The notes under the pieces were generated by a model. It saw only the letters and a program-made list of their open reading frames with translations, ran no database searches and was not told the DNA's origin. A stretch of 64,000 nucleotides of DNA, from the NCBI GenBank assembly GCA_004556165.1, contig SFIR01000001.1, forward strand, positions 286 to 64,285, in the 5' to 3' direction. The stretch comes from Clostridiales bacterium. Lineage in GTDB: Bacteria; Bacillota; Clostridia; Christensenellales; CAG-138. Each line of letters opens with the position of its first letter. Position 1 is the stretch's first letter. Shown here piece by piece: positions 1 to 64,000 of the stretch. The position numbers were made by a program, and so were the translations under genes.

Positions 1-2067
1 GCCGATCATGTAGGTCTCGCCGACCTCGATTGTGTCAACGGGGACATAACCGGTGAGGGTGGGATCAGTGGGAGCTTCGGTGGGAGCAGCGGTGGGAACT
101 GCGGTGGGAACTGCGGTGGGGGTAGCAGTGGGAGCTGCGGTCGGTGTAGCAGTAGGAGCTGCGGTGGGGGTAGCAGTAGGAGCTGCGGTGGGGGTAGCAG
201 TAGGAGCTGCAGTGGGAGCTACAGTGGGAGCTTCGGTAGGATCGGGCTCGCTGCCGCTTACATACTGATAGAAGTTGATGACTGTACCGTTCTTGCTGGT
301 GGTGTAGCGGGAGTTGGTGCTGTCATAGGAGAGATAATAGTAACCTTCGGAGTCGGTCTGGTTATTGAGGTAACCTTCGGAAGTGATCGCCCATGCAAGA
401 GCAGTGGAGGAGGGGTACAGGTACTCGCTGGAGTCGAGACCCATGTACTTGCCGTTGCCGATGTTCAGGAAGGTCCAGCCGCTTGAGGTGCTGCCTGCTG
501 TCCAGGAGATAGCATTGACATTGACGGAGGAACCGAGGGTTAAGGTGTTGTCAGCGTTCACGGTAACAGCAACTGCATTAAGGTAATGGCTGCTGGTGAC
601 AGCGGTATTGCCGACTGCATAGCTGCTATCGGAAGCAACGATGATGTAAGTACCGCCGTTGGTGAGGGAATCAACCTTAATCCAACCGGTGAAGGGAACA
701 ACGGTGATGGTAGCGGTCTTTGAGTAAGTAGTGTTGCCGACATTGTCGGTCAGGGTAGCGGTAATGGTAGCAGTACCTTCTGCAACACCGGTTACGGTTG
801 CGGTCTTGCCGCTTCCGGAAACGGTAGCAACGGAGGAATTGCTGGTCGTCCATGCTATGCTGTAATCGGAAGCATCGGAAGGATTAACAGTGAGGGTGAG
901 AGCAGCGGTGGAACCGACGCCGACCTCAGCGGAGGTGGGGCTCATGGAGATGCCGGTAACGGCAACGGGATCGGAGCTGCCGAAGAGGGTCCAGGTGCAG
1001 TATACGGTCTGCTCTGCATCGGGATTGGAGGGGAAGGCGTCAACGTCACTCATGACGATGGGGTATGCGTCACCGCCGGAAACGGGATCGGGAACGCCGT
1101 AGGTATCCTTCATAGCCTGGAAAGCTTCAGCAACGGTAGCGCCGTTCTTCATCTCGGTCCAGAACTTTGCTTCATATTTATAGTCGCCGGTGAAGGAAAC
1201 GGACTGGGAATAACCATAAACACCGCCGCAGCCTGCTGCGAGGAGAGCGGTACCGGTGGTACCCCTACCTTCCTTCTTCATACCTTCGCAGATAGCCATC
1301 CAAACGAAGGGATTGGAGAGGGAAGAGGTGATGTGATTCTGAATGTAACGACCGTCTATCCAAGCATAACTGCCGTTCTTAACTGCCCAACCGTTGTTGT
1401 AGTCGGTGGTGGTTATGCCGGTGCTGCTGGTCAGGCAGAGGTAGGAAGAAGTACCGCTCTGTGCGCCGTGGCTGTCATAAATGATAACGCCCTTATCGGG
1501 GTATGCTGCAGCAATGGCAGGACCGGTCGCATTGCTGGCCTGGATAAGGGTGTAGCTGCCGCCGGTAGCATTGGCGATGGACTGAGCTTCATTCTTATAC
1601 TGATCGGTGAAGCTGGAGTCGGAGCCGTAGTAGGGAGCTACGAGCAGAACGTTGGCGGAGCCTGCGTTCTTTGTGCCGGGGACAACGATGGTCTTTTCCT
1701 TATCGGGGATGGGAGCAGCGGTGTTGTCAACTTCGTTGCGGATACGGTAGTTGTAGGCATTGTACATACCGTCAACGGTGAAGAAGAAACCGTCCTCCGA
1801 GAAGTCGGAGAAGCTGTCCTTATCGACATAGGCATTATTCAGTGCAGCATTATAAACAGCGCTGATAACGTCATAGCGGTTAGCGGTACCGGTCTGAAGA
1901 GCCTGAGCTTCAGCCTTTTCGAGAACGGCCCATACGTTGTCGAGCTTCTGGATACCCTTAGCTTCGGTTACGATGCCGTCAATGCCCTCAGCAAGGGACA
2001 TGACGGGGACCAACGCGAAGACAAGGATAGCGGCAAGCACGAGTGAGAAAATTTTGCGAGTTTTCAT
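1..2067 (-). CDS. Secreted clan-CD-like (gingipain/clostripain-type) cysteine peptidase with Big_2-like domain, an unassigned ~130-aa module and a Pro/Thr linker; partial, C-terminus runs off the window edge
   Basis: Absent from the supplied ORF track because there is no stop codon in the window. ATG at 2067-2065 is preceded by GGAGG (complement of 2075-2079, 7-nt spacer). The product starts MKTRKIFSLVLAAILVFALVPVMSLAEG (signal peptide). His/Cys dyad-like motifs VIIYDSHG and VWMAICEG. Ig-like segment ISMSPTSAEVGVGSTAALTLTVNPSDASDYSIAWTTSNSSVATVSGSGKTATVTGVAEGTATITA. The frame stays open to nt 1 (689 codons). Confidence 0.75.
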   Translation of the reverse strand, partial: MKTRKIFSLVLAAILVFALVPVMSLAEGIDGIVTEAKGIQKLDNVWAVLEKAEAQALQTGTANRYDVISAVYNAALNNAYVDKDSFSDFSEDGFFFTVDGMYNAYNYRIRNEVDNTAAPIPDKEKTIVVPGTKNAGSANVLLVAPYYGSDSSFTDQYKNEAQSIANATGGSYTLIQASNATGPAIAAAYPDKGVIIYDSHGAQSGTSSYLCLTSSTGITTTDYNNGWAVKNGSYAWIDGRYIQNHITSSLSNPFVWMAICEGMKKEGRGTTGTALLAAGCGGVYGYSQSVSFTGDYKYEAKFWTEMKNGATVAEAFQAMKDTYGVPDPVSGGDAYPIVMSDVDAFPSNPDAEQTVYCTWTLFGSSDPVAVTGISMSPTSAEVGVGSTAALTLTVNPSDASDYSIAWTTSNSSVATVSGSGKTATVTGVAEGTATITATLTDNVGNTTYSKTATITVVPFTGWIKVDSLTNGGTYIIVASDSSYAVGNTAVTSSHYLNAVAVTVNADNTLTLGSSVNVNAISWTAGSTSSGWTFLNIGNGKYMGLDSSEYLYPSSTALAWAITSEGYLNNQTDSEGYYYLSYDSTNSRYTTSKNGTVINFYQYVSGSEPDPTEAPTVAPTAAPTATPTAAPTATPTAAPTATPTAAPTATPTAVPTAVPTAAPTEAPTDPTLTGYVPVDTIEVGETYMIG
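91..217. repeat. Tandem 12-bp and 24-bp repeats encoding the (A/V)PTA(A/T)PT linker of the peptidase
   Basis: ggtgggaactgc occurs twice (91-114). About four 24-bp units gtagcagtaggagctgcggtgggg follow (about 122-217). On the minus strand they translate to APTATPTAAPTATPTAAPT... Confidence 0.85.
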
Positions 2068-2545
2068 TGAGTTGCCTCCTTGGATAGATATTGCTGCCGA
2101 GCGGCAGCATGGTTGATTCAATATATGAATCACCTCGTTTGGTATTTTATACCAATGTCATAAATGTGTCAACAGGTTTACGATATTATATTGTACTTAG
2201 GCAATTCTATATTGTTGATTCTCGGTATCTTCGCAATTAACCTCCGCATACCGACAAAAATGCAACGCTTATCGCTGAAGCTGTATTTTTCATGCAGCGT
2301 ATATGTAATCAGGCTGTCAGCAAGGGCGCAGCAGCGCGCCGAATTTGAAACATTGTGTATTTTTTGTGCGGCTTCTTTTAATCAATATGCTCGTGCGCAA
2401 AGAAACTTTTGCATTTATATAGTTGTAGATATATTTCGGCTCTGCGCTTTTGCCGAAAGCCTTGAGTAGGACTCCTTGTCGGATTATATCCAATATTTTT
2501 ATGATAATAATAGAAGAATAAACTTGATTGGGATGGAAAAAAAGG

Positions 2546-2574
2546 TTGACAAAACCAATTGTTAGTGATATGCT
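2546..2574 (+). promoter_or_regulatory. Sigma-A-type promoter candidate for the giant secreted protein gene
   Basis: TTGACA (2546-2551), 17-nt spacer, then TGaTATGCT (extended -10; -10 hexamer 2569-2574). This leaves a leader of about 230 nt before the start at 2812. Confidence 0.45.
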
Positions 2575-2811
2575 ATCTTAATGATGTGTGTATGATAAAA
2601 TCTCGATGTTATGTTTATATACATACAGTACATCAATTCCGTTCCCACGTATTATATGAGTATTGTGGGTGCGGCTCCAAGCGCGTGCTTTCGCGCAAAG
2701 CCCGGTTTCCGAGCGGCTGATCTCTGTAACCCCGTTGGGCTTCCGCCCCGGGTTCATATATCGGTAAAAATCAAAATTCGACTTAAATCGGTCGTTAAGG
2801 AGGACATTGAT

Positions 2812-5800
2812 TTGAAAAACTCTTTAGTAACTAAATTCCTGGCACTTCTTGTATGTGCCATCATGGTCGCCGGCATCCTGCCCGTCGCAGCGTTCGCCGA
2901 AAGCACAAGGGGCGGAGTCTCCGTTGATGCCGATGCTCCCACACCGCCAAGTTCCGATGCCGATTGGATAAGCATCACGGGCGATGGAGACCCGGTTTAT
3001 GGATTTAAACTGGTAGATAGTTTGACCAGCGGCAATTATTATATGATCTTAAGCTCAAATACGGGCGGCAGTGATTCCGCTCATTGTTTGGCCGTATCTT
3101 TAGATGAGCCGGTCCTTGGTGCGGCTTCCTTTGGCGTACTTACCGACAGCGAGGGGACTTGGTGTGCAGAAGATGGCAGCCTTTTATCCACATTTTATAC
3201 GAATTGCTGTTGGCATTATGACGGAACCAAACTTACTCCATATCAATACAACAGCAGTTTGAATTCGAATTATACAGGCTCGAATTATTATCTGTATTAT
3301 TCCAGCGGATTGACGCTCAGCACGAGCTATGATACGTTTAGATACAGCAGCAGCTACGGTCCGTATTTGTCGTGGACGTCTTGGGGAACGACTTATTATT
3401 GTTATATAAATTACTCATCATCCCAAAGCTTTTACGGATCGGACAAGTATAACAATCGCACCTACATTTATGAGTATTCGCTTCATAATTATAAAGATAG
3501 CTACGCTGCCCTCTCCGGCAAGACTGATTTTGTAGTCAGGAATAATGCGTACAGCACAACTGATGATATCCTTGCCATGGTTAGGGATAATATCTATGTA
3601 TGGTATTCGGAAACCAGCGATCATTCCGATGCTGTACTGACCGAAGATTACACCTTTGCAGCGGCAGGGGATTCATTGCCGCAGCCGGGAACCGACGGTA
3701 CCTATCCCGTTAGTGTCCAGTATAACGGTGTGACTATCGGCACTATCAATGTCTATGTCACTTCGGCACAGCCCGATTTAGTGACGGTAAGTCCCTCCGG
3801 CCGTGTGAAGCTCGGCGCCTCCGTCAGCGCTCTTGTCGGCTCCACCATGACCATGACCTATTCTGCAAGCAGTATCAGTGGTCTCAGCGAAACCGTTACA
3901 GAGACTGTCCCCGTGACCTTTGGTATGGTCAGCCGCACCGATGGCTTTGATGAGGTTGGCATTTATACCGATTGTACCGTCACCTATGCAGGGATTACCT
4001 ATAACCCCTATATTCTTGAGGTCTATTCCGTCGAATATCCCGTATACCCCAATCCCGGCTCCGTTTCCGTCAATAAGACCGGCACCGGTATCGATTGGTA
4101 TCAGACCGGTCTCGCAAATGTCGAGCTTTCCGCAATGGGTATTCCGGAGAATCGGGGCGTCGATATCATCGTTATGATCGACACTTCCTCCTCTATGGAC
4201 AACGACCGTTTGACCGCTGTCAGGCAGTCCCTTGTTAACCTCGTTAAATACCTCAATACTCCGAATGCCGACGGCACTGCGCGCGATGTCAGAATGGCTA
4301 TCGGAGATTTCAGCGACCATTCGACAAGCGGTATCTTTGCGTATACCTTGGCTGACCGTTTCGGCAAGGATTTGCCGATAACTTATACTTCTTCCGGCTC
4401 TACAGGATTTACTTTCAGCGATTACTCACAGGGCAAGATCTATACCGGTCCCAATGCGTGTTCGGACGGCACTCTGACGAGTTCTTCGTATTCAGCCGAA
4501 TACAGGGGCTATTATACAGCCGATGCCTTCGTTGATGTAAGTACTCTCGCACGCAGGGATTTCAGCGAGATAGCGCCTCCAGATCTTACCAGCGGCGCAG
4601 GCACCAATTATGATGCCGGTCTCGGCGCTGCATACATGCTTGGCAATGCTATCAGAATGGCAAATGAAGCATCCGATGATGAAGCTATGAAGGATAGGGA
4701 GCTTGTTGTTATCTTTATGTCCGATGGTTCGCCTTATCAGTATAATTTCTTCACAAAGTCATACTTGCCTTCATCTTCCGGCTCCTGGGACGGAACCACT
4801 TACAACTGGACAAGAGCAAGCCAGGATTGGCGAAATTATATCGGTGGAGAATCGAATAACAACGGAACGGTGGCAAATAATCCGGGCAGTAACGGACTTT
4901 ATAGTAGCAGTTACAACTGGTATGCGGAGGCTATCAAAGGCAGCCGCAGCGGTTTGTACTCAGTTATAGATAAAAGCAGCAGCAAGGTACTTGCAAGCGC
5001 AGCAGGTACGACTGAGCACATTGTCGGAGACGATTATTTTTATAATGTTCACGGTCTCGATGCAAAGCTGTATACCATAGGGTTCTGCCTTGCTAACGAT
5101 ACAAACAACGGTATGACCGTCGCTAACCAGACCTATTGCCTTAGGAACCTGCTGGCAACCGGCGATAATTACTATTACTCTGCTAACTCCGCTTCTGATC
5201 TTACCGATGCGTTCCTCGATATCTCCGGCAAGATTCTCGTTGCCGGCAAATATGCCTATTATGAGGATACAATGGGTGATGCTTATGAGCTTCAGCTTGC
5301 GGATAAGACCTATGGAGATACAACTTACAGTCAGGCGATAGAAGTAAGGCGTTACGTTACCGTAAAGCTTTCCGATGTAGGCAGAACTATGACCATTGAC
5401 GAAGAGTCTGTCACCATTACGGCAAACGATGTCGGCAGGCGCACCGGAGAGGTTGAGGTTATTGAACGAGTTACCTTCAATGCTGATGGGACTGAAGCCT
5501 ATTCTTCACTCCTCGGAGACACTACTAATATATTAGGCAGTGACGGTATTATCAGGGCAAAATATTTCTATTATAATACTAACTCGACTGAGAAAACCAT
5601 CACTGTTCCCATGCTTGAACCCGGCGCTGAGGCAATAACCGACCAGACGGATTACGACAACCCCTATGTTATGAAGGCGTATTCCTTCTCTACAGATCCG
5701 ACCTCAAGTGAAGGATGGACTATTGGAGGCACGGCAACTTCTTCCAGCTATGGTAGGTGGAACTATTCAAGTTCCGGCGGATACATGCAGTCTGCTGCGA

Positions 5801-8745
5801 ATACCAGCTATAATTCTTGGCTTGTTTCTCCCGAGTTTAATGTACCTGAAGCGGGCGGTCGCTTGAGACTTACCCTTGTTAACCATAAAAGCCCAACAGG
5901 AGGCAGCACCGGTTCCGAAATAACGGATTATGCCCACCTGTATGTCCGTGAAGTCGGAACCAATACTTGGGTAAAAGTCAGGACCTGTAATCTGACTCTA
6001 AACTTCACATGGTCTTACTTTAGCTTCTACATGAAGGGCACCGATGTTGACGGGAATCCTTACAACTTCAATGGAAAGACCGTTCAGATTTGTATTGAAC
6101 GCGGCACCGACAGCACTTATGGCCTTCGCGCCGACGATGTTTTCTTCTATGGTTATAACTTTGCGACCGTAACTACCGGTGCAACTATGGATTATACCAT
6201 TAAGCCCTATACATTCTATTGGCAGATCGGGGATATTACCGAGGATGAGATTGCTCTGAGCTATAACGTATATCTCAAGAATTCAATTCTTCCCAATGAC
6301 CAAACAGGTGTTGAGGAGGGCATTTATCCCACCAATGAAAGCGCCGTTCTTTACTACAAGAATTGCTATGACGATAACTGCAAGCAGTCGGTTCCCTCTC
6401 CCGAGCTTCCTTGGGGTCAGGCAAGGGTCAGCTATGCGTTCTATTATGTAGATTCTTCAGGTAATCCCATCGTAAACCTCATCACCGGTGCAACGGGTAA
6501 CTTCACAAACAGGATCGCTGCTCTTGATCCCGTGCAGTATGCAAAATTCAGATTCCTTACCGGAACATCGATCAGTGCGGCTGCTTTAGCAGAAAGCCTC
6601 GGTTTGGAGCTTTACGATCAGGTCGCCGCATATGCGGTCACCGCAGGCACTAAGGGTACCGATGGAACATGGACTATAACAAAGGGTGTCGATAAAGCGG
6701 CGACAACCTATGTAACCGGTTACAGCGGCTCCGATTATACCACTACGGATAGTACTTCGACTGACGGCAGGGACTGCAGCAATACCACCGTATGGTTTGC
6801 AGTTGTGTACAAGGTCGGTGCAGTCAGCGATGCAGTCGTTCTCGATTACGGTCTGCCTGTGAATATCAATGTATTGGATAATGACCTTCTGTCCATGGTT
6901 GCGGAAAAAGAGATTGTCGGTATTGGATGTATCGACTTTGCTACAGAAAATATTCCCGAAGGTTCGACTCCAACCTTAGATGGAAGATTCACACTGAATG
7001 TACTGCAGGATGGAACATCTGGTAAGGTGGGTAACTTCGGCACAGCGAAGGTAGCTGATGCCGCCAAGGGTTTCATAACCTATACATTGGATAATAGTAA
7101 ATCAATGAACTTCAATGCTCCCGAGACTCTGGCCTATGCGGTGCAGTGTAAGGGCTTTGACGAAGCAGGAAATGAGGAGTACACCTATTATTACGCAAGG
7201 CTCACCATCATCCCGGCGACGATTGTGTATTATGAAGATAACTTCATTACATTCACTCCCGGCGAGTCTACTACCGTTGTGGGCGAGAATGCGACTACCA
7301 CTCCTATTACATGGGCATGCGTTGGTAAACCTGTGGATGATCCGTATCAGTCCCAGGACCGTCCCGGCGCTTCTGGTAACCCGTTCTTAGATGCAGATAA
7401 TGCCTATGGTTACGATCCTGCATATGCTGATTGCTCACAGTACAGCATGGGTGATAGCTACTGCGTAACGGTTGATGGGAATACCACTGAGAATCCCAAA
7501 GCATCCTTCACCTTCTGGGGCACCGGCTTTGATATTATTTCAAAGACCAGCTCCGATAGCGGCATTATGATCGTTGAGATTAAAAAAGCCGAGACCAATG
7601 AGCCTGTCGACTGTTTGATTGTCGATACCTATTACGGCTATACCTACAATGCTGATCATACCTGGTCGCCCAACCCAACAGGTGCGGCAGTTTGGCAGGT
7701 TCCTGTAATTAAGAGGACTGGGCTTGACTATGGTCACTACAGGGTAAATATTATTCCTGTCTATAATGAAGTTCTCGACCACAATCCTGATCCGGAAAAT
7801 CCGGGTTATACCGTCTATATCGATGCTGTCCGCATCTATGACCCGGTTGATGTTTCTGCCGGCACTACTGACGCAAACAGGGTTGCAAATGCATATGCTC
7901 TTGATGGAGAGGCAAACCCCGATTATCAGACTGTAAGGCACTTCGTGTTCAACCAGATGTCATCCGCTCTTGGGATCGAGGGCTTTGTCGGTGGCGTCTT
8001 TATCGATGGTGCAGGAGAGGTTAGTTACAACGGCAATTTCGAGTATACTAACCCGAGCCCAAATAACGAGATCTATCTCGCTCCCGGTCAGGCTGTCTAC
8101 TTCAAGCTCCGCGCTAATGTTGACCCGACCAATCAGCGCGTAATGATCGGAGTTAAGCTCGCGTTCGGCTCGAGTGCATCCTTGACCCTCACCCAGCTCA
8201 ATTCGGAAGGTAGAGAAATATCAACCGATTCCATTGCAACTGTAAAAACTGCGACTGATATGTACTATTCACTCGGCAATATTACATGGAATCCGAAGCC
8301 AGTCGGTGAACCCACGTATTATGAAACCAACGGTCTGGTTCTTGCGAATACAGGCAGCACCGGCAATGTCATCTCGCTTACGAACCTCAAGATATCCTCT
8401 TATGATACGAGTGTTGTCATCAACTTCGCAGATAATATTACTGCGGCTTCCGATGTGAACGAGCTGCTTGCAGACGATTCTGCTCTTATCGTTCCTTGCT
8501 GCGATTATGAAGAGGCTATTGCTGCTGCCGAGTACATGAACTATAACTATGGCAGCTACACTCTCGGTGATGTAAACGGCGATGGCGAGATCGACATGCT
8601 TGATACGCTGATAACCCTTCGCCATACTATTGGTCTTGCCGAACTCTGGGGTGCAAAGCTCAAGGCTGCCGATATGGATGGCAACGGTGTTATCGATGCA
8701 ATTGATGTAATGCATATAATGCGTTACGTTATGGAGAATAAGTGA
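2812..8745 (+). CDS. Giant (~1977 aa) secreted dockerin-containing protein with vWA/MIDAS domain and MAM/choice-of-anchor-J-like domain
   Basis: Long ORF 2611-8745. I place the start at in-frame TTG 2812 because AAGGAGG (2797-2803) lies 8 nt upstream. The product then begins MKNSLVTKFLALLVCAIMVAGILPVAAFAE (signal peptide). vWA MIDAS-like DIIVMIDTSSSMD (nt ~4161-4200). EGWTIGG...YNSWLVSPEF segment (nt ~5710-6170). C-terminal type-I dockerin with duplicated F-hand GDVNGDGEIDMLD / ADMDGNGVIDAID (nt ~8566-8700). Confidence 0.85.
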   Translation: MKNSLVTKFLALLVCAIMVAGILPVAAFAESTRGGVSVDADAPTPPSSDADWISITGDGDPVYGFKLVDSLTSGNYYMILSSNTGGSDSAHCLAVSLDEPVLGAASFGVLTDSEGTWCAEDGSLLSTFYTNCCWHYDGTKLTPYQYNSSLNSNYTGSNYYLYYSSGLTLSTSYDTFRYSSSYGPYLSWTSWGTTYYCYINYSSSQSFYGSDKYNNRTYIYEYSLHNYKDSYAALSGKTDFVVRNNAYSTTDDILAMVRDNIYVWYSETSDHSDAVLTEDYTFAAAGDSLPQPGTDGTYPVSVQYNGVTIGTINVYVTSAQPDLVTVSPSGRVKLGASVSALVGSTMTMTYSASSISGLSETVTETVPVTFGMVSRTDGFDEVGIYTDCTVTYAGITYNPYILEVYSVEYPVYPNPGSVSVNKTGTGIDWYQTGLANVELSAMGIPENRGVDIIVMIDTSSSMDNDRLTAVRQSLVNLVKYLNTPNADGTARDVRMAIGDFSDHSTSGIFAYTLADRFGKDLPITYTSSGSTGFTFSDYSQGKIYTGPNACSDGTLTSSSYSAEYRGYYTADAFVDVSTLARRDFSEIAPPDLTSGAGTNYDAGLGAAYMLGNAIRMANEASDDEAMKDRELVVIFMSDGSPYQYNFFTKSYLPSSSGSWDGTTYNWTRASQDWRNYIGGESNNNGTVANNPGSNGLYSSSYNWYAEAIKGSRSGLYSVIDKSSSKVLASAAGTTEHIVGDDYFYNVHGLDAKLYTIGFCLANDTNNGMTVANQTYCLRNLLATGDNYYYSANSASDLTDAFLDISGKILVAGKYAYYEDTMGDAYELQLADKTYGDTTYSQAIEVRRYVTVKLSDVGRTMTIDEESVTITANDVGRRTGEVEVIERVTFNADGTEAYSSLLGDTTNILGSDGIIRAKYFYYNTNSTEKTITVPMLEPGAEAITDQTDYDNPYVMKAYSFSTDPTSSEGWTIGGTATSSSYGRWNYSSSGGYMQSAANTSYNSWLVSPEFNVPEAGGRLRLTLVNHKSPTGGSTGSEITDYAHLYVREVGTNTWVKVRTCNLTLNFTWSYFSFYMKGTDVDGNPYNFNGKTVQICIERGTDSTYGLRADDVFFYGYNFATVTTGATMDYTIKPYTFYWQIGDITEDEIALSYNVYLKNSILPNDQTGVEEGIYPTNESAVLYYKNCYDDNCKQSVPSPELPWGQARVSYAFYYVDSSGNPIVNLITGATGNFTNRIAALDPVQYAKFRFLTGTSISAAALAESLGLELYDQVAAYAVTAGTKGTDGTWTITKGVDKAATTYVTGYSGSDYTTTDSTSTDGRDCSNTTVWFAVVYKVGAVSDAVVLDYGLPVNINVLDNDLLSMVAEKEIVGIGCIDFATENIPEGSTPTLDGRFTLNVLQDGTSGKVGNFGTAKVADAAKGFITYTLDNSKSMNFNAPETLAYAVQCKGFDEAGNEEYTYYYARLTIIPATIVYYEDNFITFTPGESTTVVGENATTTPITWACVGKPVDDPYQSQDRPGASGNPFLDADNAYGYDPAYADCSQYSMGDSYCVTVDGNTTENPKASFTFWGTGFDIISKTSSDSGIMIVEIKKAETNEPVDCLIVDTYYGYTYNADHTWSPNPTGAAVWQVPVIKRTGLDYGHYRVNIIPVYNEVLDHNPDPENPGYTVYIDAVRIYDPVDVSAGTTDANRVANAYALDGEANPDYQTVRHFVFNQMSSALGIEGFVGGVFIDGAGEVSYNGNFEYTNPSPNNEIYLAPGQAVYFKLRANVDPTNQRVMIGVKLAFGSSASLTLTQLNSEGREISTDSIATVKTATDMYYSLGNITWNPKPVGEPTYYETNGLVLANTGSTGNVISLTNLKISSYDTSVVINFADNITAASDVNELLADDSALIVPCCDYEEAIAAAEYMNYNYGSYTLGDVNGDGEIDMLDTLITLRHTIGLAELWGAKLKAADMDGNGVIDAIDVMHIMRYVMENK

Positions 8746-8767
8746 GCAGTTTCAAGCTCAGCTATGT

Positions 8768-8787
8768 GGGGCGAGCATCCTCGCCCC
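8768..8787 (+). other. Perfect 8-bp GC-rich stem-loop (ggggcgag-catc-ctcgcccc) without a U-tract, between the giant gene and the small peptide gene
   Basis: Read directly from the sequence. The downstream sequence gacaagaatcttt is not a canonical T-run. Confidence 0.6.
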
Positions 8788-8817
8788 GACAAGAATCTTT
8801 AATTTGGAGGTAAACAA

Positions 8818-9069
8818 ATGAAAAGTTATACCAAGCCTGAAATTGCTTTCGTGAACTTCGGAAATAGAAATGATATCGGTACTGCCGGCTCATGCAAGAT
8901 CAACGGAACATGGGGAAGCGCAAAAAGCTGCAACTATGAAGTGTTCCCGGGATATAATCTCTTCCTTGAAATTTCGACAGCGAAATGCAATGTTAGACCG
9001 CAGGATGGCGAATTCGGCAAATTCTGCTATGATGTTCCTCTCGCCGATTCTCGCATTTTCCATTCCTGA
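8818..9069 (+). CDS. 83-aa Cys-containing peptide, candidate RiPP precursor
   Basis: GGAGG lies 7 nt upstream of the ATG. No signal peptide. Cys at residues 26, 38, 57 and 70. The peptide ends ...ADSRIFHS. It sits immediately upstream of the rSAM/SPASM-PqqD operon. Confidence 0.6.
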   Translation: MKSYTKPEIAFVNFGNRNDIGTAGSCKINGTWGSAKSCNYEVFPGYNLFLEISTAKCNVRPQDGEFGKFCYDVPLADSRIFHS

Positions 9070-9086
9070 TTTATACTGAACTGCTT

Positions 9087-9112
9087 TTACCCCGCCGTAA
9101 CAAGCGGGGTAA
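9087..9112 (+). other. Perfect 9-bp stem-loop (ttaccccgc-cgtaacaa-gcggggtaa) after the peptide gene, with weak or no U-tract
   Basis: Read directly. It lies 18 nt after the stop codon and 11 nt before the next ATG. It could be a partial terminator or an mRNA stabiliser. Confidence 0.55.
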
Positions 9113-9122
9113 ATTCCGTATT

Positions 9123-9884
9123 ATGAAGAAAAAAACCAGTAAAAAAATCGGCATAGCTTTAGCGATTATAGCAGCGGCGGCAGCATTCTTGGCTCTTATT
9201 ACGCTGCTTACTTTAGGTGAGCAGAACAGGGGCAATAATTCCGATCCGACGCTAAGCCCCACGGCTTCGGATAATCCTGCGGAAACCTCGGTTCCGATCG
9301 TTATAGAGGATGGCTCGGAAAGGTCGCTCGGCTACGGCATCGAGCTGAAGAATATTGCTTCGGTTTCCGGTATCTATTATGAGGACGGAAGCAATGCCAT
9401 GCTCACAGACTTCCTCTCGGCAACCTTTTATAATAATTCCGATACCTATATCCAGTATGCGGCTATCAGATTGAACTGCGATGGTGTTGAATACAATTTC
9501 GAGCTGTCCGTTGTTCCGCCAAAGTCGTATATTCGCGCATTTGATAAGAATAAAAAGTCTGCGCCCGTGCGCGTCGTATCTGCAAAAGGTGAAGTGATGC
9601 AATATGTCGCCTTCAGCGAGACCCCTTCGCTCCATGAAAACCTATTTGAAATCACCGCTGCGGAGAATGTTCTCTATGTAAAAAATATTTCGGGCAAGGA
9701 TATAACGGATGATTTCTATATCTGCTATAAGAACTATGATTCCGGCATACTTATCGGCGGAATATGCTACAGCCTGAAAATCGAGGGCGGAATTGCCGCC
9801 GGAGAGACATATACCGCTTATGCCCGTCATTTCAGCACCCGATACAGCATGCTGATGTTTGTAAACTATCATGAGCAGGACTAA
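9123..9884 (+). CDS. Signal-anchored membrane protein of unknown function (253 aa)
   Basis: N-terminus MKKKTSKKIGIALAIIAAAAAFLALITLLTL (basic stretch plus one TM). The rest is predicted extracytoplasmic with no motif I recognise. The 3' end overlaps the next gene by 14 nt. Confidence 0.6.
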   Translation: MKKKTSKKIGIALAIIAAAAAFLALITLLTLGEQNRGNNSDPTLSPTASDNPAETSVPIVIEDGSERSLGYGIELKNIASVSGIYYEDGSNAMLTDFLSATFYNNSDTYIQYAAIRLNCDGVEYNFELSVVPPKSYIRAFDKNKKSAPVRVVSAKGEVMQYVAFSETPSLHENLFEITAAENVLYVKNISGKDITDDFYICYKNYDSGILIGGICYSLKIEGGIAAGETYTAYARHFSTRYSMLMFVNYHEQD

Positions 9885-10626
9885 GCTGTATTCCATAGCC
9901 GATGTAACTATCGGGATATTTGCGCCCTGGGAGATCGTTGAACCGAATGATTTCCCTGAATTTGAGGTTGAATCGGCGGAACCCGATTACAGTATCTTTG
10001 TTCACAAAGGCGAAGCATGTGATTTCCCTGCGGAAAACGATTACGTTATCCGCATGCGCAGCGGAAATACTATCGACCTATACTATAAACCGAGCGTTGC
10101 CGAGCTCGTATATCCGCGTTCGGTACTCGCCGACGCCGGTGTCGACGCTCTGCTTGCCGAGCATGATGCCTTCATTCTCCACTCATCCTATATCGGCATC
10201 AATGGTAAAGCTTTGCTTTTCTCCGCTCCGAGCGGTACCGGCAAGAGCACTCAGGCGGATTTCTGGCACAATGAGCGAGGAGCCGAGATAATCAACGGCG
10301 ATAGATCAATTGTTTCGCTTCGTAACGGCAGATTCTTTGCGAACGGCTGTTTTTTCAGCGGTTCGAGCGGCTTCTGCAAGAATATTACGCTTCCGCTGCA
10401 TGCTGTCGTGCTTCTCGGACAGGCAGAAATGAATATTGCTGAACGTGCCGCCGGGCTTGATGCTTTCATACGCATTTTAAATGAAACGCAGCTAAGTTCT
10501 ATGGATACCGAAAATGTAAGTCGTGTTACCGGGCTTATAGAGAAGCTCATTGCCGAGGTAAAGATAATTGATTTCAGATGTGTAAACGATCCGAATACGG
10601 TTGAATACTTGGAGAAATACCTATGA
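9871..10626 (+). CDS. HPr kinase/phosphorylase-like P-loop protein (putative peptide kinase), 251 aa
   Basis: Walker-A-like FSAPSGTGKSTQADFW lies mid-protein after a hydrophobic strand, as in HprK-type P-loop proteins. Translationally coupled on both sides. The family call rests on motif and context only. Confidence 0.5.
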   Translation: MSRTKLYSIADVTIGIFAPWEIVEPNDFPEFEVESAEPDYSIFVHKGEACDFPAENDYVIRMRSGNTIDLYYKPSVAELVYPRSVLADAGVDALLAEHDAFILHSSYIGINGKALLFSAPSGTGKSTQADFWHNERGAEIINGDRSIVSLRNGRFFANGCFFSGSSGFCKNITLPLHAVVLLGQAEMNIAERAAGLDAFIRILNETQLSSMDTENVSRVTGLIEKLIAEVKIIDFRCVNDPNTVEYLEKYL

Positions 10627-11741
10627 AAATAGATGATAGATTATTGAACGGCGAACCGTATTGGTCCGCATACATGCATTCCAAGGGTACACAGCTCGGG
10701 CTTCCGATCGCAGGGACCTTTGAAATAACTCCTCGCTGCAATTTCAACTGCAAGATGTGCTATATTCATCAGCAAGCCGACAAGCCCGAGCTTTCCGCCG
10801 ATGAATGGCTCGACATCGGCAGGCAGGCTGCTGCGTGCGGCATGATATTTATACTCATCACGGGCGGCGAACCGCTGATTCGTCCCGATTTTCCGAAGAT
10901 CTATAAGGGGCTAAAGGAGCTGGGGCTGCTCGTTTCAGTGAATACCAACGGCTCACTGATAACGGATGAGGTCTTTGATATGTTTGTAAGCGATCCCCCG
11001 AACAGGATAAACATCTCCCTTTACGGCGGAAGCGATGATACATACATGAAGCTCTGCGGAAATGCGAAGTACTCTGTTGTTACGGGCAATATCAGGCGCC
11101 TGAAGGAAGCCGGGATTTCCATGCGTATCAATGCTTCTTTCACTCCCGAGAACGCGTCCGACATCAAAGCGGTTTATGATTTTGCAAAGGAAATGAATCT
11201 TCCCGTCCAGTCATCGACCTATATGTACCCTCCGATCCGTGTAAATGCCGGTGGCTTTGGCGTTGCTCCGAATAGGTTCGGTGCTGAGGAAGCCGCAAAA
11301 TATATGCTAACATGCCGCGAACAGATTATGACGCCCGAACAGCTTCTGAAATCCATTGAGGGTATCGGAGGCATGCACGAGGAATGTACCGGCAGCGAGG
11401 GCGAACCAATGCACTGCCGCGCAGGCCGGACTTCATTCTGGGCTGCTTGGGATGGCAGGCTGCTGCCGTGCGCTATGTTCCCGATTGAAGGATACGATAT
11501 AAGAAAGCTCGGATTTGCGGAAGCATGGAAATGCGCGAGGGAGTTCACAAAGACCGTTCGCCTGCCGAGCGAGTGCGCGGCTTGTTCACACAATAAGGAC
11601 TGCTGCGCATGCGCGTCATCCTGCATTGCGGAAACCGGAAGCTTTGATAAAAAGCCCGAGTATGTCTGCACATTCACGAAAACCTTCCATGAGCTTATAA
11701 GGCAAAAGTATTCCAAGGAGGAAACGCAAAATGAAGACTAA
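10623..11741 (+). CDS. Radical SAM enzyme with C-terminal SPASM-type auxiliary Fe-S domain (peptide maturase-like)
   Basis: TPRCNFNCKMCY is the CX3CX2C motif. GGEPL motif present. C-terminal CRAGRTSFWAAWDGRLLPC (CX12GX4C) and ECAACSHNKDCCACASSC plus EYVC form a SPASM-like Cys pattern. ATGA start/stop overlap with the upstream gene. Confidence 0.85.
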   Translation: MKIDDRLLNGEPYWSAYMHSKGTQLGLPIAGTFEITPRCNFNCKMCYIHQQADKPELSADEWLDIGRQAAACGMIFILITGGEPLIRPDFPKIYKGLKELGLLVSVNTNGSLITDEVFDMFVSDPPNRINISLYGGSDDTYMKLCGNAKYSVVTGNIRRLKEAGISMRINASFTPENASDIKAVYDFAKEMNLPVQSSTYMYPPIRVNAGGFGVAPNRFGAEEAAKYMLTCREQIMTPEQLLKSIEGIGGMHEECTGSEGEPMHCRAGRTSFWAAWDGRLLPCAMFPIEGYDIRKLGFAEAWKCAREFTKTVRLPSECAACSHNKDCCACASSCIAETGSFDKKPEYVCTFTKTFHELIRQKYSKEETQNED

Positions 11742-11997
11742 TCCTGCATTTGTCCATAGAAATATTGTCGGAGACCATGTTCTTGTACCAATCGGAAATG
11801 CAAATCTCAAGAACAACGGCGTATTTCCGCTCACTGAAACCGGAGCTGAGATATTCGATCTTTATGCTTCCGGGCTGAGCGAAAGTGAAATCATTGATAA
11901 GCTCCTAACCGAATACGATGTCGAAAGGGATGTTCTCGTTTCCGATGTCCGTGAGTTTACCGAAGCACTTATCGAGATCGGCGCATTGATTGACTAA
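11731..11997 (+). CDS. PqqD-family protein (RiPP recognition element-type peptide chaperone), 88 aa
   Basis: Typical size and pattern (VGDHVLVPIG...FPLTETGAEIFDL...SESEIIDKLLTEYDV...DVREFTEALIEIGAL). AAGGAGG RBS. Overlaps the rSAM gene by 11 nt. Confidence 0.75.
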   Translation: MKTNPAFVHRNIVGDHVLVPIGNANLKNNGVFPLTETGAEIFDLYASGLSESEIIDKLLTEYDVERDVLVSDVREFTEALIEIGALID

Positions 11998-12017
11998 AAT
12001 AACGCTGATAACACAAG

Positions 12018-12047
12018 AGCCATGGCACGCACCATGGCTTTCTTTTA
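12018..12047. terminator. Rho-independent terminator closing the peptide-modification operon (possibly bidirectional with the convergent rsmF-like gene)
   Basis: agccatgg-cacgca-ccatggct followed by ttctttta. Confidence 0.75.
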
Positions 12048-12061
12048 TAAGAATTTATGCT

Positions 12062-13390
12062 CTATCTATATGCGGCGACAGCGAGCCCCTTGGGCAAATG
12101 ATTCTTGAGCACGCCGTCAACTGCCTTTCCGAACCCGACAGGGAAACCGTCGGCCGTGACCGCAAAGTAACCGCGAAGGTTCGGCGGTATCTCGATGGTA
12201 TTTCCGGAAAGAAACCTAAGAAGCTCGGAAGAATTGCGTCCAAGATTGATGCGGTTCCTGCACTCATACCCGAATTCATGAAGTTCACCCGATGCCATAA
12301 ACAGCGCATGGTGGGGCTTCAGCCGATTCTTTACTATCTCTCCGACAGGTATACCGAAGGACAGCACGCGGAGCTTAAATAGGTTATCTGGAATTTCCGA
12401 AGGCAGAAAGCATATGCTGCCGCTTTTTGATTCATGGAATCCCATGCCGCCGGGGAAGGACGAAAAGGTTTCGGCTATAAAATCCTTTACGAGCCTTGCG
12501 GATTCCTTACCGATCGCCGTCTTGAACGCCTTGAATGCTCCGCTGCTTCCGCCCCTTTTAGTGAGCCTTGCCGCGAAATGCCCTTCGCCACAGCAGGTAT
12601 GAGGATAATACCGCTTCATATAGTCAAGCACGAACTCCGGATGAGCGGAAAGGAATGCTTCTATAACATCCTCATTCTCCTGCTTTGAAAAGGTACAGGT
12701 GGAGTAGATGAGCTTTCCGTTCGCAGAAACGAGCTTTGCTGCACTTTCGAGAATAGCCTTCTGACGCAAGGCGCAGGCGTCCACCGCCTCGGGAGACCAC
12801 TCGGCAATCGCTGCCGGATCCTTCCTGAACATGCCCTCACCCGAGCAGGGCGCATCAACTATGACACGGTCGAAATAGCAGGGAAGTACCGATGCTATTT
12901 CGTCAGGGTGGGCGCAGGTGACGGCGGAATTCATAACTCCGAGCCGCTCAAGGTTTTGACAGAGGAGCTTGGCACGAGAAGGTACTATCTCATTTGAAAG
13001 CAGAAAGCCGCTGCCATTGAGCCTTGCGGCAATTCCACCGCTCTTTCCTCCCGGAGCTGCGCATAGATCGAGCACACGCATTCCGGGCCCGATATCGGCA
13101 TGCTCTATCACGCTCATTGCGGAGGGCTCCTGCATGTAAATCAATCCTGCGATATGATATGGATCAGTTCCTATGTGCGGGACTTCCTCATCGAGGATAA
13201 GCCCCTCGTAAAGCGTATCGGCCTGTTTGACTTTCCATGGGCATAGTTTAAGAAACTCCTCCTTGCTGAGCTTCAGCGTGTTGATGCGCAGACCTCGGAT
13301 GGGAGGATTATTGTACCGGGAGATGAAAGCTTCATATTCATCTCCCAATTGTTCCTTCATTCTGCTTCTAAAGGCTTCGGGCAGATTCAT
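12062..13390 (-). CDS. RsmB/RsmF (NOL1/NOP2/Sun) family rRNA m5C methyltransferase
   Basis: Motifs MQEPSAM, LDLCAAPGGKS, DAPCSGEGMFRK, YSTCTF. Confidence 0.85.
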   Translation of the reverse strand: MNLPEAFRSRMKEQLGDEYEAFISRYNNPPIRGLRINTLKLSKEEFLKLCPWKVKQADTLYEGLILDEEVPHIGTDPYHIAGLIYMQEPSAMSVIEHADIGPGMRVLDLCAAPGGKSGGIAARLNGSGFLLSNEIVPSRAKLLCQNLERLGVMNSAVTCAHPDEIASVLPCYFDRVIVDAPCSGEGMFRKDPAAIAEWSPEAVDACALRQKAILESAAKLVSANGKLIYSTCTFSKQENEDVIEAFLSAHPEFVLDYMKRYYPHTCCGEGHFAARLTKRGGSSGAFKAFKTAIGKESARLVKDFIAETFSSFPGGMGFHESKSGSICFLPSEIPDNLFKLRVLSFGIPVGEIVKNRLKPHHALFMASGELHEFGYECRNRINLGRNSSELLRFLSGNTIEIPPNLRGYFAVTADGFPVGFGKAVDGVLKNHLPKGLAVAAYR

Positions 13391-13395
13391 AGGGT

Positions 13396-15264
13396 TTATT
13401 TGTTATCCAAAAGCCTGTGAGTATTGCTTTCGGTAAACTGTGTGGTATAGAGATTATAATAGTAACCCTTCAATGCGAGCAGCTCGCTGTGCGTACCTGC
13501 TTCGGTGATCTTTCCACCGCGGATAACGAGTATCCTGTCGGCGGAACGGATGGTCGAAAGCCTGTGCGCAACGATGAAGCTCGTGCGGTTTTCAAGTACG
13601 GTCTTGATAGCATCCTGAATCAGCATCTCGGTCTCGGTATCTATGGAGCTTGTCGCCTCATCGAGTACAAAGATACGGGGGTCTGCAAGGATGACGCGTG
13701 CAAAGGATATTAGCTGCTTCTGCCCGGTCGAGAGCCTTACACCGCCCTCACCGACCTCGGTCGCGTACCCTTTTTCGAGCTTATCAATGAAGGTATCCGC
13801 GTGGACGAGCCTTGCTGCCTCACGAACCTCATCATCGCTCGCTTCGGGGCGCGCGTAGCGGATATTGTCGGCAATGCTTCCGGAGAACAGATGCGGACTC
13901 TGAAGCACATAGCCGAGCCTTGACTGCAGCCAGAGCTGACTGCGTTCGCGGTAATCGACTCCATCGATAAGAACCTCGCCCTCGGTGGGTTCGTAGAATC
14001 TGCATACGAGGTTGACGATGGTGGATTTACCTGCACCGGTCTCGCCGACGAGCGCGATGGTCTCGCCGCACCTGACATGGAGATTGAAATCGGTCAGCAC
14101 CTTTTCCCCGTCCTTATATGAGAAGGAAACATTTCTGAATTCGACCTCGCCCGTGATGCTTTCCCAGTTCTCGCGCTTGGGCTCGAAGCAGTCGCCGTAT
14201 TTTTCGATGACCTCATCGGTATCGGTTATATCGCTCTTTGCTTCGATAAGCGATATGACGCGTTCCGCGCTCGCCTGTGCACTCTGCATCTCGGCAAGGA
14301 TGCCTGCAAGCTGCTGGATCGGGTCGAAGAGGCTATTTGTGTAGGAAATAAAGGTGGAGAGTACGCCTATGGTCATGCTTGCACCGAAAATGGTCGGAGC
14401 AATCACAGTCCTGCCTCCGGCATAGAGGGCAATTGCGGTGCCGATAGAGCCAAGCGTCATAACTATCGGGGTGAACATAGCGGAGAACATCGCAGCACGG
14501 ATGCTCGCCTTCTTCATTCTTCCGGCTTCCGCTTCAAATTCCATATTGTTGCGCTCTTCACGAACGAGCGTTTTTGTGGTTACCGCACCGGTTATCGCTT
14601 CATTGAATGCGCCCGTGATTATTGAATTCTGCTTTCTGACGACGCGGTGCTCCTTGAGTATCTTTCTCTGAAAATACACGCAGATAACGGCAATCGGGGG
14701 GAATACGACGAGAACGACGAGAGCAAGCTTCCAATTCGTGACAAGCAGCATTATAAGACAGCCGATTATGAATACGCTTGACCAGAGCAGGTCGGTGACC
14801 GCCCATGAGATCATCTCGCTGAGCCTCGGAATATCGCTGACCATGCGGCTCATAATGTTGCCGACTGCGGTCTTATCATAATAGGAGAATGAGAGCTGCT
14901 GGAGCTTTTTGAAGGCATCCTGCCTGATATCGTAGGAGATAAGCATTTCAAGCTTTCCGTTATGGGAAACGAAGAACCAAACGCCGAAGCCTTGGATGAT
15001 TATCATGAGGAAATAGAATACTGCGAACATCGGCAGCTTGGCAAGCCCTGCTTCGCTTCCGTCAGCGATGATATTATCAATAGCATAACGGGTGAGCTGA
15101 GGGTATATGAGGTCAATAAGACCGACGATTGCCATTATTGCACAGCTTGATATAAGAACGCGTTTATGCTTCCATGCATAGGCAAAGAGCTTTTTCCAAA
15201 CGTTCATATCTATGCGTTTGGTAAATTCTTCCTCTTTGAGCGCAGTGGTTTTGAGTTCTTCCAT
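13396..15264 (-). CDS. ABC exporter ATP-binding/permease subunit (heterodimer partner with consensus Walker B, deviant signature)
   Basis: Six-TM N-domain plus NBD. Walker A GETGAGKST, signature LSTGQKQL (deviant), Walker B IFVLDEATS. The start overlaps the upstream stop by 1 nt (TAATG). Confidence 0.9.
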   Translation of the reverse strand: MEELKTTALKEEEFTKRIDMNVWKKLFAYAWKHKRVLISSCAIMAIVGLIDLIYPQLTRYAIDNIIADGSEAGLAKLPMFAVFYFLMIIIQGFGVWFFVSHNGKLEMLISYDIRQDAFKKLQQLSFSYYDKTAVGNIMSRMVSDIPRLSEMISWAVTDLLWSSVFIIGCLIMLLVTNWKLALVVLVVFPPIAVICVYFQRKILKEHRVVRKQNSIITGAFNEAITGAVTTKTLVREERNNMEFEAEAGRMKKASIRAAMFSAMFTPIVMTLGSIGTAIALYAGGRTVIAPTIFGASMTIGVLSTFISYTNSLFDPIQQLAGILAEMQSAQASAERVISLIEAKSDITDTDEVIEKYGDCFEPKRENWESITGEVEFRNVSFSYKDGEKVLTDFNLHVRCGETIALVGETGAGKSTIVNLVCRFYEPTEGEVLIDGVDYRERSQLWLQSRLGYVLQSPHLFSGSIADNIRYARPEASDDEVREAARLVHADTFIDKLEKGYATEVGEGGVRLSTGQKQLISFARVILADPRIFVLDEATSSIDTETEMLIQDAIKTVLENRTSFIVAHRLSTIRSADRILVIRGGKITEAGTHSELLALKGYYYNLYTTQFTESNTHRLLDNK

Positions 15265-17129
15265 TAGTTGTTACCTCCTTCCGAGGTGGTTTCAAGCTCC
15301 GCTTCGAGCAGGTTCTGTATGTCCGCAATGCGTTTATACAGTCCGTCCTCGGCAAGGAGCTGTTCATGGGTACCCTCTTGGACGAGCATACCGTTTTCGA
15401 GTACGAGTATCTTATCCGCACGGCAGAGGGTCGTGATACGATGCGAGATAATGAAGGTCGTGCAGTCCTGCCCCCTTGCTGCAAGCGCATCACGGATGGC
15501 GGCATCGGTTTCGGTATCGACGGCGCTCATGGAGTCGTCAAGCACGATGATGGGAGCCTTCTGCATGAGCATCCTTGCGATGGCAACGCGCTGCTTCTGA
15601 CCGCCCGAGAGCGTAACGCCCCTTTCGCCGACGACGGTTTCATAGCCGTTTTCAAATTCCTTTATCGCTTCGTGAATAGCTGCAACCGCAGCCGCGCCGT
15701 AAGCTTCATCGTCGCTCGCACCGGGATTTGTGATCTTGATATTCTCCATTATTGTACGGGAATAGAGGAATGGCTCCTGAAGCACGATACCGACATTCCT
15801 GCGCAGGTGATGACGCTCGATATCGTTGACGTTAACGCCGTCAATGAGGATCTCTCCCTCACGGCAGGTATAGAGCCTCTGAAGGAGCTGGACAAGGCTG
15901 GATTTGCCGGAACCGGTCGAACCGAGTATAGCCACGGTTTCGCCCTTGTGCGCTGTGAAGGAAATGTCGCGAAGGACATCCTGCCCGTCCTCATAGCCGA
16001 AGCTGACATGCCTGAACTCGATATTACCCTTGATCTCGGGGGTAAGTGCAAGGCCGGGTTCGCTTTCCGCCGGAACGGAAAGCACTTCATCAAGCCTTCC
16101 GAGCGAAACGCTGGCTTTGCCGAGATCGGCAAGTATCCTGCCGAGCTGACGGGCGGGCCATACGAGCAGGGAAGAATAGCTCGTGAATACCATCAGTTCG
16201 CCAACGGTGATCTCCTTTTTAATGACGAGCACGATGCTTGCGCAGAGCGTGATAGCTATCTGTGTATAGCCTATGGAATCGGTAATGCCCCAGAAGAGCG
16301 CCATGAGCTGAGTAAGCTTATAGGTCTTTTTACTGAAATCACGGTTTTTTTCTGTAAAGCTGTCAAGCTCGCGCTTCTGCTGGCCGAAGGCGCGCACAAC
16401 GCGCATACCCGAAACATTCTCCTGAATATCGTCGCTCAGTACGCCCTCGGCTTCATCCGCAGCGGTGAAGTATTTCTTTGCGTAGCGGAAATAGACGAAC
16501 GAGATAATCACGAGCGGAGGCATGATGATTACGGAATAGAGCGAAAGCTTAACGTTCATTGAGAACATGAAAACCGCTGCGATGATTATCATGCATGCCG
16601 TGCGAACGATCTCAAGAAGCTGGTTTGATACAAAGCGCCCGATGGTTCCGATATCGGAGGAACACCTCTGCACGATGTCACCGCTTGATACATGCTTGAA
16701 ATAGTCATAAGGCATATCCACAAGATGCGAATACATACGCATGCGCATATTGTAGCACATCTTTTCCGCACCGCGTGAGATCTGCGTGCGGCGCATGTAT
16801 GCGGCAAAAGCGTTAACGCCGGTCATCAGCACAAGAAGGATGCCCATGATGTAGAGATGCTCGGTCAGGAAAGCCCTTCCGCCGAAGCTGTCGATAATCC
16901 TTTCGAGCCAGGGCGCAACGGTCATTCCACCGGTATAGCCTATCTCGGCGTATTCGATAAGAACATAGTCAACGGTGAAGCTTGTGATAAGCGGGATGAT
17001 GTATACGCTTATTGCAGCGATGATGATAGCAATAACACCGAGCACAAGGTGCTTTTTGGCGCCCATCATAAATTCACCGATAAGTTTTTTGTTGATTTTT
17101 CTGTTTTTTGTTTTTTCTGTCTTTTTCAC
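15264..17129 (-). CDS. ABC exporter ATP-binding/permease subunit (heterodimer partner with degenerate Walker B Asp)
   Basis: ORF 15264-17165. Preferred start is GTG at 17129, with AGGAGA (complement of 17136-17141) 6 nt upstream. Walker A GSTGSGKSS, signature LSGGQKQR, Walker B IIVLDDSMS (catalytic Glu replaced by Asp). Confidence 0.9.
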   Translation of the reverse strand: MKKTEKTKNRKINKKLIGEFMMGAKKHLVLGVIAIIIAAISVYIIPLITSFTVDYVLIEYAEIGYTGGMTVAPWLERIIDSFGGRAFLTEHLYIMGILLVLMTGVNAFAAYMRRTQISRGAEKMCYNMRMRMYSHLVDMPYDYFKHVSSGDIVQRCSSDIGTIGRFVSNQLLEIVRTACMIIIAAVFMFSMNVKLSLYSVIIMPPLVIISFVYFRYAKKYFTAADEAEGVLSDDIQENVSGMRVVRAFGQQKRELDSFTEKNRDFSKKTYKLTQLMALFWGITDSIGYTQIAITLCASIVLVIKKEITVGELMVFTSYSSLLVWPARQLGRILADLGKASVSLGRLDEVLSVPAESEPGLALTPEIKGNIEFRHVSFGYEDGQDVLRDISFTAHKGETVAILGSTGSGKSSLVQLLQRLYTCREGEILIDGVNVNDIERHHLRRNVGIVLQEPFLYSRTIMENIKITNPGASDDEAYGAAAVAAIHEAIKEFENGYETVVGERGVTLSGGQKQRVAIARMLMQKAPIIVLDDSMSAVDTETDAAIRDALAARGQDCTTFIISHRITTLCRADKILVLENGMLVQEGTHEQLLAEDGLYKRIADIQNLLEAELETTSEGGNN

Positions 17130-17175
17130 GATGTTTCTCCTATAATACGGGAGTATGCAGTTCAATAATACCGAT

Positions 17176-17210
17176 GCAAAAAATAAAGAACTGCATCCTG
17201 AGTGCAGTTC
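17176..17210 (-). terminator. Intrinsic terminator inside the leader of the ABC exporter operon (attenuator)
   Basis: Minus-strand RNA reads GAACUGCA-CUCAGGA-UGCAGUUC followed by UUUAUUUUUU. It lies between the 20-codon ORF and the ABC start. Confidence 0.7.
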
Positions 17211-17240
17211 CTGAAATAAACCAAAATCTATATCAGCATA

Positions 17241-17303
17241 TCAACGCGAGGCCACTGCACTTTCTGTTGCAATATTCATTTTAAGGTTGTTGATATCGTA
17301 CAT
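17241..17303 (-). CDS. Candidate 20-aa leader peptide MYDINNLKMNIATESAVASR
   Basis: ATG (17303) is preceded by AAAGGAGG with an 8-nt spacer. TGA stop is at 17243-17241. Too short for the ORF track. The ORF contains AGUGCAGU, complementary to the terminator 5' arm. Confidence 0.45.
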   Translation of the reverse strand: MYDINNLKMNIATESAVASR

Positions 17304-17342
17304 CGGTGGGGCCTCCTTTCTTAAAATTTTTACGACTATATC

Positions 17343-17371
17343 ATTGTAAACCCGTTTAACAAATATTGCAA
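17343..17371 (-). promoter_or_regulatory. Sigma-A-type promoter for the leader peptide/ABC exporter operon
   Basis: On the minus strand: TTGCAA (17371-17366), 17 nt, TACAAT (17348-17343). Confidence 0.5.
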
Positions 17372-17412
17372 GCCCTTTACAAATATATATTAACTTTGTT
17401 TCTTTGCCACAC

Positions 17413-17440
17413 TTGACATAAAAAGACGGTTGAATATAAT
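17413..17440 (+). promoter_or_regulatory. Sigma-A-type promoter for groES-groEL
   Basis: TTGACA (17413-17418), 16 nt, TATAAT (17435-17440). Confidence 0.55.
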
Positions 17441-17541
17441 TACAAATGTGGGTAATATTATTACCATATCGTGGGAGATGTCTATTCGGGCATGCTCCGC
17501 GGTTACAGTATTTTTAATCTAATTTCAGGAGGCATAATCTT

Positions 17542-19466
<1,925 letters not shown>

Positions 19467-19491
19467 TCCTAAACGAATAACTGAATGAACA

Positions 19492-19525
19492 ACGGACTGA
19501 CCCGAAAAAGAGTCGGTCCGTTTTC
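19492..19525 (+). terminator. Rho-independent terminator after groEL
   Basis: acggactgac-ccgaaaaaga-gtcggtccgt (one G-U pair) followed by tttc. Confidence 0.7.
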
Positions 19526-19546
19526 AGTTGCAAGCAATTCGCTTTT

Positions 19547-20854
19547 TTAGAGCACTATCGCAAGCCCTATAAGCGCGGCGCCGAGCGCGGCAAGTGATAT
19601 GAGCGCCCCGTATTTTATGAACTGCAAAAAGGTCAGCTTTACATGGTGATGCTTCAATAAATCCATCCACATTATGCCTGCAAGCGCGCCGAGAGGGGTG
19701 AAGAATGCGCCGAGGTTAGAGCCTATTATAGATGCATACAGCGCAGCCGCTCTTCCGCCATCGGGAAGATAACCGATAATGGATGAAAACAGTACGCTCA
19801 TCGGGATATTATTGATTATATTCGCCGTCAGGAAAGAGGAAATGCCGAAGGTCAGAGCGTTCATATTATTGCCGGTATCAAGGAACACGGAAAGCGAGGC
19901 GGTCGTGCCGTATTTATCGAGCGCGAGCACTAATACGAACATAGCAAGAACAAACGGAATTATATCGAACGGCGCACGCTTGACCGTATCGCGCAGCAGG
20001 TGGAATCCGTTGCCGCTGAAAAGAAGATAAATGCTTGAAACTATTATTAAACTGATGCAGAAGCCGAGCGCGATCTTCCACATGGGCAGCGACAGATAGG
20101 AAGCGATGCTCAAAAATACGATGCAGCCGATGAGATGCACAAGCCCTATAATGACAGCGCCTTTATCCTCAAAACGGGCATTCGAGGTTGTATGCGCAAT
20201 GGGCTTTGCAAGCTGTTTCCTGAAAATCAAACGGAGCAGGCAGAATGAAACCACGCCCGCAAGCACGGTCGGAAGCAGCATTTTTGAGATGTATAGGAAG
20301 AAATCAATACCGGCGCTTGATGCAAGATAGATGTTCGTAGGGTTGCCGATGATGAGAGCCATGCTCCATGTATTCGCCGCAATGAATTCCGCAATGAGGT
20401 AGGGTATGGGATCGAGATCCGCGCTTAGCGTGAAATAGCAGATGAAGGGCGTAAAGGTCAGAATTATAATATCGTTCGATGTGAATACGGTGAGCAACGA
20501 TACCATGAGGTAAAGGGCGTTAAACAAGCCTCGCTGGCCCGATTTCGATCTTGCAAGCACTCTGCCTGCGAGATAACGAAAGAAACCGGCATTATCGAGA
20601 AATACCGAAATAATCGTCATCGAAATGAAAAGGACGAGTATCTTTATCGGGTTAACCTCGCCCGAAGCGGTCAGCCCCGAGAGCACCTCCTTGGGGCTCA
20701 AAAGCCCAAGGCATATTATGACGATAGCTCCGATAAGAGGAGCAAGCCAGTAAATACTGAATTGTTTTCCCTTAATGGTGATATTGGGCTTTATGAGTAC
20801 GACCGCTATCAGCACGCCGCAGCTAAGCATGACGGTAATAAGCGTTTCCAACAT
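19547..20854 (-). CDS. ArsB/NhaD (citrate transporter-like) family permease
   Basis: Polytopic membrane protein. I moved the start to the internal ATG at 20854 (MLETLITVML...; GGGAGA RBS 6-7 nt upstream). The longer ORF (to 21010) would overlap the upstream gene by 136 nt. Confidence 0.65.
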   Translation of the reverse strand: MLETLITVMLSCGVLIAVVLIKPNITIKGKQFSIYWLAPLIGAIVIICLGLLSPKEVLSGLTASGEVNPIKILVLFISMTIISVFLDNAGFFRYLAGRVLARSKSGQRGLFNALYLMVSLLTVFTSNDIIILTFTPFICYFTLSADLDPIPYLIAEFIAANTWSMALIIGNPTNIYLASSAGIDFFLYISKMLLPTVLAGVVSFCLLRLIFRKQLAKPIAHTTSNARFEDKGAVIIGLVHLIGCIVFLSIASYLSLPMWKIALGFCISLIIVSSIYLLFSGNGFHLLRDTVKRAPFDIIPFVLAMFVLVLALDKYGTTASLSVFLDTGNNMNALTFGISSFLTANIINNIPMSVLFSSIIGYLPDGGRAAALYASIIGSNLGAFFTPLGALAGIMWMDLLKHHHVKLTFLQFIKYGALISLAALGAALIGLAIVL

Positions 20855-20874
20855 GGTAATTCTCCCAAATGCGT

Positions 20875-21993
20875 TCAGTCCCTGTATTTCGGGAAGTACC
20901 TGTAAAGCGTACAGGTCATGCCGCCGTTCGATAGCTTGCGGCGCTTTCCGGCGCGTTCGCCGTAGATGCGCTCGAATTCGGGATGCGAAGCAATGATATT
21001 GACGCTCCAACCGTTAAGCTCGGAGAAAATATCGTGCATGCTGCGGTAGAGCTTCTCCGCGTCGCGCTTTTCCATAAGCCTTTCGCCGTAGGGAGGGTTG
21101 CATACGAGCACGCCGCCCTTGCGCTCCTCGTGAAGCTCACTGACGGGCCGCACCGCCCAGTTGAGCATGACTCCTGCCTTCTTTGCATGCTTCTTGCACA
21201 GATCAATTGCATGGGGATCGATATCCGAACCGGTGATGTCAAATTCGGTGTCGAGCACAAGCTCTCTTGCTTCCTCGCGCGCACGGCTGAAGGCAGGGAA
21301 ATTAAGAAAATGCCAGCTTTCAGCAGCAAATTCACGGTTCATACCGACAGCCATATGCTTTGCTATCATTGCCGCCTCAATGGGCATCGTGCCGGAGCCG
21401 CACATGGGGTCGATGAGGGGACGGCTTGCCTTGTAGCCGCTGAGAAGCACTATTGCAGCGCCGAGTGTCTCGGAAATCGGCGCAGGTACGTTGTAGGTGC
21501 GATAGCCCCTGCGAGAAAGCCCTGCTCCGCAGCAGTCGAGAGCAACTGTTACCTCGTCACGAAGAATACCTATTTCGATGATGACGGGCTTGCCGTTCTC
21601 GGGGAAATACGATGTGCCGTACCCCTGCTTGAGCGATTCAATAATAGCTTTTTTGGCTATACTCTGACAGTCGGATACCGAAAACAGCTTGCTCTTCGCG
21701 GATTTGCCGTTGACATGGATAAAGCTGTTTTTGAGAAGATAGTCCTTCCAGTGAATGCGCTTTACTCCGGTGAACAGCTCTTCGAAGCTCTCGGCGTGGA
21801 ATTCATCCACGATCATAAGCACACGCTCGGCAGTGCGCAGCCACAGGCAGGCACGAGCCATATCGAGGAAGTCCCCCACAAAGATGACCCTTGCATCCTG
21901 CACGGCTTCAACTTCAATGCTGAGCTCACGAAGCTCCGAAGCGGTGAGCGCTTCAAGCCCTATTTTACATGTTGCAATGAATCTTTCCTTCAT
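20875..21993 (-). CDS. THUMP-domain class I SAM-dependent RNA methyltransferase (RlmL/YpsC-like)
   Basis: DPMCGSGTMPIEAA SAM motif, NPPYGERL catalytic motif, N-terminal THUMP-like region. Confidence 0.85.
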   Translation of the reverse strand: MKERFIATCKIGLEALTASELRELSIEVEAVQDARVIFVGDFLDMARACLWLRTAERVLMIVDEFHAESFEELFTGVKRIHWKDYLLKNSFIHVNGKSAKSKLFSVSDCQSIAKKAIIESLKQGYGTSYFPENGKPVIIEIGILRDEVTVALDCCGAGLSRRGYRTYNVPAPISETLGAAIVLLSGYKASRPLIDPMCGSGTMPIEAAMIAKHMAVGMNREFAAESWHFLNFPAFSRAREEARELVLDTEFDITGSDIDPHAIDLCKKHAKKAGVMLNWAVRPVSELHEERKGGVLVCNPPYGERLMEKRDAEKLYRSMHDIFSELNGWSVNIIASHPEFERIYGERAGKRRKLSNGGMTCTLYRYFPKYRD

Positions 21994-23846
21994 GATCTGT
22001 CTCCGAACAGTATCGAATGCTTTAAGCTCAGCAGCTCATCGGTAAAAGAGGAGAATACGCGAAGACGCTCGAGAGCATTAGTCATGCGTCTTTCGGAAAT
22101 CCCGAAGAGCTCGCAGTATTTGTTAAATAGAGGAACTTCGCCGCTTTCGGTGACCTGCGATGCTTCCGCAATGCACATAACCGCTGCAATCATAGCACGG
22201 CGTTGTGCATCGTTCATGGTAATACCGGTATCGGCAGCGCAGGATGTAAATTGGGCTCCGATCTTGAGCGCATTGGTTTTGATCGCCTCGTCAAGCTCCG
22301 TCGCTTCATCAATATAGTCCTCAAGTGAGGTCATGAATCTTTTCAGCACCGCGGGGAGCTGCTCCTTGGGAAGGATCGGTTTTGTTGTTACCGCAACATA
22401 TAATGCTCTGCCTCCGCGGAACACGATATTGTTGTTGCCATTGGCTTCCAAATCGTTAGGATCGCTCACGGTGCTGCCGTCATCCAAATGAAGGGAAGTC
22501 AGGGTTATTTCTTTTACGCCGTCGGAGATACGAGGACTCTTGAGAACATACTGAAAAACATCCTGAAACGCCTCTTTTTTTCTGCGCGCGCAGCTGAGGA
22601 GCATGACGAACCAATGCTCGTCCGGAATCGTGACAGCCCAGCTCAACAGCTCGTGTATCTCGTTAATATCGTCATCGGTAAGGCAGTAACCGCCTTCAAG
22701 AACAGCGTTGACGTACTTACATACAGCGGATATTCTTGTTATCGTTTCAAAAACCGGCAGGTCGTAGCCTATGGCAAGCGAGTCGGGGCTCATAGGCTTT
22801 TCATCAGCACAGACCTTTTTGTAGCACGGCGCCGCAAAATCATCAGGGTTTATTCGGAGTATCCTGTCATAAAGCTTTCCTGCTGCGGCAAATTCCCCAT
22901 TCAGGATAAGGCTCCTTGCATAGCAGTGTATTATTTCCTTGGAATAGGGATTGGTTTCGTAATATTGCTTTGATATTCTGATAAGATCGTCCTTATGCGA
23001 ATCAAAAGATGCAAGCACGGTATAGACCTTTATATGATCGTTGATTTCGGTTGCGTCAAGCGTAAGCAGGGTATTGCATTCATTCTCGGCAGCCTCTTCC
23101 ATGCCGGCATTCTGATAGATAAGGGCTGCAAGGCAATGATCCTGAATGGTCTGAAGTGAACCGGGCTTCAGCGAACGCAGATATTCCGCACCGGCATCAA
23201 ATTCCTTAGCGAAAAGAAAACTCGTAAGGAGAAAATTACGCAGGGCATAGTCATTGGGATTACGCCTGAGGTAGGGCTCCAGAATCGCAATAATCTCATC
23301 ATATTGTTTGCTGTCAAGGAATTTTCCGACGCGAGTGAAAATCCTCTGCCGCTCAAAATCCGAAATATCCTGTATGGCGTCCGGCTCGGGAGCATTCTCG
23401 CCCTGCTCGGGATCTTCGTCCTCCGAATCGAAACCGAGCGCGTATTCACAGCCTGCCATTATCTCGGAAAGGATGTCAAGTTCCGCATCGGTATAGACCG
23501 CTTCGGGATCACGGGCATAGATAATGTCGTAGATATCGAGTACGGCCGCATATTCGTCGATTGCGTAGTAGTAGGTTGCGAGCATATACAGGGATGAGGG
23601 GTGGAATTCGCCGAAGCGAGCGATGAACTTGCTCGTTTGTCTGAGCGCCTCCTCGGGACAGTCCATGCAGATAAGGTACTGTACGAGCTGTACATATGCA
23701 TCCGTATTGTCGGGATCGCACGCAATGACACGGCGAATGAGCCCGAGCGCGTCAAGATAATCGCCGCGAACAGCTTTCTTTTTCGCAAGCTCCAGCAGGT
23801 CGTCCGCTGAGGAGAACATGGGAATAATATTGTTTTTTCGGGTCAT
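21990..23846 (-). CDS. TPR-repeat protein of unknown function (618 aa)
   Basis: Repeated helical TPR-like segments (AVRGDYLDALGLIRRVIACDPDNTDAY..., GKLYDRILRINPDD...). The start is set at ATG 23846, 1 nt after the hslO stop. The longer ORF would overlap hslO by 194 nt. ATGA overlap with the downstream gene. Confidence 0.6.
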   Translation of the reverse strand: MTRKNNIIPMFSSADDLLELAKKKAVRGDYLDALGLIRRVIACDPDNTDAYVQLVQYLICMDCPEEALRQTSKFIARFGEFHPSSLYMLATYYYAIDEYAAVLDIYDIIYARDPEAVYTDAELDILSEIMAGCEYALGFDSEDEDPEQGENAPEPDAIQDISDFERQRIFTRVGKFLDSKQYDEIIAILEPYLRRNPNDYALRNFLLTSFLFAKEFDAGAEYLRSLKPGSLQTIQDHCLAALIYQNAGMEEAAENECNTLLTLDATEINDHIKVYTVLASFDSHKDDLIRISKQYYETNPYSKEIIHCYARSLILNGEFAAAGKLYDRILRINPDDFAAPCYKKVCADEKPMSPDSLAIGYDLPVFETITRISAVCKYVNAVLEGGYCLTDDDINEIHELLSWAVTIPDEHWFVMLLSCARRKKEAFQDVFQYVLKSPRISDGVKEITLTSLHLDDGSTVSDPNDLEANGNNNIVFRGGRALYVAVTTKPILPKEQLPAVLKRFMTSLEDYIDEATELDEAIKTNALKIGAQFTSCAADTGITMNDAQRRAMIAAVMCIAEASQVTESGEVPLFNKYCELFGISERRMTNALERLRVFSSFTDELLSLKHSILFGDRS

Positions 23847-23847
23847 T

Positions 23848-24753
23848 TTATTTCTCAATACTGCTTCCTCCGATTTCAGCCGCATGCAGCAGCTCGGTAA
23901 GCACATCCTTACCGAATTGATACTTAGTATTGCAGAATCGGCATACGATTTCAGCCTGACCGTCCTCCTCGATAATGTCACGAAGCTCATCGGGACCGAG
24001 CGAAACGAGAACGCCCTCCAGCTTTTCACGGCTGCAGTCACAGCGGTATTCGGGATTAAGCCTTTCGGTTATTTCAAAATCAAATCCGTCAAAAAGCGCA
24101 TTGAGAGCGGTTTCAAGCTCCTCACCCTCGTCCATACGTTCCGAAAGCTTGTATATCTCGCCTCCGAGCTGTTCAAGCCTGTCTATATCCTCGTCGGGGC
24201 AGTTGGGCAGGGGAGCGAGTATGAGTCCGGCAGCCGAACGCACTTCACCCGTCATAGGTTCAACGCGCACACCGAGATAGACGAGCGAGGGCTGCTGCTC
24301 ACTTACGGCAAAATAACGCGCAAAATCCTCTGCAATCTCGCCGTTGACAAGATGACAGCTGCCGACATACGGTTCCTTGAGGGAAAAATCCCGAATAACT
24401 CTGATGTCGCCGACATGCCCGACGGCACCGCCGACGTCAAGCTTGTTGCTTTCGGTCAGGGGAAGCTCAACGGTCGGGTTCGCGATGTACCCCTTGACGA
24501 TACCGCCCTCGCGCCCGACAACGGTAATGCTGCCGGCAGGGCCGTTGCCGGAAATGGTGACGGTCATGACATCACCGTCACTTTTGAGCTTGGCACTCAT
24601 CATGGATACTGCGAGCAGAGTCCTTCCGAGAGCTGCGGTACACACGCGGCTGAGCGAGTGTATCTCTCTTGCACGCTCGACCATGCCTTTTCCTGATATT
24701 GCTATGATATTTACAGTTTGGTTAAGGAGGAGTCCCCTGATGATAGTATCCAT
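23848..24753 (-). CDS. hslO: Redox-regulated chaperone Hsp33
   Basis: C-terminal zinc centre YRCDCSREK ... CRFCNTKY. Length 301 aa. Confidence 0.9.
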   Translation of the reverse strand: MDTIIRGLLLNQTVNIIAISGKGMVERAREIHSLSRVCTAALGRTLLAVSMMSAKLKSDGDVMTVTISGNGPAGSITVVGREGGIVKGYIANPTVELPLTESNKLDVGGAVGHVGDIRVIRDFSLKEPYVGSCHLVNGEIAEDFARYFAVSEQQPSLVYLGVRVEPMTGEVRSAAGLILAPLPNCPDEDIDRLEQLGGEIYKLSERMDEGEELETALNALFDGFDFEITERLNPEYRCDCSREKLEGVLVSLGPDELRDIIEEDGQAEIVCRFCNTKYQFGKDVLTELLHAAEIGGSSIEK

Positions 24754-24803
24754 GTTTTTTCCTTTCAGACGAATAACCCCATGATGGTTTATTTAGGAAT
24801 AGT

Positions 24804-25553
24804 TTATTGTTTTTTTGCAACGAAATGCAGTCTTTCGCTTCCGGAATCTGGCTCGTTTTCGGTGATACCGGCAAAGACCCTAATATCACTGAAGCCGACC
24901 CTTTCAAGACGGAAACGAAGCTCCCGTTCGGAATGTGCGCGCTGCACATGCCTTTCGGAGAAACGCTCATACAGCGCTTTGCCTCCGTTTTGACGCGATT
25001 CAAGCTTAAAAAACTCAAGCTGCATTTCAATAAGCTTGCTTTCACAGTCGTAGTTGTTTTTCCAGATATAGCAGGCTTCCTCGCGGATATCCGAAAAGGT
25101 ATTGAAACCGAGAACTTTTTCAAGCTTATAGCGCGATGAAATATCAAAGATCAGCCTGCCGCCGTCCTTTAGAACCGAATAAGCGGACGAAAAGAATCGC
25201 TCTGCGTCGTTAAGACTTGTCAGATAGTTTACGCAGTCGCAGGGTGCGATGACGGAATCGAAACGCTTCGGAAACGAAAGACAACGCATATCCGTTTGAA
25301 GAAAAGGAATACGGAGGCCGCAGTGCCGTGCCTTTTCGCTTGCAACGGCGAGCATATCGGGGGAAATATCGCTTGCGGTTATATCAAAGCCCATCTTTTT
25401 CAGACGCAGTGTGATCTCTCCCGTGCCGCAGCCGCATTCAAGAACGCGTGCCGAAGCCGGAATAAATGAGGCAAGATATTTTGCCCAAGCATCGTAATCG
25501 ACCCCGTCCATGAACAGGTCATAAAGATACGCAAATCCCGAATATTGCTGCAT
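24804..25553 (-). CDS. Class I SAM-dependent methyltransferase
   Basis: VLECGCGTGEITLRL motif I. 249 aa. Confidence 0.8.
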   Translation of the reverse strand: MQQYSGFAYLYDLFMDGVDYDAWAKYLASFIPASARVLECGCGTGEITLRLKKMGFDITASDISPDMLAVASEKARHCGLRIPFLQTDMRCLSFPKRFDSVIAPCDCVNYLTSLNDAERFFSSAYSVLKDGGRLIFDISSRYKLEKVLGFNTFSDIREEACYIWKNNYDCESKLIEMQLEFFKLESRQNGGKALYERFSERHVQRAHSERELRFRLERVGFSDIRVFAGITENEPDSGSERLHFVAKKQ

Positions 25554-25558
25554 GGTTT

Positions 25559-27481
25559 TTATTTGCGGCGGCGCCAGTGACGGCGGCGGTTATTTGAACG
25601 ATAGCTTTGACGGAAAACGCGATTGCGCCTGCGGTCCGGCCGATTGTGGACGGCAATAAAGATGACGGTTATCACGACAAGGAGCAGTATGGAGCCGAGC
25701 ACTATCCAAAACAACAATCCGCTTCCGGGGTCCCGCGTAAGGAATTCGGAGCTTTGGCTTATCCTGTAACCGCTGCCGTAGCTTTCAAAATACCACAGAA
25801 GCGCATCGGGAACATCGGCAGTGATAATATCTCCGGCTGCGGAAAACTCCTGCCCGATAAGTGTTCCGTTATCATCCTCCGAGGAAAGAGCATAGCCGGA
25901 AGTCGATAAAATCACGAATATTCCGCCTCCGTCAACGCTTTCGGCGCGTGTATAGTAGGGCGCGCCGTTGCTGTCGAAGACCTGCTTATAGAGAATAATG
26001 CCTCCGGCTGCTTCGGGAGAGGAAGAACTGCAAAAACTGCCGTTTGTGCAGTAGAGGTAGTTCCATTCGGTCTCGCTGACGGTGTAAAGACTGCCATCGT
26101 AATAGATCCAGACGGAATATTCGGAATCCCCGGGAACCTTTGCATGGCGGATATTACCGCTTTTGCCGCTTCCGGGAGGCGGAGTGCAGGGCGAGGGCAG
26201 CGGATCGGATGAAGGACGAATGACGGGAACGGGTGTAGCGGCAGCGTGTGAGCTTGCAACGGATCGCAGTGCGATAAGGTTTACGGTTATAGGGTTGACC
26301 TCGTCGATATAGTAATCGGCAGTACCGACTATATCGCCCTGCTCTATCGGCGCATATACATCGTCAACATGCAGCTCTATCCGTACATTCGCAGGGTCAT
26401 CGCGAAGGCTCATAAGGAATACGAGCGCACCGCTCACGGAAACATTGGAAATATCGGCCTCAACTTCGAGCACTCCGAGCTGTTCGTCAAACGGGGAAAA
26501 ATCTTTGGTCTGTATAACGAAATTGGTCTTGACTCCAAGATCGGAAAGATACATCTCGTGGAAATTGCCGAAGCCCCAATCATAGATCGTTTTTGCGGAC
26601 TTATAGCGGTAACTGCTCTTCATAGTCCGGTTATTATCGCCGAACTGAATGAGAATGAGCGTTATATCGTCCTTAGTTGCGGCAGAAGCAAGGCAATAGC
26701 CGGCCTGGTTCGTTTCGCCGGTCTTGCCGCCGATGCAGTATTTGTACCTTAAATCTATATTGTCCGTTTCTTTCTTACAAATGAGCTTGTTGGAGTTTTC
26801 AAGGTGGTAGCCACCGGGATGCATATTCGTCGGCGCAACATCGTGGGTGACTGTGCCGATTACCTCCGCAACGATGTCATTCTTCAGCACGTTCTGCATG
26901 AGGATTGCAAAATCATATGCCGTAGTATAGTGCTCATCATTATGACGGCCGTCAACGGTCGCGAAATGGGTATTGACCATTCCGAGCTCAACGGCTTTTG
27001 CGTTCATGAGCTCGACGAATTTATCTATCGCTTCGGATTCGGGAACGGTATCGCCGTAGAGCTCTGCCACGACTTCAATGGCAAGAGCCTTTGCTGAATC
27101 GTTGCCGCTTCGCATCATAAGACCGTAGAGAACATCACGTATCGAGATAACCTCGCCGCCGACAAGGCCCATTAAGGAACTGGTAGATCCGAAGCCGGAT
27201 ACGGCTCTCCAGCCGATAGTAATCATCTTGTCGAGATCAACAACATTTTCGGCAACCAAAAGAGCGGTCATCAGCTTAGTCGTGCTGGCAGGATATGCCT
27301 TTTCATATCCGTTGCGCTCGTAAATAACGGTGCCGGTCTGCGCCTCCATGAGCAGGATGTACGGAGTTGAAATATCCTCGAAAGGATCGATATCCTCCGG
27401 GTCGGGTTCCGCTTTCAGTGCAAAGGGAAATGCACAAAAGAGCATTAAAAATATAAGCAGCAGGCTAAAAAACTTTTTCAT
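25559..27481 (-). CDS. D-alanyl-D-alanine carboxypeptidase (S11, PBP5/6-type) with ~230-aa C-terminal extension, TM anchor and poly-Arg tail
   Basis: Start set at ATG 27481 (MKKFFSLLLIFLMLFCAFPFALKA signal peptide). SxxK (ASTTKLMT), SxN (RSGND), KTG (GGKTGET). C-terminus LLFWIVLGSILLLVVITVIFIAV + HNRPDRRRNRVFRQSYRSNNRRRHWRRRK. Confidence 0.85.
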   Translation of the reverse strand: MKKFFSLLLIFLMLFCAFPFALKAEPDPEDIDPFEDISTPYILLMEAQTGTVIYERNGYEKAYPASTTKLMTALLVAENVVDLDKMITIGWRAVSGFGSTSSLMGLVGGEVISIRDVLYGLMMRSGNDSAKALAIEVVAELYGDTVPESEAIDKFVELMNAKAVELGMVNTHFATVDGRHNDEHYTTAYDFAILMQNVLKNDIVAEVIGTVTHDVAPTNMHPGGYHLENSNKLICKKETDNIDLRYKYCIGGKTGETNQAGYCLASAATKDDITLILIQFGDNNRTMKSSYRYKSAKTIYDWGFGNFHEMYLSDLGVKTNFVIQTKDFSPFDEQLGVLEVEADISNVSVSGALVFLMSLRDDPANVRIELHVDDVYAPIEQGDIVGTADYYIDEVNPITVNLIALRSVASSHAAATPVPVIRPSSDPLPSPCTPPPGSGKSGNIRHAKVPGDSEYSVWIYYDGSLYTVSETEWNYLYCTNGSFCSSSSPEAAGGIILYKQVFDSNGAPYYTRAESVDGGGIFVILSTSGYALSSEDDNGTLIGQEFSAAGDIITADVPDALLWYFESYGSGYRISQSSEFLTRDPGSGLLFWIVLGSILLLVVITVIFIAVHNRPDRRRNRVFRQSYRSNNRRRHWRRRK

Positions 27482-27652
27482 ATAACCAAATCCTTGTATG
27501 AGCCGAGGCTTCCTCTGATCGAATATTTTTCGCTCGTTTACAGTCATGTCGGAATTCGGCGAAACCTGTAAACATATCAATTATAATTATACAGGCTCGT
27601 AATTGATTTGTACAGTATTTTATTTGCTTGATATTAACCGGATATTTCTACT

Positions 27653-27682
27653 AAAAAATGCCGCAGCATTGTGTACTGCGGC
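27653..27682 (-). terminator. Rho-independent terminator after the pmbA-like gene
   Basis: Minus strand reads gccgcag-tacacaatg-ctgcggc followed by atttttt. Confidence 0.7.
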
Positions 27683-27702
27683 AAAGCTGACTTATTGTGG
27701 AA

Positions 27703-28962
27703 TTATAGGCCTGCGACGCTTACGCCTTTGACCTTCATTGCAAACGGGCCTTCGTAGTCGTATGCGGAGTAACGTTCATCCGAGAAAACGATGTCCTTCT
27801 GGCAGGAGAAGATTTCGCCGTTGACGGAACCGCCGGTGACGAGTGACCTGTTGCCGTTTTCATCATAGAGATATGCAAGACGAATCTCGCCTCCGAAGTG
27901 ACCGGAGAATGCATCCATCTGGAAATCGGAGAAGGAGATGGGTTCAATACAATTCTTCAGCATTTCACGATACGGCATTCCTGCATTATCGACACCTAAC
28001 TTATAGTATCTTCCGACCTGCTCAACGCCGAGGTAGTATGCAAATCGGGATTGTCCGGGCATACAGCAGAGCTTGCCGTCCTTCACAAGATCACGGTCGG
28101 TATAGCGGATGCCCTCTGCGGAGAAAGGCTCGTTGTGCAGAAGCTTAATATTCAGCTTGCTTCCGACGATATCTTCACCCTGTACGCTTTCACCGATGCG
28201 GAAATCGGAATAATGCGCAAAGACCGTGGAGGCATCGGCTCTTTCGAGATAGTAATCCAGCATAGTACGCATATGATCGCCTGTGAGCACGACATCATAA
28301 ATGCCGGCAGGTGCGCTCTTTACTGCATTAGCTCTGTCCTCAACGGCGATGATGGCTGCATTGACCTTCTCTGTCAGCGAATCGGGGTCGGGCAGGCTGT
28401 ATTCAAAGGAACGGTACTGCTCAACATCCTGAGGCTGCTTGCACTGGACGACGAATTCCCCCTTTATATCGGTGGTGGGGTAGGAAATATTCATGCCGTT
28501 TGAACCGACTAAGGTTATCCTGCATTTTTCGGCGAAGAATTCTGCGGAATTGATGAAGCCCTTATCGTGGTTGTCGGCTTTGTAAAGCGCTTCGACCATT
28601 GTCAGAGCAGCCTTTTCACAATCAAATTCGACATCGGGGAGGTTTTCAACCTCGGGCTTCGGAAGCTCATAGAAGGGGTTGGGAGCAAAGCCTGCGGCGG
28701 TATAGGCAGATTTGAGGACTGCGGTGATCTCCGCTTCGTCCATGCCGGGGTAGATATATGCGTTCCCTTCACCGCGAAGCTTCTTACCGTCAACATCCAT
28801 ATCATGCCAAACCTTGACATCGTACTTGCAGACCTTTTTCATCCTTCTGAGATCAAGCTTTTTCTTAATGAAGAAGAGCTCGCAGGATTCAATATCTCTG
28901 CGCGTAATCTGCCAAACGTCGATATTTGCATTATTTAATGCGGAAATAATAGTATCAAGCAT
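27703..28962 (-). CDS. TldE/PmbA-family protein (non-catalytic partner of TldD)
   Basis: 419 aa, lying 13 nt downstream of tldD. TldD/PmbA-fold-like C-terminal Gly-rich region. Lacks HExxxH. Confidence 0.7.
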   Translation of the reverse strand: MLDTIISALNNANIDVWQITRRDIESCELFFIKKKLDLRRMKKVCKYDVKVWHDMDVDGKKLRGEGNAYIYPGMDEAEITAVLKSAYTAAGFAPNPFYELPKPEVENLPDVEFDCEKAALTMVEALYKADNHDKGFINSAEFFAEKCRITLVGSNGMNISYPTTDIKGEFVVQCKQPQDVEQYRSFEYSLPDPDSLTEKVNAAIIAVEDRANAVKSAPAGIYDVVLTGDHMRTMLDYYLERADASTVFAHYSDFRIGESVQGEDIVGSKLNIKLLHNEPFSAEGIRYTDRDLVKDGKLCCMPGQSRFAYYLGVEQVGRYYKLGVDNAGMPYREMLKNCIEPISFSDFQMDAFSGHFGGEIRLAYLYDENGNRSLVTGGSVNGEIFSCQKDIVFSDERYSAYDYEGPFAMKVKGVSVAGL

Positions 28963-28975
28963 CTGAATTACCTCC

Positions 28976-30406
28976 TTAACCCAAACGGATCCTTGCCTTC
29001 ATCCAGGGGCCGCCGTCGGAGACCTTGACCCACTCCTTGTAGCCCTTGCCGCAGAAGCCTGAGCCGCTGAGCTCGACATCCTTCGACATCATAGTGATTG
29101 ATTTGAGCAGATCGGGAACGTACCCGGTGAGCACGATCGGGGAGAAGATGCGCCCGGTAAACTTGCCGTCCTTGATCTCACGGGCAAAGCTGACCATGCA
29201 CTGGATGCCCCAGTTCTTGGGGTCCTCCATACCGCTTGTAGGTTCTTCGAGGAGCAGTCCGTCCTTAACGGATGCTATCATCTCTTCGGGAGTGCTCGTG
29301 CCGCCTTCAAACCAGGTATTTGTCATACGGGTATATGCCTTGCGTTCATAGCTTTCACGCCTGCCGTTGCCGGTGGGGGAGATGCCGAGATGCTCTGCGG
29401 AACGGGCGTCACAGAAACCTCCTGTAAGTATACCCTTGTCGATAACGACGGTATCCTGAGAGGGAGTGCCTTCATCGTCGAAGAAATAGGTTGCGGTCTG
29501 CTTGACGGCAGCAGCACCGTCATGCATGGTGACGAGGGGCGAGGCGACCTGCTGCCCGATATAGTTTTTGGCGCAGGCCCTGTCCTTGACGAACATATCC
29601 ATCTCGACACCGTGTCCGAAGGCTTCATGAACTATCATGCCCGTGACCTCAGGAGTGCATATGCATTCATATTCGCCGGGCTCGATGCTGACAGCGTCGA
29701 GGAGCTCAATCGCGACTTTGCACTCGTCAGCAACATGCTTTTCCATCTCATCCATAAGTTCTGCTCCGCCGAGATTCGAGAAACCCCTGAAGGAGTTCTT
29801 GACGGCTTCATCCTTCTTGGATAGGGCAGCAACAGCACCGTTTGACCACATGACATTCTGCTCAAGATCCTTTTCCCTTGACAGGAAGATCTTGGAGAAA
29901 CGGCGGTAGCTGAACATAGCCATGCATTCGATGATCCTATCATCGTATTTCAGCCCGAGCTCATGGATCGCTTTGAGCTTCTCAAGAATCCTCTCATCGC
30001 CGAGCTCATCGGGATCGACCTTGTATTCGGTGCTTTCGTTGATGAACAGAGGTTCATCCTTCGGGATTATGTAATCTCCCGGCTCCACACCTTCGGGAAG
30101 CTCTCCCGTGATGGGCGAGAGCTTTTCCCTTATATCATCAATAATATGAGGAATAGCTGAGGCGGTCAGCTCATTAAAGGAGTATTCGCAGCAGCCTTCC
30201 TTGTCGTAAACACGGGCGACAAAGCCCTTGCCGGAATTGAGCGCATCCTGACCGGAAGCAAGACCGGCTTTTGAACAGCTGTATTTTTTCGCAATACCGT
30301 CAACTGCGAGGACGGAGGCATACTCGTACTCTTTAAGAAGCGCATCAAGCAGCTCGCGAAGCAGTGGACGCAGCGAAGTTAAGGTTTGACTCTCGGGAAC
30401 TTTCAT
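28976..30406 (-). CDS. tldD: TldD-family zinc metalloprotease
   Basis: HEAFGHGVEMD is the HExxxH motif typical of TldD. 476 aa. Confidence 0.85.
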   Translation of the reverse strand: MKVPESQTLTSLRPLLRELLDALLKEYEYASVLAVDGIAKKYSCSKAGLASGQDALNSGKGFVARVYDKEGCCEYSFNELTASAIPHIIDDIREKLSPITGELPEGVEPGDYIIPKDEPLFINESTEYKVDPDELGDERILEKLKAIHELGLKYDDRIIECMAMFSYRRFSKIFLSREKDLEQNVMWSNGAVAALSKKDEAVKNSFRGFSNLGGAELMDEMEKHVADECKVAIELLDAVSIEPGEYECICTPEVTGMIVHEAFGHGVEMDMFVKDRACAKNYIGQQVASPLVTMHDGAAAVKQTATYFFDDEGTPSQDTVVIDKGILTGGFCDARSAEHLGISPTGNGRRESYERKAYTRMTNTWFEGGTSTPEEMIASVKDGLLLEEPTSGMEDPKNWGIQCMVSFAREIKDGKFTGRIFSPIVLTGYVPDLLKSITMMSKDVELSGSGFCGKGYKEWVKVSDGGPWMKARIRLG

Positions 30407-30452
30407 ATAATCACTGCCTTTTTAAAGACATCCTTTCTATAAGAATAAAGGT

Positions 30453-30481
30453 ATTATAGCACTTAGGTGTGTCGTTATCAA
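30453..30481 (-). promoter_or_regulatory. Sigma-A-type promoter for tldD
   Basis: Minus strand: TTGATA (30481-30476), 17 nt, TATAAT (30458-30453). Confidence 0.5.
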
Positions 30482-30511
30482 GTTCACCGAATAAAAGTTT
30501 CACATCGTTTT

Positions 30512-30543
30512 GTTGAAGTGTCACCTATGATTGACACTTCAAC
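30512..30543. repeat. Palindromic intergenic element, copy 1 (12-bp perfect arms)
   Basis: gttgaagtgtca-cctatgat-tgacacttcaac. A related copy lies at 56599-56635. Confidence 0.8.
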
Positions 30544-30565
30544 ACCGGCAGAAAAATCTCGCATC

Positions 30566-30594
30566 TTGTCAATATGTTTGAGGTATGCTATAAT
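30566..30594 (+). promoter_or_regulatory. Sigma-A-type promoter for the DUF512-der operon
   Basis: TTGTCA (30566-30571), 17 nt, TATAAT (30589-30594). Confidence 0.5.
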
Positions 30595-30634
30595 GCAAAC
30601 TGAGCTAATATGGCAACTGTCATGAGGAAGAATT

Positions 30635-31942
30635 ATGAAACAAAGGATAACGAGCGTTGACAGGAATTCTCCTGCCGCTAAAGCAGGAATAAGGGAAGGC
30701 TGTACTCTTGATTCAATAGACGGGATAGAAGTCCGGGATGTCATCGATTATGAGCATCTGACCGTAAAGGAAAAGCTTGAAATTGAGATCGGCATGCCCG
30801 ACGGCAAAGCAAAGCTGATAACGGTGAAAAAGGAGCTGTATGAACCGCTCGGACTGAATTTCGAAAGCTCACTGATGAGTCCGGTGCGCCAATGCGCCAA
30901 TCACTGCATCTTCTGTTTTATAGATCAGATGCCCCACGGCAACAGAAAAACCCTTTATTTCAAGGATGACGACTGGCGGCTTTCGCTGATAATGGGCAAC
31001 TATGTAACGCTTACAAATGTCAGCGAAAAGGAATTTGAAAGGATCATTGAAAGGCGCATTTCGCCGCTCTATATCTCCGTCCATGCGACCGACGGCGAAA
31101 TAAGAAAGAGCATGATGCGCAGCAAAAATGCCGAAGACATCCTTGAAAGGCTGACAAGGCTGCACGCTGAGGGACTGAGCTTTCATTGCCAGATTGTTCT
31201 TTGCCCCGATATAAATGATGGGGAAGTGCTGAGAAAGACGCTTGATGACCTTTACGCTCTGCGCCCCGAGTGCGCTTCCGTCGCTGTCGTGCCGGTGGGG
31301 CTCACCTGTCACCGCGAAGGGCTTACGAAGATAACTCCGATGACTAAGGCAAAGGCGGAAGAAGCGATCTCGCTGATAGAGCGCTTTAGAGCTTCCCACG
31401 GGATAAAAGGCTTTGTCTATGCTTCGGATGAGATGTATCTTGAAGCGGAAAGGGAGCTCCCTTCATACGAAGCCTGCGGCGATTTTGAACAGATAGAGAA
31501 CGGAGTCGGGCTTTACAGGAAATTCGAGCACGATTTCCTTGAAGCGCTGTCGGAACTCCCGAAGCAGGGCGAAATGATTGAATTGGATTCCGTATCGGGC
31601 GTGTCGATACAGCCGCTTATGCAGAAGCTGTTTGATAAGCTTTTACCGTATAATGTCAGGATAAAGACTCATCCGGTATTCAATGATTTCTTCGGAAGGT
31701 CCATCACGGTCAGCGGTCTTGTGACAGCAAGGGATATTCTTTCGCAGTACGGAGGAAAGCTGACGGGAAGGGCGCTGCTGCTTCCGCATACCATGCTGAG
31801 GGAACATGATACCGTATTTCTTGACGGAATGAGGATGGAAGAACTCGAAGAAAAACTTAATTTGCCCGTCCGCAGCATGGCAGCGGATGATGGTTACGAT
31901 TTCATAAACGATTTATCTGAGCTTTTGGAGGAATTGAAATAA
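30635..31942 (+). CDS. PDZ + radical-SAM-like DUF512 family protein
   Basis: N-terminal PDZ-like [27 protein letters not shown] is the CX3CX2C motif. It sits in the conserved position upstream of der in Clostridia. Confidence 0.8.
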
Positions 31943-31943
31943 A

Positions 31944-33272
31944 GTGAAACCCTTGGTAGCAATAGTGGGTCGCCCTAATGTCGGCAAATCGACCCTGTTT
32001 AATAAAATAGTCGGAAAGCGCATAGCGATAGTTGAGGACACCCCCGGCGTGACCCGTGACAGGATCTATGCCGATGCGGAATGGCTTAACTATAAATTCA
32101 CACTCATTGATACGGGCGGAATCGAGCCCGAAAGCGAGGATATAATCGCAAAGCAGATGCGCCGTCAGGCGGAGCTTGCAATCGAGACAGCGAATGTCAT
32201 TATTTTCATCGTTGACGGCAGAGCAGGCATAACCGCTGCCGACGAAGAGGTTGCCGATATGCTTCGCCGCTGTAAGAAGCCCATTGTGCTCGTCGTAAAT
32301 AAGGTTGATCATCCGAAATTCGAGGAGTGCATTTATGATTTTTACTCCCTCGGCATCGGTACGCCGATCAGCATCTCGGCGGAGCAGGGGCTCGGCATTG
32401 GTGATATGCTCGATGAAGTCGTCGCCGGATTTTCCGCCATGGGCGATGATGAGGAAGAGCATTCCATCGGTATTGCCGTTGTCGGCCGTCCGAATGTGGG
32501 TAAATCCAGCCTCGTTAATGCGCTTCTGGGGGAGGAACGCACCATTGTCAGCAATGTCCCCGGCACCACCAGGGATGCTATCGACTCGCCATTCACCTAC
32601 GGCGGCAAGGACTATACCCTGATAGATACCGCAGGCATCAGGCGTAAAAGGGCTATCGAGGATGAAACCGTCGAAAGGTACAGTGTTATCCGTTCGCTTG
32701 CGGCGATAAGAAGGTGCGATATTGCCCTCATAGTCGTCGATGCCGAGCGCGGCCTCAGCGAGCAGGATGTGCGCATTGCCGGCTATGTCCATGAGGAGGG
32801 CAAGGCAAGCGTACTGGTCGTCAATAAATGGGATGCTATCGAAAAGGATACATATACAGTCGAAAAATTCAAAAAGGAAATGCTTGCGGACCTCGCTTTC
32901 ATGAGCTATGTCCCGATGCTGTTCATTTCTGCAAAAACGGGTCAGCGCGTGCAGAAGGTCATGGAGATGGCAAGCTTTGCTTATGAGCAAAACAGCATCC
33001 GCATTACGACCGGTAAGCTCAACGACATTGTGAACGAGGCTATTACTATGAACGATCCCCCCGTGAACAACGGCAGGAGGCTCCGCGTCTACTATTCCAC
33101 CCAGGTCAGCACCTGTCCTCCGACCTTCGTTATCTTCGTCAATGAACCCGATCTCATGCATTTTTCGTACAGAAGGTACCTTGAGAACTATATCAGAAAG
33201 TCCTTCTCGATAACGGCAACCCCGATTAGGCTGATAATCAGAAAACGCGGAGAAAAGGACGATATGAACTGA
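31944..33272 (+). CDS. der: Ribosome-associated GTPase Der (EngA)
   Basis: Two G domains ([12 protein letters not shown] and [12 protein letters not shown]; DTGG/DTAG; NKVD/NKWD) plus a KH-like C-terminus. GTG start. Confidence 0.95.
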
Positions 33273-33402
33273 ATGAGCATGACCGCTTTGAGAAAATCTT
33301 CAGGGCGGTTTTTCTTTTGCCTCAAAACGTAAATAATGTGAATAATCCCGAGCCTTTGCCCATAAGTATTTACAGATATGATAGTGATGAGCGGAGGTTC
33401 GT

Positions 33403-34884
33403 ATGACGGATACAAGTATTTACAGGGATATTGAAAAGCGTACCGGAGGTGACATCTATATCGGTGTTGTCGGCCCCGTGCGCACGGGCAAATCGACCTT
33501 TATTAAGAGATTTATGGATCTTATGGTTTTGCCGAAGATCGGAAACGAATATGCACGCGAACGCGTTATAGACGAACTGCCCCAGAGCGGAGCAGGGCGG
33601 ACGGTCATGACGACCCAGCCGAAATTCGTTCCGAATGAAGCAGTCGAGCTCGATATCGGCGATGACAATATCACGGTGCGTGTGCGCATGGTGGACTGCG
33701 TGGGATACATGGTTCCGGGCGCACTCGGAAATACGGAGGATGAGCAGCCGAGGATGGTTCGCACTCCATGGTTCGATTATGACATACCCTTTGACGAAGC
33801 AGCGGAGCTCGGAACGAAAAAGGTCATTACAGAACATTCGACGATCGGCATCGTCGTTTTGACGGACGGCAGCATTACGGGCATTTCGCGCAGCGACTAT
33901 GAGAGCGCGGAGGAACGCGTTATCAGAGAGATGAACGCAGCGGGCAAGCCCTATATCGTTCTTCTCAACAGCCTTGATCCGAATTCCGAGAGCTGCACGG
34001 AGCTTGCAAAGTCGCTTGCTGCGAAATATGAGGTTCCGGTTACTCCCGTTGACGCAATGAATATGGGCGAGGAAACGGTTCACGCCCTGCTTGAAGGCAT
34101 CCTTCGTGAATTCCCTCTTCGCATGCTTGCACTCGATATTCCCTCTTGGATAAAGGCACTCGGCTGCGATCACAGCATGCTCGCAGGCATACTTGACAGA
34201 GTAAGAAAACTCATGCCGAGGCTCAATAAGATGCGCGATGCCGCACTTATTCCGGAAGACCTGAGCGATATTCCTGATTTTAAGAAGATAAACAGGATAA
34301 AATACGATCTCGGGAGCGGCACGGCTGTATTCACGCTTGAACCAAACGATGATGTATTTTACCGCATTATCAGCGAGGAATGCGATTATCCCATCAAGGA
34401 TGAGGTCGAGCTTATCCGCTCACTCAAGGATTTCGTCAAAGCCAAGAAGGAATACGACCGCGTTTCATCAGCTATCATGGCTGCGGAAGAAACGGGTTAC
34501 GGCGTGGTGCCTCCGGAGATTGATGCGATGCAGCTTGATGAACCGGAGATCGTGCAGCATGGTTCGCGCTTCGGCGTCAGGCTGCGCGCGCATGCGTCCG
34601 GGCTCCATGTTATAAGGGTTGATATAGAAAGCGAGGTCAATCCCCTTGTCGGCACTGCGGAGCAGGGCGAAGAGCTCGTGCGCGCGCTGATGGATAAGTT
34701 TGAAAAGAATCCCGACGATATTTGGACGACAAATATTTTCGGCAAATCCCTATATGATCTCGTAAAGGACGGCATGAACGGCAAGGTCGCAAATCTTCCC
34801 GCCGATGTGCAGATGAAGCTGCAGAATACCATCAACAGAATGGTCAACGAAGGCTGCAACAGCCTTATTTGCCTGCTTCTGTAA
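33403..34884 (+). CDS. spoIVA: Stage IV sporulation protein A
   Basis: MTDTSIYRDIEKRTGGDIYIGVVGPVRTGKSTFIKRFM is the characteristic N-terminal ATPase. 493 aa. Confidence 0.95.
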   Translation: MTDTSIYRDIEKRTGGDIYIGVVGPVRTGKSTFIKRFMDLMVLPKIGNEYARERVIDELPQSGAGRTVMTTQPKFVPNEAVELDIGDDNITVRVRMVDCVGYMVPGALGNTEDEQPRMVRTPWFDYDIPFDEAAELGTKKVITEHSTIGIVVLTDGSITGISRSDYESAEERVIREMNAAGKPYIVLLNSLDPNSESCTELAKSLAAKYEVPVTPVDAMNMGEETVHALLEGILREFPLRMLALDIPSWIKALGCDHSMLAGILDRVRKLMPRLNKMRDAALIPEDLSDIPDFKKINRIKYDLGSGTAVFTLEPNDDVFYRIISEECDYPIKDEVELIRSLKDFVKAKKEYDRVSSAIMAAEETGYGVVPPEIDAMQLDEPEIVQHGSRFGVRLRAHASGLHVIRVDIESEVNPLVGTAEQGEELVRALMDKFEKNPDDIWTTNIFGKSLYDLVKDGMNGKVANLPADVQMKLQNTINRMVNEGCNSLICLLL

Positions 34885-35185
34885 CATACAAAATCCCTTC
34901 CGCACGCTGCATAAATTCTCATCGCGAAACGAAGATTACCGTTAAAAGCATGAGAAAGTATGCAGCGCTGTTTTTATATTGAAGGATTGCGCCGAATGCG
35001 CTTTTTTATTCGACAAATAAAAACAGAATTCCAAATAATTCTTGTTATAACTTCGCTCATAACGGAGAAATTAAGAACAACACGGCGAGAGAAAATGATT
35101 TTTCGGGCCCGTGATATGCTGCACCGTTCCCGTGCTGCTCCGATGAGAAGCCGAGAACGGAGCAGCGCAATGAGGAGGTGAAAAC

Positions 35186-35389
35186 ATGTCCGGAAGAAAC
35201 AGGAGGGTGCTTGTTCCCGAAGCAAAGCGCGCCATGGATAAATTCAAAAATGAAATTGCGAATTCCATGAACATTGAGCTGAAGGAGGGGTACAACGGAG
35301 ATATTTCCGCCCACGATGCAGGCAGGATCGGCGGCCAAATGGTCAAAAGCATGGTTGAATATGCTGAAAAGAATATGAAAACCGAATAG
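35186..35389 (+). CDS. Alpha/beta-type small acid-soluble spore protein
   Basis: KFKNEIANSMNI...GYNGDISAHDAGRIGGQMVKSMVE. GAGGAGG RBS. Confidence 0.9.
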   Translation: MSGRNRRVLVPEAKRAMDKFKNEIANSMNIELKEGYNGDISAHDAGRIGGQMVKSMVEYAEKNMKTE

Positions 35390-35458
35390 GATAATGCCTG
35401 AAACACTATGAAAGCCGTACCGAGTGCGGAACGGCTGTTCAGGAAAGGAGTAAAGAAA

Positions 35459-35671
35459 ATGACCAACAACAATTCCAGCAATTCTATGAATCCTAAGGAA
35501 GCAAAGCAGAAGCTCAATTCCTTCAAGAATGAGGTTGCAAGTTCCATGAACATCAATCTCCAGCAGGGCTACAACGGCGACATCACTGCACGCGATGCAG
35601 GTCGTATCGGCGGCCAGATGGTAAAGCGTATGATCGAATACGCCGAGCAGAACATGCAGGGTCAGAACTAA
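35459..35671 (+). CDS. Alpha/beta-type small acid-soluble spore protein (second copy)
   Basis: Start moved to ATG 35459 (AAAGGAG RBS). SFKNEVASSMNINLQQGYNGDITARDAGRIGGQMVKRMIE. Confidence 0.88.
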   Translation: MTNNNSSNSMNPKEAKQKLNSFKNEVASSMNINLQQGYNGDITARDAGRIGGQMVKRMIEYAEQNMQGQN

Positions 35672-35692
35672 GAAACCTCTTTAGTTCTAAAG

Positions 35693-35718
35693 AAAAACCA
35701 CCGGTGCGGTGGTTTTTT
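35693..35718 (+). terminator. Rho-independent terminator after the SASP genes
   Basis: aaaaaccaccg-gtg-cggtggtttttt. Confidence 0.85.
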
Positions 35719-35790
35719 GCGTATTAGGAGCGGCTGTCCGTCAAAAATCCCCTTCCGCTCGGAAAACAGGAAAATATAATGCAAAATCTC

Positions 35791-35819
35791 TTGCAGTGCA
35801 AACGAAAAAATAGTACAAT
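35791..35819 (+). promoter_or_regulatory. Sigma-A-type promoter for ptb-buk
   Basis: TTGCAG (35791-35796), 17 nt, TACAAT (35814-35819). Confidence 0.45.
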
Positions 35820-35889
35820 ACAGTGGTGAAGAAAGGAACGGCAGCGGCTGTTCCCACACATTGATAATTATTATCTGGAGGACTAATCC

Positions 35890-36801
35890 ATGGCAATCAA
35901 ATCCTTTGATGACCTCATTGCAAAGGTCAAATCCGGCAAAAAATCCACCGTTGCACTCGTCTGCGCGAATGATGAGCATGCGCTTCAGGCGGTTATCCAT
36001 GCTTCCGATATAGTAAATGCCGTTCTCGTCGTCGAAAAGGACAAGGTCGAAGACCTCAATAACCTTCTTGCAGAGCTCGGCAAGAATCCCTCGGATTTCG
36101 ATATCGAAGTCGTTCCCGAGGGTATGCATCCCAGCGTTTGCGCTGCAAAGCTCATCCATGCAGGCAAAGCCGATTTCCTTATGAAGGGCAAGATAATGAC
36201 AGGCAATCTTCTGAAGGGCGTTCTTGCTCCGGAAGCAGAGCTGCGTACCGGAGGGCTGATGAGCCATGTCATGCTCTTTGAGGTCCCGGGTTATCATAAG
36301 CTTCTCGGCGTTACCGACGGCGGCATGTGCACCTATCCCGACCTTGAAAAGAAGATCGGCATCGTAAAGAACGCTGTTGAGTTCTTCCACGGCATCGGCG
36401 TTGAGAAGCCCAATGTTGCAGCTCTCTGCGCTATCGAGACCGTAAACCCCAAGATGCAGGAGACCGTGGACGGTGCGGAGCTCAAGCGTATGAGCCTTGC
36501 AGGCGAACTCGGCGAATGCTATGTTGAAGGCCCCATAAGCTATGACCTCGCAATGGTTCCTGAGCTTTCGGAGGTCAAGGGCTATACCGCTTGCCCCTGC
36601 TGCGGCGATTTCGATATTCTGCTCGTACCCGAGATCGTTGTCGGAAATGTTCTCGGCAAGTGCCTTACCTATACCGCAGGCGGCCGCATGGCGGGCCTCA
36701 TCATGGGCTGCAAGGTTCCCATCGTTCTTACCAGCCGCGGCTCCAGCGCAGATGAAAAGTATTACAGCCTCGCAATGGGCGCAGGCTTCGTAGGCAAATA
36801 A
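35890..36801 (+). CDS. ptb: Phosphate butyryltransferase
   Basis: About 300-aa phosphate acyl-transferase fold (VALVCANDEHALQAV..., GKADFLMKG, VLTSRGSS). Immediately upstream of butyrate kinase. Confidence 0.85.
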   Translation: MAIKSFDDLIAKVKSGKKSTVALVCANDEHALQAVIHASDIVNAVLVVEKDKVEDLNNLLAELGKNPSDFDIEVVPEGMHPSVCAAKLIHAGKADFLMKGKIMTGNLLKGVLAPEAELRTGGLMSHVMLFEVPGYHKLLGVTDGGMCTYPDLEKKIGIVKNAVEFFHGIGVEKPNVAALCAIETVNPKMQETVDGAELKRMSLAGELGECYVEGPISYDLAMVPELSEVKGYTACPCCGDFDILLVPEIVVGNVLGKCLTYTAGGRMAGLIMGCKVPIVLTSRGSSADEKYYSLAMGAGFVGK

Positions 36802-36810
36802 GATTCGCTT

Positions 36811-37914
36811 ATGGAAAGAATTTTAGTTATCAATCCGGGTTCGACCTCGACAAAGATCGCTGTTTTCGATGATAAGGCTCAGGTCATGGCAGCGACCATC
36901 CGTCACCCTCTTGAAGAGCTCAAGGGTTATACTTGGGTAATGGATCAGTTCGAATACCGCATGAAGCATATCAACCAAACGCTTGAGGAGAAGAACATAG
37001 ATAAATCGACCCTGACCTGCGTTATGGCAAGAGGCGGACTGCTTCCGCCCGTACCCTCCGGTGCGTTTATAGTCAATCAGGAAATGATGGATTATTTCTA
37101 CGCAGCAAAGGTCAATGTTCATATTTCCAACCTTGCCTGCGTGCTCGCAGATGCTATCGCCCGGCCGCTCGGCATTCCGGCAATGGTTTATGACCCGGTC
37201 GCTGTCGATGAGCTCTTGCCCGTAGCAAGGGTCACGGGCATGCCCGATGCACCTAAGGTCAGCCGCGGTCATGTGCTCAACAGCCGCGCAATGGCAAGGA
37301 AATGCGCCGAGGAAATGGGTATACCCTTTGAAGAGGGGACTTTCATAGTGGATCATATCGGCGGCGGCTGCTCGACATGGCTCATACATAAGGGCAAGTG
37401 CATTGATTGCTACAGCGATGATGACGCAGGCTTTGCGCCGGAGCGCTGCGGCAAGATACAGGCAATGGAGCTCGCAATGCTCTGCTACAGCGGTAAGTAT
37501 ACTAAAGACGAGATGAGCCGCTATATCAGGGGCAAATCCGGCTTTGCAGCTCTGCTCGGTACGAGCGACGCCATGGAGGTCGAGAAGAACTATCTTGCAG
37601 GCGATGAAAAGACAAGGCTTGCAGTCGAAGCAATGGGCATAGGCCACGCAAAGGGTATTGCCGATCTTGCAAGCGTAGTGAACGGCAAGGTGGATCAGAT
37701 TATCATTACCGGAGGTCTTGCGTACTTCAAAGGACTAATGGATATTATCCGTGAGCATGTCGAGTGGATCGCTCCCATGCGTCTGATGCCCGGCGAGCGC
37801 GAGATGGAAGCCCTTGCACTCGGCGGACTCCGCGTCCTTCGCGGCGAAGAGGAAGCGCACGAATTCCATATAAATAAGAATTCGTTTTTGCGTGAAACGC
37901 CGAAAAAGGGATAA
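36811..37914 (+). CDS. buk: Butyrate kinase
   Basis: MERILVINPGSTSTKIAVFDD is the ASKHA N-terminus typical of Buk. 367 aa. Confidence 0.9.
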   Translation: MERILVINPGSTSTKIAVFDDKAQVMAATIRHPLEELKGYTWVMDQFEYRMKHINQTLEEKNIDKSTLTCVMARGGLLPPVPSGAFIVNQEMMDYFYAAKVNVHISNLACVLADAIARPLGIPAMVYDPVAVDELLPVARVTGMPDAPKVSRGHVLNSRAMARKCAEEMGIPFEEGTFIVDHIGGGCSTWLIHKGKCIDCYSDDDAGFAPERCGKIQAMELAMLCYSGKYTKDEMSRYIRGKSGFAALLGTSDAMEVEKNYLAGDEKTRLAVEAMGIGHAKGIADLASVVNGKVDQIIITGGLAYFKGLMDIIREHVEWIAPMRLMPGEREMEALALGGLRVLRGEEEAHEFHINKNSFLRETPKKG

Positions 37915-37948
37915 ACTAACTAAGATAAATATTGATGGAGGTATAACT

Positions 37949-38254
37949 ATGGAACTGGAGCTTACTCTTGATAATTTCGATGCAGCAATCTCGGAATCAA
38001 CTCCGATAATTGTAGATTTCTGGGCAAGCTGGTGCGGCCCCTGCCGCATGCTCGCAGGCACTGTTGAGCAGGTTGCGAATGAGAGCGACGGCAGCTATCG
38101 CGTAGGCAAGGTCAATGTCGATGAGCAGCCCGAGCTTGCAAAGCGTTATAAGGTCATGAGCATTCCGACACTTATCGTCTTCAAAAACGGTGAGATAGTT
38201 AATCAGTCGGTAGGCGTGATCCCCAAGGGAAAGATGCTCGAAATGCTGAAATAA
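37949..38254 (+). CDS. trxA: Thioredoxin
   Basis: Start set at ATG 37949 (GGAGG RBS). WASWCGPCRM active site. 101 aa. Confidence 0.92.
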   Translation: MELELTLDNFDAAISESTPIIVDFWASWCGPCRMLAGTVEQVANESDGSYRVGKVNVDEQPELAKRYKVMSIPTLIVFKNGEIVNQSVGVIPKGKMLEMLK

Positions 38255-38271
38255 TCCGCTTAATATGATGA

Positions 38272-38298
38272 ACGGGGCTGCTGAAAAGCAGTCCCGTT
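38272..38298. terminator. Stem-loop terminator between convergent trxA and the CNNM gene
   Basis: acggggctgc-tgaaaa-gcagtcccgt (one G-U pair). Confidence 0.55.
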
Positions 38299-38315
38299 CG
38301 CGTTAATAGAATTCG

Positions 38316-39689
38316 TTATCTTTCAGCCGGTACCATTTCATTTTCCCGGATGGTCACAATGGTTTTTTCAATGCGGTGATCCCGTATTTCAAGCACGTTA
38401 ATATGCATATCTTCATAATCCGTCTCAAAAGTCTTGCCGTCGGGTACGATGCTGCCGTATTCGGCAAAGACGAATCCGCCGAAGGTATCATATTCGCCCT
38501 CGGGGAATTTTCGCCTGAGAGCATGGGTAACATCATCAAGAAACGCGGAACCCGGTATTTTCCAGGTGTTGTCATCGACCTTAATGATGTCCTCGTCTGC
38601 TTCGGAAGGATCATCCTCATCGTCAATATCGCCGACGAGCTGCTCAAGGAGGTCGTTCATGGTGATAATACCGGATACTCCGCCGTATTCGTCCAGCACG
38701 ACCGCCATACTGCGCCTGCCGTGCTGCATGTTCTTAAAGAGAATGTCGGCTTTGACGCCTTCGGGTACGAAGTAAGGCTGGCGGACTGCGTTGTTCATGA
38801 CGCTGTCAATGCTGCGCTCCGAGAGCCTGAAATAATCCTTTGCGTTGAGTATGCCGACGATATCATCCGCTGTCTCGCCGCATACGGGGTAGAGTGAATG
38901 CCTCGTTTCATGGATTATTTTATCCCATTCGGAAATATCATCCTCAAGGCTGAGCATGATAATGTCGGTGCGGTGAGTTGCAATCTCTTCGGCAGTCAGG
39001 TCATCAAATTCAAATACGTTCTGGATGAGCTCCTTTTCGGTATTGTCGATAGTACCCTTTTCACTGCCGACGTCAACCATCATGCGTATTTCTTCCTCGG
39101 TAACATCGTCATCCTCCTGGTTGGGGTCAATCTTCATCAGCCTCAGTACGCCGTTGGTGGATTTGGTGAGCAGCCATACGAGCGGAGCAAAGATAACGGA
39201 TACGAATGAGAGCATACCGCTCATGCCGAGGCCCATGCTTTCGGCTTTCTTCATCGCAATACGCTTGGGGACAAGCTCGCCGAAAACCAGTGTAATATAC
39301 GAAAGAATGATGGTAATAACGATAACCGCTACGGAGTTGGGAAGCCCCGGTATCAGCTTTTCAAGGTAAACTGCAAAGTTTCCGGCTGCAAACGCACTGC
39401 CGAGGAAGCCTGCGAGCGTGATAGCGACCTGAATGGTCGAAAGAAATCTTGCCGGCTGGCTTGTAAGCTTTTTGAGCTTAACCGCTCGCTTGTCGCCTTC
39501 CGAAGCGAGCTTATTGAGCTTTGCATCGTTGATTGAGATAACGGCTATCTCGGCGCAGGCAAAGACTGCGTTGATGAAGATGAGTACGATCTGGAGAAGT
39601 ATCTGAAAGATGAGCGTACTCGGATTTGCTGCATTTACGGCAGCGGCATCGGAAAACATGCATATGAGTGGGTCGATGTCGGTTGTCAT
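38316..39689 (-). CDS. CNNM/TlyC/CorC-family membrane protein (DUF21 + CBS pair + CorC_HlyC)
   Basis: N-terminal four-TM DUF21 region, central CBS-pair region, C-terminal transporter-associated domain (TFGGFVFAEYGSIVPDG...). 457 aa. Confidence 0.85.
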   Translation of the reverse strand: MTTDIDPLICMFSDAAAVNAANPSTLIFQILLQIVLIFINAVFACAEIAVISINDAKLNKLASEGDKRAVKLKKLTSQPARFLSTIQVAITLAGFLGSAFAAGNFAVYLEKLIPGLPNSVAVIVITIILSYITLVFGELVPKRIAMKKAESMGLGMSGMLSFVSVIFAPLVWLLTKSTNGVLRLMKIDPNQEDDDVTEEEIRMMVDVGSEKGTIDNTEKELIQNVFEFDDLTAEEIATHRTDIIMLSLEDDISEWDKIIHETRHSLYPVCGETADDIVGILNAKDYFRLSERSIDSVMNNAVRQPYFVPEGVKADILFKNMQHGRRSMAVVLDEYGGVSGIITMNDLLEQLVGDIDDEDDPSEADEDIIKVDDNTWKIPGSAFLDDVTHALRRKFPEGEYDTFGGFVFAEYGSIVPDGKTFETDYEDMHINVLEIRDHRIEKTIVTIRENEMVPAER

Positions 39690-39726
39690 GGTTATGTTTT
39701 ATTTCTCGCTCGCGGATTTTGCGTAC

Positions 39727-39763
39727 AAAAAAGCACAGCCTCGCGGAAATACGGAGGTCATGC
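39727..39763 (-). terminator. Intrinsic terminator inside the 5' leader of the CNNM gene
   Basis: Minus RNA reads gcaugaccuc-cguauuuccgc-gaggcugugc (10 positions: 7 Watson-Crick pairs, 2 G-U wobbles, 1 mismatch) followed by uuuuuu. It ends 37 nt before the ATG. Confidence 0.55.
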
Positions 39764-39869
39764 ACGAATTCAACTTTATTCCGAATGAGTTGGGATTATC
39801 GGAGTCGCTGTCGCAACTGTCGTCCACAAGCTTTCCTTTCTGCGGTCATTCCGCCTAAAATCACAGTGC

Positions 39870-39898
39870 ATTATACACCTATGCAGTCCGTTTGTCAA
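39870..39898 (-). promoter_or_regulatory. Consensus sigma-A promoter for the CNNM gene leader
   Basis: Minus strand: TTGACA (39898-39893), 17 nt, TATAAT (39875-39870). Confidence 0.65.
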
Positions 39899-39928
39899 TA
39901 CCTTTTTTCTATATTCTATTCAGAATGA

Positions 39929-39957
39929 ATAAAAAAGGAACTGCATTCGGCAGCTCC
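39929..39957 (-). terminator. Terminator after tatD
   Basis: Minus strand reads ggagctgc-cgaat-gcagttcc (one mismatch) followed by ttttttatt. Confidence 0.6.
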
Positions 39958-39964
39958 TAAAAAA

Positions 39965-40735
39965 TCATTCTTTTATTCCGAAAGCTCGGACGGCATTATC
40001 ATAGGTTATCTGCGCCATCTCTTTGGGATCGATTCCCTTGATCTCCGCAATTTTTTCGCAAGTAAAATGAATGAAGCTCGGGTCGTTGCGTTCACCACGG
40101 TGGGGAACGGGCGTCATATACGGGCAGTCTGTCTCAAGCATTATAGAATCAAGTGGGAGAGCGGATACAACTTCGATGGGCTTTTTTGCGTTTTTGAAGG
40201 TAACAGCACCGCCGAAGCTGAATTTGAGCCCGAGGTCAAGGCATTCATATGCCGTTTCAACGCTGCCGGAATAGCAGTGCATGACTCCGCGGAGACCGTC
40301 ACGGTGCGCACGCAGAATATCCATGCAGTCACCGAAGGCCTCGCGGATATGCAGCACCACGGGATACCCGAGCTGCTTTGCAAGGTCAAGCTGCTCCGCA
40401 AACCATTTTCGCTGATCCTCACGGGGGGATAGGTCATAGTGATAGTCAAGCCCGATTTCACCGAGAGCCAGCATCTTTTCATGCTCAAGATACTTTTTTA
40501 TCTCATCCATCAAGGCATTATTCATCACCCTTACATCATGGGGATGCATGCCGATGGTGCCGTAAACAAAGGGGTAACGCTCGAGAAGCTCGATAGTCCT
40601 TGATGCTGACCTTACATCACATGCAACATCTATAAACTTTTCCACTCCGGCATCCAGGAGCTTCGGAATCAGCTCATGCCTGTCAGCATCAAAGGCTTCA
40701 TCGGAAAGATGCGCATGCGTATCAAAAAGCTTCAT
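39965..40735 (-). CDS. tatD: TatD-family metal-dependent hydrolase (DNase)
   Basis: MKLFDTHAHL... The start is set at ATG 40735 (GAGGAGG 8 nt upstream). ATGA overlap with the upstream gene's stop. Confidence 0.88.
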   Translation of the reverse strand: MKLFDTHAHLSDEAFDADRHELIPKLLDAGVEKFIDVACDVRSASRTIELLERYPFVYGTIGMHPHDVRVMNNALMDEIKKYLEHEKMLALGEIGLDYHYDLSPREDQRKWFAEQLDLAKQLGYPVVLHIREAFGDCMDILRAHRDGLRGVMHCYSGSVETAYECLDLGLKFSFGGAVTFKNAKKPIEVVSALPLDSIMLETDCPYMTPVPHRGERNDPSFIHFTCEKIAEIKGIDPKEMAQITYDNAVRAFGIKE

Positions 40736-42258
40736 TTGCAAAGCCTCCTCAGCGGTGCGTTATCGAGCTTGTCGAATCCTTCGACAGCGCCTAAAAGCGC
40801 CGCGGCGAGCAGCCTAAGCCCACCGACCGAGCTGCTTTCAAGATTGCAGGGCATGATTGGGTCGTGAAGACTGCGCCTTATGAGGAACCAGCCGTTGCCG
40901 TGCGCAGGATCTGCGTTAATCCGCACGCCCTCATAGTTTGGCGTTACGATCCCGAAGCCTTCACGGGAGGCAAAGTATTCCGTTACATGCTCAAGCACCC
41001 TTGCGGTATAGTCCGCAGTGTCGTCAAGAAGTACATTGAGCCTTGCTTCCGCGCTCTCCGCCGGCTCTTCGAGCGATGCGATAAGGTCATCAATACTGCG
41101 TCCGCTGCGCTTTGCATTAACAAGCTCTATCAGCAGCTTAACTATTATGTACGCACCGTCGTCGAGGAAATAGTTCTCATAGAGTGCGCCGTGCCCGCTC
41201 GTTTCCATGGCGAATACGGCGTTTTCACCCTCTGCCATGAGCCTTTTTGCTTCGTTTATAACGTTGCGGTAACCGCGCTTGAAGCGGTGATGACGGCACC
41301 CGAGGGAAGAAATAAAATCGTTAAGACCTGTGGAGGTAATGGAGTCGGTAACGACAGTAATTGCGCCGTATTGCTTTGAAAGTATCGCAGCCATCATCGC
41401 GATAAGACGGTTGCGGTCGAGGGGGAGGGTACCGTTTTCAGTGGGAAGAACTGCTCCGGCACGGTCAACATCGGTATCAAAGATGATGCCGAAATCGGCA
41501 TTGCTCTCGCTTACGGCGTCGCAGATGCTCTGCATCGCTTCGGCGTTTTCGGGATTGGGCTGATGATTGGGGAAGCTTCCGTCGGGTTCGAGATAGCGGC
41601 TTCCCGTTATATCGGCGCCGAGGGGAGAAAGCAAACGCTCGGCGAAGAATCCGCCTGCGCCGTTGCCGGCATCGACAACGATCCTAAAGCCGGTAAAAGG
41701 CTTTGCGTTCTCATCAAGACCGAGGTCACCGAGTATTTTTGCTTTAAGCCCGTAGATGTAGGGAGTCATTATATCAACTTTGCCGCATGCGCCGCGCTCA
41801 CAGGCAGCAGTAAAAACGCCGTTCGCCGCGGAAGCAAGGATGGCGGAGATGTCCTGCTTCTCAAGACCGCCGCTCGCAATAAAGAATTTCATGCCGTTGC
41901 GCTCCATGGGAAGGTGGCTTGCCGTCACCATGATGCCTGCGTCAAGATGAAGCTCATTTACGCAGCACATGAACATTGCAGGCGTGCTTGCCATACCGCC
42001 GTCATATGCGTTTGCGCCGACGAGGGTTATGCCGTCCGTAAGCCAAGAGGCTATCTCGGCACCGGTGAGCCTTGAATCCCTGCCGATGGCAATACGGAGC
42101 TCATTTATCGGTTTGCCGAGCTTTGCGGCAGTCCACTTTGCAAAGGCACTGCCGATATTAGTGCAGCTCTCTTCGGTCAGGTTAACCTCCTTGCCGCCGG
42201 GGACAGCAATAGCGATGCCCCTTATGTCGCTTCCGTTCTGAAGTTTAGAATAATCCAT
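40732..42258 (-). CDS. Phosphoglucomutase/phosphomannomutase family protein
   Basis: Phosphoserine loop TASHLPMERNG. Mg site FDTDVDRAG. The start is set at ATG 42258 (GGAG RBS), because the longer ORF start lies in the T-tract of the upstream terminator. Confidence 0.85.
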   Translation of the reverse strand: MDYSKLQNGSDIRGIAIAVPGGKEVNLTEESCTNIGSAFAKWTAAKLGKPINELRIAIGRDSRLTGAEIASWLTDGITLVGANAYDGGMASTPAMFMCCVNELHLDAGIMVTASHLPMERNGMKFFIASGGLEKQDISAILASAANGVFTAACERGACGKVDIMTPYIYGLKAKILGDLGLDENAKPFTGFRIVVDAGNGAGGFFAERLLSPLGADITGSRYLEPDGSFPNHQPNPENAEAMQSICDAVSESNADFGIIFDTDVDRAGAVLPTENGTLPLDRNRLIAMMAAILSKQYGAITVVTDSITSTGLNDFISSLGCRHHRFKRGYRNVINEAKRLMAEGENAVFAMETSGHGALYENYFLDDGAYIIVKLLIELVNAKRSGRSIDDLIASLEEPAESAEARLNVLLDDTADYTARVLEHVTEYFASREGFGIVTPNYEGVRINADPAHGNGWFLIRRSLHDPIMPCNLESSSVGGLRLLAAALLGAVEGFDKLDNAPLRRLCK

Positions 42259-42276
42259 TTTTATCTCCGTTTCCAT

Positions 42277-42304
42277 AAAAAACGGGCGGAATACAAACCG
42301 CCCG
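42277..42304 (-). terminator. Rho-independent terminator after mreB
   Basis: Minus strand reads cgggcgg-tttgtatt-ccgcccg followed by tttttt. Confidence 0.75.
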
Positions 42305-42323
42305 AAGGTATGTGATTTTATCC

Positions 42324-43364
42324 TTATTCTTCAAAGTAATCGCCGCGGCGGTAATCGTAAAGAGCGCTTACCATGCCCTTGTCGATGTCGTCAAGAGCCT
42401 TGCCCGTACCGACTGCGACGCAGGATACGGGATCTTCCGCGACATAGCAGGGAACCTTTGTATGCTCGGTCACAAACTGATCCATGCCGTAGAGCAGTGC
42501 GCCGCCGCCGGTCAGACAGATGCCGTTTTCGGCGATGTCGCTTGCAAGCTCGGGCGGAGTCTTTTCAAAGAGGGTGCGGATGGTTTCGATGATCTGCTGG
42601 AGGGGTTCTTCGAGTGCGTCGATCATCTCATTTGAACCGACGGTCACTGCCTGGGGCAGGCCGGATATGAGGTTACGCCCCTTAACGTCGATGAAAAGCT
42701 GCTCGCTGCGGGGGTATGCGGAACCTATGCGGATTTTCATATCCTCAGCGGTGCGTTCACCGATGAGGAGGTTATGCTTCTTACGCATGTAGCGGACGAT
42801 GGATTCATCGAATTTATCGCCTGCGACCTTGATGGATTCGCTGAGTACGGAATTATCAAGGGAGATGACGGCAACGTCCGTCGTGCCGCCGCCGATATCA
42901 ACGACCATATTGCCTCGCGGCTGGCTGATGTCTATGCCGGCACCGATAGCAGCAGCAATGGGTTCTTCTATTAGATAGGTATGACGGGAACCGGCTTCCT
43001 CGGTCGCCTCGATAACGGAACGTTTTTCAACTTCTGTAACGCCCGAGGGTACGCAGACGACGACACGGGGCTTAAAGAACAGCTTTGTGCCGACGACCTT
43101 CTTTATGAAGTGATTTAAAAGCCTTTCGGTTATATCAAAATTCGATATGACGCCGTCGCGAAGCGGACGGATAGCGGCGATCTTTCCGGGAGTCCTTCCA
43201 AGCATGCGCCGAGCCTCCTCACCAACGGCGATGATGCGGCCGGTGCGCTTTTCAACTGCGACGACTGCCGGCTCGCGCAGCACGATGCCCTTGTTTTTAA
43301 CATATACCAATACGCTCGAGGTACCGAGATCGATACCGATGTCGTTATATTCAAAAAGCCCCAT
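42324..43364 (-). CDS. mreB: Rod shape-determining protein MreB/Mbl
   Basis: Start set at ATG 43364 (MGLFEYNDIGIDLGTSSVLVY...). Actin-fold phosphate motifs DLGT and DIGGGTTD. Confidence 0.92.
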   Translation of the reverse strand: MGLFEYNDIGIDLGTSSVLVYVKNKGIVLREPAVVAVEKRTGRIIAVGEEARRMLGRTPGKIAAIRPLRDGVISNFDITERLLNHFIKKVVGTKLFFKPRVVVCVPSGVTEVEKRSVIEATEEAGSRHTYLIEEPIAAAIGAGIDISQPRGNMVVDIGGGTTDVAVISLDNSVLSESIKVAGDKFDESIVRYMRKKHNLLIGERTAEDMKIRIGSAYPRSEQLFIDVKGRNLISGLPQAVTVGSNEMIDALEEPLQQIIETIRTLFEKTPPELASDIAENGICLTGGGALLYGMDQFVTEHTKVPCYVAEDPVSCVAVGTGKALDDIDKGMVSALYDYRRGDYFEE

Positions 43365-43644
43365 ATTTTTACCTTTCTTTTTGATGAGAAGCCTAAGCCG
43401 AAATGCACGCTTATGCAGTAAGCAAATTCTCCCCATAAAAACGGGAATGCCCCGAGAATGTCTTATTTTTAGGAGAACAGGAAACAAACCTGATACCTTT
43501 TATTATTGTAACATTATTCGGAAGGCTTTTACAAGAGCATTTTTGAGAAAATTTAAAAATTTTTCAATAAATTTAATTTTTCCTTGTCAGAAAATGGAGA
43601 CAGATCAATATACTTATACTGACAGCGGATCATAGGAGGTAAAT

Positions 43645-43842
43645 ATGTTCATTCCGATGCGCCCGTGCGCAAGAAAAACGCGCTGGAGAAAAAAACGAAT
43701 ACCGGGAGGAATCACAAAGGCAATATGCTGCATCATAGGGATATTGCTTGCGGTGGGACTTTTGTTCCTTTGCCCCAAATGGCTGCTCGTCGTGATAATA
43801 GTTCTGATCTCGGTAGTGCTCGTGCTGCTTCTCAGATGCTGA
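43645..43842 (+). CDS. Small (65 aa) two-TM membrane protein with basic N-terminus, function unknown
   Basis: Strong RBS (TAGGAGG, 7-nt spacer). MFIPMRPCARKTRWRKKRIPGG followed by two hydrophobic spans. Confidence 0.45.
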   Translation: MFIPMRPCARKTRWRKKRIPGGITKAICCIIGILLAVGLLFLCPKWLLVVIIVLISVVLVLLLRC

Positions 43843-43879
43843 AAAAGGCAAAGGGAGAATTATAAGTCTTCCCTTTGCC
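43842..43879. terminator. Bidirectional stem-loop terminator (ends the nrdD-trxB operon on the minus strand)
   Basis: ggcaaaggga-13 nt-tccctttgcc. The minus-strand reading is followed by tttttc. Confidence 0.7.
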
Positions 43880-43894
43880 GCGAACGACAGCAGT

Positions 43895-44215
43895 TTATTT
43901 CTTTTTTGCAATCTCCATTATTTCGGGGTATTTGCGCATGATGTACGCATACCCTATCTCGCTGTGCGGAATGGTGCATTTTGAGCAGTCCTTGATGCCG
44001 CCCTCGATGTAGGTAAACCCACCTCCGCATTTGTCCCCCAAGGCATACAGGGGGCAATAGCAGAACAGACAGTTGAAGAAACCGCTTTCAGGCAGCTTAT
44101 GGCACGGGAAATACTCGCATTCGCTGTTGCAGTAGTAAGCAAAATGCGGCTGACCGTGCATATCCCGGGGATCGATCACGGGTGCTTTTTCTGCGTCTTT
44201 GATCTCGTTTTCCAT
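43895..44215 (-). CDS. Cysteine-rich small domain protein (COG2158-like metal-binding protein)
   Basis: Start set at ATG 44215 (AAAGGAG RBS). YYCNSECEYFPCHK...FNCLFCYCPLY...KCGG...CSKC Cys pattern. 106 aa. Confidence 0.65.
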   Translation of the reverse strand: MENEIKDAEKAPVIDPRDMHGQPHFAYYCNSECEYFPCHKLPESGFFNCLFCYCPLYALGDKCGGGFTYIEGGIKDCSKCTIPHSEIGYAYIMRKYPEIMEIAKKK

Positions 44216-44235
44216 AGCTGCTCCTTTCGCCTGAA

Positions 44236-45159
44236 TCAGAAATTCGAATCGATGTATTCGCATGCGGCAATGGCGGAAACTCCGCCGTCCGCGCCTGCGG
44301 TCACGAGCTGGCGTACCGACTTTGTGCGGCAGTCGCCTGCGGCAAAGATATTGGGCTGCTTTGTGCAGCAGTTCTCACCGGCGATAACGAAGCCTGCATC
44401 GTCGAGATCGACGAGCTCGCTGAACGCCGCATTGTTCGGTTCCTGACCGACTGCGGCAAATATGCCTTCAACATTGAGAACCTGCATGCTTCCGTCAACG
44501 GTGCTTTCGACCGTGATGCTTTCGATTTTATCGCTGCCGGATAGCTTAACAACCTTGCTGTTCATTATCAGCTCGACATTAGTACATGCATCGAGCCCGT
44601 CAACGACCTTTTTTTCGGCACGGAAACGGTCACGGCGGTGGATGAGGTAGACCTTTTTGCAGAGCTTGGATAGGTAGATAGCATCCTGAACCGCGGTATT
44701 GCCGCCTCCGATGACGGCAACGGTCTTGCCTTTGAAGAAGGCTCCGTCACAGACCGCGCAGAAGGAAATGCCCTTTCCAATAAATGAGGCCTCACCCTCA
44801 AGACCGAGCCTTCGATGCTTTAGCCCCGTAGCGATAATGAGCGAACGTGCGGTAAACGAATCGTATTCGGTCTTAACAAGAAGACTTCCGTCCTCGTTTT
44901 TCGTTACTCCCGTGACCGTGTCAACGCAGATCTCAGCTCCGAGCGAAAGCACCGCATTGACGAGCGAATCCACAAGCTCGGTGCCGGAAAGGGGCTTGGT
45001 GAAGGGATAGTTTTCGACCAAGGGCGAAAGCACTATCTGCCCCCCGAAGCTTTCTTTTTCAATAAGGAGAACGGTTTTGCCCGCTCTCCTTGCATATAGT
45101 GCCGCAGTCAGGCCTGCCGGGCCTGCACCGGCGATTATGATGTCGTATACTGTCATCAT
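44236..45159 (-). CDS. trxB: Thioredoxin-disulfide reductase (low-Mr TrxR type)
   Basis: FAD motif IIAGAGPAG, redox CAVCDG, NADPH motif VIGGGNTAVQDA. 307 aa. ATGA overlap with nrdD. Confidence 0.88.
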   Translation of the reverse strand: MMTVYDIIIAGAGPAGLTAALYARRAGKTVLLIEKESFGGQIVLSPLVENYPFTKPLSGTELVDSLVNAVLSLGAEICVDTVTGVTKNEDGSLLVKTEYDSFTARSLIIATGLKHRRLGLEGEASFIGKGISFCAVCDGAFFKGKTVAVIGGGNTAVQDAIYLSKLCKKVYLIHRRDRFRAEKKVVDGLDACTNVELIMNSKVVKLSGSDKIESITVESTVDGSMQVLNVEGIFAAVGQEPNNAAFSELVDLDDAGFVIAGENCCTKQPNIFAAGDCRTKSVRQLVTAGADGGVSAIAACEYIDSNF

Positions 45160-47528
45160 GAGTTCACTGTTTCCTTATTCAGATTCTTTATAAACCTGTT
45201 GATCTCGGATACGCCCACGGCATGGATCTCACTGTCTCCGCACTGTGAGATGAGGGTCGGTGCCTGGCGGATATTGTAGCGGATGGCCAGCTCGGGGTTT
45301 TCCTCTGCGTCAACGACGGTATAGTCAATGCCTGCCCTATCGAGAAGAGCCTTTGCGCTTCTGCAGTTGGGGCATGTCTTGGTGGTGAAGAGAAGGTTGG
45401 AGGCAATGGGAGTCGAATCATTCTCCGCTTCGAGGAGATCCTTGTGCTTCATATAGTCGAGCATGCTGTAAACCTTGCGCTCCTTGAATTCCTGGATCTT
45501 GCCATCATTCCAGTTCTGTACCGGACGGTAGTAGCCGGTGATGCGGCTGTAGACCTCGGATTTTTTGCCGCAGATGGGGCAGGTATAATGCTCGCCTGCG
45601 ACGTAACCATGCTCGCTGCATACGGAGTAGGTGGGGGACAGCGTGTAGTAGGGGAGCTTATAGTTATCCGCAATCTTCTTTACAAGCTCCGCAGCACTCT
45701 CCCAGCTGGGCAGCTTCTCACCCAGGAAGGCGTGGAATACCGTGCCGGAGGTGTAGAGGGTCTGAAGCTCATCCTGAATATCGAGCGCGGAGAAGATATC
45801 ATCGGTATAGCCGACCGGCAGATGGGAACTGTTGGTATAATAGGGAGTGCCGCCGGGCTCCGCCGCAGTGATGATGCCGGGGTAGTTCTTGGCGTCATAC
45901 TTTGCAAAACGATAGGTGGTCGATTCCGCAGGAGTCGCTTCGAGGTTGAACAGCTCACCCTTGTACATCTCCTGATAATCGGACAGCCTGTCGCGCATAT
46001 GGTTGAGGACCTCCTTGGTGAATTCCTGAGCGACAGGGTCGCTGAGATCACGCTTGATCCAGTTAGCATTGAGGCATGCTTCATTCATGCCGACAAGACC
46101 GATCGTGGAGAAATGGTTATCGAATGAACCGAGATACCTCTTTGTATAGGGATAGAGACCCTCATCAAGAAGCCTGCTGATGACCTTACGCTTGGTATGC
46201 AGCGATCTTGCGGCAACGTCCATAAGATGATCGAGCTTCTCGTAGAACTCCGCTTTATCCTTGCTGGTGAAAGCAAGACGGGGCATGTTGAGCGTTACGA
46301 CGCCGACGCTGCCGGTGCTTTCGCCGCTGCCGAAGAAACCGCCGCTCTTCTTGCGAAGCTCACGCAGGTCAAGGCGCAGACGGCAGCACATGGAGCGTAT
46401 ATCGCTCGGCTCCATATCGCTGTTTACATAGTTGGAGAAGTAGGGAGTGCCGTACTTGCTGGTCATCTCGAACAGAAGACGGTTGTTCTCGGTCGGAGAC
46501 CAATCAAAATCCTTGGTAATGGAATAGGTGGGGATGGGGTACTGGAAACCGCGCCCGTCGGCGTCGCCGTCGATCATAATTTCGATGAACGCCTTGTTGA
46601 TCATATCCATTTCCTTTTTGCAGTCACCGTAGGTGAAATCCATCTCCTTGCCGCCGACGATGGCAGGACGGTCCTTGAGGTCGTTGGGAACTTCCCAGTC
46701 AAGGGTGATATTGGAGAACGGAGCCTGAGTGCCCCAGCGAGAGGGGGTGTTGACGCCGTAAACAAAGCTCTCGATGCACTTCTTGACCTGATCATAGGTG
46801 AGGTTATCGGTGCGCACGAAGGGAGCAAGGTAGGTATCAAATGAACTGAATGCCTGTGCGCCTGCCCATTCATTCTGCATGATGCCGAGGAAATTGACCA
46901 TCTGATTGCAGAGCGTGGAGAGGTGCTTTGCGGGGGATGAGGTGATCTTGCCGGGAACACCGCTCAAGCCCTCCTCGATGAGCTGCCTGAGCGACCAGCC
47001 GGCGCAGTAGCCGGTGAGCATGGAAAGGTCGTGGAGATGGAAATCACAGTTGCGGTGTGCTTTGGCAATTTCATCATCATAGACCTCGGAAAGCCAGTAG
47101 TTGGCGGTGATAGCGCCGCTATTGGAAAGAATGAGACCGCCGACGGAATAGGTGACGGTGGAGTTCTCCTTTACTCGCCAGTCGGTGACGTTGAGATACT
47201 TGTCAACGGTGTCGCGATAGTCAAGCATCGTGGACTTGACGTTGCGCAGCTTTTCACGCTGACGGCGATAGAGAATGTATGCCTTGGCAACGTCAGCATA
47301 TCCTGCCTGAATGAGCACGGCTTCGACGCTGTCCTGAATATCTTCGACTGCAATGAGGTCATCCTTGACCTTCGAAGCGAAATCGGCCGTAACCTTGAGA
47401 GCGAGCAGATCCAGAATATCCGGATGGCAGGGCTTATTCTGAGCTTCAAATGCAAGAAGCATTGCGCCTTTGATTTTACTGATGTCAAAATCGACAATCT
47501 TGTCATCGCGTTTTACGACACGGTACAT
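45156..47528 (-). CDS. nrdD: Anaerobic (class III) ribonucleoside-triphosphate reductase fused to a C-terminal glutaredoxin/NrdH-like domain
   Basis: N-terminal ATP-cone. Zn ribbon CSEHG...CPICG. Glycyl-radical motif SRITGYYRPV. Then an ~80-aa thioredoxin-fold tail LLFTTKTCPNCRSAKALLDRAGIDYTVVDAEENPELAIRYNIRQAPTLI. Confidence 0.92.
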   Translation of the reverse strand: MYRVVKRDDKIVDFDISKIKGAMLLAFEAQNKPCHPDILDLLALKVTADFASKVKDDLIAVEDIQDSVEAVLIQAGYADVAKAYILYRRQREKLRNVKSTMLDYRDTVDKYLNVTDWRVKENSTVTYSVGGLILSNSGAITANYWLSEVYDDEIAKAHRNCDFHLHDLSMLTGYCAGWSLRQLIEEGLSGVPGKITSSPAKHLSTLCNQMVNFLGIMQNEWAGAQAFSSFDTYLAPFVRTDNLTYDQVKKCIESFVYGVNTPSRWGTQAPFSNITLDWEVPNDLKDRPAIVGGKEMDFTYGDCKKEMDMINKAFIEIMIDGDADGRGFQYPIPTYSITKDFDWSPTENNRLLFEMTSKYGTPYFSNYVNSDMEPSDIRSMCCRLRLDLRELRKKSGGFFGSGESTGSVGVVTLNMPRLAFTSKDKAEFYEKLDHLMDVAARSLHTKRKVISRLLDEGLYPYTKRYLGSFDNHFSTIGLVGMNEACLNANWIKRDLSDPVAQEFTKEVLNHMRDRLSDYQEMYKGELFNLEATPAESTTYRFAKYDAKNYPGIITAAEPGGTPYYTNSSHLPVGYTDDIFSALDIQDELQTLYTSGTVFHAFLGEKLPSWESAAELVKKIADNYKLPYYTLSPTYSVCSEHGYVAGEHYTCPICGKKSEVYSRITGYYRPVQNWNDGKIQEFKERKVYSMLDYMKHKDLLEAENDSTPIASNLLFTTKTCPNCRSAKALLDRAGIDYTVVDAEENPELAIRYNIRQAPTLISQCGDSEIHAVGVSEINRFIKNLNKETVNS

Positions 47529-47644
47529 GGGTATTCTTCCTCCTGAATTGCTTGTTTAGTCCTTGCCGGGGAAAATCGGTTGAATTACGGATGAATCGCA
47601 TTCCGGCATGCAGCATGAAACCCTTGTTTCCTAACTACGTTACT

Positions 47645-47674
47645 ATTATACCACAGCATATTGGGGGATTGCAA
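47645..47674 (-). promoter_or_regulatory. Sigma-A-type promoter for nrdD
   Basis: Minus strand: TTGCAA (47674-47669), 18 nt, TGgTATAAT (-10 hexamer = 47650-47645). Confidence 0.55.
47651..47666. promoter_or_regulatory. NrdR-box-like operator, proximal (in the promoter spacer)
   Basis: ccacagcatattgggg matches about 11/16 positions of the NrdR-box palindrome acaCwAtATaTwGtgt as I recall it. Confidence 0.45.
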
Positions 47675-47683
47675 GCCTTTTAA

Positions 47684-47699
47684 CCACAAGATATTGTGC
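47684..47699. promoter_or_regulatory. NrdR-box-like operator, distal (upstream of -35)
   Basis: ccacaagatattgtgc is a near-perfect palindrome (cacaa-gata-ttgtg), matching about 13/16 positions of the NrdR-box consensus. It lies 33 bp centre-to-centre from the proximal box. Confidence 0.6.
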
Positions 47700-47844
47700 C
47701 ATGCTTTTCACATATAATATTAGGAATGATTCTTAACCTATTTAACGTAATCAAGAAAACAATACTATTATTATAAAAATGCCGCCTTCTGCGACCGAAT
47801 GACCGAGAAAGCGGCATAAAACACATTGAAAATATATTTTGAAA

Positions 47845-48636
47845 TTACATCCTTCCCGTCAGGAAGTAGTATACGATAGCGGCGCATTCTCTGAGATAGT
47901 TATTGAGCATAAGGGGAGCAAATTCTTTCGCGCCAATGCCGGAAGCATTGACACAGACGCGCTCTGCGACTCTCTCGGAACGAAAAACATGGAAGTTTGA
48001 GGTAACGAATACGACCTTGGCTTCGTCTCCGAGCAGTTCCTTTATTATCTCATCGGAAAACAGGAAGTTTTCTTTGGTGCTGGTGCTTCTGTCCTCTTCG
48101 ATAATATCACATTCCGGTACACCCTTGCCGACAAGGTATTCTTTCATGACGGATGCCTCCGTGACGATCTCTTCGCCTTCCATTCCGCCGCTTACGATGA
48201 TAATGCAGCCCTCGCTGCAGCCGTCATAGACCTCCTTGGCCTTGTCAAGACGGTAAGCGAGCGAACGCGAAGGATTTTTACCGCGTATGCCTGCGCCGAG
48301 CACGATTATTGCGTCGGGCTCATCGCTCGGAAGGTCCCGAATACTTGTAGTGATAAGAATGGTAGTCACCGAAAAAAGCAGGAAAAATGCCGCATAACAG
48401 CCTATGAACAGCCATTTTATGATTTTGCCGAATGTGGTTTTATTCCAAAGAACATGTATCCGCTCATAGAGTATTCCGAGTATCAGCAGCGGAAGCCCTA
48501 TAACAAAAGGCATGATTATGCCGAAATTAAAGGAAGTAAAGGGCATGGTAAGGACAGCATCGAGGACAAAAAATCCGCCGACAAGTATCAGAATAATGCG
48601 CAGTATAATTCTCAAACACCTGTTATTTGCTGCCAT
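47845..48636 (-). CDS. YdcF/DUF218 (ElyC/SanA-like) membrane-anchored protein
   Basis: N-terminal TMs then AIIVLGAGIRGKNPS...IIVSGG...EASVMKEYL...STSTKENF. Overlaps the rng stop by 14 nt. Confidence 0.75.
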   Translation of the reverse strand: MAANNRCLRIILRIILILVGGFFVLDAVLTMPFTSFNFGIIMPFVIGLPLLILGILYERIHVLWNKTTFGKIIKWLFIGCYAAFFLLFSVTTILITTSIRDLPSDEPDAIIVLGAGIRGKNPSRSLAYRLDKAKEVYDGCSEGCIIIVSGGMEGEEIVTEASVMKEYLVGKGVPECDIIEEDRSTSTKENFLFSDEIIKELLGDEAKVVFVTSNFHVFRSERVAERVCVNASGIGAKEFAPLMLNNYLRECAAIVYYFLTGRM

Positions 48637-50134
48637 TGAAATTAAGCTCCTTTATTTCAAATTCCGAACGCGGAAGGAACACATCATTCCTGAAATTCAG
48701 CTCAATATCATCACCGATGCGTCCGCAGACCATATCAAGAGATACTATTTCCTTTATCCTTGCGAGGACGTCCGGGTATGCGGAGATAAGAAGCCTCTTG
48801 CTGCCGCCTGCGATGCGCATCATCAGCCTCCTTCTCGCGCGAAGCGCAACGGTATCGGGGGAGAGTATCGTTCCGCTGCCGCCGCAGCAGGGACATTCTT
48901 CGGAATATATACCGTCAAGGCTCGTGCCGGTTCTGCGTCTTGCGACCTCGACAAGCCCTAACTTTGTCATGCCGCAGACCTCGGGCTTGGCGGTGTCGGA
49001 AAGCATTTCCTCTCTGAGCACGGATACGATAAGATCACGGTCCTCCTGCTTCTCCATGTCAATAAAGTCAATAATGATGATTCCGCCGATATTGCGCAGC
49101 CTTATCTGATGAGCAATCTCAATGGCGGCTTCACGATTGGTTTCGAGTATGGTACTGCGGACGGATGATGTACCTACATTCTTGCCCGTGTTAACATCGA
49201 TGCTGTACAGCGCTTCGGTTCTGTCGAATACAAGATACGCTCCGCTTTTGAGCCATACCCTGCGTGACAATGCCTCTGAGAGCTGCTTGTTGAGGTTGTA
49301 ACGCTCAAGAAGATCATATTCGTTCTCTATAAGCTTAACCTTCTCGGCGAGATGCGGAGTGGATACTGAGAGCAGCTCGCGGATATAGTCATACTCCTGA
49401 CGGGAGTTAATAACGAGCTCTGAAACATCCGAACGCATGAGATCGCGCACGGAACGCGAAATCAGGCTTTCTTCACTCCAGATGAGCTTAGGAGCGCGGC
49501 AGATGCCGAGATCGCGCTCGATATCCCGCCAGCGTGAAACGATGCTGTCAAGGTCGGATAAAACGGATTCATCATCGATCTGCTCGGATTCGGAACGGGC
49601 GATTACGCCGAGATCATCGGGAATATGTTCGCGAAGCAGCTCCTTTATATGGCTTTTTCTTTCATCACCATGAAAACGCTTGCTGATGAAAACACCCGTG
49701 GTAGATGGAAGCAGTACCAGCGTATGCCCCGGAAGGGTCAGCTCCATCGTGGCTTTCGGGCCCTTATTATTGATAGGCTCCTTTGAAATCTGTACGGCAA
49801 TCTCCGACCCAACCTTTATATAGGGAGTGGGAACCTCTCCGCGGCGCAGCTGTTCGTGCCTGCCTCCGCCCTCGCGGCTGCGGTCGATTCGCATATCTCG
49901 ATAATGCAATATGGCATTTTTTCCTTCACCGATATCAACAAATGCGACTGACATACCGGGCAGAATGCTTTGAACGACTCCCCTGTAGATATTGCCGACG
50001 AGCCTTTTCTCGCTGCTGCATTCGACATGAACCTCGCTTGCTCTGCCGTTTTCAACGAGCACAACGGTCTTGCGGTATGGGTTTATATCGAATATTAGCT
50101 GCTTGTTCGAAGGGCTTTGCGTGTCAGCTTTCAT
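48623..50134 (-). CDS. rng: Rne/Rng-family ribonuclease (RNase G-like)
   Basis: S1 domain VGNIYRGVVQSILPGMSVAFVDIG. Catalytic region GGIIIIDFIDM. CPCCGGSG zinc link. Confidence 0.88.
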   Translation of the reverse strand: MKADTQSPSNKQLIFDINPYRKTVVLVENGRASEVHVECSSEKRLVGNIYRGVVQSILPGMSVAFVDIGEGKNAILHYRDMRIDRSREGGGRHEQLRRGEVPTPYIKVGSEIAVQISKEPINNKGPKATMELTLPGHTLVLLPSTTGVFISKRFHGDERKSHIKELLREHIPDDLGVIARSESEQIDDESVLSDLDSIVSRWRDIERDLGICRAPKLIWSEESLISRSVRDLMRSDVSELVINSRQEYDYIRELLSVSTPHLAEKVKLIENEYDLLERYNLNKQLSEALSRRVWLKSGAYLVFDRTEALYSIDVNTGKNVGTSSVRSTILETNREAAIEIAHQIRLRNIGGIIIIDFIDMEKQEDRDLIVSVLREEMLSDTAKPEVCGMTKLGLVEVARRRTGTSLDGIYSEECPCCGGSGTILSPDTVALRARRRLMMRIAGGSKRLLISAYPDVLARIKEIVSLDMVCGRIGDDIELNFRNDVFLPRSEFEIKELNFNGSK

Positions 50135-50803
50135 TTATTTTCCCTCCGACCAATCCATCTCGATTGTCCTTCTGTTGACGGTGGAAACGGCTGAGGCACT
50201 GACCTTTTCAGAGATTGCACCGAAAAGAAGCTCAAGCGGCAGGCCGCCCTCTGCGGTGAGCTTGCCCTTGATATAGAGAATTGCACTGCCTTCGGAGCAG
50301 TCAATAAGATTTACGGAAATGAGCAGCGGACGAATATCGACATCCTTCATTCCGCCCTTGGTCTTCTTTTCAACGATGATCTCGCCCGTAAGGAGGGAAG
50401 CAAGTGCGTTTTCGAGCTCATCGGAGGTGACTTCCCGATCAAAATCAAGCCTTGCAAAATAATCCGCGCTGCGCATGAGCGTAGTGAGAGAGGTTTTCAT
50501 CTCGCCTGCGTCCACGGCCTTTGTTACGGCAACGCCTTCGGGAAGTACGGCATTGACGCGGCTGCGGAATTCGTCCGCATCAATTTTTTCATCGAGAAAA
50601 ACATCGAAATACTCGCATTCGGAGGTATAACCGACGGAGAGGGCAGTTGCAAACGAGAGCAGGGGGTGGGGATTAAAGCCTTTGGAATAGGAGAGCGGAA
50701 GCCCTGCACGGCGGAAAGCGCGCTGAAAGAGCCGCTGCATATCCAAATGCGAAACAAAACGCACCTCATCATGTTTATAAAACGAAGCAATTATCCTCAT
50801 CAC
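50135..50803 (-). CDS. DUF2344 / TIGR03936-type radical-SAM-associated protein
   Basis: MRIIASFYKHDEVRFVSHLDMQRLFQRAFRRAGLPLSYSKGFNPHP. Its position between the B12-binding rSAM gene and rng is conserved in Firmicutes. Confidence 0.8.
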   Translation of the reverse strand: MMRIIASFYKHDEVRFVSHLDMQRLFQRAFRRAGLPLSYSKGFNPHPLLSFATALSVGYTSECEYFDVFLDEKIDADEFRSRVNAVLPEGVAVTKAVDAGEMKTSLTTLMRSADYFARLDFDREVTSDELENALASLLTGEIIVEKKTKGGMKDVDIRPLLISVNLIDCSEGSAILYIKGKLTAEGGLPLELLFGAISEKVSASAVSTVNRRTIEMDWSEGK

Positions 50804-52662
50804 TCGTTCACCTCCGCAGTGCCGTCACGGTGCACATCGCAGTATTCCCTGCATTTTGTGCCGAAGCAGCCGTTGCAGCCTTTTCGGCAGTCACGGGTCA
50901 CGATCTCGGCCTTTGCACGGTCGTGCTCACGCTCAAGGTAATCAAAGGATACAAGCGAATCCATATGCTGCCATGCGAGGGGCTCGCCATGCGCTATCCG
51001 TCTGTGTGCATACTGCTCGCAGCTCAGACCGTTCTCCTCAAAGGCTATGTCCCAAGCTTCTTTATTAAACTGTTCGTCCCAAGAATCGAATCTTGCGCCG
51101 TGGCGGAAAGCGGAGACAAGAACTCCGTTGAGCCTTCTGTCACCGCGTGCAAAGCAGGCTTCAAGCTTGCTCGTTTCAGAGAAATGGCAGTTGAATTCGA
51201 CACCCCTGATACCCTTGAGCGCGCTGCGCAGAAGCGCCTGACGGCGCAGAACCTCTTCCGTGGTTATCTGAGGCTCCCACTGGAAGGGGGTAAAAGGCTT
51301 AGGAACAAAGGTCGATGCCGATACCGTGCACCTGAGCCCCTTTCCGCGCATATCCTTGGGCATGGCGTAGAAGGTGCGGCTGACCTTTCGGGCAAGCTCC
51401 GCTATACCGAGGATATCCTCATCGGTCTCGGTCGGAAGTCCGATCATGAAATAGAGCTTAACGCCGTGCCAGCCGGAACGGAAGGCATCGTCCACAGCTC
51501 GGAGCAGGTCATCCTCGTTGACGCCTTTATTTATGACGTCGCGCAGCCTCTGCGTTCCCGCTTCGGGTGCAAAGGTGAGACCGGTCTTGCGTACCTGCTG
51601 CATCTTCTCAAGATCGTCCTTTATAAAGGAATCAATGCGCAGCGACGGCAGGGAAACGGATACGCGGTCCTTGCTGTAACGGTCAAGGATTTCCGGAACT
51701 ATCTCATGGATTTCGGAATAATCGCCGCTTGAAAGCGAAAAGAGGGATATTTCATCGTAGCCGGTGCAGGAAAGCTGCTTATCGGCATAGTCGAGCAGCG
51801 TTTCCATTCTGCGCTCGCGAATGGGACGATAGATAAATCCTGCCTGACAGAAGCGGCAGCCGCGGGTGCAGCCGCGGAAGAGCTCAAGAGCTATGCGGTC
51901 ATGCACGATATTCATGTACGGCACGATAAGATCGCCGGTGAATTCGGCTTTATCGAGATCACGGACTATTCGGCGAGTAACGGCGTCGGGAGCTGCCTCT
52001 TCGAGCTTGATGAGCCTTGAGAATTCTCCGTTTTCGTACTCGGCACGATAGAAGCTCGGCACATAGATTCCCTTGATCTTTGAAAGCTCTATAAGCATTT
52101 CGTGACGGCTGAGTCCTTTGTGCATGCAGGTAGCATAGCAGTCCATAAAGTCATTCATCAGCTCTTCGCCGTCGCCGAAGAAGAATACATCGACGATCTC
52201 AGCAAGGGGTTCGCTGTTGCAGACGCAGGGACCTCCGGCAACTATGAGGGGATATTTATCGCCTCGCTCCGCGGTTGTAAGGGGAATGCCGGAAAGCTCA
52301 AGCATATTGAGAAGATTGGTATAGCACATCTCGTACAGCAAGGAGAAGCCGATAATATCGAATTCATCGAGCGGAGTTTTCGTTTCGATGGAAAACAGTT
52401 TCTCGTTCTCTTCCCTCAAAAGCTTTTCCATATCCACCCAAGGAGCAAACGCGCGCTCACAGAAGGTGTCGCTTCGGTTGTTGAGAACGTTGTAGACGAT
52501 TCGCGAACCGAGATGGCTCATGCCTATCTCATAGATGTCGGGGAAGCAGAGCGCGAAGCGGAATTCAAATTCATCCTTCATTCGCATGTTCAGCTCGCCA
52601 CCCATATAGCGCGTAGGCTTTTCCGTGCGCGCTATGAGTGAATTCAGTTTTTCTTTATTCAA
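50800..52662 (-). CDS. B12-binding-domain radical SAM protein (TIGR03960-type)
   Basis: CTRGCRFCQAG is the CX3CX2C motif. N-terminal B12-binding-like region. 620 aa. ATGA-type overlap with the downstream partner. Confidence 0.85.
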   Translation of the reverse strand: MNKEKLNSLIARTEKPTRYMGGELNMRMKDEFEFRFALCFPDIYEIGMSHLGSRIVYNVLNNRSDTFCERAFAPWVDMEKLLREENEKLFSIETKTPLDEFDIIGFSLLYEMCYTNLLNMLELSGIPLTTAERGDKYPLIVAGGPCVCNSEPLAEIVDVFFFGDGEELMNDFMDCYATCMHKGLSRHEMLIELSKIKGIYVPSFYRAEYENGEFSRLIKLEEAAPDAVTRRIVRDLDKAEFTGDLIVPYMNIVHDRIALELFRGCTRGCRFCQAGFIYRPIRERRMETLLDYADKQLSCTGYDEISLFSLSSGDYSEIHEIVPEILDRYSKDRVSVSLPSLRIDSFIKDDLEKMQQVRKTGLTFAPEAGTQRLRDVINKGVNEDDLLRAVDDAFRSGWHGVKLYFMIGLPTETDEDILGIAELARKVSRTFYAMPKDMRGKGLRCTVSASTFVPKPFTPFQWEPQITTEEVLRRQALLRSALKGIRGVEFNCHFSETSKLEACFARGDRRLNGVLVSAFRHGARFDSWDEQFNKEAWDIAFEENGLSCEQYAHRRIAHGEPLAWQHMDSLVSFDYLEREHDRAKAEIVTRDCRKGCNGCFGTKCREYCDVHRDGTAEVNE

Positions 52663-52950
52663 AATTTCCTCCGCTGCAGAGACTCTTAGGTGGACTCTGC
52701 CGAAAAATTATTTATCATATTATGTGGAGATGTATAATTACCCAAATACATTATAACGCGGAAGTGCATTTCTTGCAAGCACGGCAAAATCTTCCGCCGA
52801 TGGCACTCGCTGTATAAATTAGGAAGTTTTAGGAAATTCAGGCAGAAACCGTAAATTGAATTCTAAGCATCATGCGTGAATTTTTAGTGCAATGCCTGCG
52901 GATAATAATCACGAGCTGATTATTGCTCAAAAATCACAGGAGGCAGAACG

Positions 52951-53241
52951 ATGCAGAATAACAACAATCAATCGGGCAGAGAATGGGATAGCTTTTTCCG
53001 TACCTCTGCACAGAAGATGAACACGGAAGTCGGCAGCATGGGCAATTCCTCGACTATCGACTCCAAGGATCTCTCAATCATCGAGGATCAGATGTACAAG
53101 GAGGCGCTGCTCTATAAAAAGTGCGCGACCTACGCCGGGTATTTCAACGACCAGAATCTGAAGACAATGGCGAATACCGCAGCGGAACATCACAAAAAAC
53201 ATTTTGAGACACTGCATGGCTATCTCAGCGCAAGCAAGTAA
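52951..53241 (+). CDS. Coat-F-like (ferritin-like) putative spore coat protein
   Basis: LSIIEDQMYKEALLYKKCATYAGYFNDQNLKTMANTAAEHHKKHFETLHGYL resembles Coat F helices. Paired with the next gene. AGGAGG RBS. Confidence 0.45.
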   Translation: MQNNNNQSGREWDSFFRTSAQKMNTEVGSMGNSSTIDSKDLSIIEDQMYKEALLYKKCATYAGYFNDQNLKTMANTAAEHHKKHFETLHGYLSASK

Positions 53242-53256
53242 TGGAGGGAAAAGAAA

Positions 53257-53532
53257 ATGCATAATGCTTCAATGAGCGAACAGGAACTTTTAACGGATCT
53301 TCTCAACTCGGAAAAATCCCTCGTCAAGGATTACATCGGCAACTACACCGAAACGGCATGCCCGAAGCTCAGGACTCTTCTTCTTAACTGCATGACAGAA
53401 TGCTCCGAAGATCAGTTCTCAGTCTTTGAACAGATGCAGCAGCGCAATATGTATAAGACGAAGAAGGCGCAGCCGCAGGATGTCGAGACAGCTAAGCAGG
53501 ATATGTCTAAGCTCGAACAGCAGACCTGGTAA
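53257..53532 (+). CDS. Spore coat protein F (Coat_F domain)
   Basis: EQELLTDLLNSEKSLVKDYIGNYTETACPKLRTLLLNCMTECSEDQFSVFEQMQQRNMY. Confidence 0.75.
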   Translation: MHNASMSEQELLTDLLNSEKSLVKDYIGNYTETACPKLRTLLLNCMTECSEDQFSVFEQMQQRNMYKTKKAQPQDVETAKQDMSKLEQQTW

Positions 53533-53554
53533 AGAACGAAAACTCAGCTTAAAC

Positions 53555-53596
53555 CAAAAAACAATGCTTCGCATGGTTCTGCGGAGCATTGTTTTG
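53555..53596. terminator. Bidirectional terminator between the coat genes and the convergent operon
   Basis: aaaaaa-acaatgcttcgc-atggttct-gcggagcattgt-tttg (12-bp stem with one G-U pair). Confidence 0.75.
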
Positions 53597-53614
53597 ATAT
53601 TGCAGGCTCTGTCA

Positions 53615-54310
53615 TCAGAAAAACAGTTTCTTCTTCAGTGCTTCCTTGATGGGCTTGCATATTGATATAATGATAAATCCCATGCCGATGATGAAGCAGC
53701 CGATGAGTGGGAACAGTGACCAATGAAAGCTCGAACGGACATCGAAGGCCGATGAAATAAGGTATTCGAGCAGTACGGTATAAAAGCCGTTTGCTATCAA
53801 TACGCCTCCGCAGACATACAGATAGCCGTGGTGGAGGTATTTGAATAATGTCACTGCGGCACTTGCTATCAAAGCAAGCACGCCGACCGCCGGCAGAGCA
53901 AAGCTCAGGAACCAGCCGCCCTTCGTCACATAGTTGATGTAGCAAAGATATGCAAGTATCGCCGCAAAATCGCAGGGAACGAATATTACGGGATTGGGCT
54001 TGCGGAACCACATGGGAAGAGCAACGAGCACATAAAAGAGTGCAACCCCGTAGACGGCATACCCTGCCCAGCCCTTTGTCCACGGGATGCTCAGCTCGCA
54101 TATGAGAAGCTGAGTTATCAGCGCGCAGAAAAGTATCGTAACGATGAGCATGATGCCTCGCTTGCTCATTCTGCTGTCCTTCGCTGTGAATTCGGGATAG
54201 GGCGCGCTTGTTACGACCCTTTCAATTTCGGGGTTATAGACCTTTGTTCCGCAGAGCGGACAGCGTTCCTCGCTGTCTGCAAGCTCCACGCCGCATTTGA
54301 CACAGAACAT
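53615..54310 (-). CDS. Zinc-ribbon membrane protein (N-terminal CxxC...CxxC + ~5 TMs)
   Basis: MFCVKCGVELADSEERCPLCGTKV followed by multiple hydrophobic spans. The RBS AAAGGAG overlaps the upstream stop codon. Confidence 0.65.
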   Translation of the reverse strand: MFCVKCGVELADSEERCPLCGTKVYNPEIERVVTSAPYPEFTAKDSRMSKRGIMLIVTILFCALITQLLICELSIPWTKGWAGYAVYGVALFYVLVALPMWFRKPNPVIFVPCDFAAILAYLCYINYVTKGGWFLSFALPAVGVLALIASAAVTLFKYLHHGYLYVCGGVLIANGFYTVLLEYLISSAFDVRSSFHWSLFPLIGCFIIGMGFIIISICKPIKEALKKKLFF

Positions 54311-54313
54311 TTT

Positions 54314-56506
54314 TTAGCTCCTTTCTTCGCCCGAATCCCTGCGCTGATTGCTTTCGACCAGCACTTTGAGCCCGAGCTCATGCAGTACACGATAGAAGTT
54401 TAATTCCAAACAGGATTCCTTGGTATTTCTGATAAAATTCATATAAAGAGTGCCGTTATATGAAAGTATGCCGCAGTTATGGGGCTTCGAGGCCTGAGGC
54501 CCGAGTACGAAATCGAATCTTGCCACATAGGGCTTCATGACATCCGGCAGGTCGATATTGCCGAGGTTCGATACATTCAGGCATCCGGTTCGCTCGCCGA
54601 CGCTGTCATAAACGGTTTTCATGACAAGATTCTTGAGGAACAGGGGAGTGAGCCGCAGGAACGGGGATTTTTCGGCATTGACATTGGGCGTGAATTTAGC
54701 ACGCATATTCTTTGCGGTTGCCTGAAGTCCCAGCTCATGCTTGACTATCGAACAGATTTCATCGAATTCGTAATCGCCCATTCTGGGGTTGATCTCGGGC
54801 ATGACGACATGCACGAAATTTCTAAGGGTCTTGCTCGGGAACAGCGTTCGCAGATTGACGGGAATGACAACGCGGATGGGTTTCTGCTTGCGCTTGTCGG
54901 GTATCTGTTCGTTCTGGAGCTTCTGAAGAGCAAGAAGCATGGCGGAAGCAAGGAACACCGTCACGGTGGCATTATGCTCTTTAGCGCATATACGCACGGA
55001 AGAAGTGTCGATCATCATAGTAGTCAGATGCCTGAAATCGTCCTCTTCGCGTGTGGAACGGATATTGTAGACCGTACCGTGGTCGCGCGGACCGCTGACC
55101 GTTCCGCTGTATTTACAGAAGCTATCCTCCAGCTCTTCTTCATGAGGTTCTTCAAGCCTGTCAAGAATACCGCATTCATTCGGGACTGAGATACCGTATG
55201 CTTGCTCGATGTATTCGGCGAGCAGAGTTTTAAGAAAGACCATACCGCCGTTGCCGTCCGTGAGAGCATGATAGAATTCAACGGCAATACGGTTTTTGTA
55301 AACTATCACCCGCAGTGCGGATTCATTTATCGCTTCAAACGGCGCATGTGCAAGCGGCCAAGGTTCCTCTTCGGTGATTTCGGGCGCCGAGCGCAGCTCT
55401 TCAAGATAGTACCAGAACAGCCCCTTGCACAGCCTTACGGCTATCGAAGGGAAGCGCCTTGCCGTGACGTCGAGTGCGCTTCGCAGCACTGCCGTATCAA
55501 CGGGTTCGCTGAGCGTTGCCGAAAGCCTGAAAAAGTTATTCCATCTGCGCCGCCTTGCCGCAGGGTATATCTTTGCGGCGTTATCAAGCCTCATCCAGCG
55601 CAGCTTGCGCTCGTGGCTGAGGTAACGGTTCAGAAAGTTATCTATTCGGTCAAAATCGCCGGCACGCTCCTTGATGCAGAATAGGATATAGGCATGCCAC
55701 ATGCGCTCGGCAACTATGAGCTCACTTATGCACCCGGAAGTCAGAAGCTTTTTGTGCAGATTTCTCGCATCGTCAAGCAGTATCTCGTCGCTTCCTGCAA
55801 ATATCAGCGAGGGAGGAAATCCGTAAAAATCTCCGAAGATGGGGGAGATAAGGGGGTCATCGAGAGAATAATTCTTGCCGGTATAGCATTCCGCGTAGAA
55901 ATCGAGTGCGGTTTTGGTGAGCGAAGGATCAATATCCTTATTTGAAATATAGGTCTTGCTTTCGTTGTGAAGATCCATCCATGGTGAACATGCAACGATG
56001 CAGGCAGGGAGGGGTATACGCAGCTGTCTCAGCTTCAGGCAAAGGGCATAGCAAAGCCCACCGCCGGCACTTTCTCCGGCAAGCACAATCTGTCCGGGGA
56101 GATACCCGGAGGTGAGCAAAAGCCTGTATGCTTCGAGTGCGTCGTCGAGCGCGGCAGGGAAGGGATGCTCGGGCGCGAGCCTGTACGCAACGCATAGCAC
56201 CTTTATGCCGCATTCTACCGACAGTACTGAACCGAAGCCCTTGGCATACTCAAGATCGCCGCAGGTATAGCCTCCGCCGTGCAGATATAGAATGACTCCT
56301 TTTTTCAGTTCGTCGTGAGGATGTATCCATGCCGCATCCGAATGGGAAAGCTTGATGTCGTGAATATCACCGCATTTGCGCATGGTCTTAGCGAGCACCA
56401 TGCCCCAGATATCCTGCCCCTTACGGCATGCTTCAAGCGAAGCGTTCTCTGTAAGCGGCTTAAGCCTTTCCATATGTTTGCGCACAAATTTTTCGGATAA
56501 TTCCAT
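54314..56506 (-). CDS. Fusion protein: family-IV (HSL-type) alpha/beta esterase + C-terminal HxxxD acyltransferase (condensation/WS-DGAT/PapA5-like) domain
   Basis: Start set at ATG 56506 (MELSEKF...). Oxyanion LYLHGGGY, nucleophile GESAGGG, GSDEIL, WHAY. The C-terminal ~430 aa carry EFYHALTDGNGG (HxxxDG). Confidence 0.7.
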   Translation of the reverse strand: MELSEKFVRKHMERLKPLTENASLEACRKGQDIWGMVLAKTMRKCGDIHDIKLSHSDAAWIHPHDELKKGVILYLHGGGYTCGDLEYAKGFGSVLSVECGIKVLCVAYRLAPEHPFPAALDDALEAYRLLLTSGYLPGQIVLAGESAGGGLCYALCLKLRQLRIPLPACIVACSPWMDLHNESKTYISNKDIDPSLTKTALDFYAECYTGKNYSLDDPLISPIFGDFYGFPPSLIFAGSDEILLDDARNLHKKLLTSGCISELIVAERMWHAYILFCIKERAGDFDRIDNFLNRYLSHERKLRWMRLDNAAKIYPAARRRRWNNFFRLSATLSEPVDTAVLRSALDVTARRFPSIAVRLCKGLFWYYLEELRSAPEITEEEPWPLAHAPFEAINESALRVIVYKNRIAVEFYHALTDGNGGMVFLKTLLAEYIEQAYGISVPNECGILDRLEEPHEEELEDSFCKYSGTVSGPRDHGTVYNIRSTREEDDFRHLTTMMIDTSSVRICAKEHNATVTVFLASAMLLALQKLQNEQIPDKRKQKPIRVVIPVNLRTLFPSKTLRNFVHVVMPEINPRMGDYEFDEICSIVKHELGLQATAKNMRAKFTPNVNAEKSPFLRLTPLFLKNLVMKTVYDSVGERTGCLNVSNLGNIDLPDVMKPYVARFDFVLGPQASKPHNCGILSYNGTLYMNFIRNTKESCLELNFYRVLHELGLKVLVESNQRRDSGEERS

Positions 56507-56598
56507 ATTTCCCGTCCTGTGCCGAAAGTACTTATAATAGTCTAACACAATTCCGCCGTTTATTCAATCGGACAAAAACCAAGTTATTGGCAAAAACT

Positions 56599-56635
56599 GT
56601 TGAAGTGCAACCTTTGATTTGATTGACGCTTCAAC
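56599..56635. repeat. Palindromic intergenic element, copy 2
   Basis: gttgaagtg-caacctttgatttgattga-cgcttcaac. It shares TGTTGAAGTG...ACCT..GAT..TGAC(a/g)CTTCAACACC with copy 1 at 30511-30546. Confidence 0.7.
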
Positions 56636-56660
56636 ACCTTTTGACCGCAAAAAAACGGGT

Positions 56661-56695
56661 TACCTATTGACTACCGAACGATAGGTAGTTATAAT
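56661..56695 (+). promoter_or_regulatory. Promoter of the TetR-family gene with an overlapping inverted repeat (candidate operator)
   Basis: TTGACT (56667-56672), 17 nt, TATAAT (56690-56695). Inverted repeat TACCTAT (56661-56667), N13, ATAGGTA (56681-56687). Nested ACTACC-N8-GGTAGT. Confidence 0.5.
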
Positions 56696-56742
56696 AGAGC
56701 CGTACGAGCGAGACGTTTCGGTTAGTGTAAAGGAGTATATTT

Positions 56743-57360
56743 ATGGAGCGAGGAAACACAAAGCAGGAAATCCTGGAGGCATCACTTGATTTGTTCTCCG
56801 TACAGGGATTCGAAGCCACCTCAATCTCCCAGATCGCGAACGCAGTGGGCATTCGGAAGGCATCTCTTTACAGTCATTTTGAGAACAAGCAGGCGATTCT
56901 GGATGCGCTTGTGAAGGATGTTCTGGATCAGTATGCGGAGCATTCCATCTTTGAAAAGACGGATTGGGATGAATACGATAATTCAGAGGATAAACCGGCA
57001 TTAACTCCCGATGCTGCGGCCCAAATGATTCTGGGGCAGATTCGCTACATCCTCCATGACCCACATATCAGCAAGGCGCGAAAAATGCTGGCGATGGAGC
57101 AATTCCGGAACGCGGAGCTGGCGAAGCTGCAAACCAAGCAGAATTATGCCGATGTGATGCGGTACTTCACAGGGCTCGTGAAACACCTGATTCGGAACGG
57201 CATTTTGACGGATGATGATCCCGAGATCATGGCGGCACAGCTATGTCTGCCCATTTCCACATGGATCAACCTTTGTGACAGAGAACCGGACCGGGAGCAG
57301 GAGGTCATGGAAGTGGTAAGCCGGCATATTCAGCAGTTTTTCAGGGTCTATCAGAAGTGA
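56743..57360 (+). CDS. TetR/AcrR-family transcriptional regulator
   Basis: N-terminal HTH KQEILEASLDLFSVQGFEATSISQIANAVGIRKASLYSHFENK. Confidence 0.9.
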   Translation: MERGNTKQEILEASLDLFSVQGFEATSISQIANAVGIRKASLYSHFENKQAILDALVKDVLDQYAEHSIFEKTDWDEYDNSEDKPALTPDAAAQMILGQIRYILHDPHISKARKMLAMEQFRNAELAKLQTKQNYADVMRYFTGLVKHLIRNGILTDDDPEIMAAQLCLPISTWINLCDREPDREQEVMEVVSRHIQQFFRVYQK

Positions 57361-57423
57361 GATCCTTTCCGTTACTTCGAGTTCTTCCTGACTGACATAC
57401 AAAATTCTTTGACGGAGGCAGCT

Positions 57424-57770
57424 ATGGACAGCCTTGTAGATGAAAGAGACCTGAAAATATTGGAGAATGACAGATATACATTTTTGCGCTTCGCTATGTG
57501 ATAGGCGGAAGGTGTAAACTGCTTCTGGCCGACCATGAAAGGCTGATTCTCTGCTTTACGGATCATCCCCATCCGGTATGGATCCGGACGCAGGACGATG
57601 CATCGTAAGCGGAAATGGAGAAGGCATATCAGATCGCATCGGAACATTCCTTGTTGAACGGCGAACATCGCTTCATTCTCAAGTATGCGCCGGCGCAGTA
57701 TTTCATGGAACGGGCGCGCCGGATGGGTAGACTTCCCGGGAAAATGAAGGGGAATACAGATAAACAAATC
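57424..57770 (+). pseudogene. Decayed gene of unknown family (one frameshift near 57499-57504 and one in-frame TAA at 57606-57608)
   Basis: GGAGG plus ATG 57424 gives MDSLVDERDLKILENDRYTFLRFAM*. The reading continues in another frame as ...GRCKLLLADHERLILCFTDHPHPVWIRTQDDAS*AEMEKAYQIASEHSLLNGEHRFILKYAPAQYFMERARRMG. The 3' end is uncertain because the frame runs into the next gene. Confidence 0.55.
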
Positions 57771-57797
57771 GGAGGTTTAGAAAAGGATATGCGTACG

Positions 57798-58370
57798 ATG
57801 AATACTAAGATTACAATTCGTCCGGAAGAACACAAAGATTATAAGAGTATTGTTTCTCTGATTTTGCGTTCGTTTCAAGAAGGAACAGACTATTCTGATG
57901 GAACCGATATTATTGCCTTAGTGGAGGAAATCAGAGATTCAAAATATTATATTCCGAAATTGTCCTTTGTTGCGGAATTAAATAACAAGGTGGTAGGACA
58001 CTTTTTGTTTTCAAAATTTCCGCTATCTCCTACAAGGGAAGGAGGCCATAATAATGAAACAGATTCCGGAATTGTTATGTTAGCACCTGTGTCGGTTCAT
58101 GCTGATTACTTTCGCCAAGGAATTGGAACCGCTATGTTGACGATGGGAATTGAGAAAGTGAGAGAATTGGGCTATAAAGGAATAACCGTTGAAGGAAATT
58201 ATAACTTTTATAATCAAGTTGGATTTCGAACATCATCAGAATATAACATTTTTCCAACAAGTGGCTATCCAATGAAAGAACCCCGATGCATGATGTGTCA
58301 GGAGACATATGAAGGATCATTGGACGGCATACACGGTTATATCATTTATGATATGTACTTCAATGCATAA
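57798..58370 (+). CDS. GNAT-family N-acetyltransferase (YhbS-like)
   Basis: MNTKITIRPEEHKDYKSI... Motif A FRQGIGTAML. The start could also be ATG 57789. Markedly AT-rich relative to the rest of the window. Confidence 0.75.
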   Translation: MNTKITIRPEEHKDYKSIVSLILRSFQEGTDYSDGTDIIALVEEIRDSKYYIPKLSFVAELNNKVVGHFLFSKFPLSPTREGGHNNETDSGIVMLAPVSVHADYFRQGIGTAMLTMGIEKVRELGYKGITVEGNYNFYNQVGFRTSSEYNIFPTSGYPMKEPRCMMCQETYEGSLDGIHGYIIYDMYFNA

Positions 58371-58451
58371 AATTGAAGTCATAGCTTCGCAAAGAAACCG
58401 ACAACTTCCAATTTATCGAGCTGAAAATCGAAATATTGTGGAGGCAAACAC

Positions 58452-58827
58452 ATGCAATACAGTCAACAGATCGTTTTGAAAAACGGAAGCATCGCCGTTC
58501 TGAGAAACGGCGTGGAAGCTCACGGAAGCGCGGTGCTTGAAAATTTCAACCGGACGCATGCAGAAACAGATTACCTGCTTTTATATTCGGATGAAAACAG
58601 CTTTGATGCGGAACAGGAAGGCCGGTTATGCTCAGTTGGAATTAACCGTGGCGGCTGAGAACACAAGAGCCATCGCTTTATATGAAAAGGAAGGTTTTGT
58701 GGAATATGGGAGAAATCCAAGGGGATTCCTTTCTCGGACAAGCGGATTCAAGGAGGTAGTTTATATGCTGCCGGAGCTGTATAAGGCCATATTGCAGTTT
58801 TTTCACTTGCAAATCGGAATTCAGTAA
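58452..58827 (+). pseudogene. GNAT acetyltransferase pseudogene (internal deletion with frameshift)
   Basis: GGAGG plus ATG 58452. The N-terminal part is MQYSQQIVLKNGSIAVLRNGVEAHGSAVLENFNRTHAETDYLLLYSDENSFDAEQEG. It joins out of frame, near 58616-58625, to the C-terminal part RKAGYAQLELTVAAENTRAIALYEKEGFVEYGRNPRGF. The acetyl-CoA motif-A region is missing. Confidence 0.7.
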
Positions 58828-58837
58828 GGAGGAACAG

Positions 58838-59458
58838 ATGAATAAGTTAATACCCAAAATAGGTGCGCTGATTGTTGCGGTAACCGTCTTTCTATTTGCG
58901 GTATGCTTGATATTCGGTTTTAATTTCGGGTCATACCTTGTATGTATGCTTTTGCCGATAGGCTATATTATGATGGCTGCGGGATTCCACCATGAATGCC
59001 GTGAAGAGCAAAGTGTATCCGCAATTATCGGATTGGTATTTTCAGCAATATATGCGGTACTGATTTTTCTGGTATATTTTGCACAGACAACAAGTGTCCG
59101 ACTGGAAGACCTGAATGAACAAGCGATTCTGATATTGGATTATCAACGAGGCGGTCTGCTTTTCAACTATGACTTGCTTGGATATGGAATGATGGCGCTT
59201 TCGACATTTTTCATTGGCCTTTCCATCAAGGCGGACAGTAAGTCGGATAGATGGCTGAAATATTTAATGATGATACATGGAATCTTTTTCGTCGGCTGCT
59301 TTATTATGCCGATGACGGGTGTGTTCATCGGCATGGCAGATGGAAAAACAAATATAGTAGGAGTCGCCGCACTTATCGCATGGTGCGCATACTTTCTTCC
59401 CATCGGGATACTGGCATACAGGCACTTCGGCAAGAAAGACCGACAACTTCAGATTTAG
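58838..59458 (+). CDS. Polytopic membrane protein, function unknown (206 aa)
   Basis: AAGGAGG RBS. About six hydrophobic spans. Confidence 0.55.
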   Translation: MNKLIPKIGALIVAVTVFLFAVCLIFGFNFGSYLVCMLLPIGYIMMAAGFHHECREEQSVSAIIGLVFSAIYAVLIFLVYFAQTTSVRLEDLNEQAILILDYQRGGLLFNYDLLGYGMMALSTFFIGLSIKADSKSDRWLKYLMMIHGIFFVGCFIMPMTGVFIGMADGKTNIVGVAALIAWCAYFLPIGILAYRHFGKKDRQLQI

Positions 59459-59793
59459 CGGTTAGTCTATCGGAGCGAAAAATCGGGATTTGCGAGGATA
59501 TAAGCTTTCGCACACCTGTAAAACGGACACATATGCATACAAAAAATGCCTATATGCAGCGGGGTTCCCTTTGTAGAATATGGGTGTAAGCTGCTGCATG
59601 CAGGGATGCTGATTTGTCCGCAAATAGGAACCGGTATTAAGAAAGAAGAACACGATGAGAACGACGGTGAAAAGCAAAAGGGCCATTTTCTCCCGTCGGA
59701 AAGGAAAGCGATGCTGTCTCGGGCAGTGATAATCGGCATCGCAGGATTCACGGTTTGTACAGCAGATTAAGGATATGAAAACGGAGGCATAAG

Positions 59794-60783
59794 ATGAAAA
59801 TAGAAATCAGTAACGCAACGGTAGCACCTATGACCGCATGGCTGAAAGAAGCAGAAAAAACGGGTGTTCGAGATGAAGAAAAGCTGCGGCAGATTCTGTC
59901 CATGCCCGATTATGAAATTGAGTTCCGCCGATACGGAGATCCCGATTTGCCGGTATGCGGCATCAGCTTTGAGGAAGCGGTAGACTTTTTCCTGCACTTT
60001 GATGAGAAGGATTTTGAGAATCCAAGACTTTCCGGCAAGAAGGAAACCTTTTTGGCGTTTTACAACGATTTGGATGCCCGTTTGCAGAGAATTGAGCTGA
60101 TTAACAGCATTACACCCAATGATTTGAACTTGGTGGAAAAGCTTCAGGAAAACGGTCTGCCTGAGCACCTGCTGCAGGAACTGGATCATTTTACGGTTCT
60201 CCTGACAATCTCCATCGGAAACTCCATGGGGTGGCCATATGGGAATTATATCCATTTTGATGTAGCAAATCTGGATACTATTGCAGATAAGGAGACCTTT
60301 CTTCATGTGCTCGCCCATGAGATTCATCACATAATGTTCTCCCGGCTTCTCCCGGAGGATATGACGCCTCAGCAGTATTTCTTTGTGAATTTCGCTTTTG
60401 AGGGACTTGCGGTGCATTTCTGCAACAATGCTTCTACGCTCGGAAAACCTTCAAAGTATGCCGGAAAAATGTTCGCCATTGAGGAAAACGATTGGAAGTT
60501 CTATGAGGAGCAGCATCGAGAGCTCATTCAAAAGGTGCTTGCAGATGGAGAACGGGCGAAAAAAATGACGGTTGAACAGGTCGATGCATTGGTCAGGCAG
60601 TATGAGCAATTCACATTTACCTCTCTGAAAACCGGAGAAACTCGAAAGGTATTTCAATATCCTACCTATTATGCAGGCTGCTGTCTTTGGGGAATGCTTG
60701 ATTTGGAGCTTGGTAAAGAGCGGCTGTTTGAGGTACTGAAAAGCCGCGACGGCTTTCTGCGCGCATGGGAGCAGTGCCGTTGA
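59794..60783 (+). CDS. Putative zinc-dependent peptidase (HExxH; DUF2268/DUF5700-like)
   Basis: LHVLAHEIHHIMF motif. ACGGAGG RBS. 329 aa. Confidence 0.45.
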   Translation: MKIEISNATVAPMTAWLKEAEKTGVRDEEKLRQILSMPDYEIEFRRYGDPDLPVCGISFEEAVDFFLHFDEKDFENPRLSGKKETFLAFYNDLDARLQRIELINSITPNDLNLVEKLQENGLPEHLLQELDHFTVLLTISIGNSMGWPYGNYIHFDVANLDTIADKETFLHVLAHEIHHIMFSRLLPEDMTPQQYFFVNFAFEGLAVHFCNNASTLGKPSKYAGKMFAIEENDWKFYEEQHRELIQKVLADGERAKKMTVEQVDALVRQYEQFTFTSLKTGETRKVFQYPTYYAGCCLWGMLDLELGKERLFEVLKSRDGFLRAWEQCR

Positions 60784-60993
60784 GGGGAATGGGAAATACA
60801 ATCGAAAGCAGAAATAAGGATAAGCTGTGAAAAGGACAGAAAAACAACATGAAATATCGTTTTGAAGTGATTTATAAAGAGGCTCATTCCGCCGGTTTGA
60901 GCCCGTTATTTACCATTTTGATGATTGCATAGTTGGTGCCGGCATTGATAAACTGCATCCAACCGAAAACACAAAAGAATCGGGGGGTATCTT

Positions 60994-61551
60994 ATGAATA
61001 TATATGAAAACTGTCCTGTATTGGAAAATGAAAAGTTTATAATCAGATTATTTAAGAATGAAGATTGCGATGATTTATTAGAAGTGTATAGCGATAAGAA
61101 CGCATTACCGTTCTTTAACAGTGATAATTGTGACGGAGATAATTTCTATTATGCTACAAAGGAAAGAATGACAGAGGCTATTGACTTCTGGAATATGTCA
61201 TATAGAAATGGTTGGTTTGTTAGGCTTTCTGTTGTTGACAAGACAGCATCAACTGTAATCGGGACGGTAGAATTATGCTTGAGAGTATCCGGGGATGAAT
61301 TTAATAACATGGGCATTTTGCGAGTCGATGTGAGAAGTGATTATGAGCAAGAAAATGAATTGTACGGTATTTTTTCACTCATCACACCGGAGATTGAGAA
61401 GATGTTAGGATGTAAAGGTGTACTTACTAAGGCTCCGATATATGCAGTCGAAAGAATTAAAGCAATTCAGAAAGTAGGTTTTACTAAATCGGAACATCTG
61501 CTGATTGGAAAAACCGGATATGCCTATGATGGGTATTGGACGATTAAGTAA
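60994..61551 (+). CDS. GNAT-family N-acetyltransferase (RimJ/RimL-like)
   Basis: FIIRLFKNEDCDDLLEVYSDKNALPFF... C-terminal AVERIKAIQKVGFTKSEH. AT-rich gene. Confidence 0.6.
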   Translation: MNIYENCPVLENEKFIIRLFKNEDCDDLLEVYSDKNALPFFNSDNCDGDNFYYATKERMTEAIDFWNMSYRNGWFVRLSVVDKTASTVIGTVELCLRVSGDEFNNMGILRVDVRSDYEQENELYGIFSLITPEIEKMLGCKGVLTKAPIYAVERIKAIQKVGFTKSEHLLIGKTGYAYDGYWTIK

Positions 61552-61618
61552 CACCTGAAAACCCCGATTTGCCGGTATGCGGCAATACGTTTACAATATT
61601 AAATAAGGAGATACACAA

Positions 61619-62185
61619 ATGAAAGCAACATATGAACACAAGCCGGCGATGACCTTCATCGGGTTTTCAACATCCATCCGCCCGGAGGAGGGCTATAAGA
61701 AGTGCCCCGAGTTCTGGGATAGGGAGTATGCACAGAAGTACGCGCGGCTCTGGCAGACGATGAAGCCGGAAACTGCGGTGGAAGCAGCAATCTTGAAAAA
61801 CGGCATCGGCCTGTTCGCAATCTGCGATGATAAGGAGGGTTACTTTGAATACTGGATTGCAGGACTGTACAAGGGCGGAGAAGTTCCGGAAGGCCTGAAG
61901 CACTATTCCTTCCCGGAGAGCGACTGGGCGATGTTCTCCGCCAAGGGTCCTCTGCCCGGCTCCCTGCAAAATCTGAACGACCAAATCTGGCAGGAGTGGT
62001 ACCCGAATGAGGGGCAGAAATACTGCGGCAACGGCAATGCCATGCTGGAGGTTTACTCACCGGGCGATATGCAAAGCCCCGACTACGAATGCGGCATCTG
62101 GGTGCCGATTTGTAATAAAAAAGAAGAAAACGAGATGGAAGCGGCTGAAACCGTTTCGACCATGATGATCACGGGCATTCTGTGA
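61619..62185 (+). CDS. GyrI-like (AraC effector-binding/SOUL-type) small-molecule-binding domain protein
   Basis: YEHKPAMTFIGFSTSI...YWIAG...MLEVYSPGD pattern. AAGGAG RBS. Confidence 0.55.
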   Translation: MKATYEHKPAMTFIGFSTSIRPEEGYKKCPEFWDREYAQKYARLWQTMKPETAVEAAILKNGIGLFAICDDKEGYFEYWIAGLYKGGEVPEGLKHYSFPESDWAMFSAKGPLPGSLQNLNDQIWQEWYPNEGQKYCGNGNAMLEVYSPGDMQSPDYECGIWVPICNKKEENEMEAAETVSTMMITGIL

Positions 62186-62297
62186 GAGAAAAAGGGCCTT
62201 GAGGATCAAGGCAGCACCGCGGAACGGCTTTTCGGATTTTTTTTGTAACGAAACTTCTCAATCGCCGTCTAACCGATGAAATTCAGGAAGGGAGGCG

Positions 62298-62792
62298 ATG
62301 ATTACGGATAAGGAAATCTCCGAACGGCTTTATGAAGCCTACTATATGAAGGGGTATTCATTTGTTATGACCTTGGCAAAAAACAAAACGCTGTCAGAGG
62401 AAATCACGCAGGAAGCATTCTTCCGTGCTGTCACAACCGAAAAGACCTTCCGGGGCGAATGCGAAGCATTCACTTGGCTTTGTGCCATTGCCAAGAACCT
62501 GTTCTATGATGAAATGCGCAAACGGAGCAGACAGTCCAAAGAAGATGCTGCGGAGCTGTGTGACACTGGCAACGACCCGGCAGCCGCTGCCGCAGATTCC
62601 GATGCGTCATTTCGGATTCATCTTGTGCTTCATGAATTGGATGAACCGTATAAAGAGGTTTTTGAGCTCCGTTGCTTTGGCGAACTGTCCTTTAAGCAGA
62701 TAGGTACCATCTTCAAGAAGACAGAGAGCTGGGCAAGGGTAACTTATCATCGCGCAAAACTGAAAATTCAGGAAAGGATGGATGCAAAATGA
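62298..62792 (+). CDS. ECF-type RNA polymerase sigma-70 family factor
   Basis: Region 2 (EEITQEAFFRAV...FTWLCAIAKNLFYDEMRKR) and region 4 (YKEVFELRCFGELSFKQIGTIFKKTESWARVTYHRAKLKI). Confidence 0.88.
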   Translation: MITDKEISERLYEAYYMKGYSFVMTLAKNKTLSEEITQEAFFRAVTTEKTFRGECEAFTWLCAIAKNLFYDEMRKRSRQSKEDAAELCDTGNDPAAAAADSDASFRIHLVLHELDEPYKEVFELRCFGELSFKQIGTIFKKTESWARVTYHRAKLKIQERMDAK

Positions 62793-63760
62793 AATATCAG
62801 TGCGAAATCGTCCGCGATTTGATGCCCCTGTATTTGGATGGCATAGCAAGCGGACAAAGCAGACAAATGGTTGAAGCGCATCTCTCGGAGTGCAAAGAGT
62901 GTTCGGATCTTTTTTCTCAAATGAAGAACAACGAATTGGAAATCGAGGTAAAAGAAGAAAAAACAGATGTGATTGCGAGCCAGCGAAAGGTATTCAAACG
63001 AAAATCCGCATTGGTAGGCAGTGTGCTTGCAGGAATTTTCATGATTCCGATTCTCGTTTGCCTGATCGTTAATCTAGCAGCCGGCGCAGGTCTCACATGG
63101 TTTTTTATCGTCCTTGCTTCGCTTCTTGTGGCTGCGTCACTGACCGTAGTGCCACTGATGGCACCTGCGGATAAGTTCCTGTGGACGCTCGGGACTTTCT
63201 CGTTATCCCTTATCATGCTTCTGGGCATCTGCTGCATATATACAGGCGGCCGCTGGTTCTTTGTGGCAAGTTCGTCATCGCTTTTCGGAATAGGAATGCT
63301 GTTCCTTCCATTTGCCGTGAGATGCCGCCCGCTTTCCGGCGTTCTGAAAGGCCAAAAAGCGTTAGCGGTTATGACCGCAGACACGGTTTTATATGTCCTG
63401 ATGATGCTCAGTATCGGCTTATACACAAAAGCTCCGGATTTTTTCAGGATTTCCGCCGCAATCTCACTGCCGCTGATTGCGTTTGCATGGGCATTTTTTG
63501 CCTTGATTCGTTATGCCGGAAAGAACGGCTGGATAAAAGCCGGCCTCTGCACCATACTCTGCGGCGCGTTTGTCTTTTTCGCCGACTCGTTGATATGCCG
63601 GCTGATGGAATGGTCTGTTCATCTTCCCGCATTCTATCCGTTTCAATGGAACTTCAGTACAGTTGGCGGAAATGTGAAATGGCTGTCATTGATTGCCGGT
63701 GTGCTTTTGGGCACGATTTTGATTACAATAGGTTTGATTAACAGGAGGAAACAAAAATGA
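62789..63760 (+). CDS. Anti-sigma factor with zf-HC2 N-terminus and multi-TM C-terminal region
   Basis: CEIVRDLMPLYLDG...HLSECKECSDLF (HxxxCxxC). ATGA overlap with the sigma gene. About eight hydrophobic spans. Confidence 0.8.
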   Translation: MKYQCEIVRDLMPLYLDGIASGQSRQMVEAHLSECKECSDLFSQMKNNELEIEVKEEKTDVIASQRKVFKRKSALVGSVLAGIFMIPILVCLIVNLAAGAGLTWFFIVLASLLVAASLTVVPLMAPADKFLWTLGTFSLSLIMLLGICCIYTGGRWFFVASSSSLFGIGMLFLPFAVRCRPLSGVLKGQKALAVMTADTVLYVLMMLSIGLYTKAPDFFRISAAISLPLIAFAWAFFALIRYAGKNGWIKAGLCTILCGAFVFFADSLICRLMEWSVHLPAFYPFQWNFSTVGGNVKWLSLIAGVLLGTILITIGLINRRKQK

Positions 63761-64000
63761 AAAAAATATTAGTATTTGCAGCTCTGACCGCGATTGCGCT
63801 TGCAGCAATGTGCGGCATGACCGGCTGCTCTTATTTCGGCTCGGTCACATACGATAATGCGGATAAATATTCCGTCGGCAACACGGAGTTTACTGACAAA
63901 ATTGAAAATATAGAAATCGATTGGTCCAGCGGAAGCGTAAGTGTGGTTTCCCATTCGGGAAACACGTTCATGCTGTCGGAAAAGGAGGAAGACGGAATAC
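63757..64000 (+). CDS. Lipoprotein, DUF4097-like (partial; continues beyond the window)
   Basis: Not in the ORF track (no stop in window). ATGA overlap with the anti-sigma gene. MKKILVFAALTAIALAAMCGMTGC lipobox. ...KIENIEIDWSSGSVSVVSHSG resembles DUF4097 beta repeats. Confidence 0.6.
   Translation, partial: MKKILVFAALTAIALAAMCGMTGCSYFGSVTYDNADKYSVGNTEFTDKIENIEIDWSSGSVSVVSHSGNTFMLSEKEEDGI

Follow-up and report, generated by a model that had tools for sequence, protein, structure and literature searches.

A 64,000-nucleotide stretch of a Clostridiales bacterium contig, which we refer to as the window, carries a short four-cysteine peptide gene followed by genes for a membrane protein, a P-loop protein, a radical SAM (rSAM) enzyme and a PqqD-like protein. 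This raises the question of whether the 83-residue peptide is the substrate of the enzymes encoded beside it, and if so what kind of system this is. An earlier note, made from the sequence alone, described these five genes (8768-12047) as a candidate undescribed RiPP-type system with the peptide as the substrate. To address this, we first re-examined the sequence and then compared the cassette with its relatives.

We found that the observation itself was sound, as the open reading frames, overlaps, ribosome binding site, motifs and terminator were all present as described. All of the genes are on the + strand. The peptide is encoded at 8818-9069, with GGAGG 7 nt upstream. It is followed by the membrane protein (9123-9884, 253 aa), the P-loop protein (9871-10626, 251 aa), the rSAM enzyme (10623-11741, 372 aa) and the PqqD-family protein (11731-11997, 88 aa; Pfam E=9e-13), and the last four genes overlap by 14, 4 and 11 nt. 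The operon ends at an intrinsic terminator (12016-12041 plus a T-run, 12016-12050 in all; RNA fold z=-3.2), which is bidirectional and shared with the convergent rsmF gene. This gene set is far beyond chance, since the same order recurs in dozens of species in unrelated neighbourhoods.

However, the unit has six genes and not five, because the range given in the note misses a conserved component directly upstream. The gene at 2812-8745 encodes a giant secreted protein (1977 aa from the TTG at 2812; ribosome binding site AAGGAGG at 2797-2803) with a signal peptide, MKNSLVTKFLALLVCAIMVAGILPVAAFA, a VWA domain (~4162-4326), a tip-pilin-like Ig domain (~6040-6399), a conserved system-specific module (7186-8415) and a C-terminal type I dockerin (8563-8730; Dockerin_1, E=4.9e-10). 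In most relatives the position of the dockerin holds an acidic linker plus a short amphipathic ...LFGxWF[KR] tail. The best sigma-70-like promoter match upstream of this gene lies at 2546-2574 (TTGACA-17-TATGCT with an extended -10 TG; 10/12, a consensus match only) and is the likely start of a six-gene transcription unit with a leader of about 230 nt. No Rfam family was found in 1-20000. RNA folding predicted a GC-rich hairpin between the giant gene and the peptide gene (8765-8791; -21.4 kcal/mol for 8746-8817, z=-2.1), and a stable hairpin without a U-tract directly after the peptide gene (9086-9113; -18.9 kcal/mol, z=-3.8, 0/200 shuffles fold as well). The latter is a candidate attenuator or stabiliser that would set the precursor:enzyme ratio.

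To determine whether the peptide belongs with the enzymes, we looked for homologous cassettes in other genomes. At least 494 species genomes contain such cassettes that keep a homologous peptide with conserved Cys and a [Y/W]xxPxΦ leader, the experimentally established binding determinant for PqqD-type RiPP recognition elements (RREs; PMC13381572). Cultured carriers include Pseudoflavonifractor capillosus ATCC 29799. The leader motif, as [YW]xxPx[LIVMAFY], was seen in 51/51 short and 33/35 long family peptides and in 58/59 of an independent set. In the window the leader is MKSYTKPEIAFVNFGN, with Y4-x-x-P7-x-I9 at nt 8827-8844. More than 110 distinct homologous short peptides share this leader, four positionally conserved Cys (26, 38, 57 and 70 in the window), a CY[HDN]xP motif and a near-universal C-terminal Ser. 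Exactly four Cys were present in 37/51 and 52/59 peptides, although a few long-class peptides have only 1-2. The tail, CYDVPLADSRIFHS, is conserved and ends in Ser83 (codon 9064-9066). A C-terminal Ser was found in 47/51, 28/35 and 53/59 peptides, and a Ser within the last two residues in all 145 (86 + 59), against a background of 41/1006. The note had also pointed out that each Cys is followed within 1-3 residues by Asn, Asp or Glu. This is real in the window but not meaningful, as it occurs in 46-62% of family members per Cys position against 45.5% expected from composition. The note did not pick up the terminal Ser, the YxxP leader, the giant protein or the strain-level variability described below.

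We next examined the enzymes. The rSAM enzyme has the C39-X3-C43-X2-C46 motif (CNFNCKMC, nt 10737-10760) and a complete seven-Cys SPASM domain (Cys 265, 283, 318, 321, 327, 330 and 349; nt 11415-11669) that includes C265-X12-G-X4-C283 and CAACSHNKDCCAC. The CX3CX2C motif and the seven SPASM Cys are at least 99% conserved in 78 homologues. The note had named a best match to a non-peptide family such as anaerobic sulfatase maturase as an outcome that would count against its reading, but the full-length relatives are the peptide maturases PqqE and MftC. These are the only characterised enzymes that align over the full length, and their scores are far below the equivalog cut-offs (78 vs 381; 80 vs 265). 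As in this cassette, the PQQ (PqqA/D/E) and mycofactocin (MftA/B/C) pathways use a stand-alone PqqD-type RRE with an rSAM/SPASM enzyme, and PqqA leaders share the YxxP-type motif. Here, however, the precursor is 3-4 times longer and Cys-rich, and there are no downstream cofactor-processing genes. The closest solved relative of the PqqD protein is the lasso RRE TbiB1, and its best NCBIfam match is the lasso PqqD chaperone. We conclude that the peptide is very probably the substrate of the rSAM/PqqD pair.

The rSAM enzyme is nevertheless equally distant from all characterised families and every NCBIfam score is far below cut-off, so that thioether formation cannot be distinguished from C-C or other chemistry. 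One alternative is that the four Cys are not the rSAM targets but form two disulfides after export, the rSAM enzyme making a different modification (a C-C or C-O crosslink, an epimerisation, or chemistry on the CY[HDN]xP or ΦFxS motifs) and the P-loop protein being a non-catalytic ATP-binding scaffold. Consistent with this, PqqE and MftC make C-C bonds or act on a C-terminal residue, some long-class peptides have only 1-2 Cys, the ScmC family lacks the first Asp of the HprK DD pair, and the aromatic residues next to C4 and near the C-terminus are highly conserved. Against it, Cys1, directly after the leader, is present in nearly all peptides of both classes (49/51 and 35/35), and the terminal Ser and the co-occurrence of NTP_transf_5 genes (below) fit phosphorylation. 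We consider this alternative unlikely.

The P-loop protein (SAPSGTGKST) belongs to the large ScmC family, to which precomputed Pfam assigns it (PF27840), and is predicted to have the PEPCK/HPr-kinase fold. Its AF2 model (pLDDT 92) gave Foldseek hits to PEPCK (E 1.6e-7) and to HprK/P from four organisms (E 3e-6 to 3e-5). H104, Walker A (A119-T127, nt 10225-10251) and N142-G143-D144-R145 are invariant, and hhalign to a verified HprK aligned H104, Walker A and D144. The invariance of Walker A, H104, D144 and R145 suggests catalysis rather than a scaffold. However, sequence profiles alone did not reach Hpr_kinase_C or any PDB kinase beyond the P-loop, and the protein has an invariant Gly where HprK and PsmK have the first Asp of the catalytic DD pair. 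As the PsmK D158A/D159A double mutant is inactive (PMC6993621), kinase activity is not assured and the protein remains a candidate Ser kinase.

The note regarded an HprK-like partner as one of the features that match no named RiPP class, but such partners are not unprecedented. NCBIfam already has SynChlorMet (SCM), GeoRSP and HprK-related-kinase systems with PqqD and rSAM/SPASM partners. The SCM and GeoRSP cassettes contain the same trio of a PqqD-family chaperone, an rSAM/SPASM enzyme and a ScmC/HprK-related P-loop protein, and weak NCBIfam hits from our cassette go to ScmC and HprK_rel_A/B, to GeoRSP PqqD and rSAM, and to ScmE/F. The scores are far below the curated cut-offs (ScmC 14.8 vs 125, ScmE 67.6 vs 400, GeoRSP rSAM 73.6 vs 400). 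In addition there is one rSAM enzyme and not two, the hosts are gut Clostridia and Erysipelotrichales, and the system has a defined 73-90-aa precursor family, a giant surface protein and a membrane beta-sandwich protein. The SCM and GeoRSP systems are, as far as is known, bioinformatic only, with no known product. No curated family was found to name any component of the present system, and no paper describing it was found.

Likewise, HprK-like PadeK, PsmK and LppK phosphorylate a precursor Ser, which for PadeK and PsmK is the C-terminal Ser, and NTP_transf_5-type PsmN then glycosylates the phosphate (PMC6993621; PMC13381572). These paeninodin/pseudomycoidin-type lasso and Linear Polyphosphorylated Peptide (LPP) pathways also use a discrete RRE that recognises a [Y/W]xxPxΦ leader. 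NTP_transf_5 genes accompany 25 of the cassettes related to ours, and a coherent MsbA-like exporter subfamily accompanies many. The present cassette differs in having no lasso cyclase, B2 peptidase or SpI peptidase, in having an rSAM/SPASM enzyme as its core maturase, in its ~60-residue four-Cys core, and in a ScmC-family protein with GD instead of DD. As the note stated, the operon in the window has no peptidase or dedicated exporter, and we found that it also lacks an NTP transferase, which leaves unexplained how a cytoplasmically modified peptide would reach the giant protein.

To test how closely the giant protein is tied to the cassette, we examined its position in related loci. Homologous giant genes lie directly upstream of the peptide gene in ~38/41 testable loci, typically 14-18 nt away. 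The ~400-aa module at 7186-8415 is the only universally conserved part of the protein (motifs PATTVYYED, YGYD, TFTFxGTGFDxIS, VDTYYGY, YLDAIRIYDP and GPNNExYL), and has no Pfam family, solved relative or recognisable enzyme domain. When metagenomes were searched in reverse with this module, the peptide was found downstream in 67/70 cases, ScmC in 48/49 and the rSAM enzyme in 37/38. Long-class cassettes, in contrast, lack any giant protein. The membrane protein encoded at 9123-9884 has homologues in 46-59 cassettes but no Pfam family. It is predicted to comprise an N-in TM helix (residues 10-34 in the AF2 model), a linker and tandem beta-sandwich ectodomains, with no enzyme fold.

We also compared strains of one species. 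The enzymes are 95-100% identical, whereas the peptide core is only 65-95% identical and the giant protein about 60%. The leader and the C-terminal tail of the peptide are conserved. The peptide and the giant protein vary independently between strains, which argues against a simple lock-and-key pairing of their variable parts.

A hypervariable core with a conserved leader is typical of RiPP toxins, and a SPASM rSAM enzyme with a Cys-rich precursor and an RRE is the classical sactipeptide and ranthipeptide layout (for example ruminococcin C, SCIFF/PapB and SkfB), also found in anaerobic Firmicutes. SkfB is the closest solved sequence relative over the rSAM core. A potential explanation is a stand-alone sactipeptide- or ranthipeptide-like bacteriocin that is crosslinked, exported by a housekeeping transporter and kills competitors, with the membrane protein as immunity factor and the giant protein only a neighbour; related cassettes often have an ABC exporter. 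However, the giant-protein module and the cassette predict each other almost perfectly across more than 100 loci with a gap of about 16 nt, and the membrane protein is 97-98% identical between strains whose peptide cores differ by up to 35%, unlike a specificity-matched immunity protein. Moreover, a ~60-residue conserved scaffold and conserved C-terminal tail are unusual for bacteriocin cores, this locus has no peptidase or exporter, and no sactipeptide or ranthipeptide NCBIfam cut-off was reached (PapB, StsB, AlbA, SkfB). The RRE is also a separate protein rather than fused, the precursor is longer, and kinase-fold, membrane and giant proteins are added. This explanation appears doubtful.

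A further possibility is that the peptide is a crosslinked structural or cofactor-bearing subunit that becomes a permanent part of the giant-protein module, as QhpC, a small Cys-containing protein of about 80 aa matured by the rSAM/SPASM enzyme QhpD, becomes the gamma subunit of quinohemoprotein amine dehydrogenase and functions outside the cytoplasm as a partner of a much larger protein. The protein-like size (73-90 aa) and scaffold, the obligate pairing with the giant gene, the 130-150-aa long-class relatives and the invariant C-terminal tail agree with this. On the other hand, the QhpC pattern of Cys and acidic residues is at chance level here, no quinone or heme-related genes and no QhpE/QhpF-type peptidase or exporter are present, the partner is a hypervariable adhesin-like protein whose module has no recognisable enzyme domain, the long-class cassettes have no giant protein, and a hypervariable core is unexpected for a buried subunit. 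We regard this as improbable.

Taken together, the interpretation in the note is partly supported: the peptide-as-substrate inference is strongly supported by comparative genomics, whereas the Cys/acidic-residue pairing and the novelty of an HprK-like partner are not. The explanation that we favour, as somewhat more likely than not, is a six-gene unit in which the PqqD protein would bind the Y4-x-x-P7-x-I9 leader and present the peptide to the rSAM/SPASM enzyme, which would install one or more intramolecular crosslinks on the four-Cys scaffold, most likely Cys thioethers, while the ScmC-family protein would use ATP to phosphorylate Ser83. Of these steps, the leader motif and the RRE are shown by our analysis. 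The binding is inferred by analogy to lasso, PQQ and LPP RREs, the crosslinking and its chemistry are inferred, and phosphorylation is inferred from the fold, the aligned His/Walker A/Asp, the near-universal terminal Ser and the NTP_transf_5 partner in relatives. Function outside the cell is likewise inferred, from obligate gene linkage. In this view the cassette, which is common in gut Clostridia, would yield a crosslinked, phosphorylated mini-protein of about 60 residues, with a fixed scaffold and strain-variable loops, that acts outside the cell with the co-encoded giant surface protein, through its conserved 400-aa module, and with the membrane-anchored beta-sandwich protein.

We first checked the gene organisation, and the observation in the earlier note, that five ORFs form a cassette, held in full. 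These are the peptide gene (8818-9069, 83 aa, with a GGAGG RBS 7 nt upstream), a membrane protein gene (9123-9884, 253 aa, with a TM helix at residues 10-34 in the AF2 model), a gene for a P-loop protein (9871-10626, 251 aa, with SAPSGTGKST), a radical SAM (rSAM) gene (10623-11741, 372 aa, Pfam Radical_SAM E=4e-26) and a PqqD gene (11731-11997, 88 aa, Pfam PqqD E=9e-13). The overlaps of 14, 4 and 11 nt were correct, and the terminator (12016-12041 plus a T-run) was confirmed. Two further stable hairpins, at 8765-8791 and 9086-9113 (z=-3.8), flank the peptide gene. Downstream the context is housekeeping: a convergent rsmF-type rRNA methyltransferase gene (12062-13390), a heterodimeric ABC exporter pair (13396-17165, minus strand) and a Cpn60/GroEL-sized ORF (17841-19466, 541 aa), and the syntenic loci L001 and L002 carry Cpn10 and Cpn60 genes at the corresponding position.

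To determine whether the peptide travels with the enzymes, we searched for relatives of both. The peptide has only seven close homologue clusters among 5.8 billion proteins, in which residues 1-16, the four Cys and the C-terminal 23 residues are essentially invariant while the middle is variable. Searching with the P-loop protein gave more than 2000 homologues, all annotated with Pfam PF27840 'ScmC', and an exhaustive HMMER search gave 10,463 clusters at 50% identity with E<=1e-3 and 1,192 with E<=1e-30. The precomputed PF27840 hits are, however, only 'faint' or 'weak' for the lineage of the window and unmarked (E<=1e-5) for homologues at ~40% identity, and a local Pfam copy, which may not contain the model, returned no PF27840 match for the protein itself at E<=0.1. 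Members at ~40% identity sit in the same gene order in unrelated neighbourhoods. A scan of species-representative genomes found relatives in at least 494 genomes, mostly gut Clostridia, spanning Oscillospiraceae, Lachnospiraceae, Ruminococcus, Erysipelotrichales and Peptostreptococcaceae, and including cultured human-gut strains; cultured strains among the carriers include Pseudoflavonifractor capillosus ATCC 29799 (L035), Flavonifractor hominis CLA-AP-H34 (L052), Mediterraneibacter glycyrrhizinilyticus An427 (L038), Intestinibacter bartlettii N19 (L076) and Anaerostipes butyraticus JCM 17466 (L060). In one Clostridia MAG (loci L009 and L010, 3036-6105) the cassette is followed by MobA/MobL relaxase-like and serine recombinase genes, so that some copies may sit on mobile elements.

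Iterated HMM searches in these loci recovered 86 distinct peptides, which fall into two classes, and a homologous peptide was found in the cassette in dozens of species. The short class (73-95 aa), to which the peptide of the window belongs, has the scaffold MKKxYxKPxΦxFExFxLSxNIAxxC1 ... C2 ... G-ΦF ... C3 ... C4-Y[HDN]xP ... ΦF-x-S, with widely varying loop lengths (C1-C2 2-20, C2-C3 14-34 and C3-C4 4-21 residues). The long class (about 105-200 aa, mostly 130-150) shares the YxxP leader, the ...VAAC Cys and the C-terminal Ser (e.g. ...HCTTNLDMSTWETAKS), but occurs in a different gene order (PqqD-peptide-rSAM-ScmC) without the giant or membrane proteins; it was seen in loci L031 (for example at 11260-11682), L042, L045, L047, L060, L062, L065, L069, L084, L086 and others, and some of these (L045, L060, L069) carry 3-5 paralogous precursor genes. 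The motif [YW]xxPx[LIVMAFY] is present in 51/51 short-class peptides, 33/35 long-class peptides and 58/59 peptides of an independent metagenome set. In the same three sets, a C-terminal Ser is present in 47/51, 28/35 and 53/59 (against 41/1006 for long ORFs as background), Ser lies within the last two residues in 51/51, 35/35 and 59/59, and exactly four Cys are present in 37/51, 17/35 and 52/59. By contrast, the pattern pointed out in the earlier note, that each Cys is followed closely by Asn, Asp or Glu, is at chance level: D, E or N lies within +1 to +3 of each Cys in 17-23 of 37 peptides (46-62%), against 45.5% expected. The conserved Cys/acidic pairing expected for a QhpC/QhpD system was therefore rejected, which counts against the rival possibility that the peptide is a QhpC-like permanent subunit.

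We next examined the maturation enzymes. In the rSAM protein the CX3CX2C motif (C39/43/46) and seven C-terminal Cys (C265-X12-G-X4-C283, C318-X2-C321-X5-C327-X2-C330 and C349) are each at least 99% conserved in 78 homologues. This is a complete 7-Cys SPASM domain (CX9-15GX4C ... CX2CX5CX3C ... C), albeit with a last spacing of X2 instead of X3 and with no score to Pfam SPASM itself, and two auxiliary clusters are therefore expected. The full-length NCBIfam alignments are to MftC and PqqE, but at 79.8 against a cut-off of 265 and 78.1 against 381, respectively. The sactipeptide and ranthipeptide models are also missed widely (StsB 73 vs 625 and SkfB 52 vs 300; for relatives, PapB 52-65 vs 340 and AlbA 53-54 vs 850). 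The closest solved sequences are SkfB, PqqE (full length) and SuiB. The enzyme is thus of the peptide-maturase type, although its chemistry cannot be assigned from sequence, and a rival view is that it carries out non-Cys chemistry alongside a non-catalytic ScmC-like protein. A comparison with the PADLOC anti-phage defence models showed only that the N-terminal rSAM core resembles pVip, and the other five proteins had no hit. Indeed, Pfam, NCBIfam and PADLOC name nothing beyond Radical_SAM and PqqD, either for the proteins of the window or for cassettes from cultured strains.

The best NCBIfam match of the PqqD protein is the lasso PqqD chaperone, and its only solved relative is the lasso RRE TbiB1 (E=1.6e-5). 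Crystal structures and Y/P mutagenesis have established [Y/W]xxPx[L/V/I/A/F/Y] as the RRE-binding motif of lasso, PQQ and LPP leaders (PMC13381572), and the peptide of the window has Y4-T-K-P7-E-I9. The system therefore combines a PqqD-like RRE with a leader carrying this motif, as expected of a RiPP pathway. However, it is not a lasso pathway, since none of the cassette proteins carries an Asn-synthetase-like macrolactam cyclase or B2 (transglutaminase-like) leader peptidase domain, and the core has no Asp/Glu at positions 7-9 after a Thr(-2) site and hence no macrolactam acceptor. Nor does the operon of the window encode a leader peptidase or dedicated exporter; no peptidase family recurs near any cassette, and the neighbouring ABC pair was rejected as the exporter of the system because it is only 26-28% identical to the cassette-linked exporter subfamily, which is 39-78% identical within itself.

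Sequence-profile searches with the ScmC-like family, including a search of PDB, reached nothing but the P-loop. We therefore turned to structure prediction: a confident AF2 model (pLDDT 92.4) matched PEPCK (Foldseek E 1.6e-7) and HprK/P from four organisms (1knx, 1ko7, 1jb1, 3tqf, 2qmh; E 3e-6 to 3e-5), which is the PEPCK/HprK P-loop fold. Pfam Hpr_kinase_C was not hit. An hhalign comparison with a verified HprK from locus L065 (Pfam Hpr_kinase_C, 5.5e-71), with an E of 1.2e-4 but a probability of only 55%, aligned H104, the Walker A loop, and 'IINGDR' with 'LIADDA', so that, of the HprK catalytic signature of Walker A GxSGxGKS plus an Asp-Asp pair, the invariant D144 matches the second Asp of the pair, while the first Asp is an invariant Gly (Gly143). 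There is nevertheless precedent for a kinase role: the HprK-like PadeK and PsmK add 1-3 phosphates to the side chain of the C-terminal Ser of the precursor, after which the NTP_transf_5-type PsmN adds hexoses to that phosphate (PMC6993621), and LppK polyphosphorylates a Ser in LPP precursors. In relatives of the cassette, NTP_transf_5 genes (25 loci, often directly after PqqD) and a coherent MsbA-like exporter subfamily (27 loci) recur, although no SpI peptidase was seen, and of the LPP/paeninodin-type tailoring module the window has only the kinase-fold protein and the RRE. The conserved terminal Ser plus this accessory set makes phosphorylation of Ser83 the most economical inferred role for the ScmC-like protein, but the missing Asp keeps this at moderate confidence. 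Many related cassettes (L026, L028, L031, L038, L040, L047, L055, L059, L061, L069, L070, L080 and L086) lie immediately upstream of a capsule/EPS-type block (CpsB/CapC phosphatase, an Ig-like membrane protein, two Wzz/BY-kinase genes and a GT4 glycosyltransferase), often with an MsbA-like exporter and NTP_transf_5 in between, which suggests a link to surface polysaccharide biology; the window has none of these.

The membrane protein is predicted to have an N-in TM helix followed by tandem beta-sandwich ectodomains, with no enzyme fold. This model is only moderately confident (pLDDT 64.7; core about 80), and Foldseek gave no significant match (best RbmA, E 2e-3), so that we assign no function beyond that of an anchored tandem beta-sandwich.

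A sixth component was found upstream. Short-class cassettes are preceded by a gene encoding a protein of 1,000-2,900 aa, which in the window is 2812-8745. Its true start is TTG 2812 with an AAGGAGG RBS, and a mechanical ORF call from ATG 2611 over-extends it by 67 codons. A leader of about 230 nt (2575-2811) lies between the best promoter-like site and this start, and Rfam found nothing in the leader or elsewhere in 1-20000. The giant protein has a signal peptide, a VWA domain, a GBS104-like tip-pilin Ig domain and a C-terminal dockerin. Giant proteins from different loci differ in their N-terminal domains (that of locus L005, for example, has a GH20 domain) but all share a ~400-aa module (7186-8415 in the window) for which no Pfam or PDB relative was found. 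A module HMM finds the module gene directly upstream of the peptide gene in ~38 of 41 testable loci, typically 14-18 nt away. To test the linkage in reverse, we started from the module alone in metagenome contigs (at least 450 relatives, of which 80 loci were retrieved), and found the peptide downstream in 67/70 testable loci, ScmC in 48/49 and the rSAM in 37/38. The linkage therefore runs in both directions. After the module, most giant proteins have an acidic/Pro/Thr-rich linker and a short conserved amphipathic ...LFGxWF[KR] tail (...SLFGRWFK, ...NLFGWLFN, ...SLLGWLFK; for example L020:7778-8389, L027:8057-8548 and L032:8484-8930), whereas the window (8563-8730), L011 and L030 have a dockerin there instead, suggesting an interchangeable surface-anchoring end. 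The tail superficially resembles the ...LFNS end of the peptide. In locus L007 the giant gene is split into two ORFs but it is intact in the otherwise near-identical L008, reflecting either an assembly error or a frameshifted allele.

In order to assess variation between strains, we compared five alleles from what is evidently one species with the window. Identity to the window is 97-98% for the membrane protein, 95.6-98% for the ScmC-like protein, 97.8-99.7% for the rSAM, 97.7-100% for PqqD and 99.8% for the flanking RsmF, but only 64.7-95.2% for the peptide and 58.7-61% for the full-length giant protein. The first ~1700 aa of the giant protein are 31-79% identical per 100-aa block, and its last ~300 aa are 84-97% identical. 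In the peptide all changes fall in codons 17-60, where dS is 0.06-2.4 and dN 0.05-0.53, against dS 0.02-0.13 and dN <=0.01 in the enzyme genes; dN/dS is 0.36-1.06 and dN in the leader is 0. This is the signature of old, divergent alleles exchanged by recombination, with relaxed or diversifying selection on the loops of a fixed scaffold. Strict co-variation of the two variable partners was rejected, since the allele in locus L093 has a peptide 95% identical but a giant protein only 61% identical, and they thus vary independently. Likewise, the membrane protein does not track the peptide, so it is not a loop-specific immunity protein or receptor, which argues against the rival explanation of a free bacteriocin with an immunity protein.

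The best-supported model is that of RRE-guided rSAM crosslinking of the four-Cys core, phosphorylation of the terminal Ser by the ScmC-like kinase-fold protein, and an extracytoplasmic role together with the giant surface protein and the anchored beta-sandwich protein. Our analysis establishes the gene content and its conservation, the motifs, the folds (from predicted structures), the gene linkage and the strain-level variability, whereas RRE binding, modification of the peptide and the type of crosslink, the phosphorylation, export and the partnership with the giant protein are all inferred. On sequence evidence alone the three rivals, namely the free bacteriocin, the QhpC-like subunit and non-Cys rSAM chemistry with a non-catalytic ScmC, cannot be excluded, although each conflicts with at least one observation. 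The interpretation in the earlier note, that the peptide is the substrate in an undescribed RiPP-type system, is partly supported.

The closest named systems are the SynChlorMet (SCM) and GeoRSP cassettes, which have PqqD, rSAM/SPASM and a ScmC/HprK-related protein, and the lasso/LPP phospho-tailoring module, which has an RRE, an HprK-like kinase, NTP_transf_5 and an exporter. The SynChlorMet cut-offs (TIGR04249/04250/04251) are not reached (ScmC 14.8 vs 125, ScmE 67.6 vs 400 and ScmF 55.1 vs 400), and all curated cut-offs are missed by wide margins. Literature searches on rSAM/SPASM/PqqD systems with HprK-, ScmC- or SynChlorMet-related, kinase or nucleotidyltransferase partners gave the lasso and LPP precedents but no description of this system in the papers searched. 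An RRE-dependent rSAM/SPASM peptide-maturation cassette with a kinase-fold partner is a known kind of system; what is new is the ~60-residue conserved four-Cys, terminal-Ser scaffold, the apparently obligate pairing with a giant surface protein through an uncharacterised module, the dedicated anchored beta-sandwich protein, and the strain-level hypervariability of the peptide loops and the giant protein.

A more far-reaching possibility, which we consider unlikely but which is not excluded, is that this is a previously unrecognised kind of cell-surface system, in which an rSAM-crosslinked, C-terminally phosphorylated mini-protein is the dedicated partner of giant, strain-variable surface adhesins or enzymes. 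It could be a ligand, a staple, an anchor or a specificity subunit, and would act through the new ~400-aa module and the membrane-anchored beta-sandwich protein. Because both the peptide loops and the outer domains of the giant protein are exchanged between strains, the pair could mediate strain-specific recognition, such as kin discrimination, phage or host evasion, or matrix assembly, and in relatives it could link to capsule/EPS loci through phospho-glycosylation of the terminal Ser.

Although the ScmC-like protein that marks these cassettes is widespread, no component has a curated name or a known product. The comparative data turn an anonymous operon into a testable system, with a defined precursor family, a predicted RRE-binding motif, four candidate crosslink sites and a predicted phosphorylation site. 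The pairing of a RiPP-type maturation cassette with giant surface proteins, and the strain-level hypervariability of exactly these two partners, was not found described for any RiPP class in the literature searched. It suggests a role in surface biology or strain-specific interactions in the gut rather than classical antibiotic production, and would also give the first function for the ScmC/HprK-related proteins that recur in several orphan rSAM/SPASM systems.
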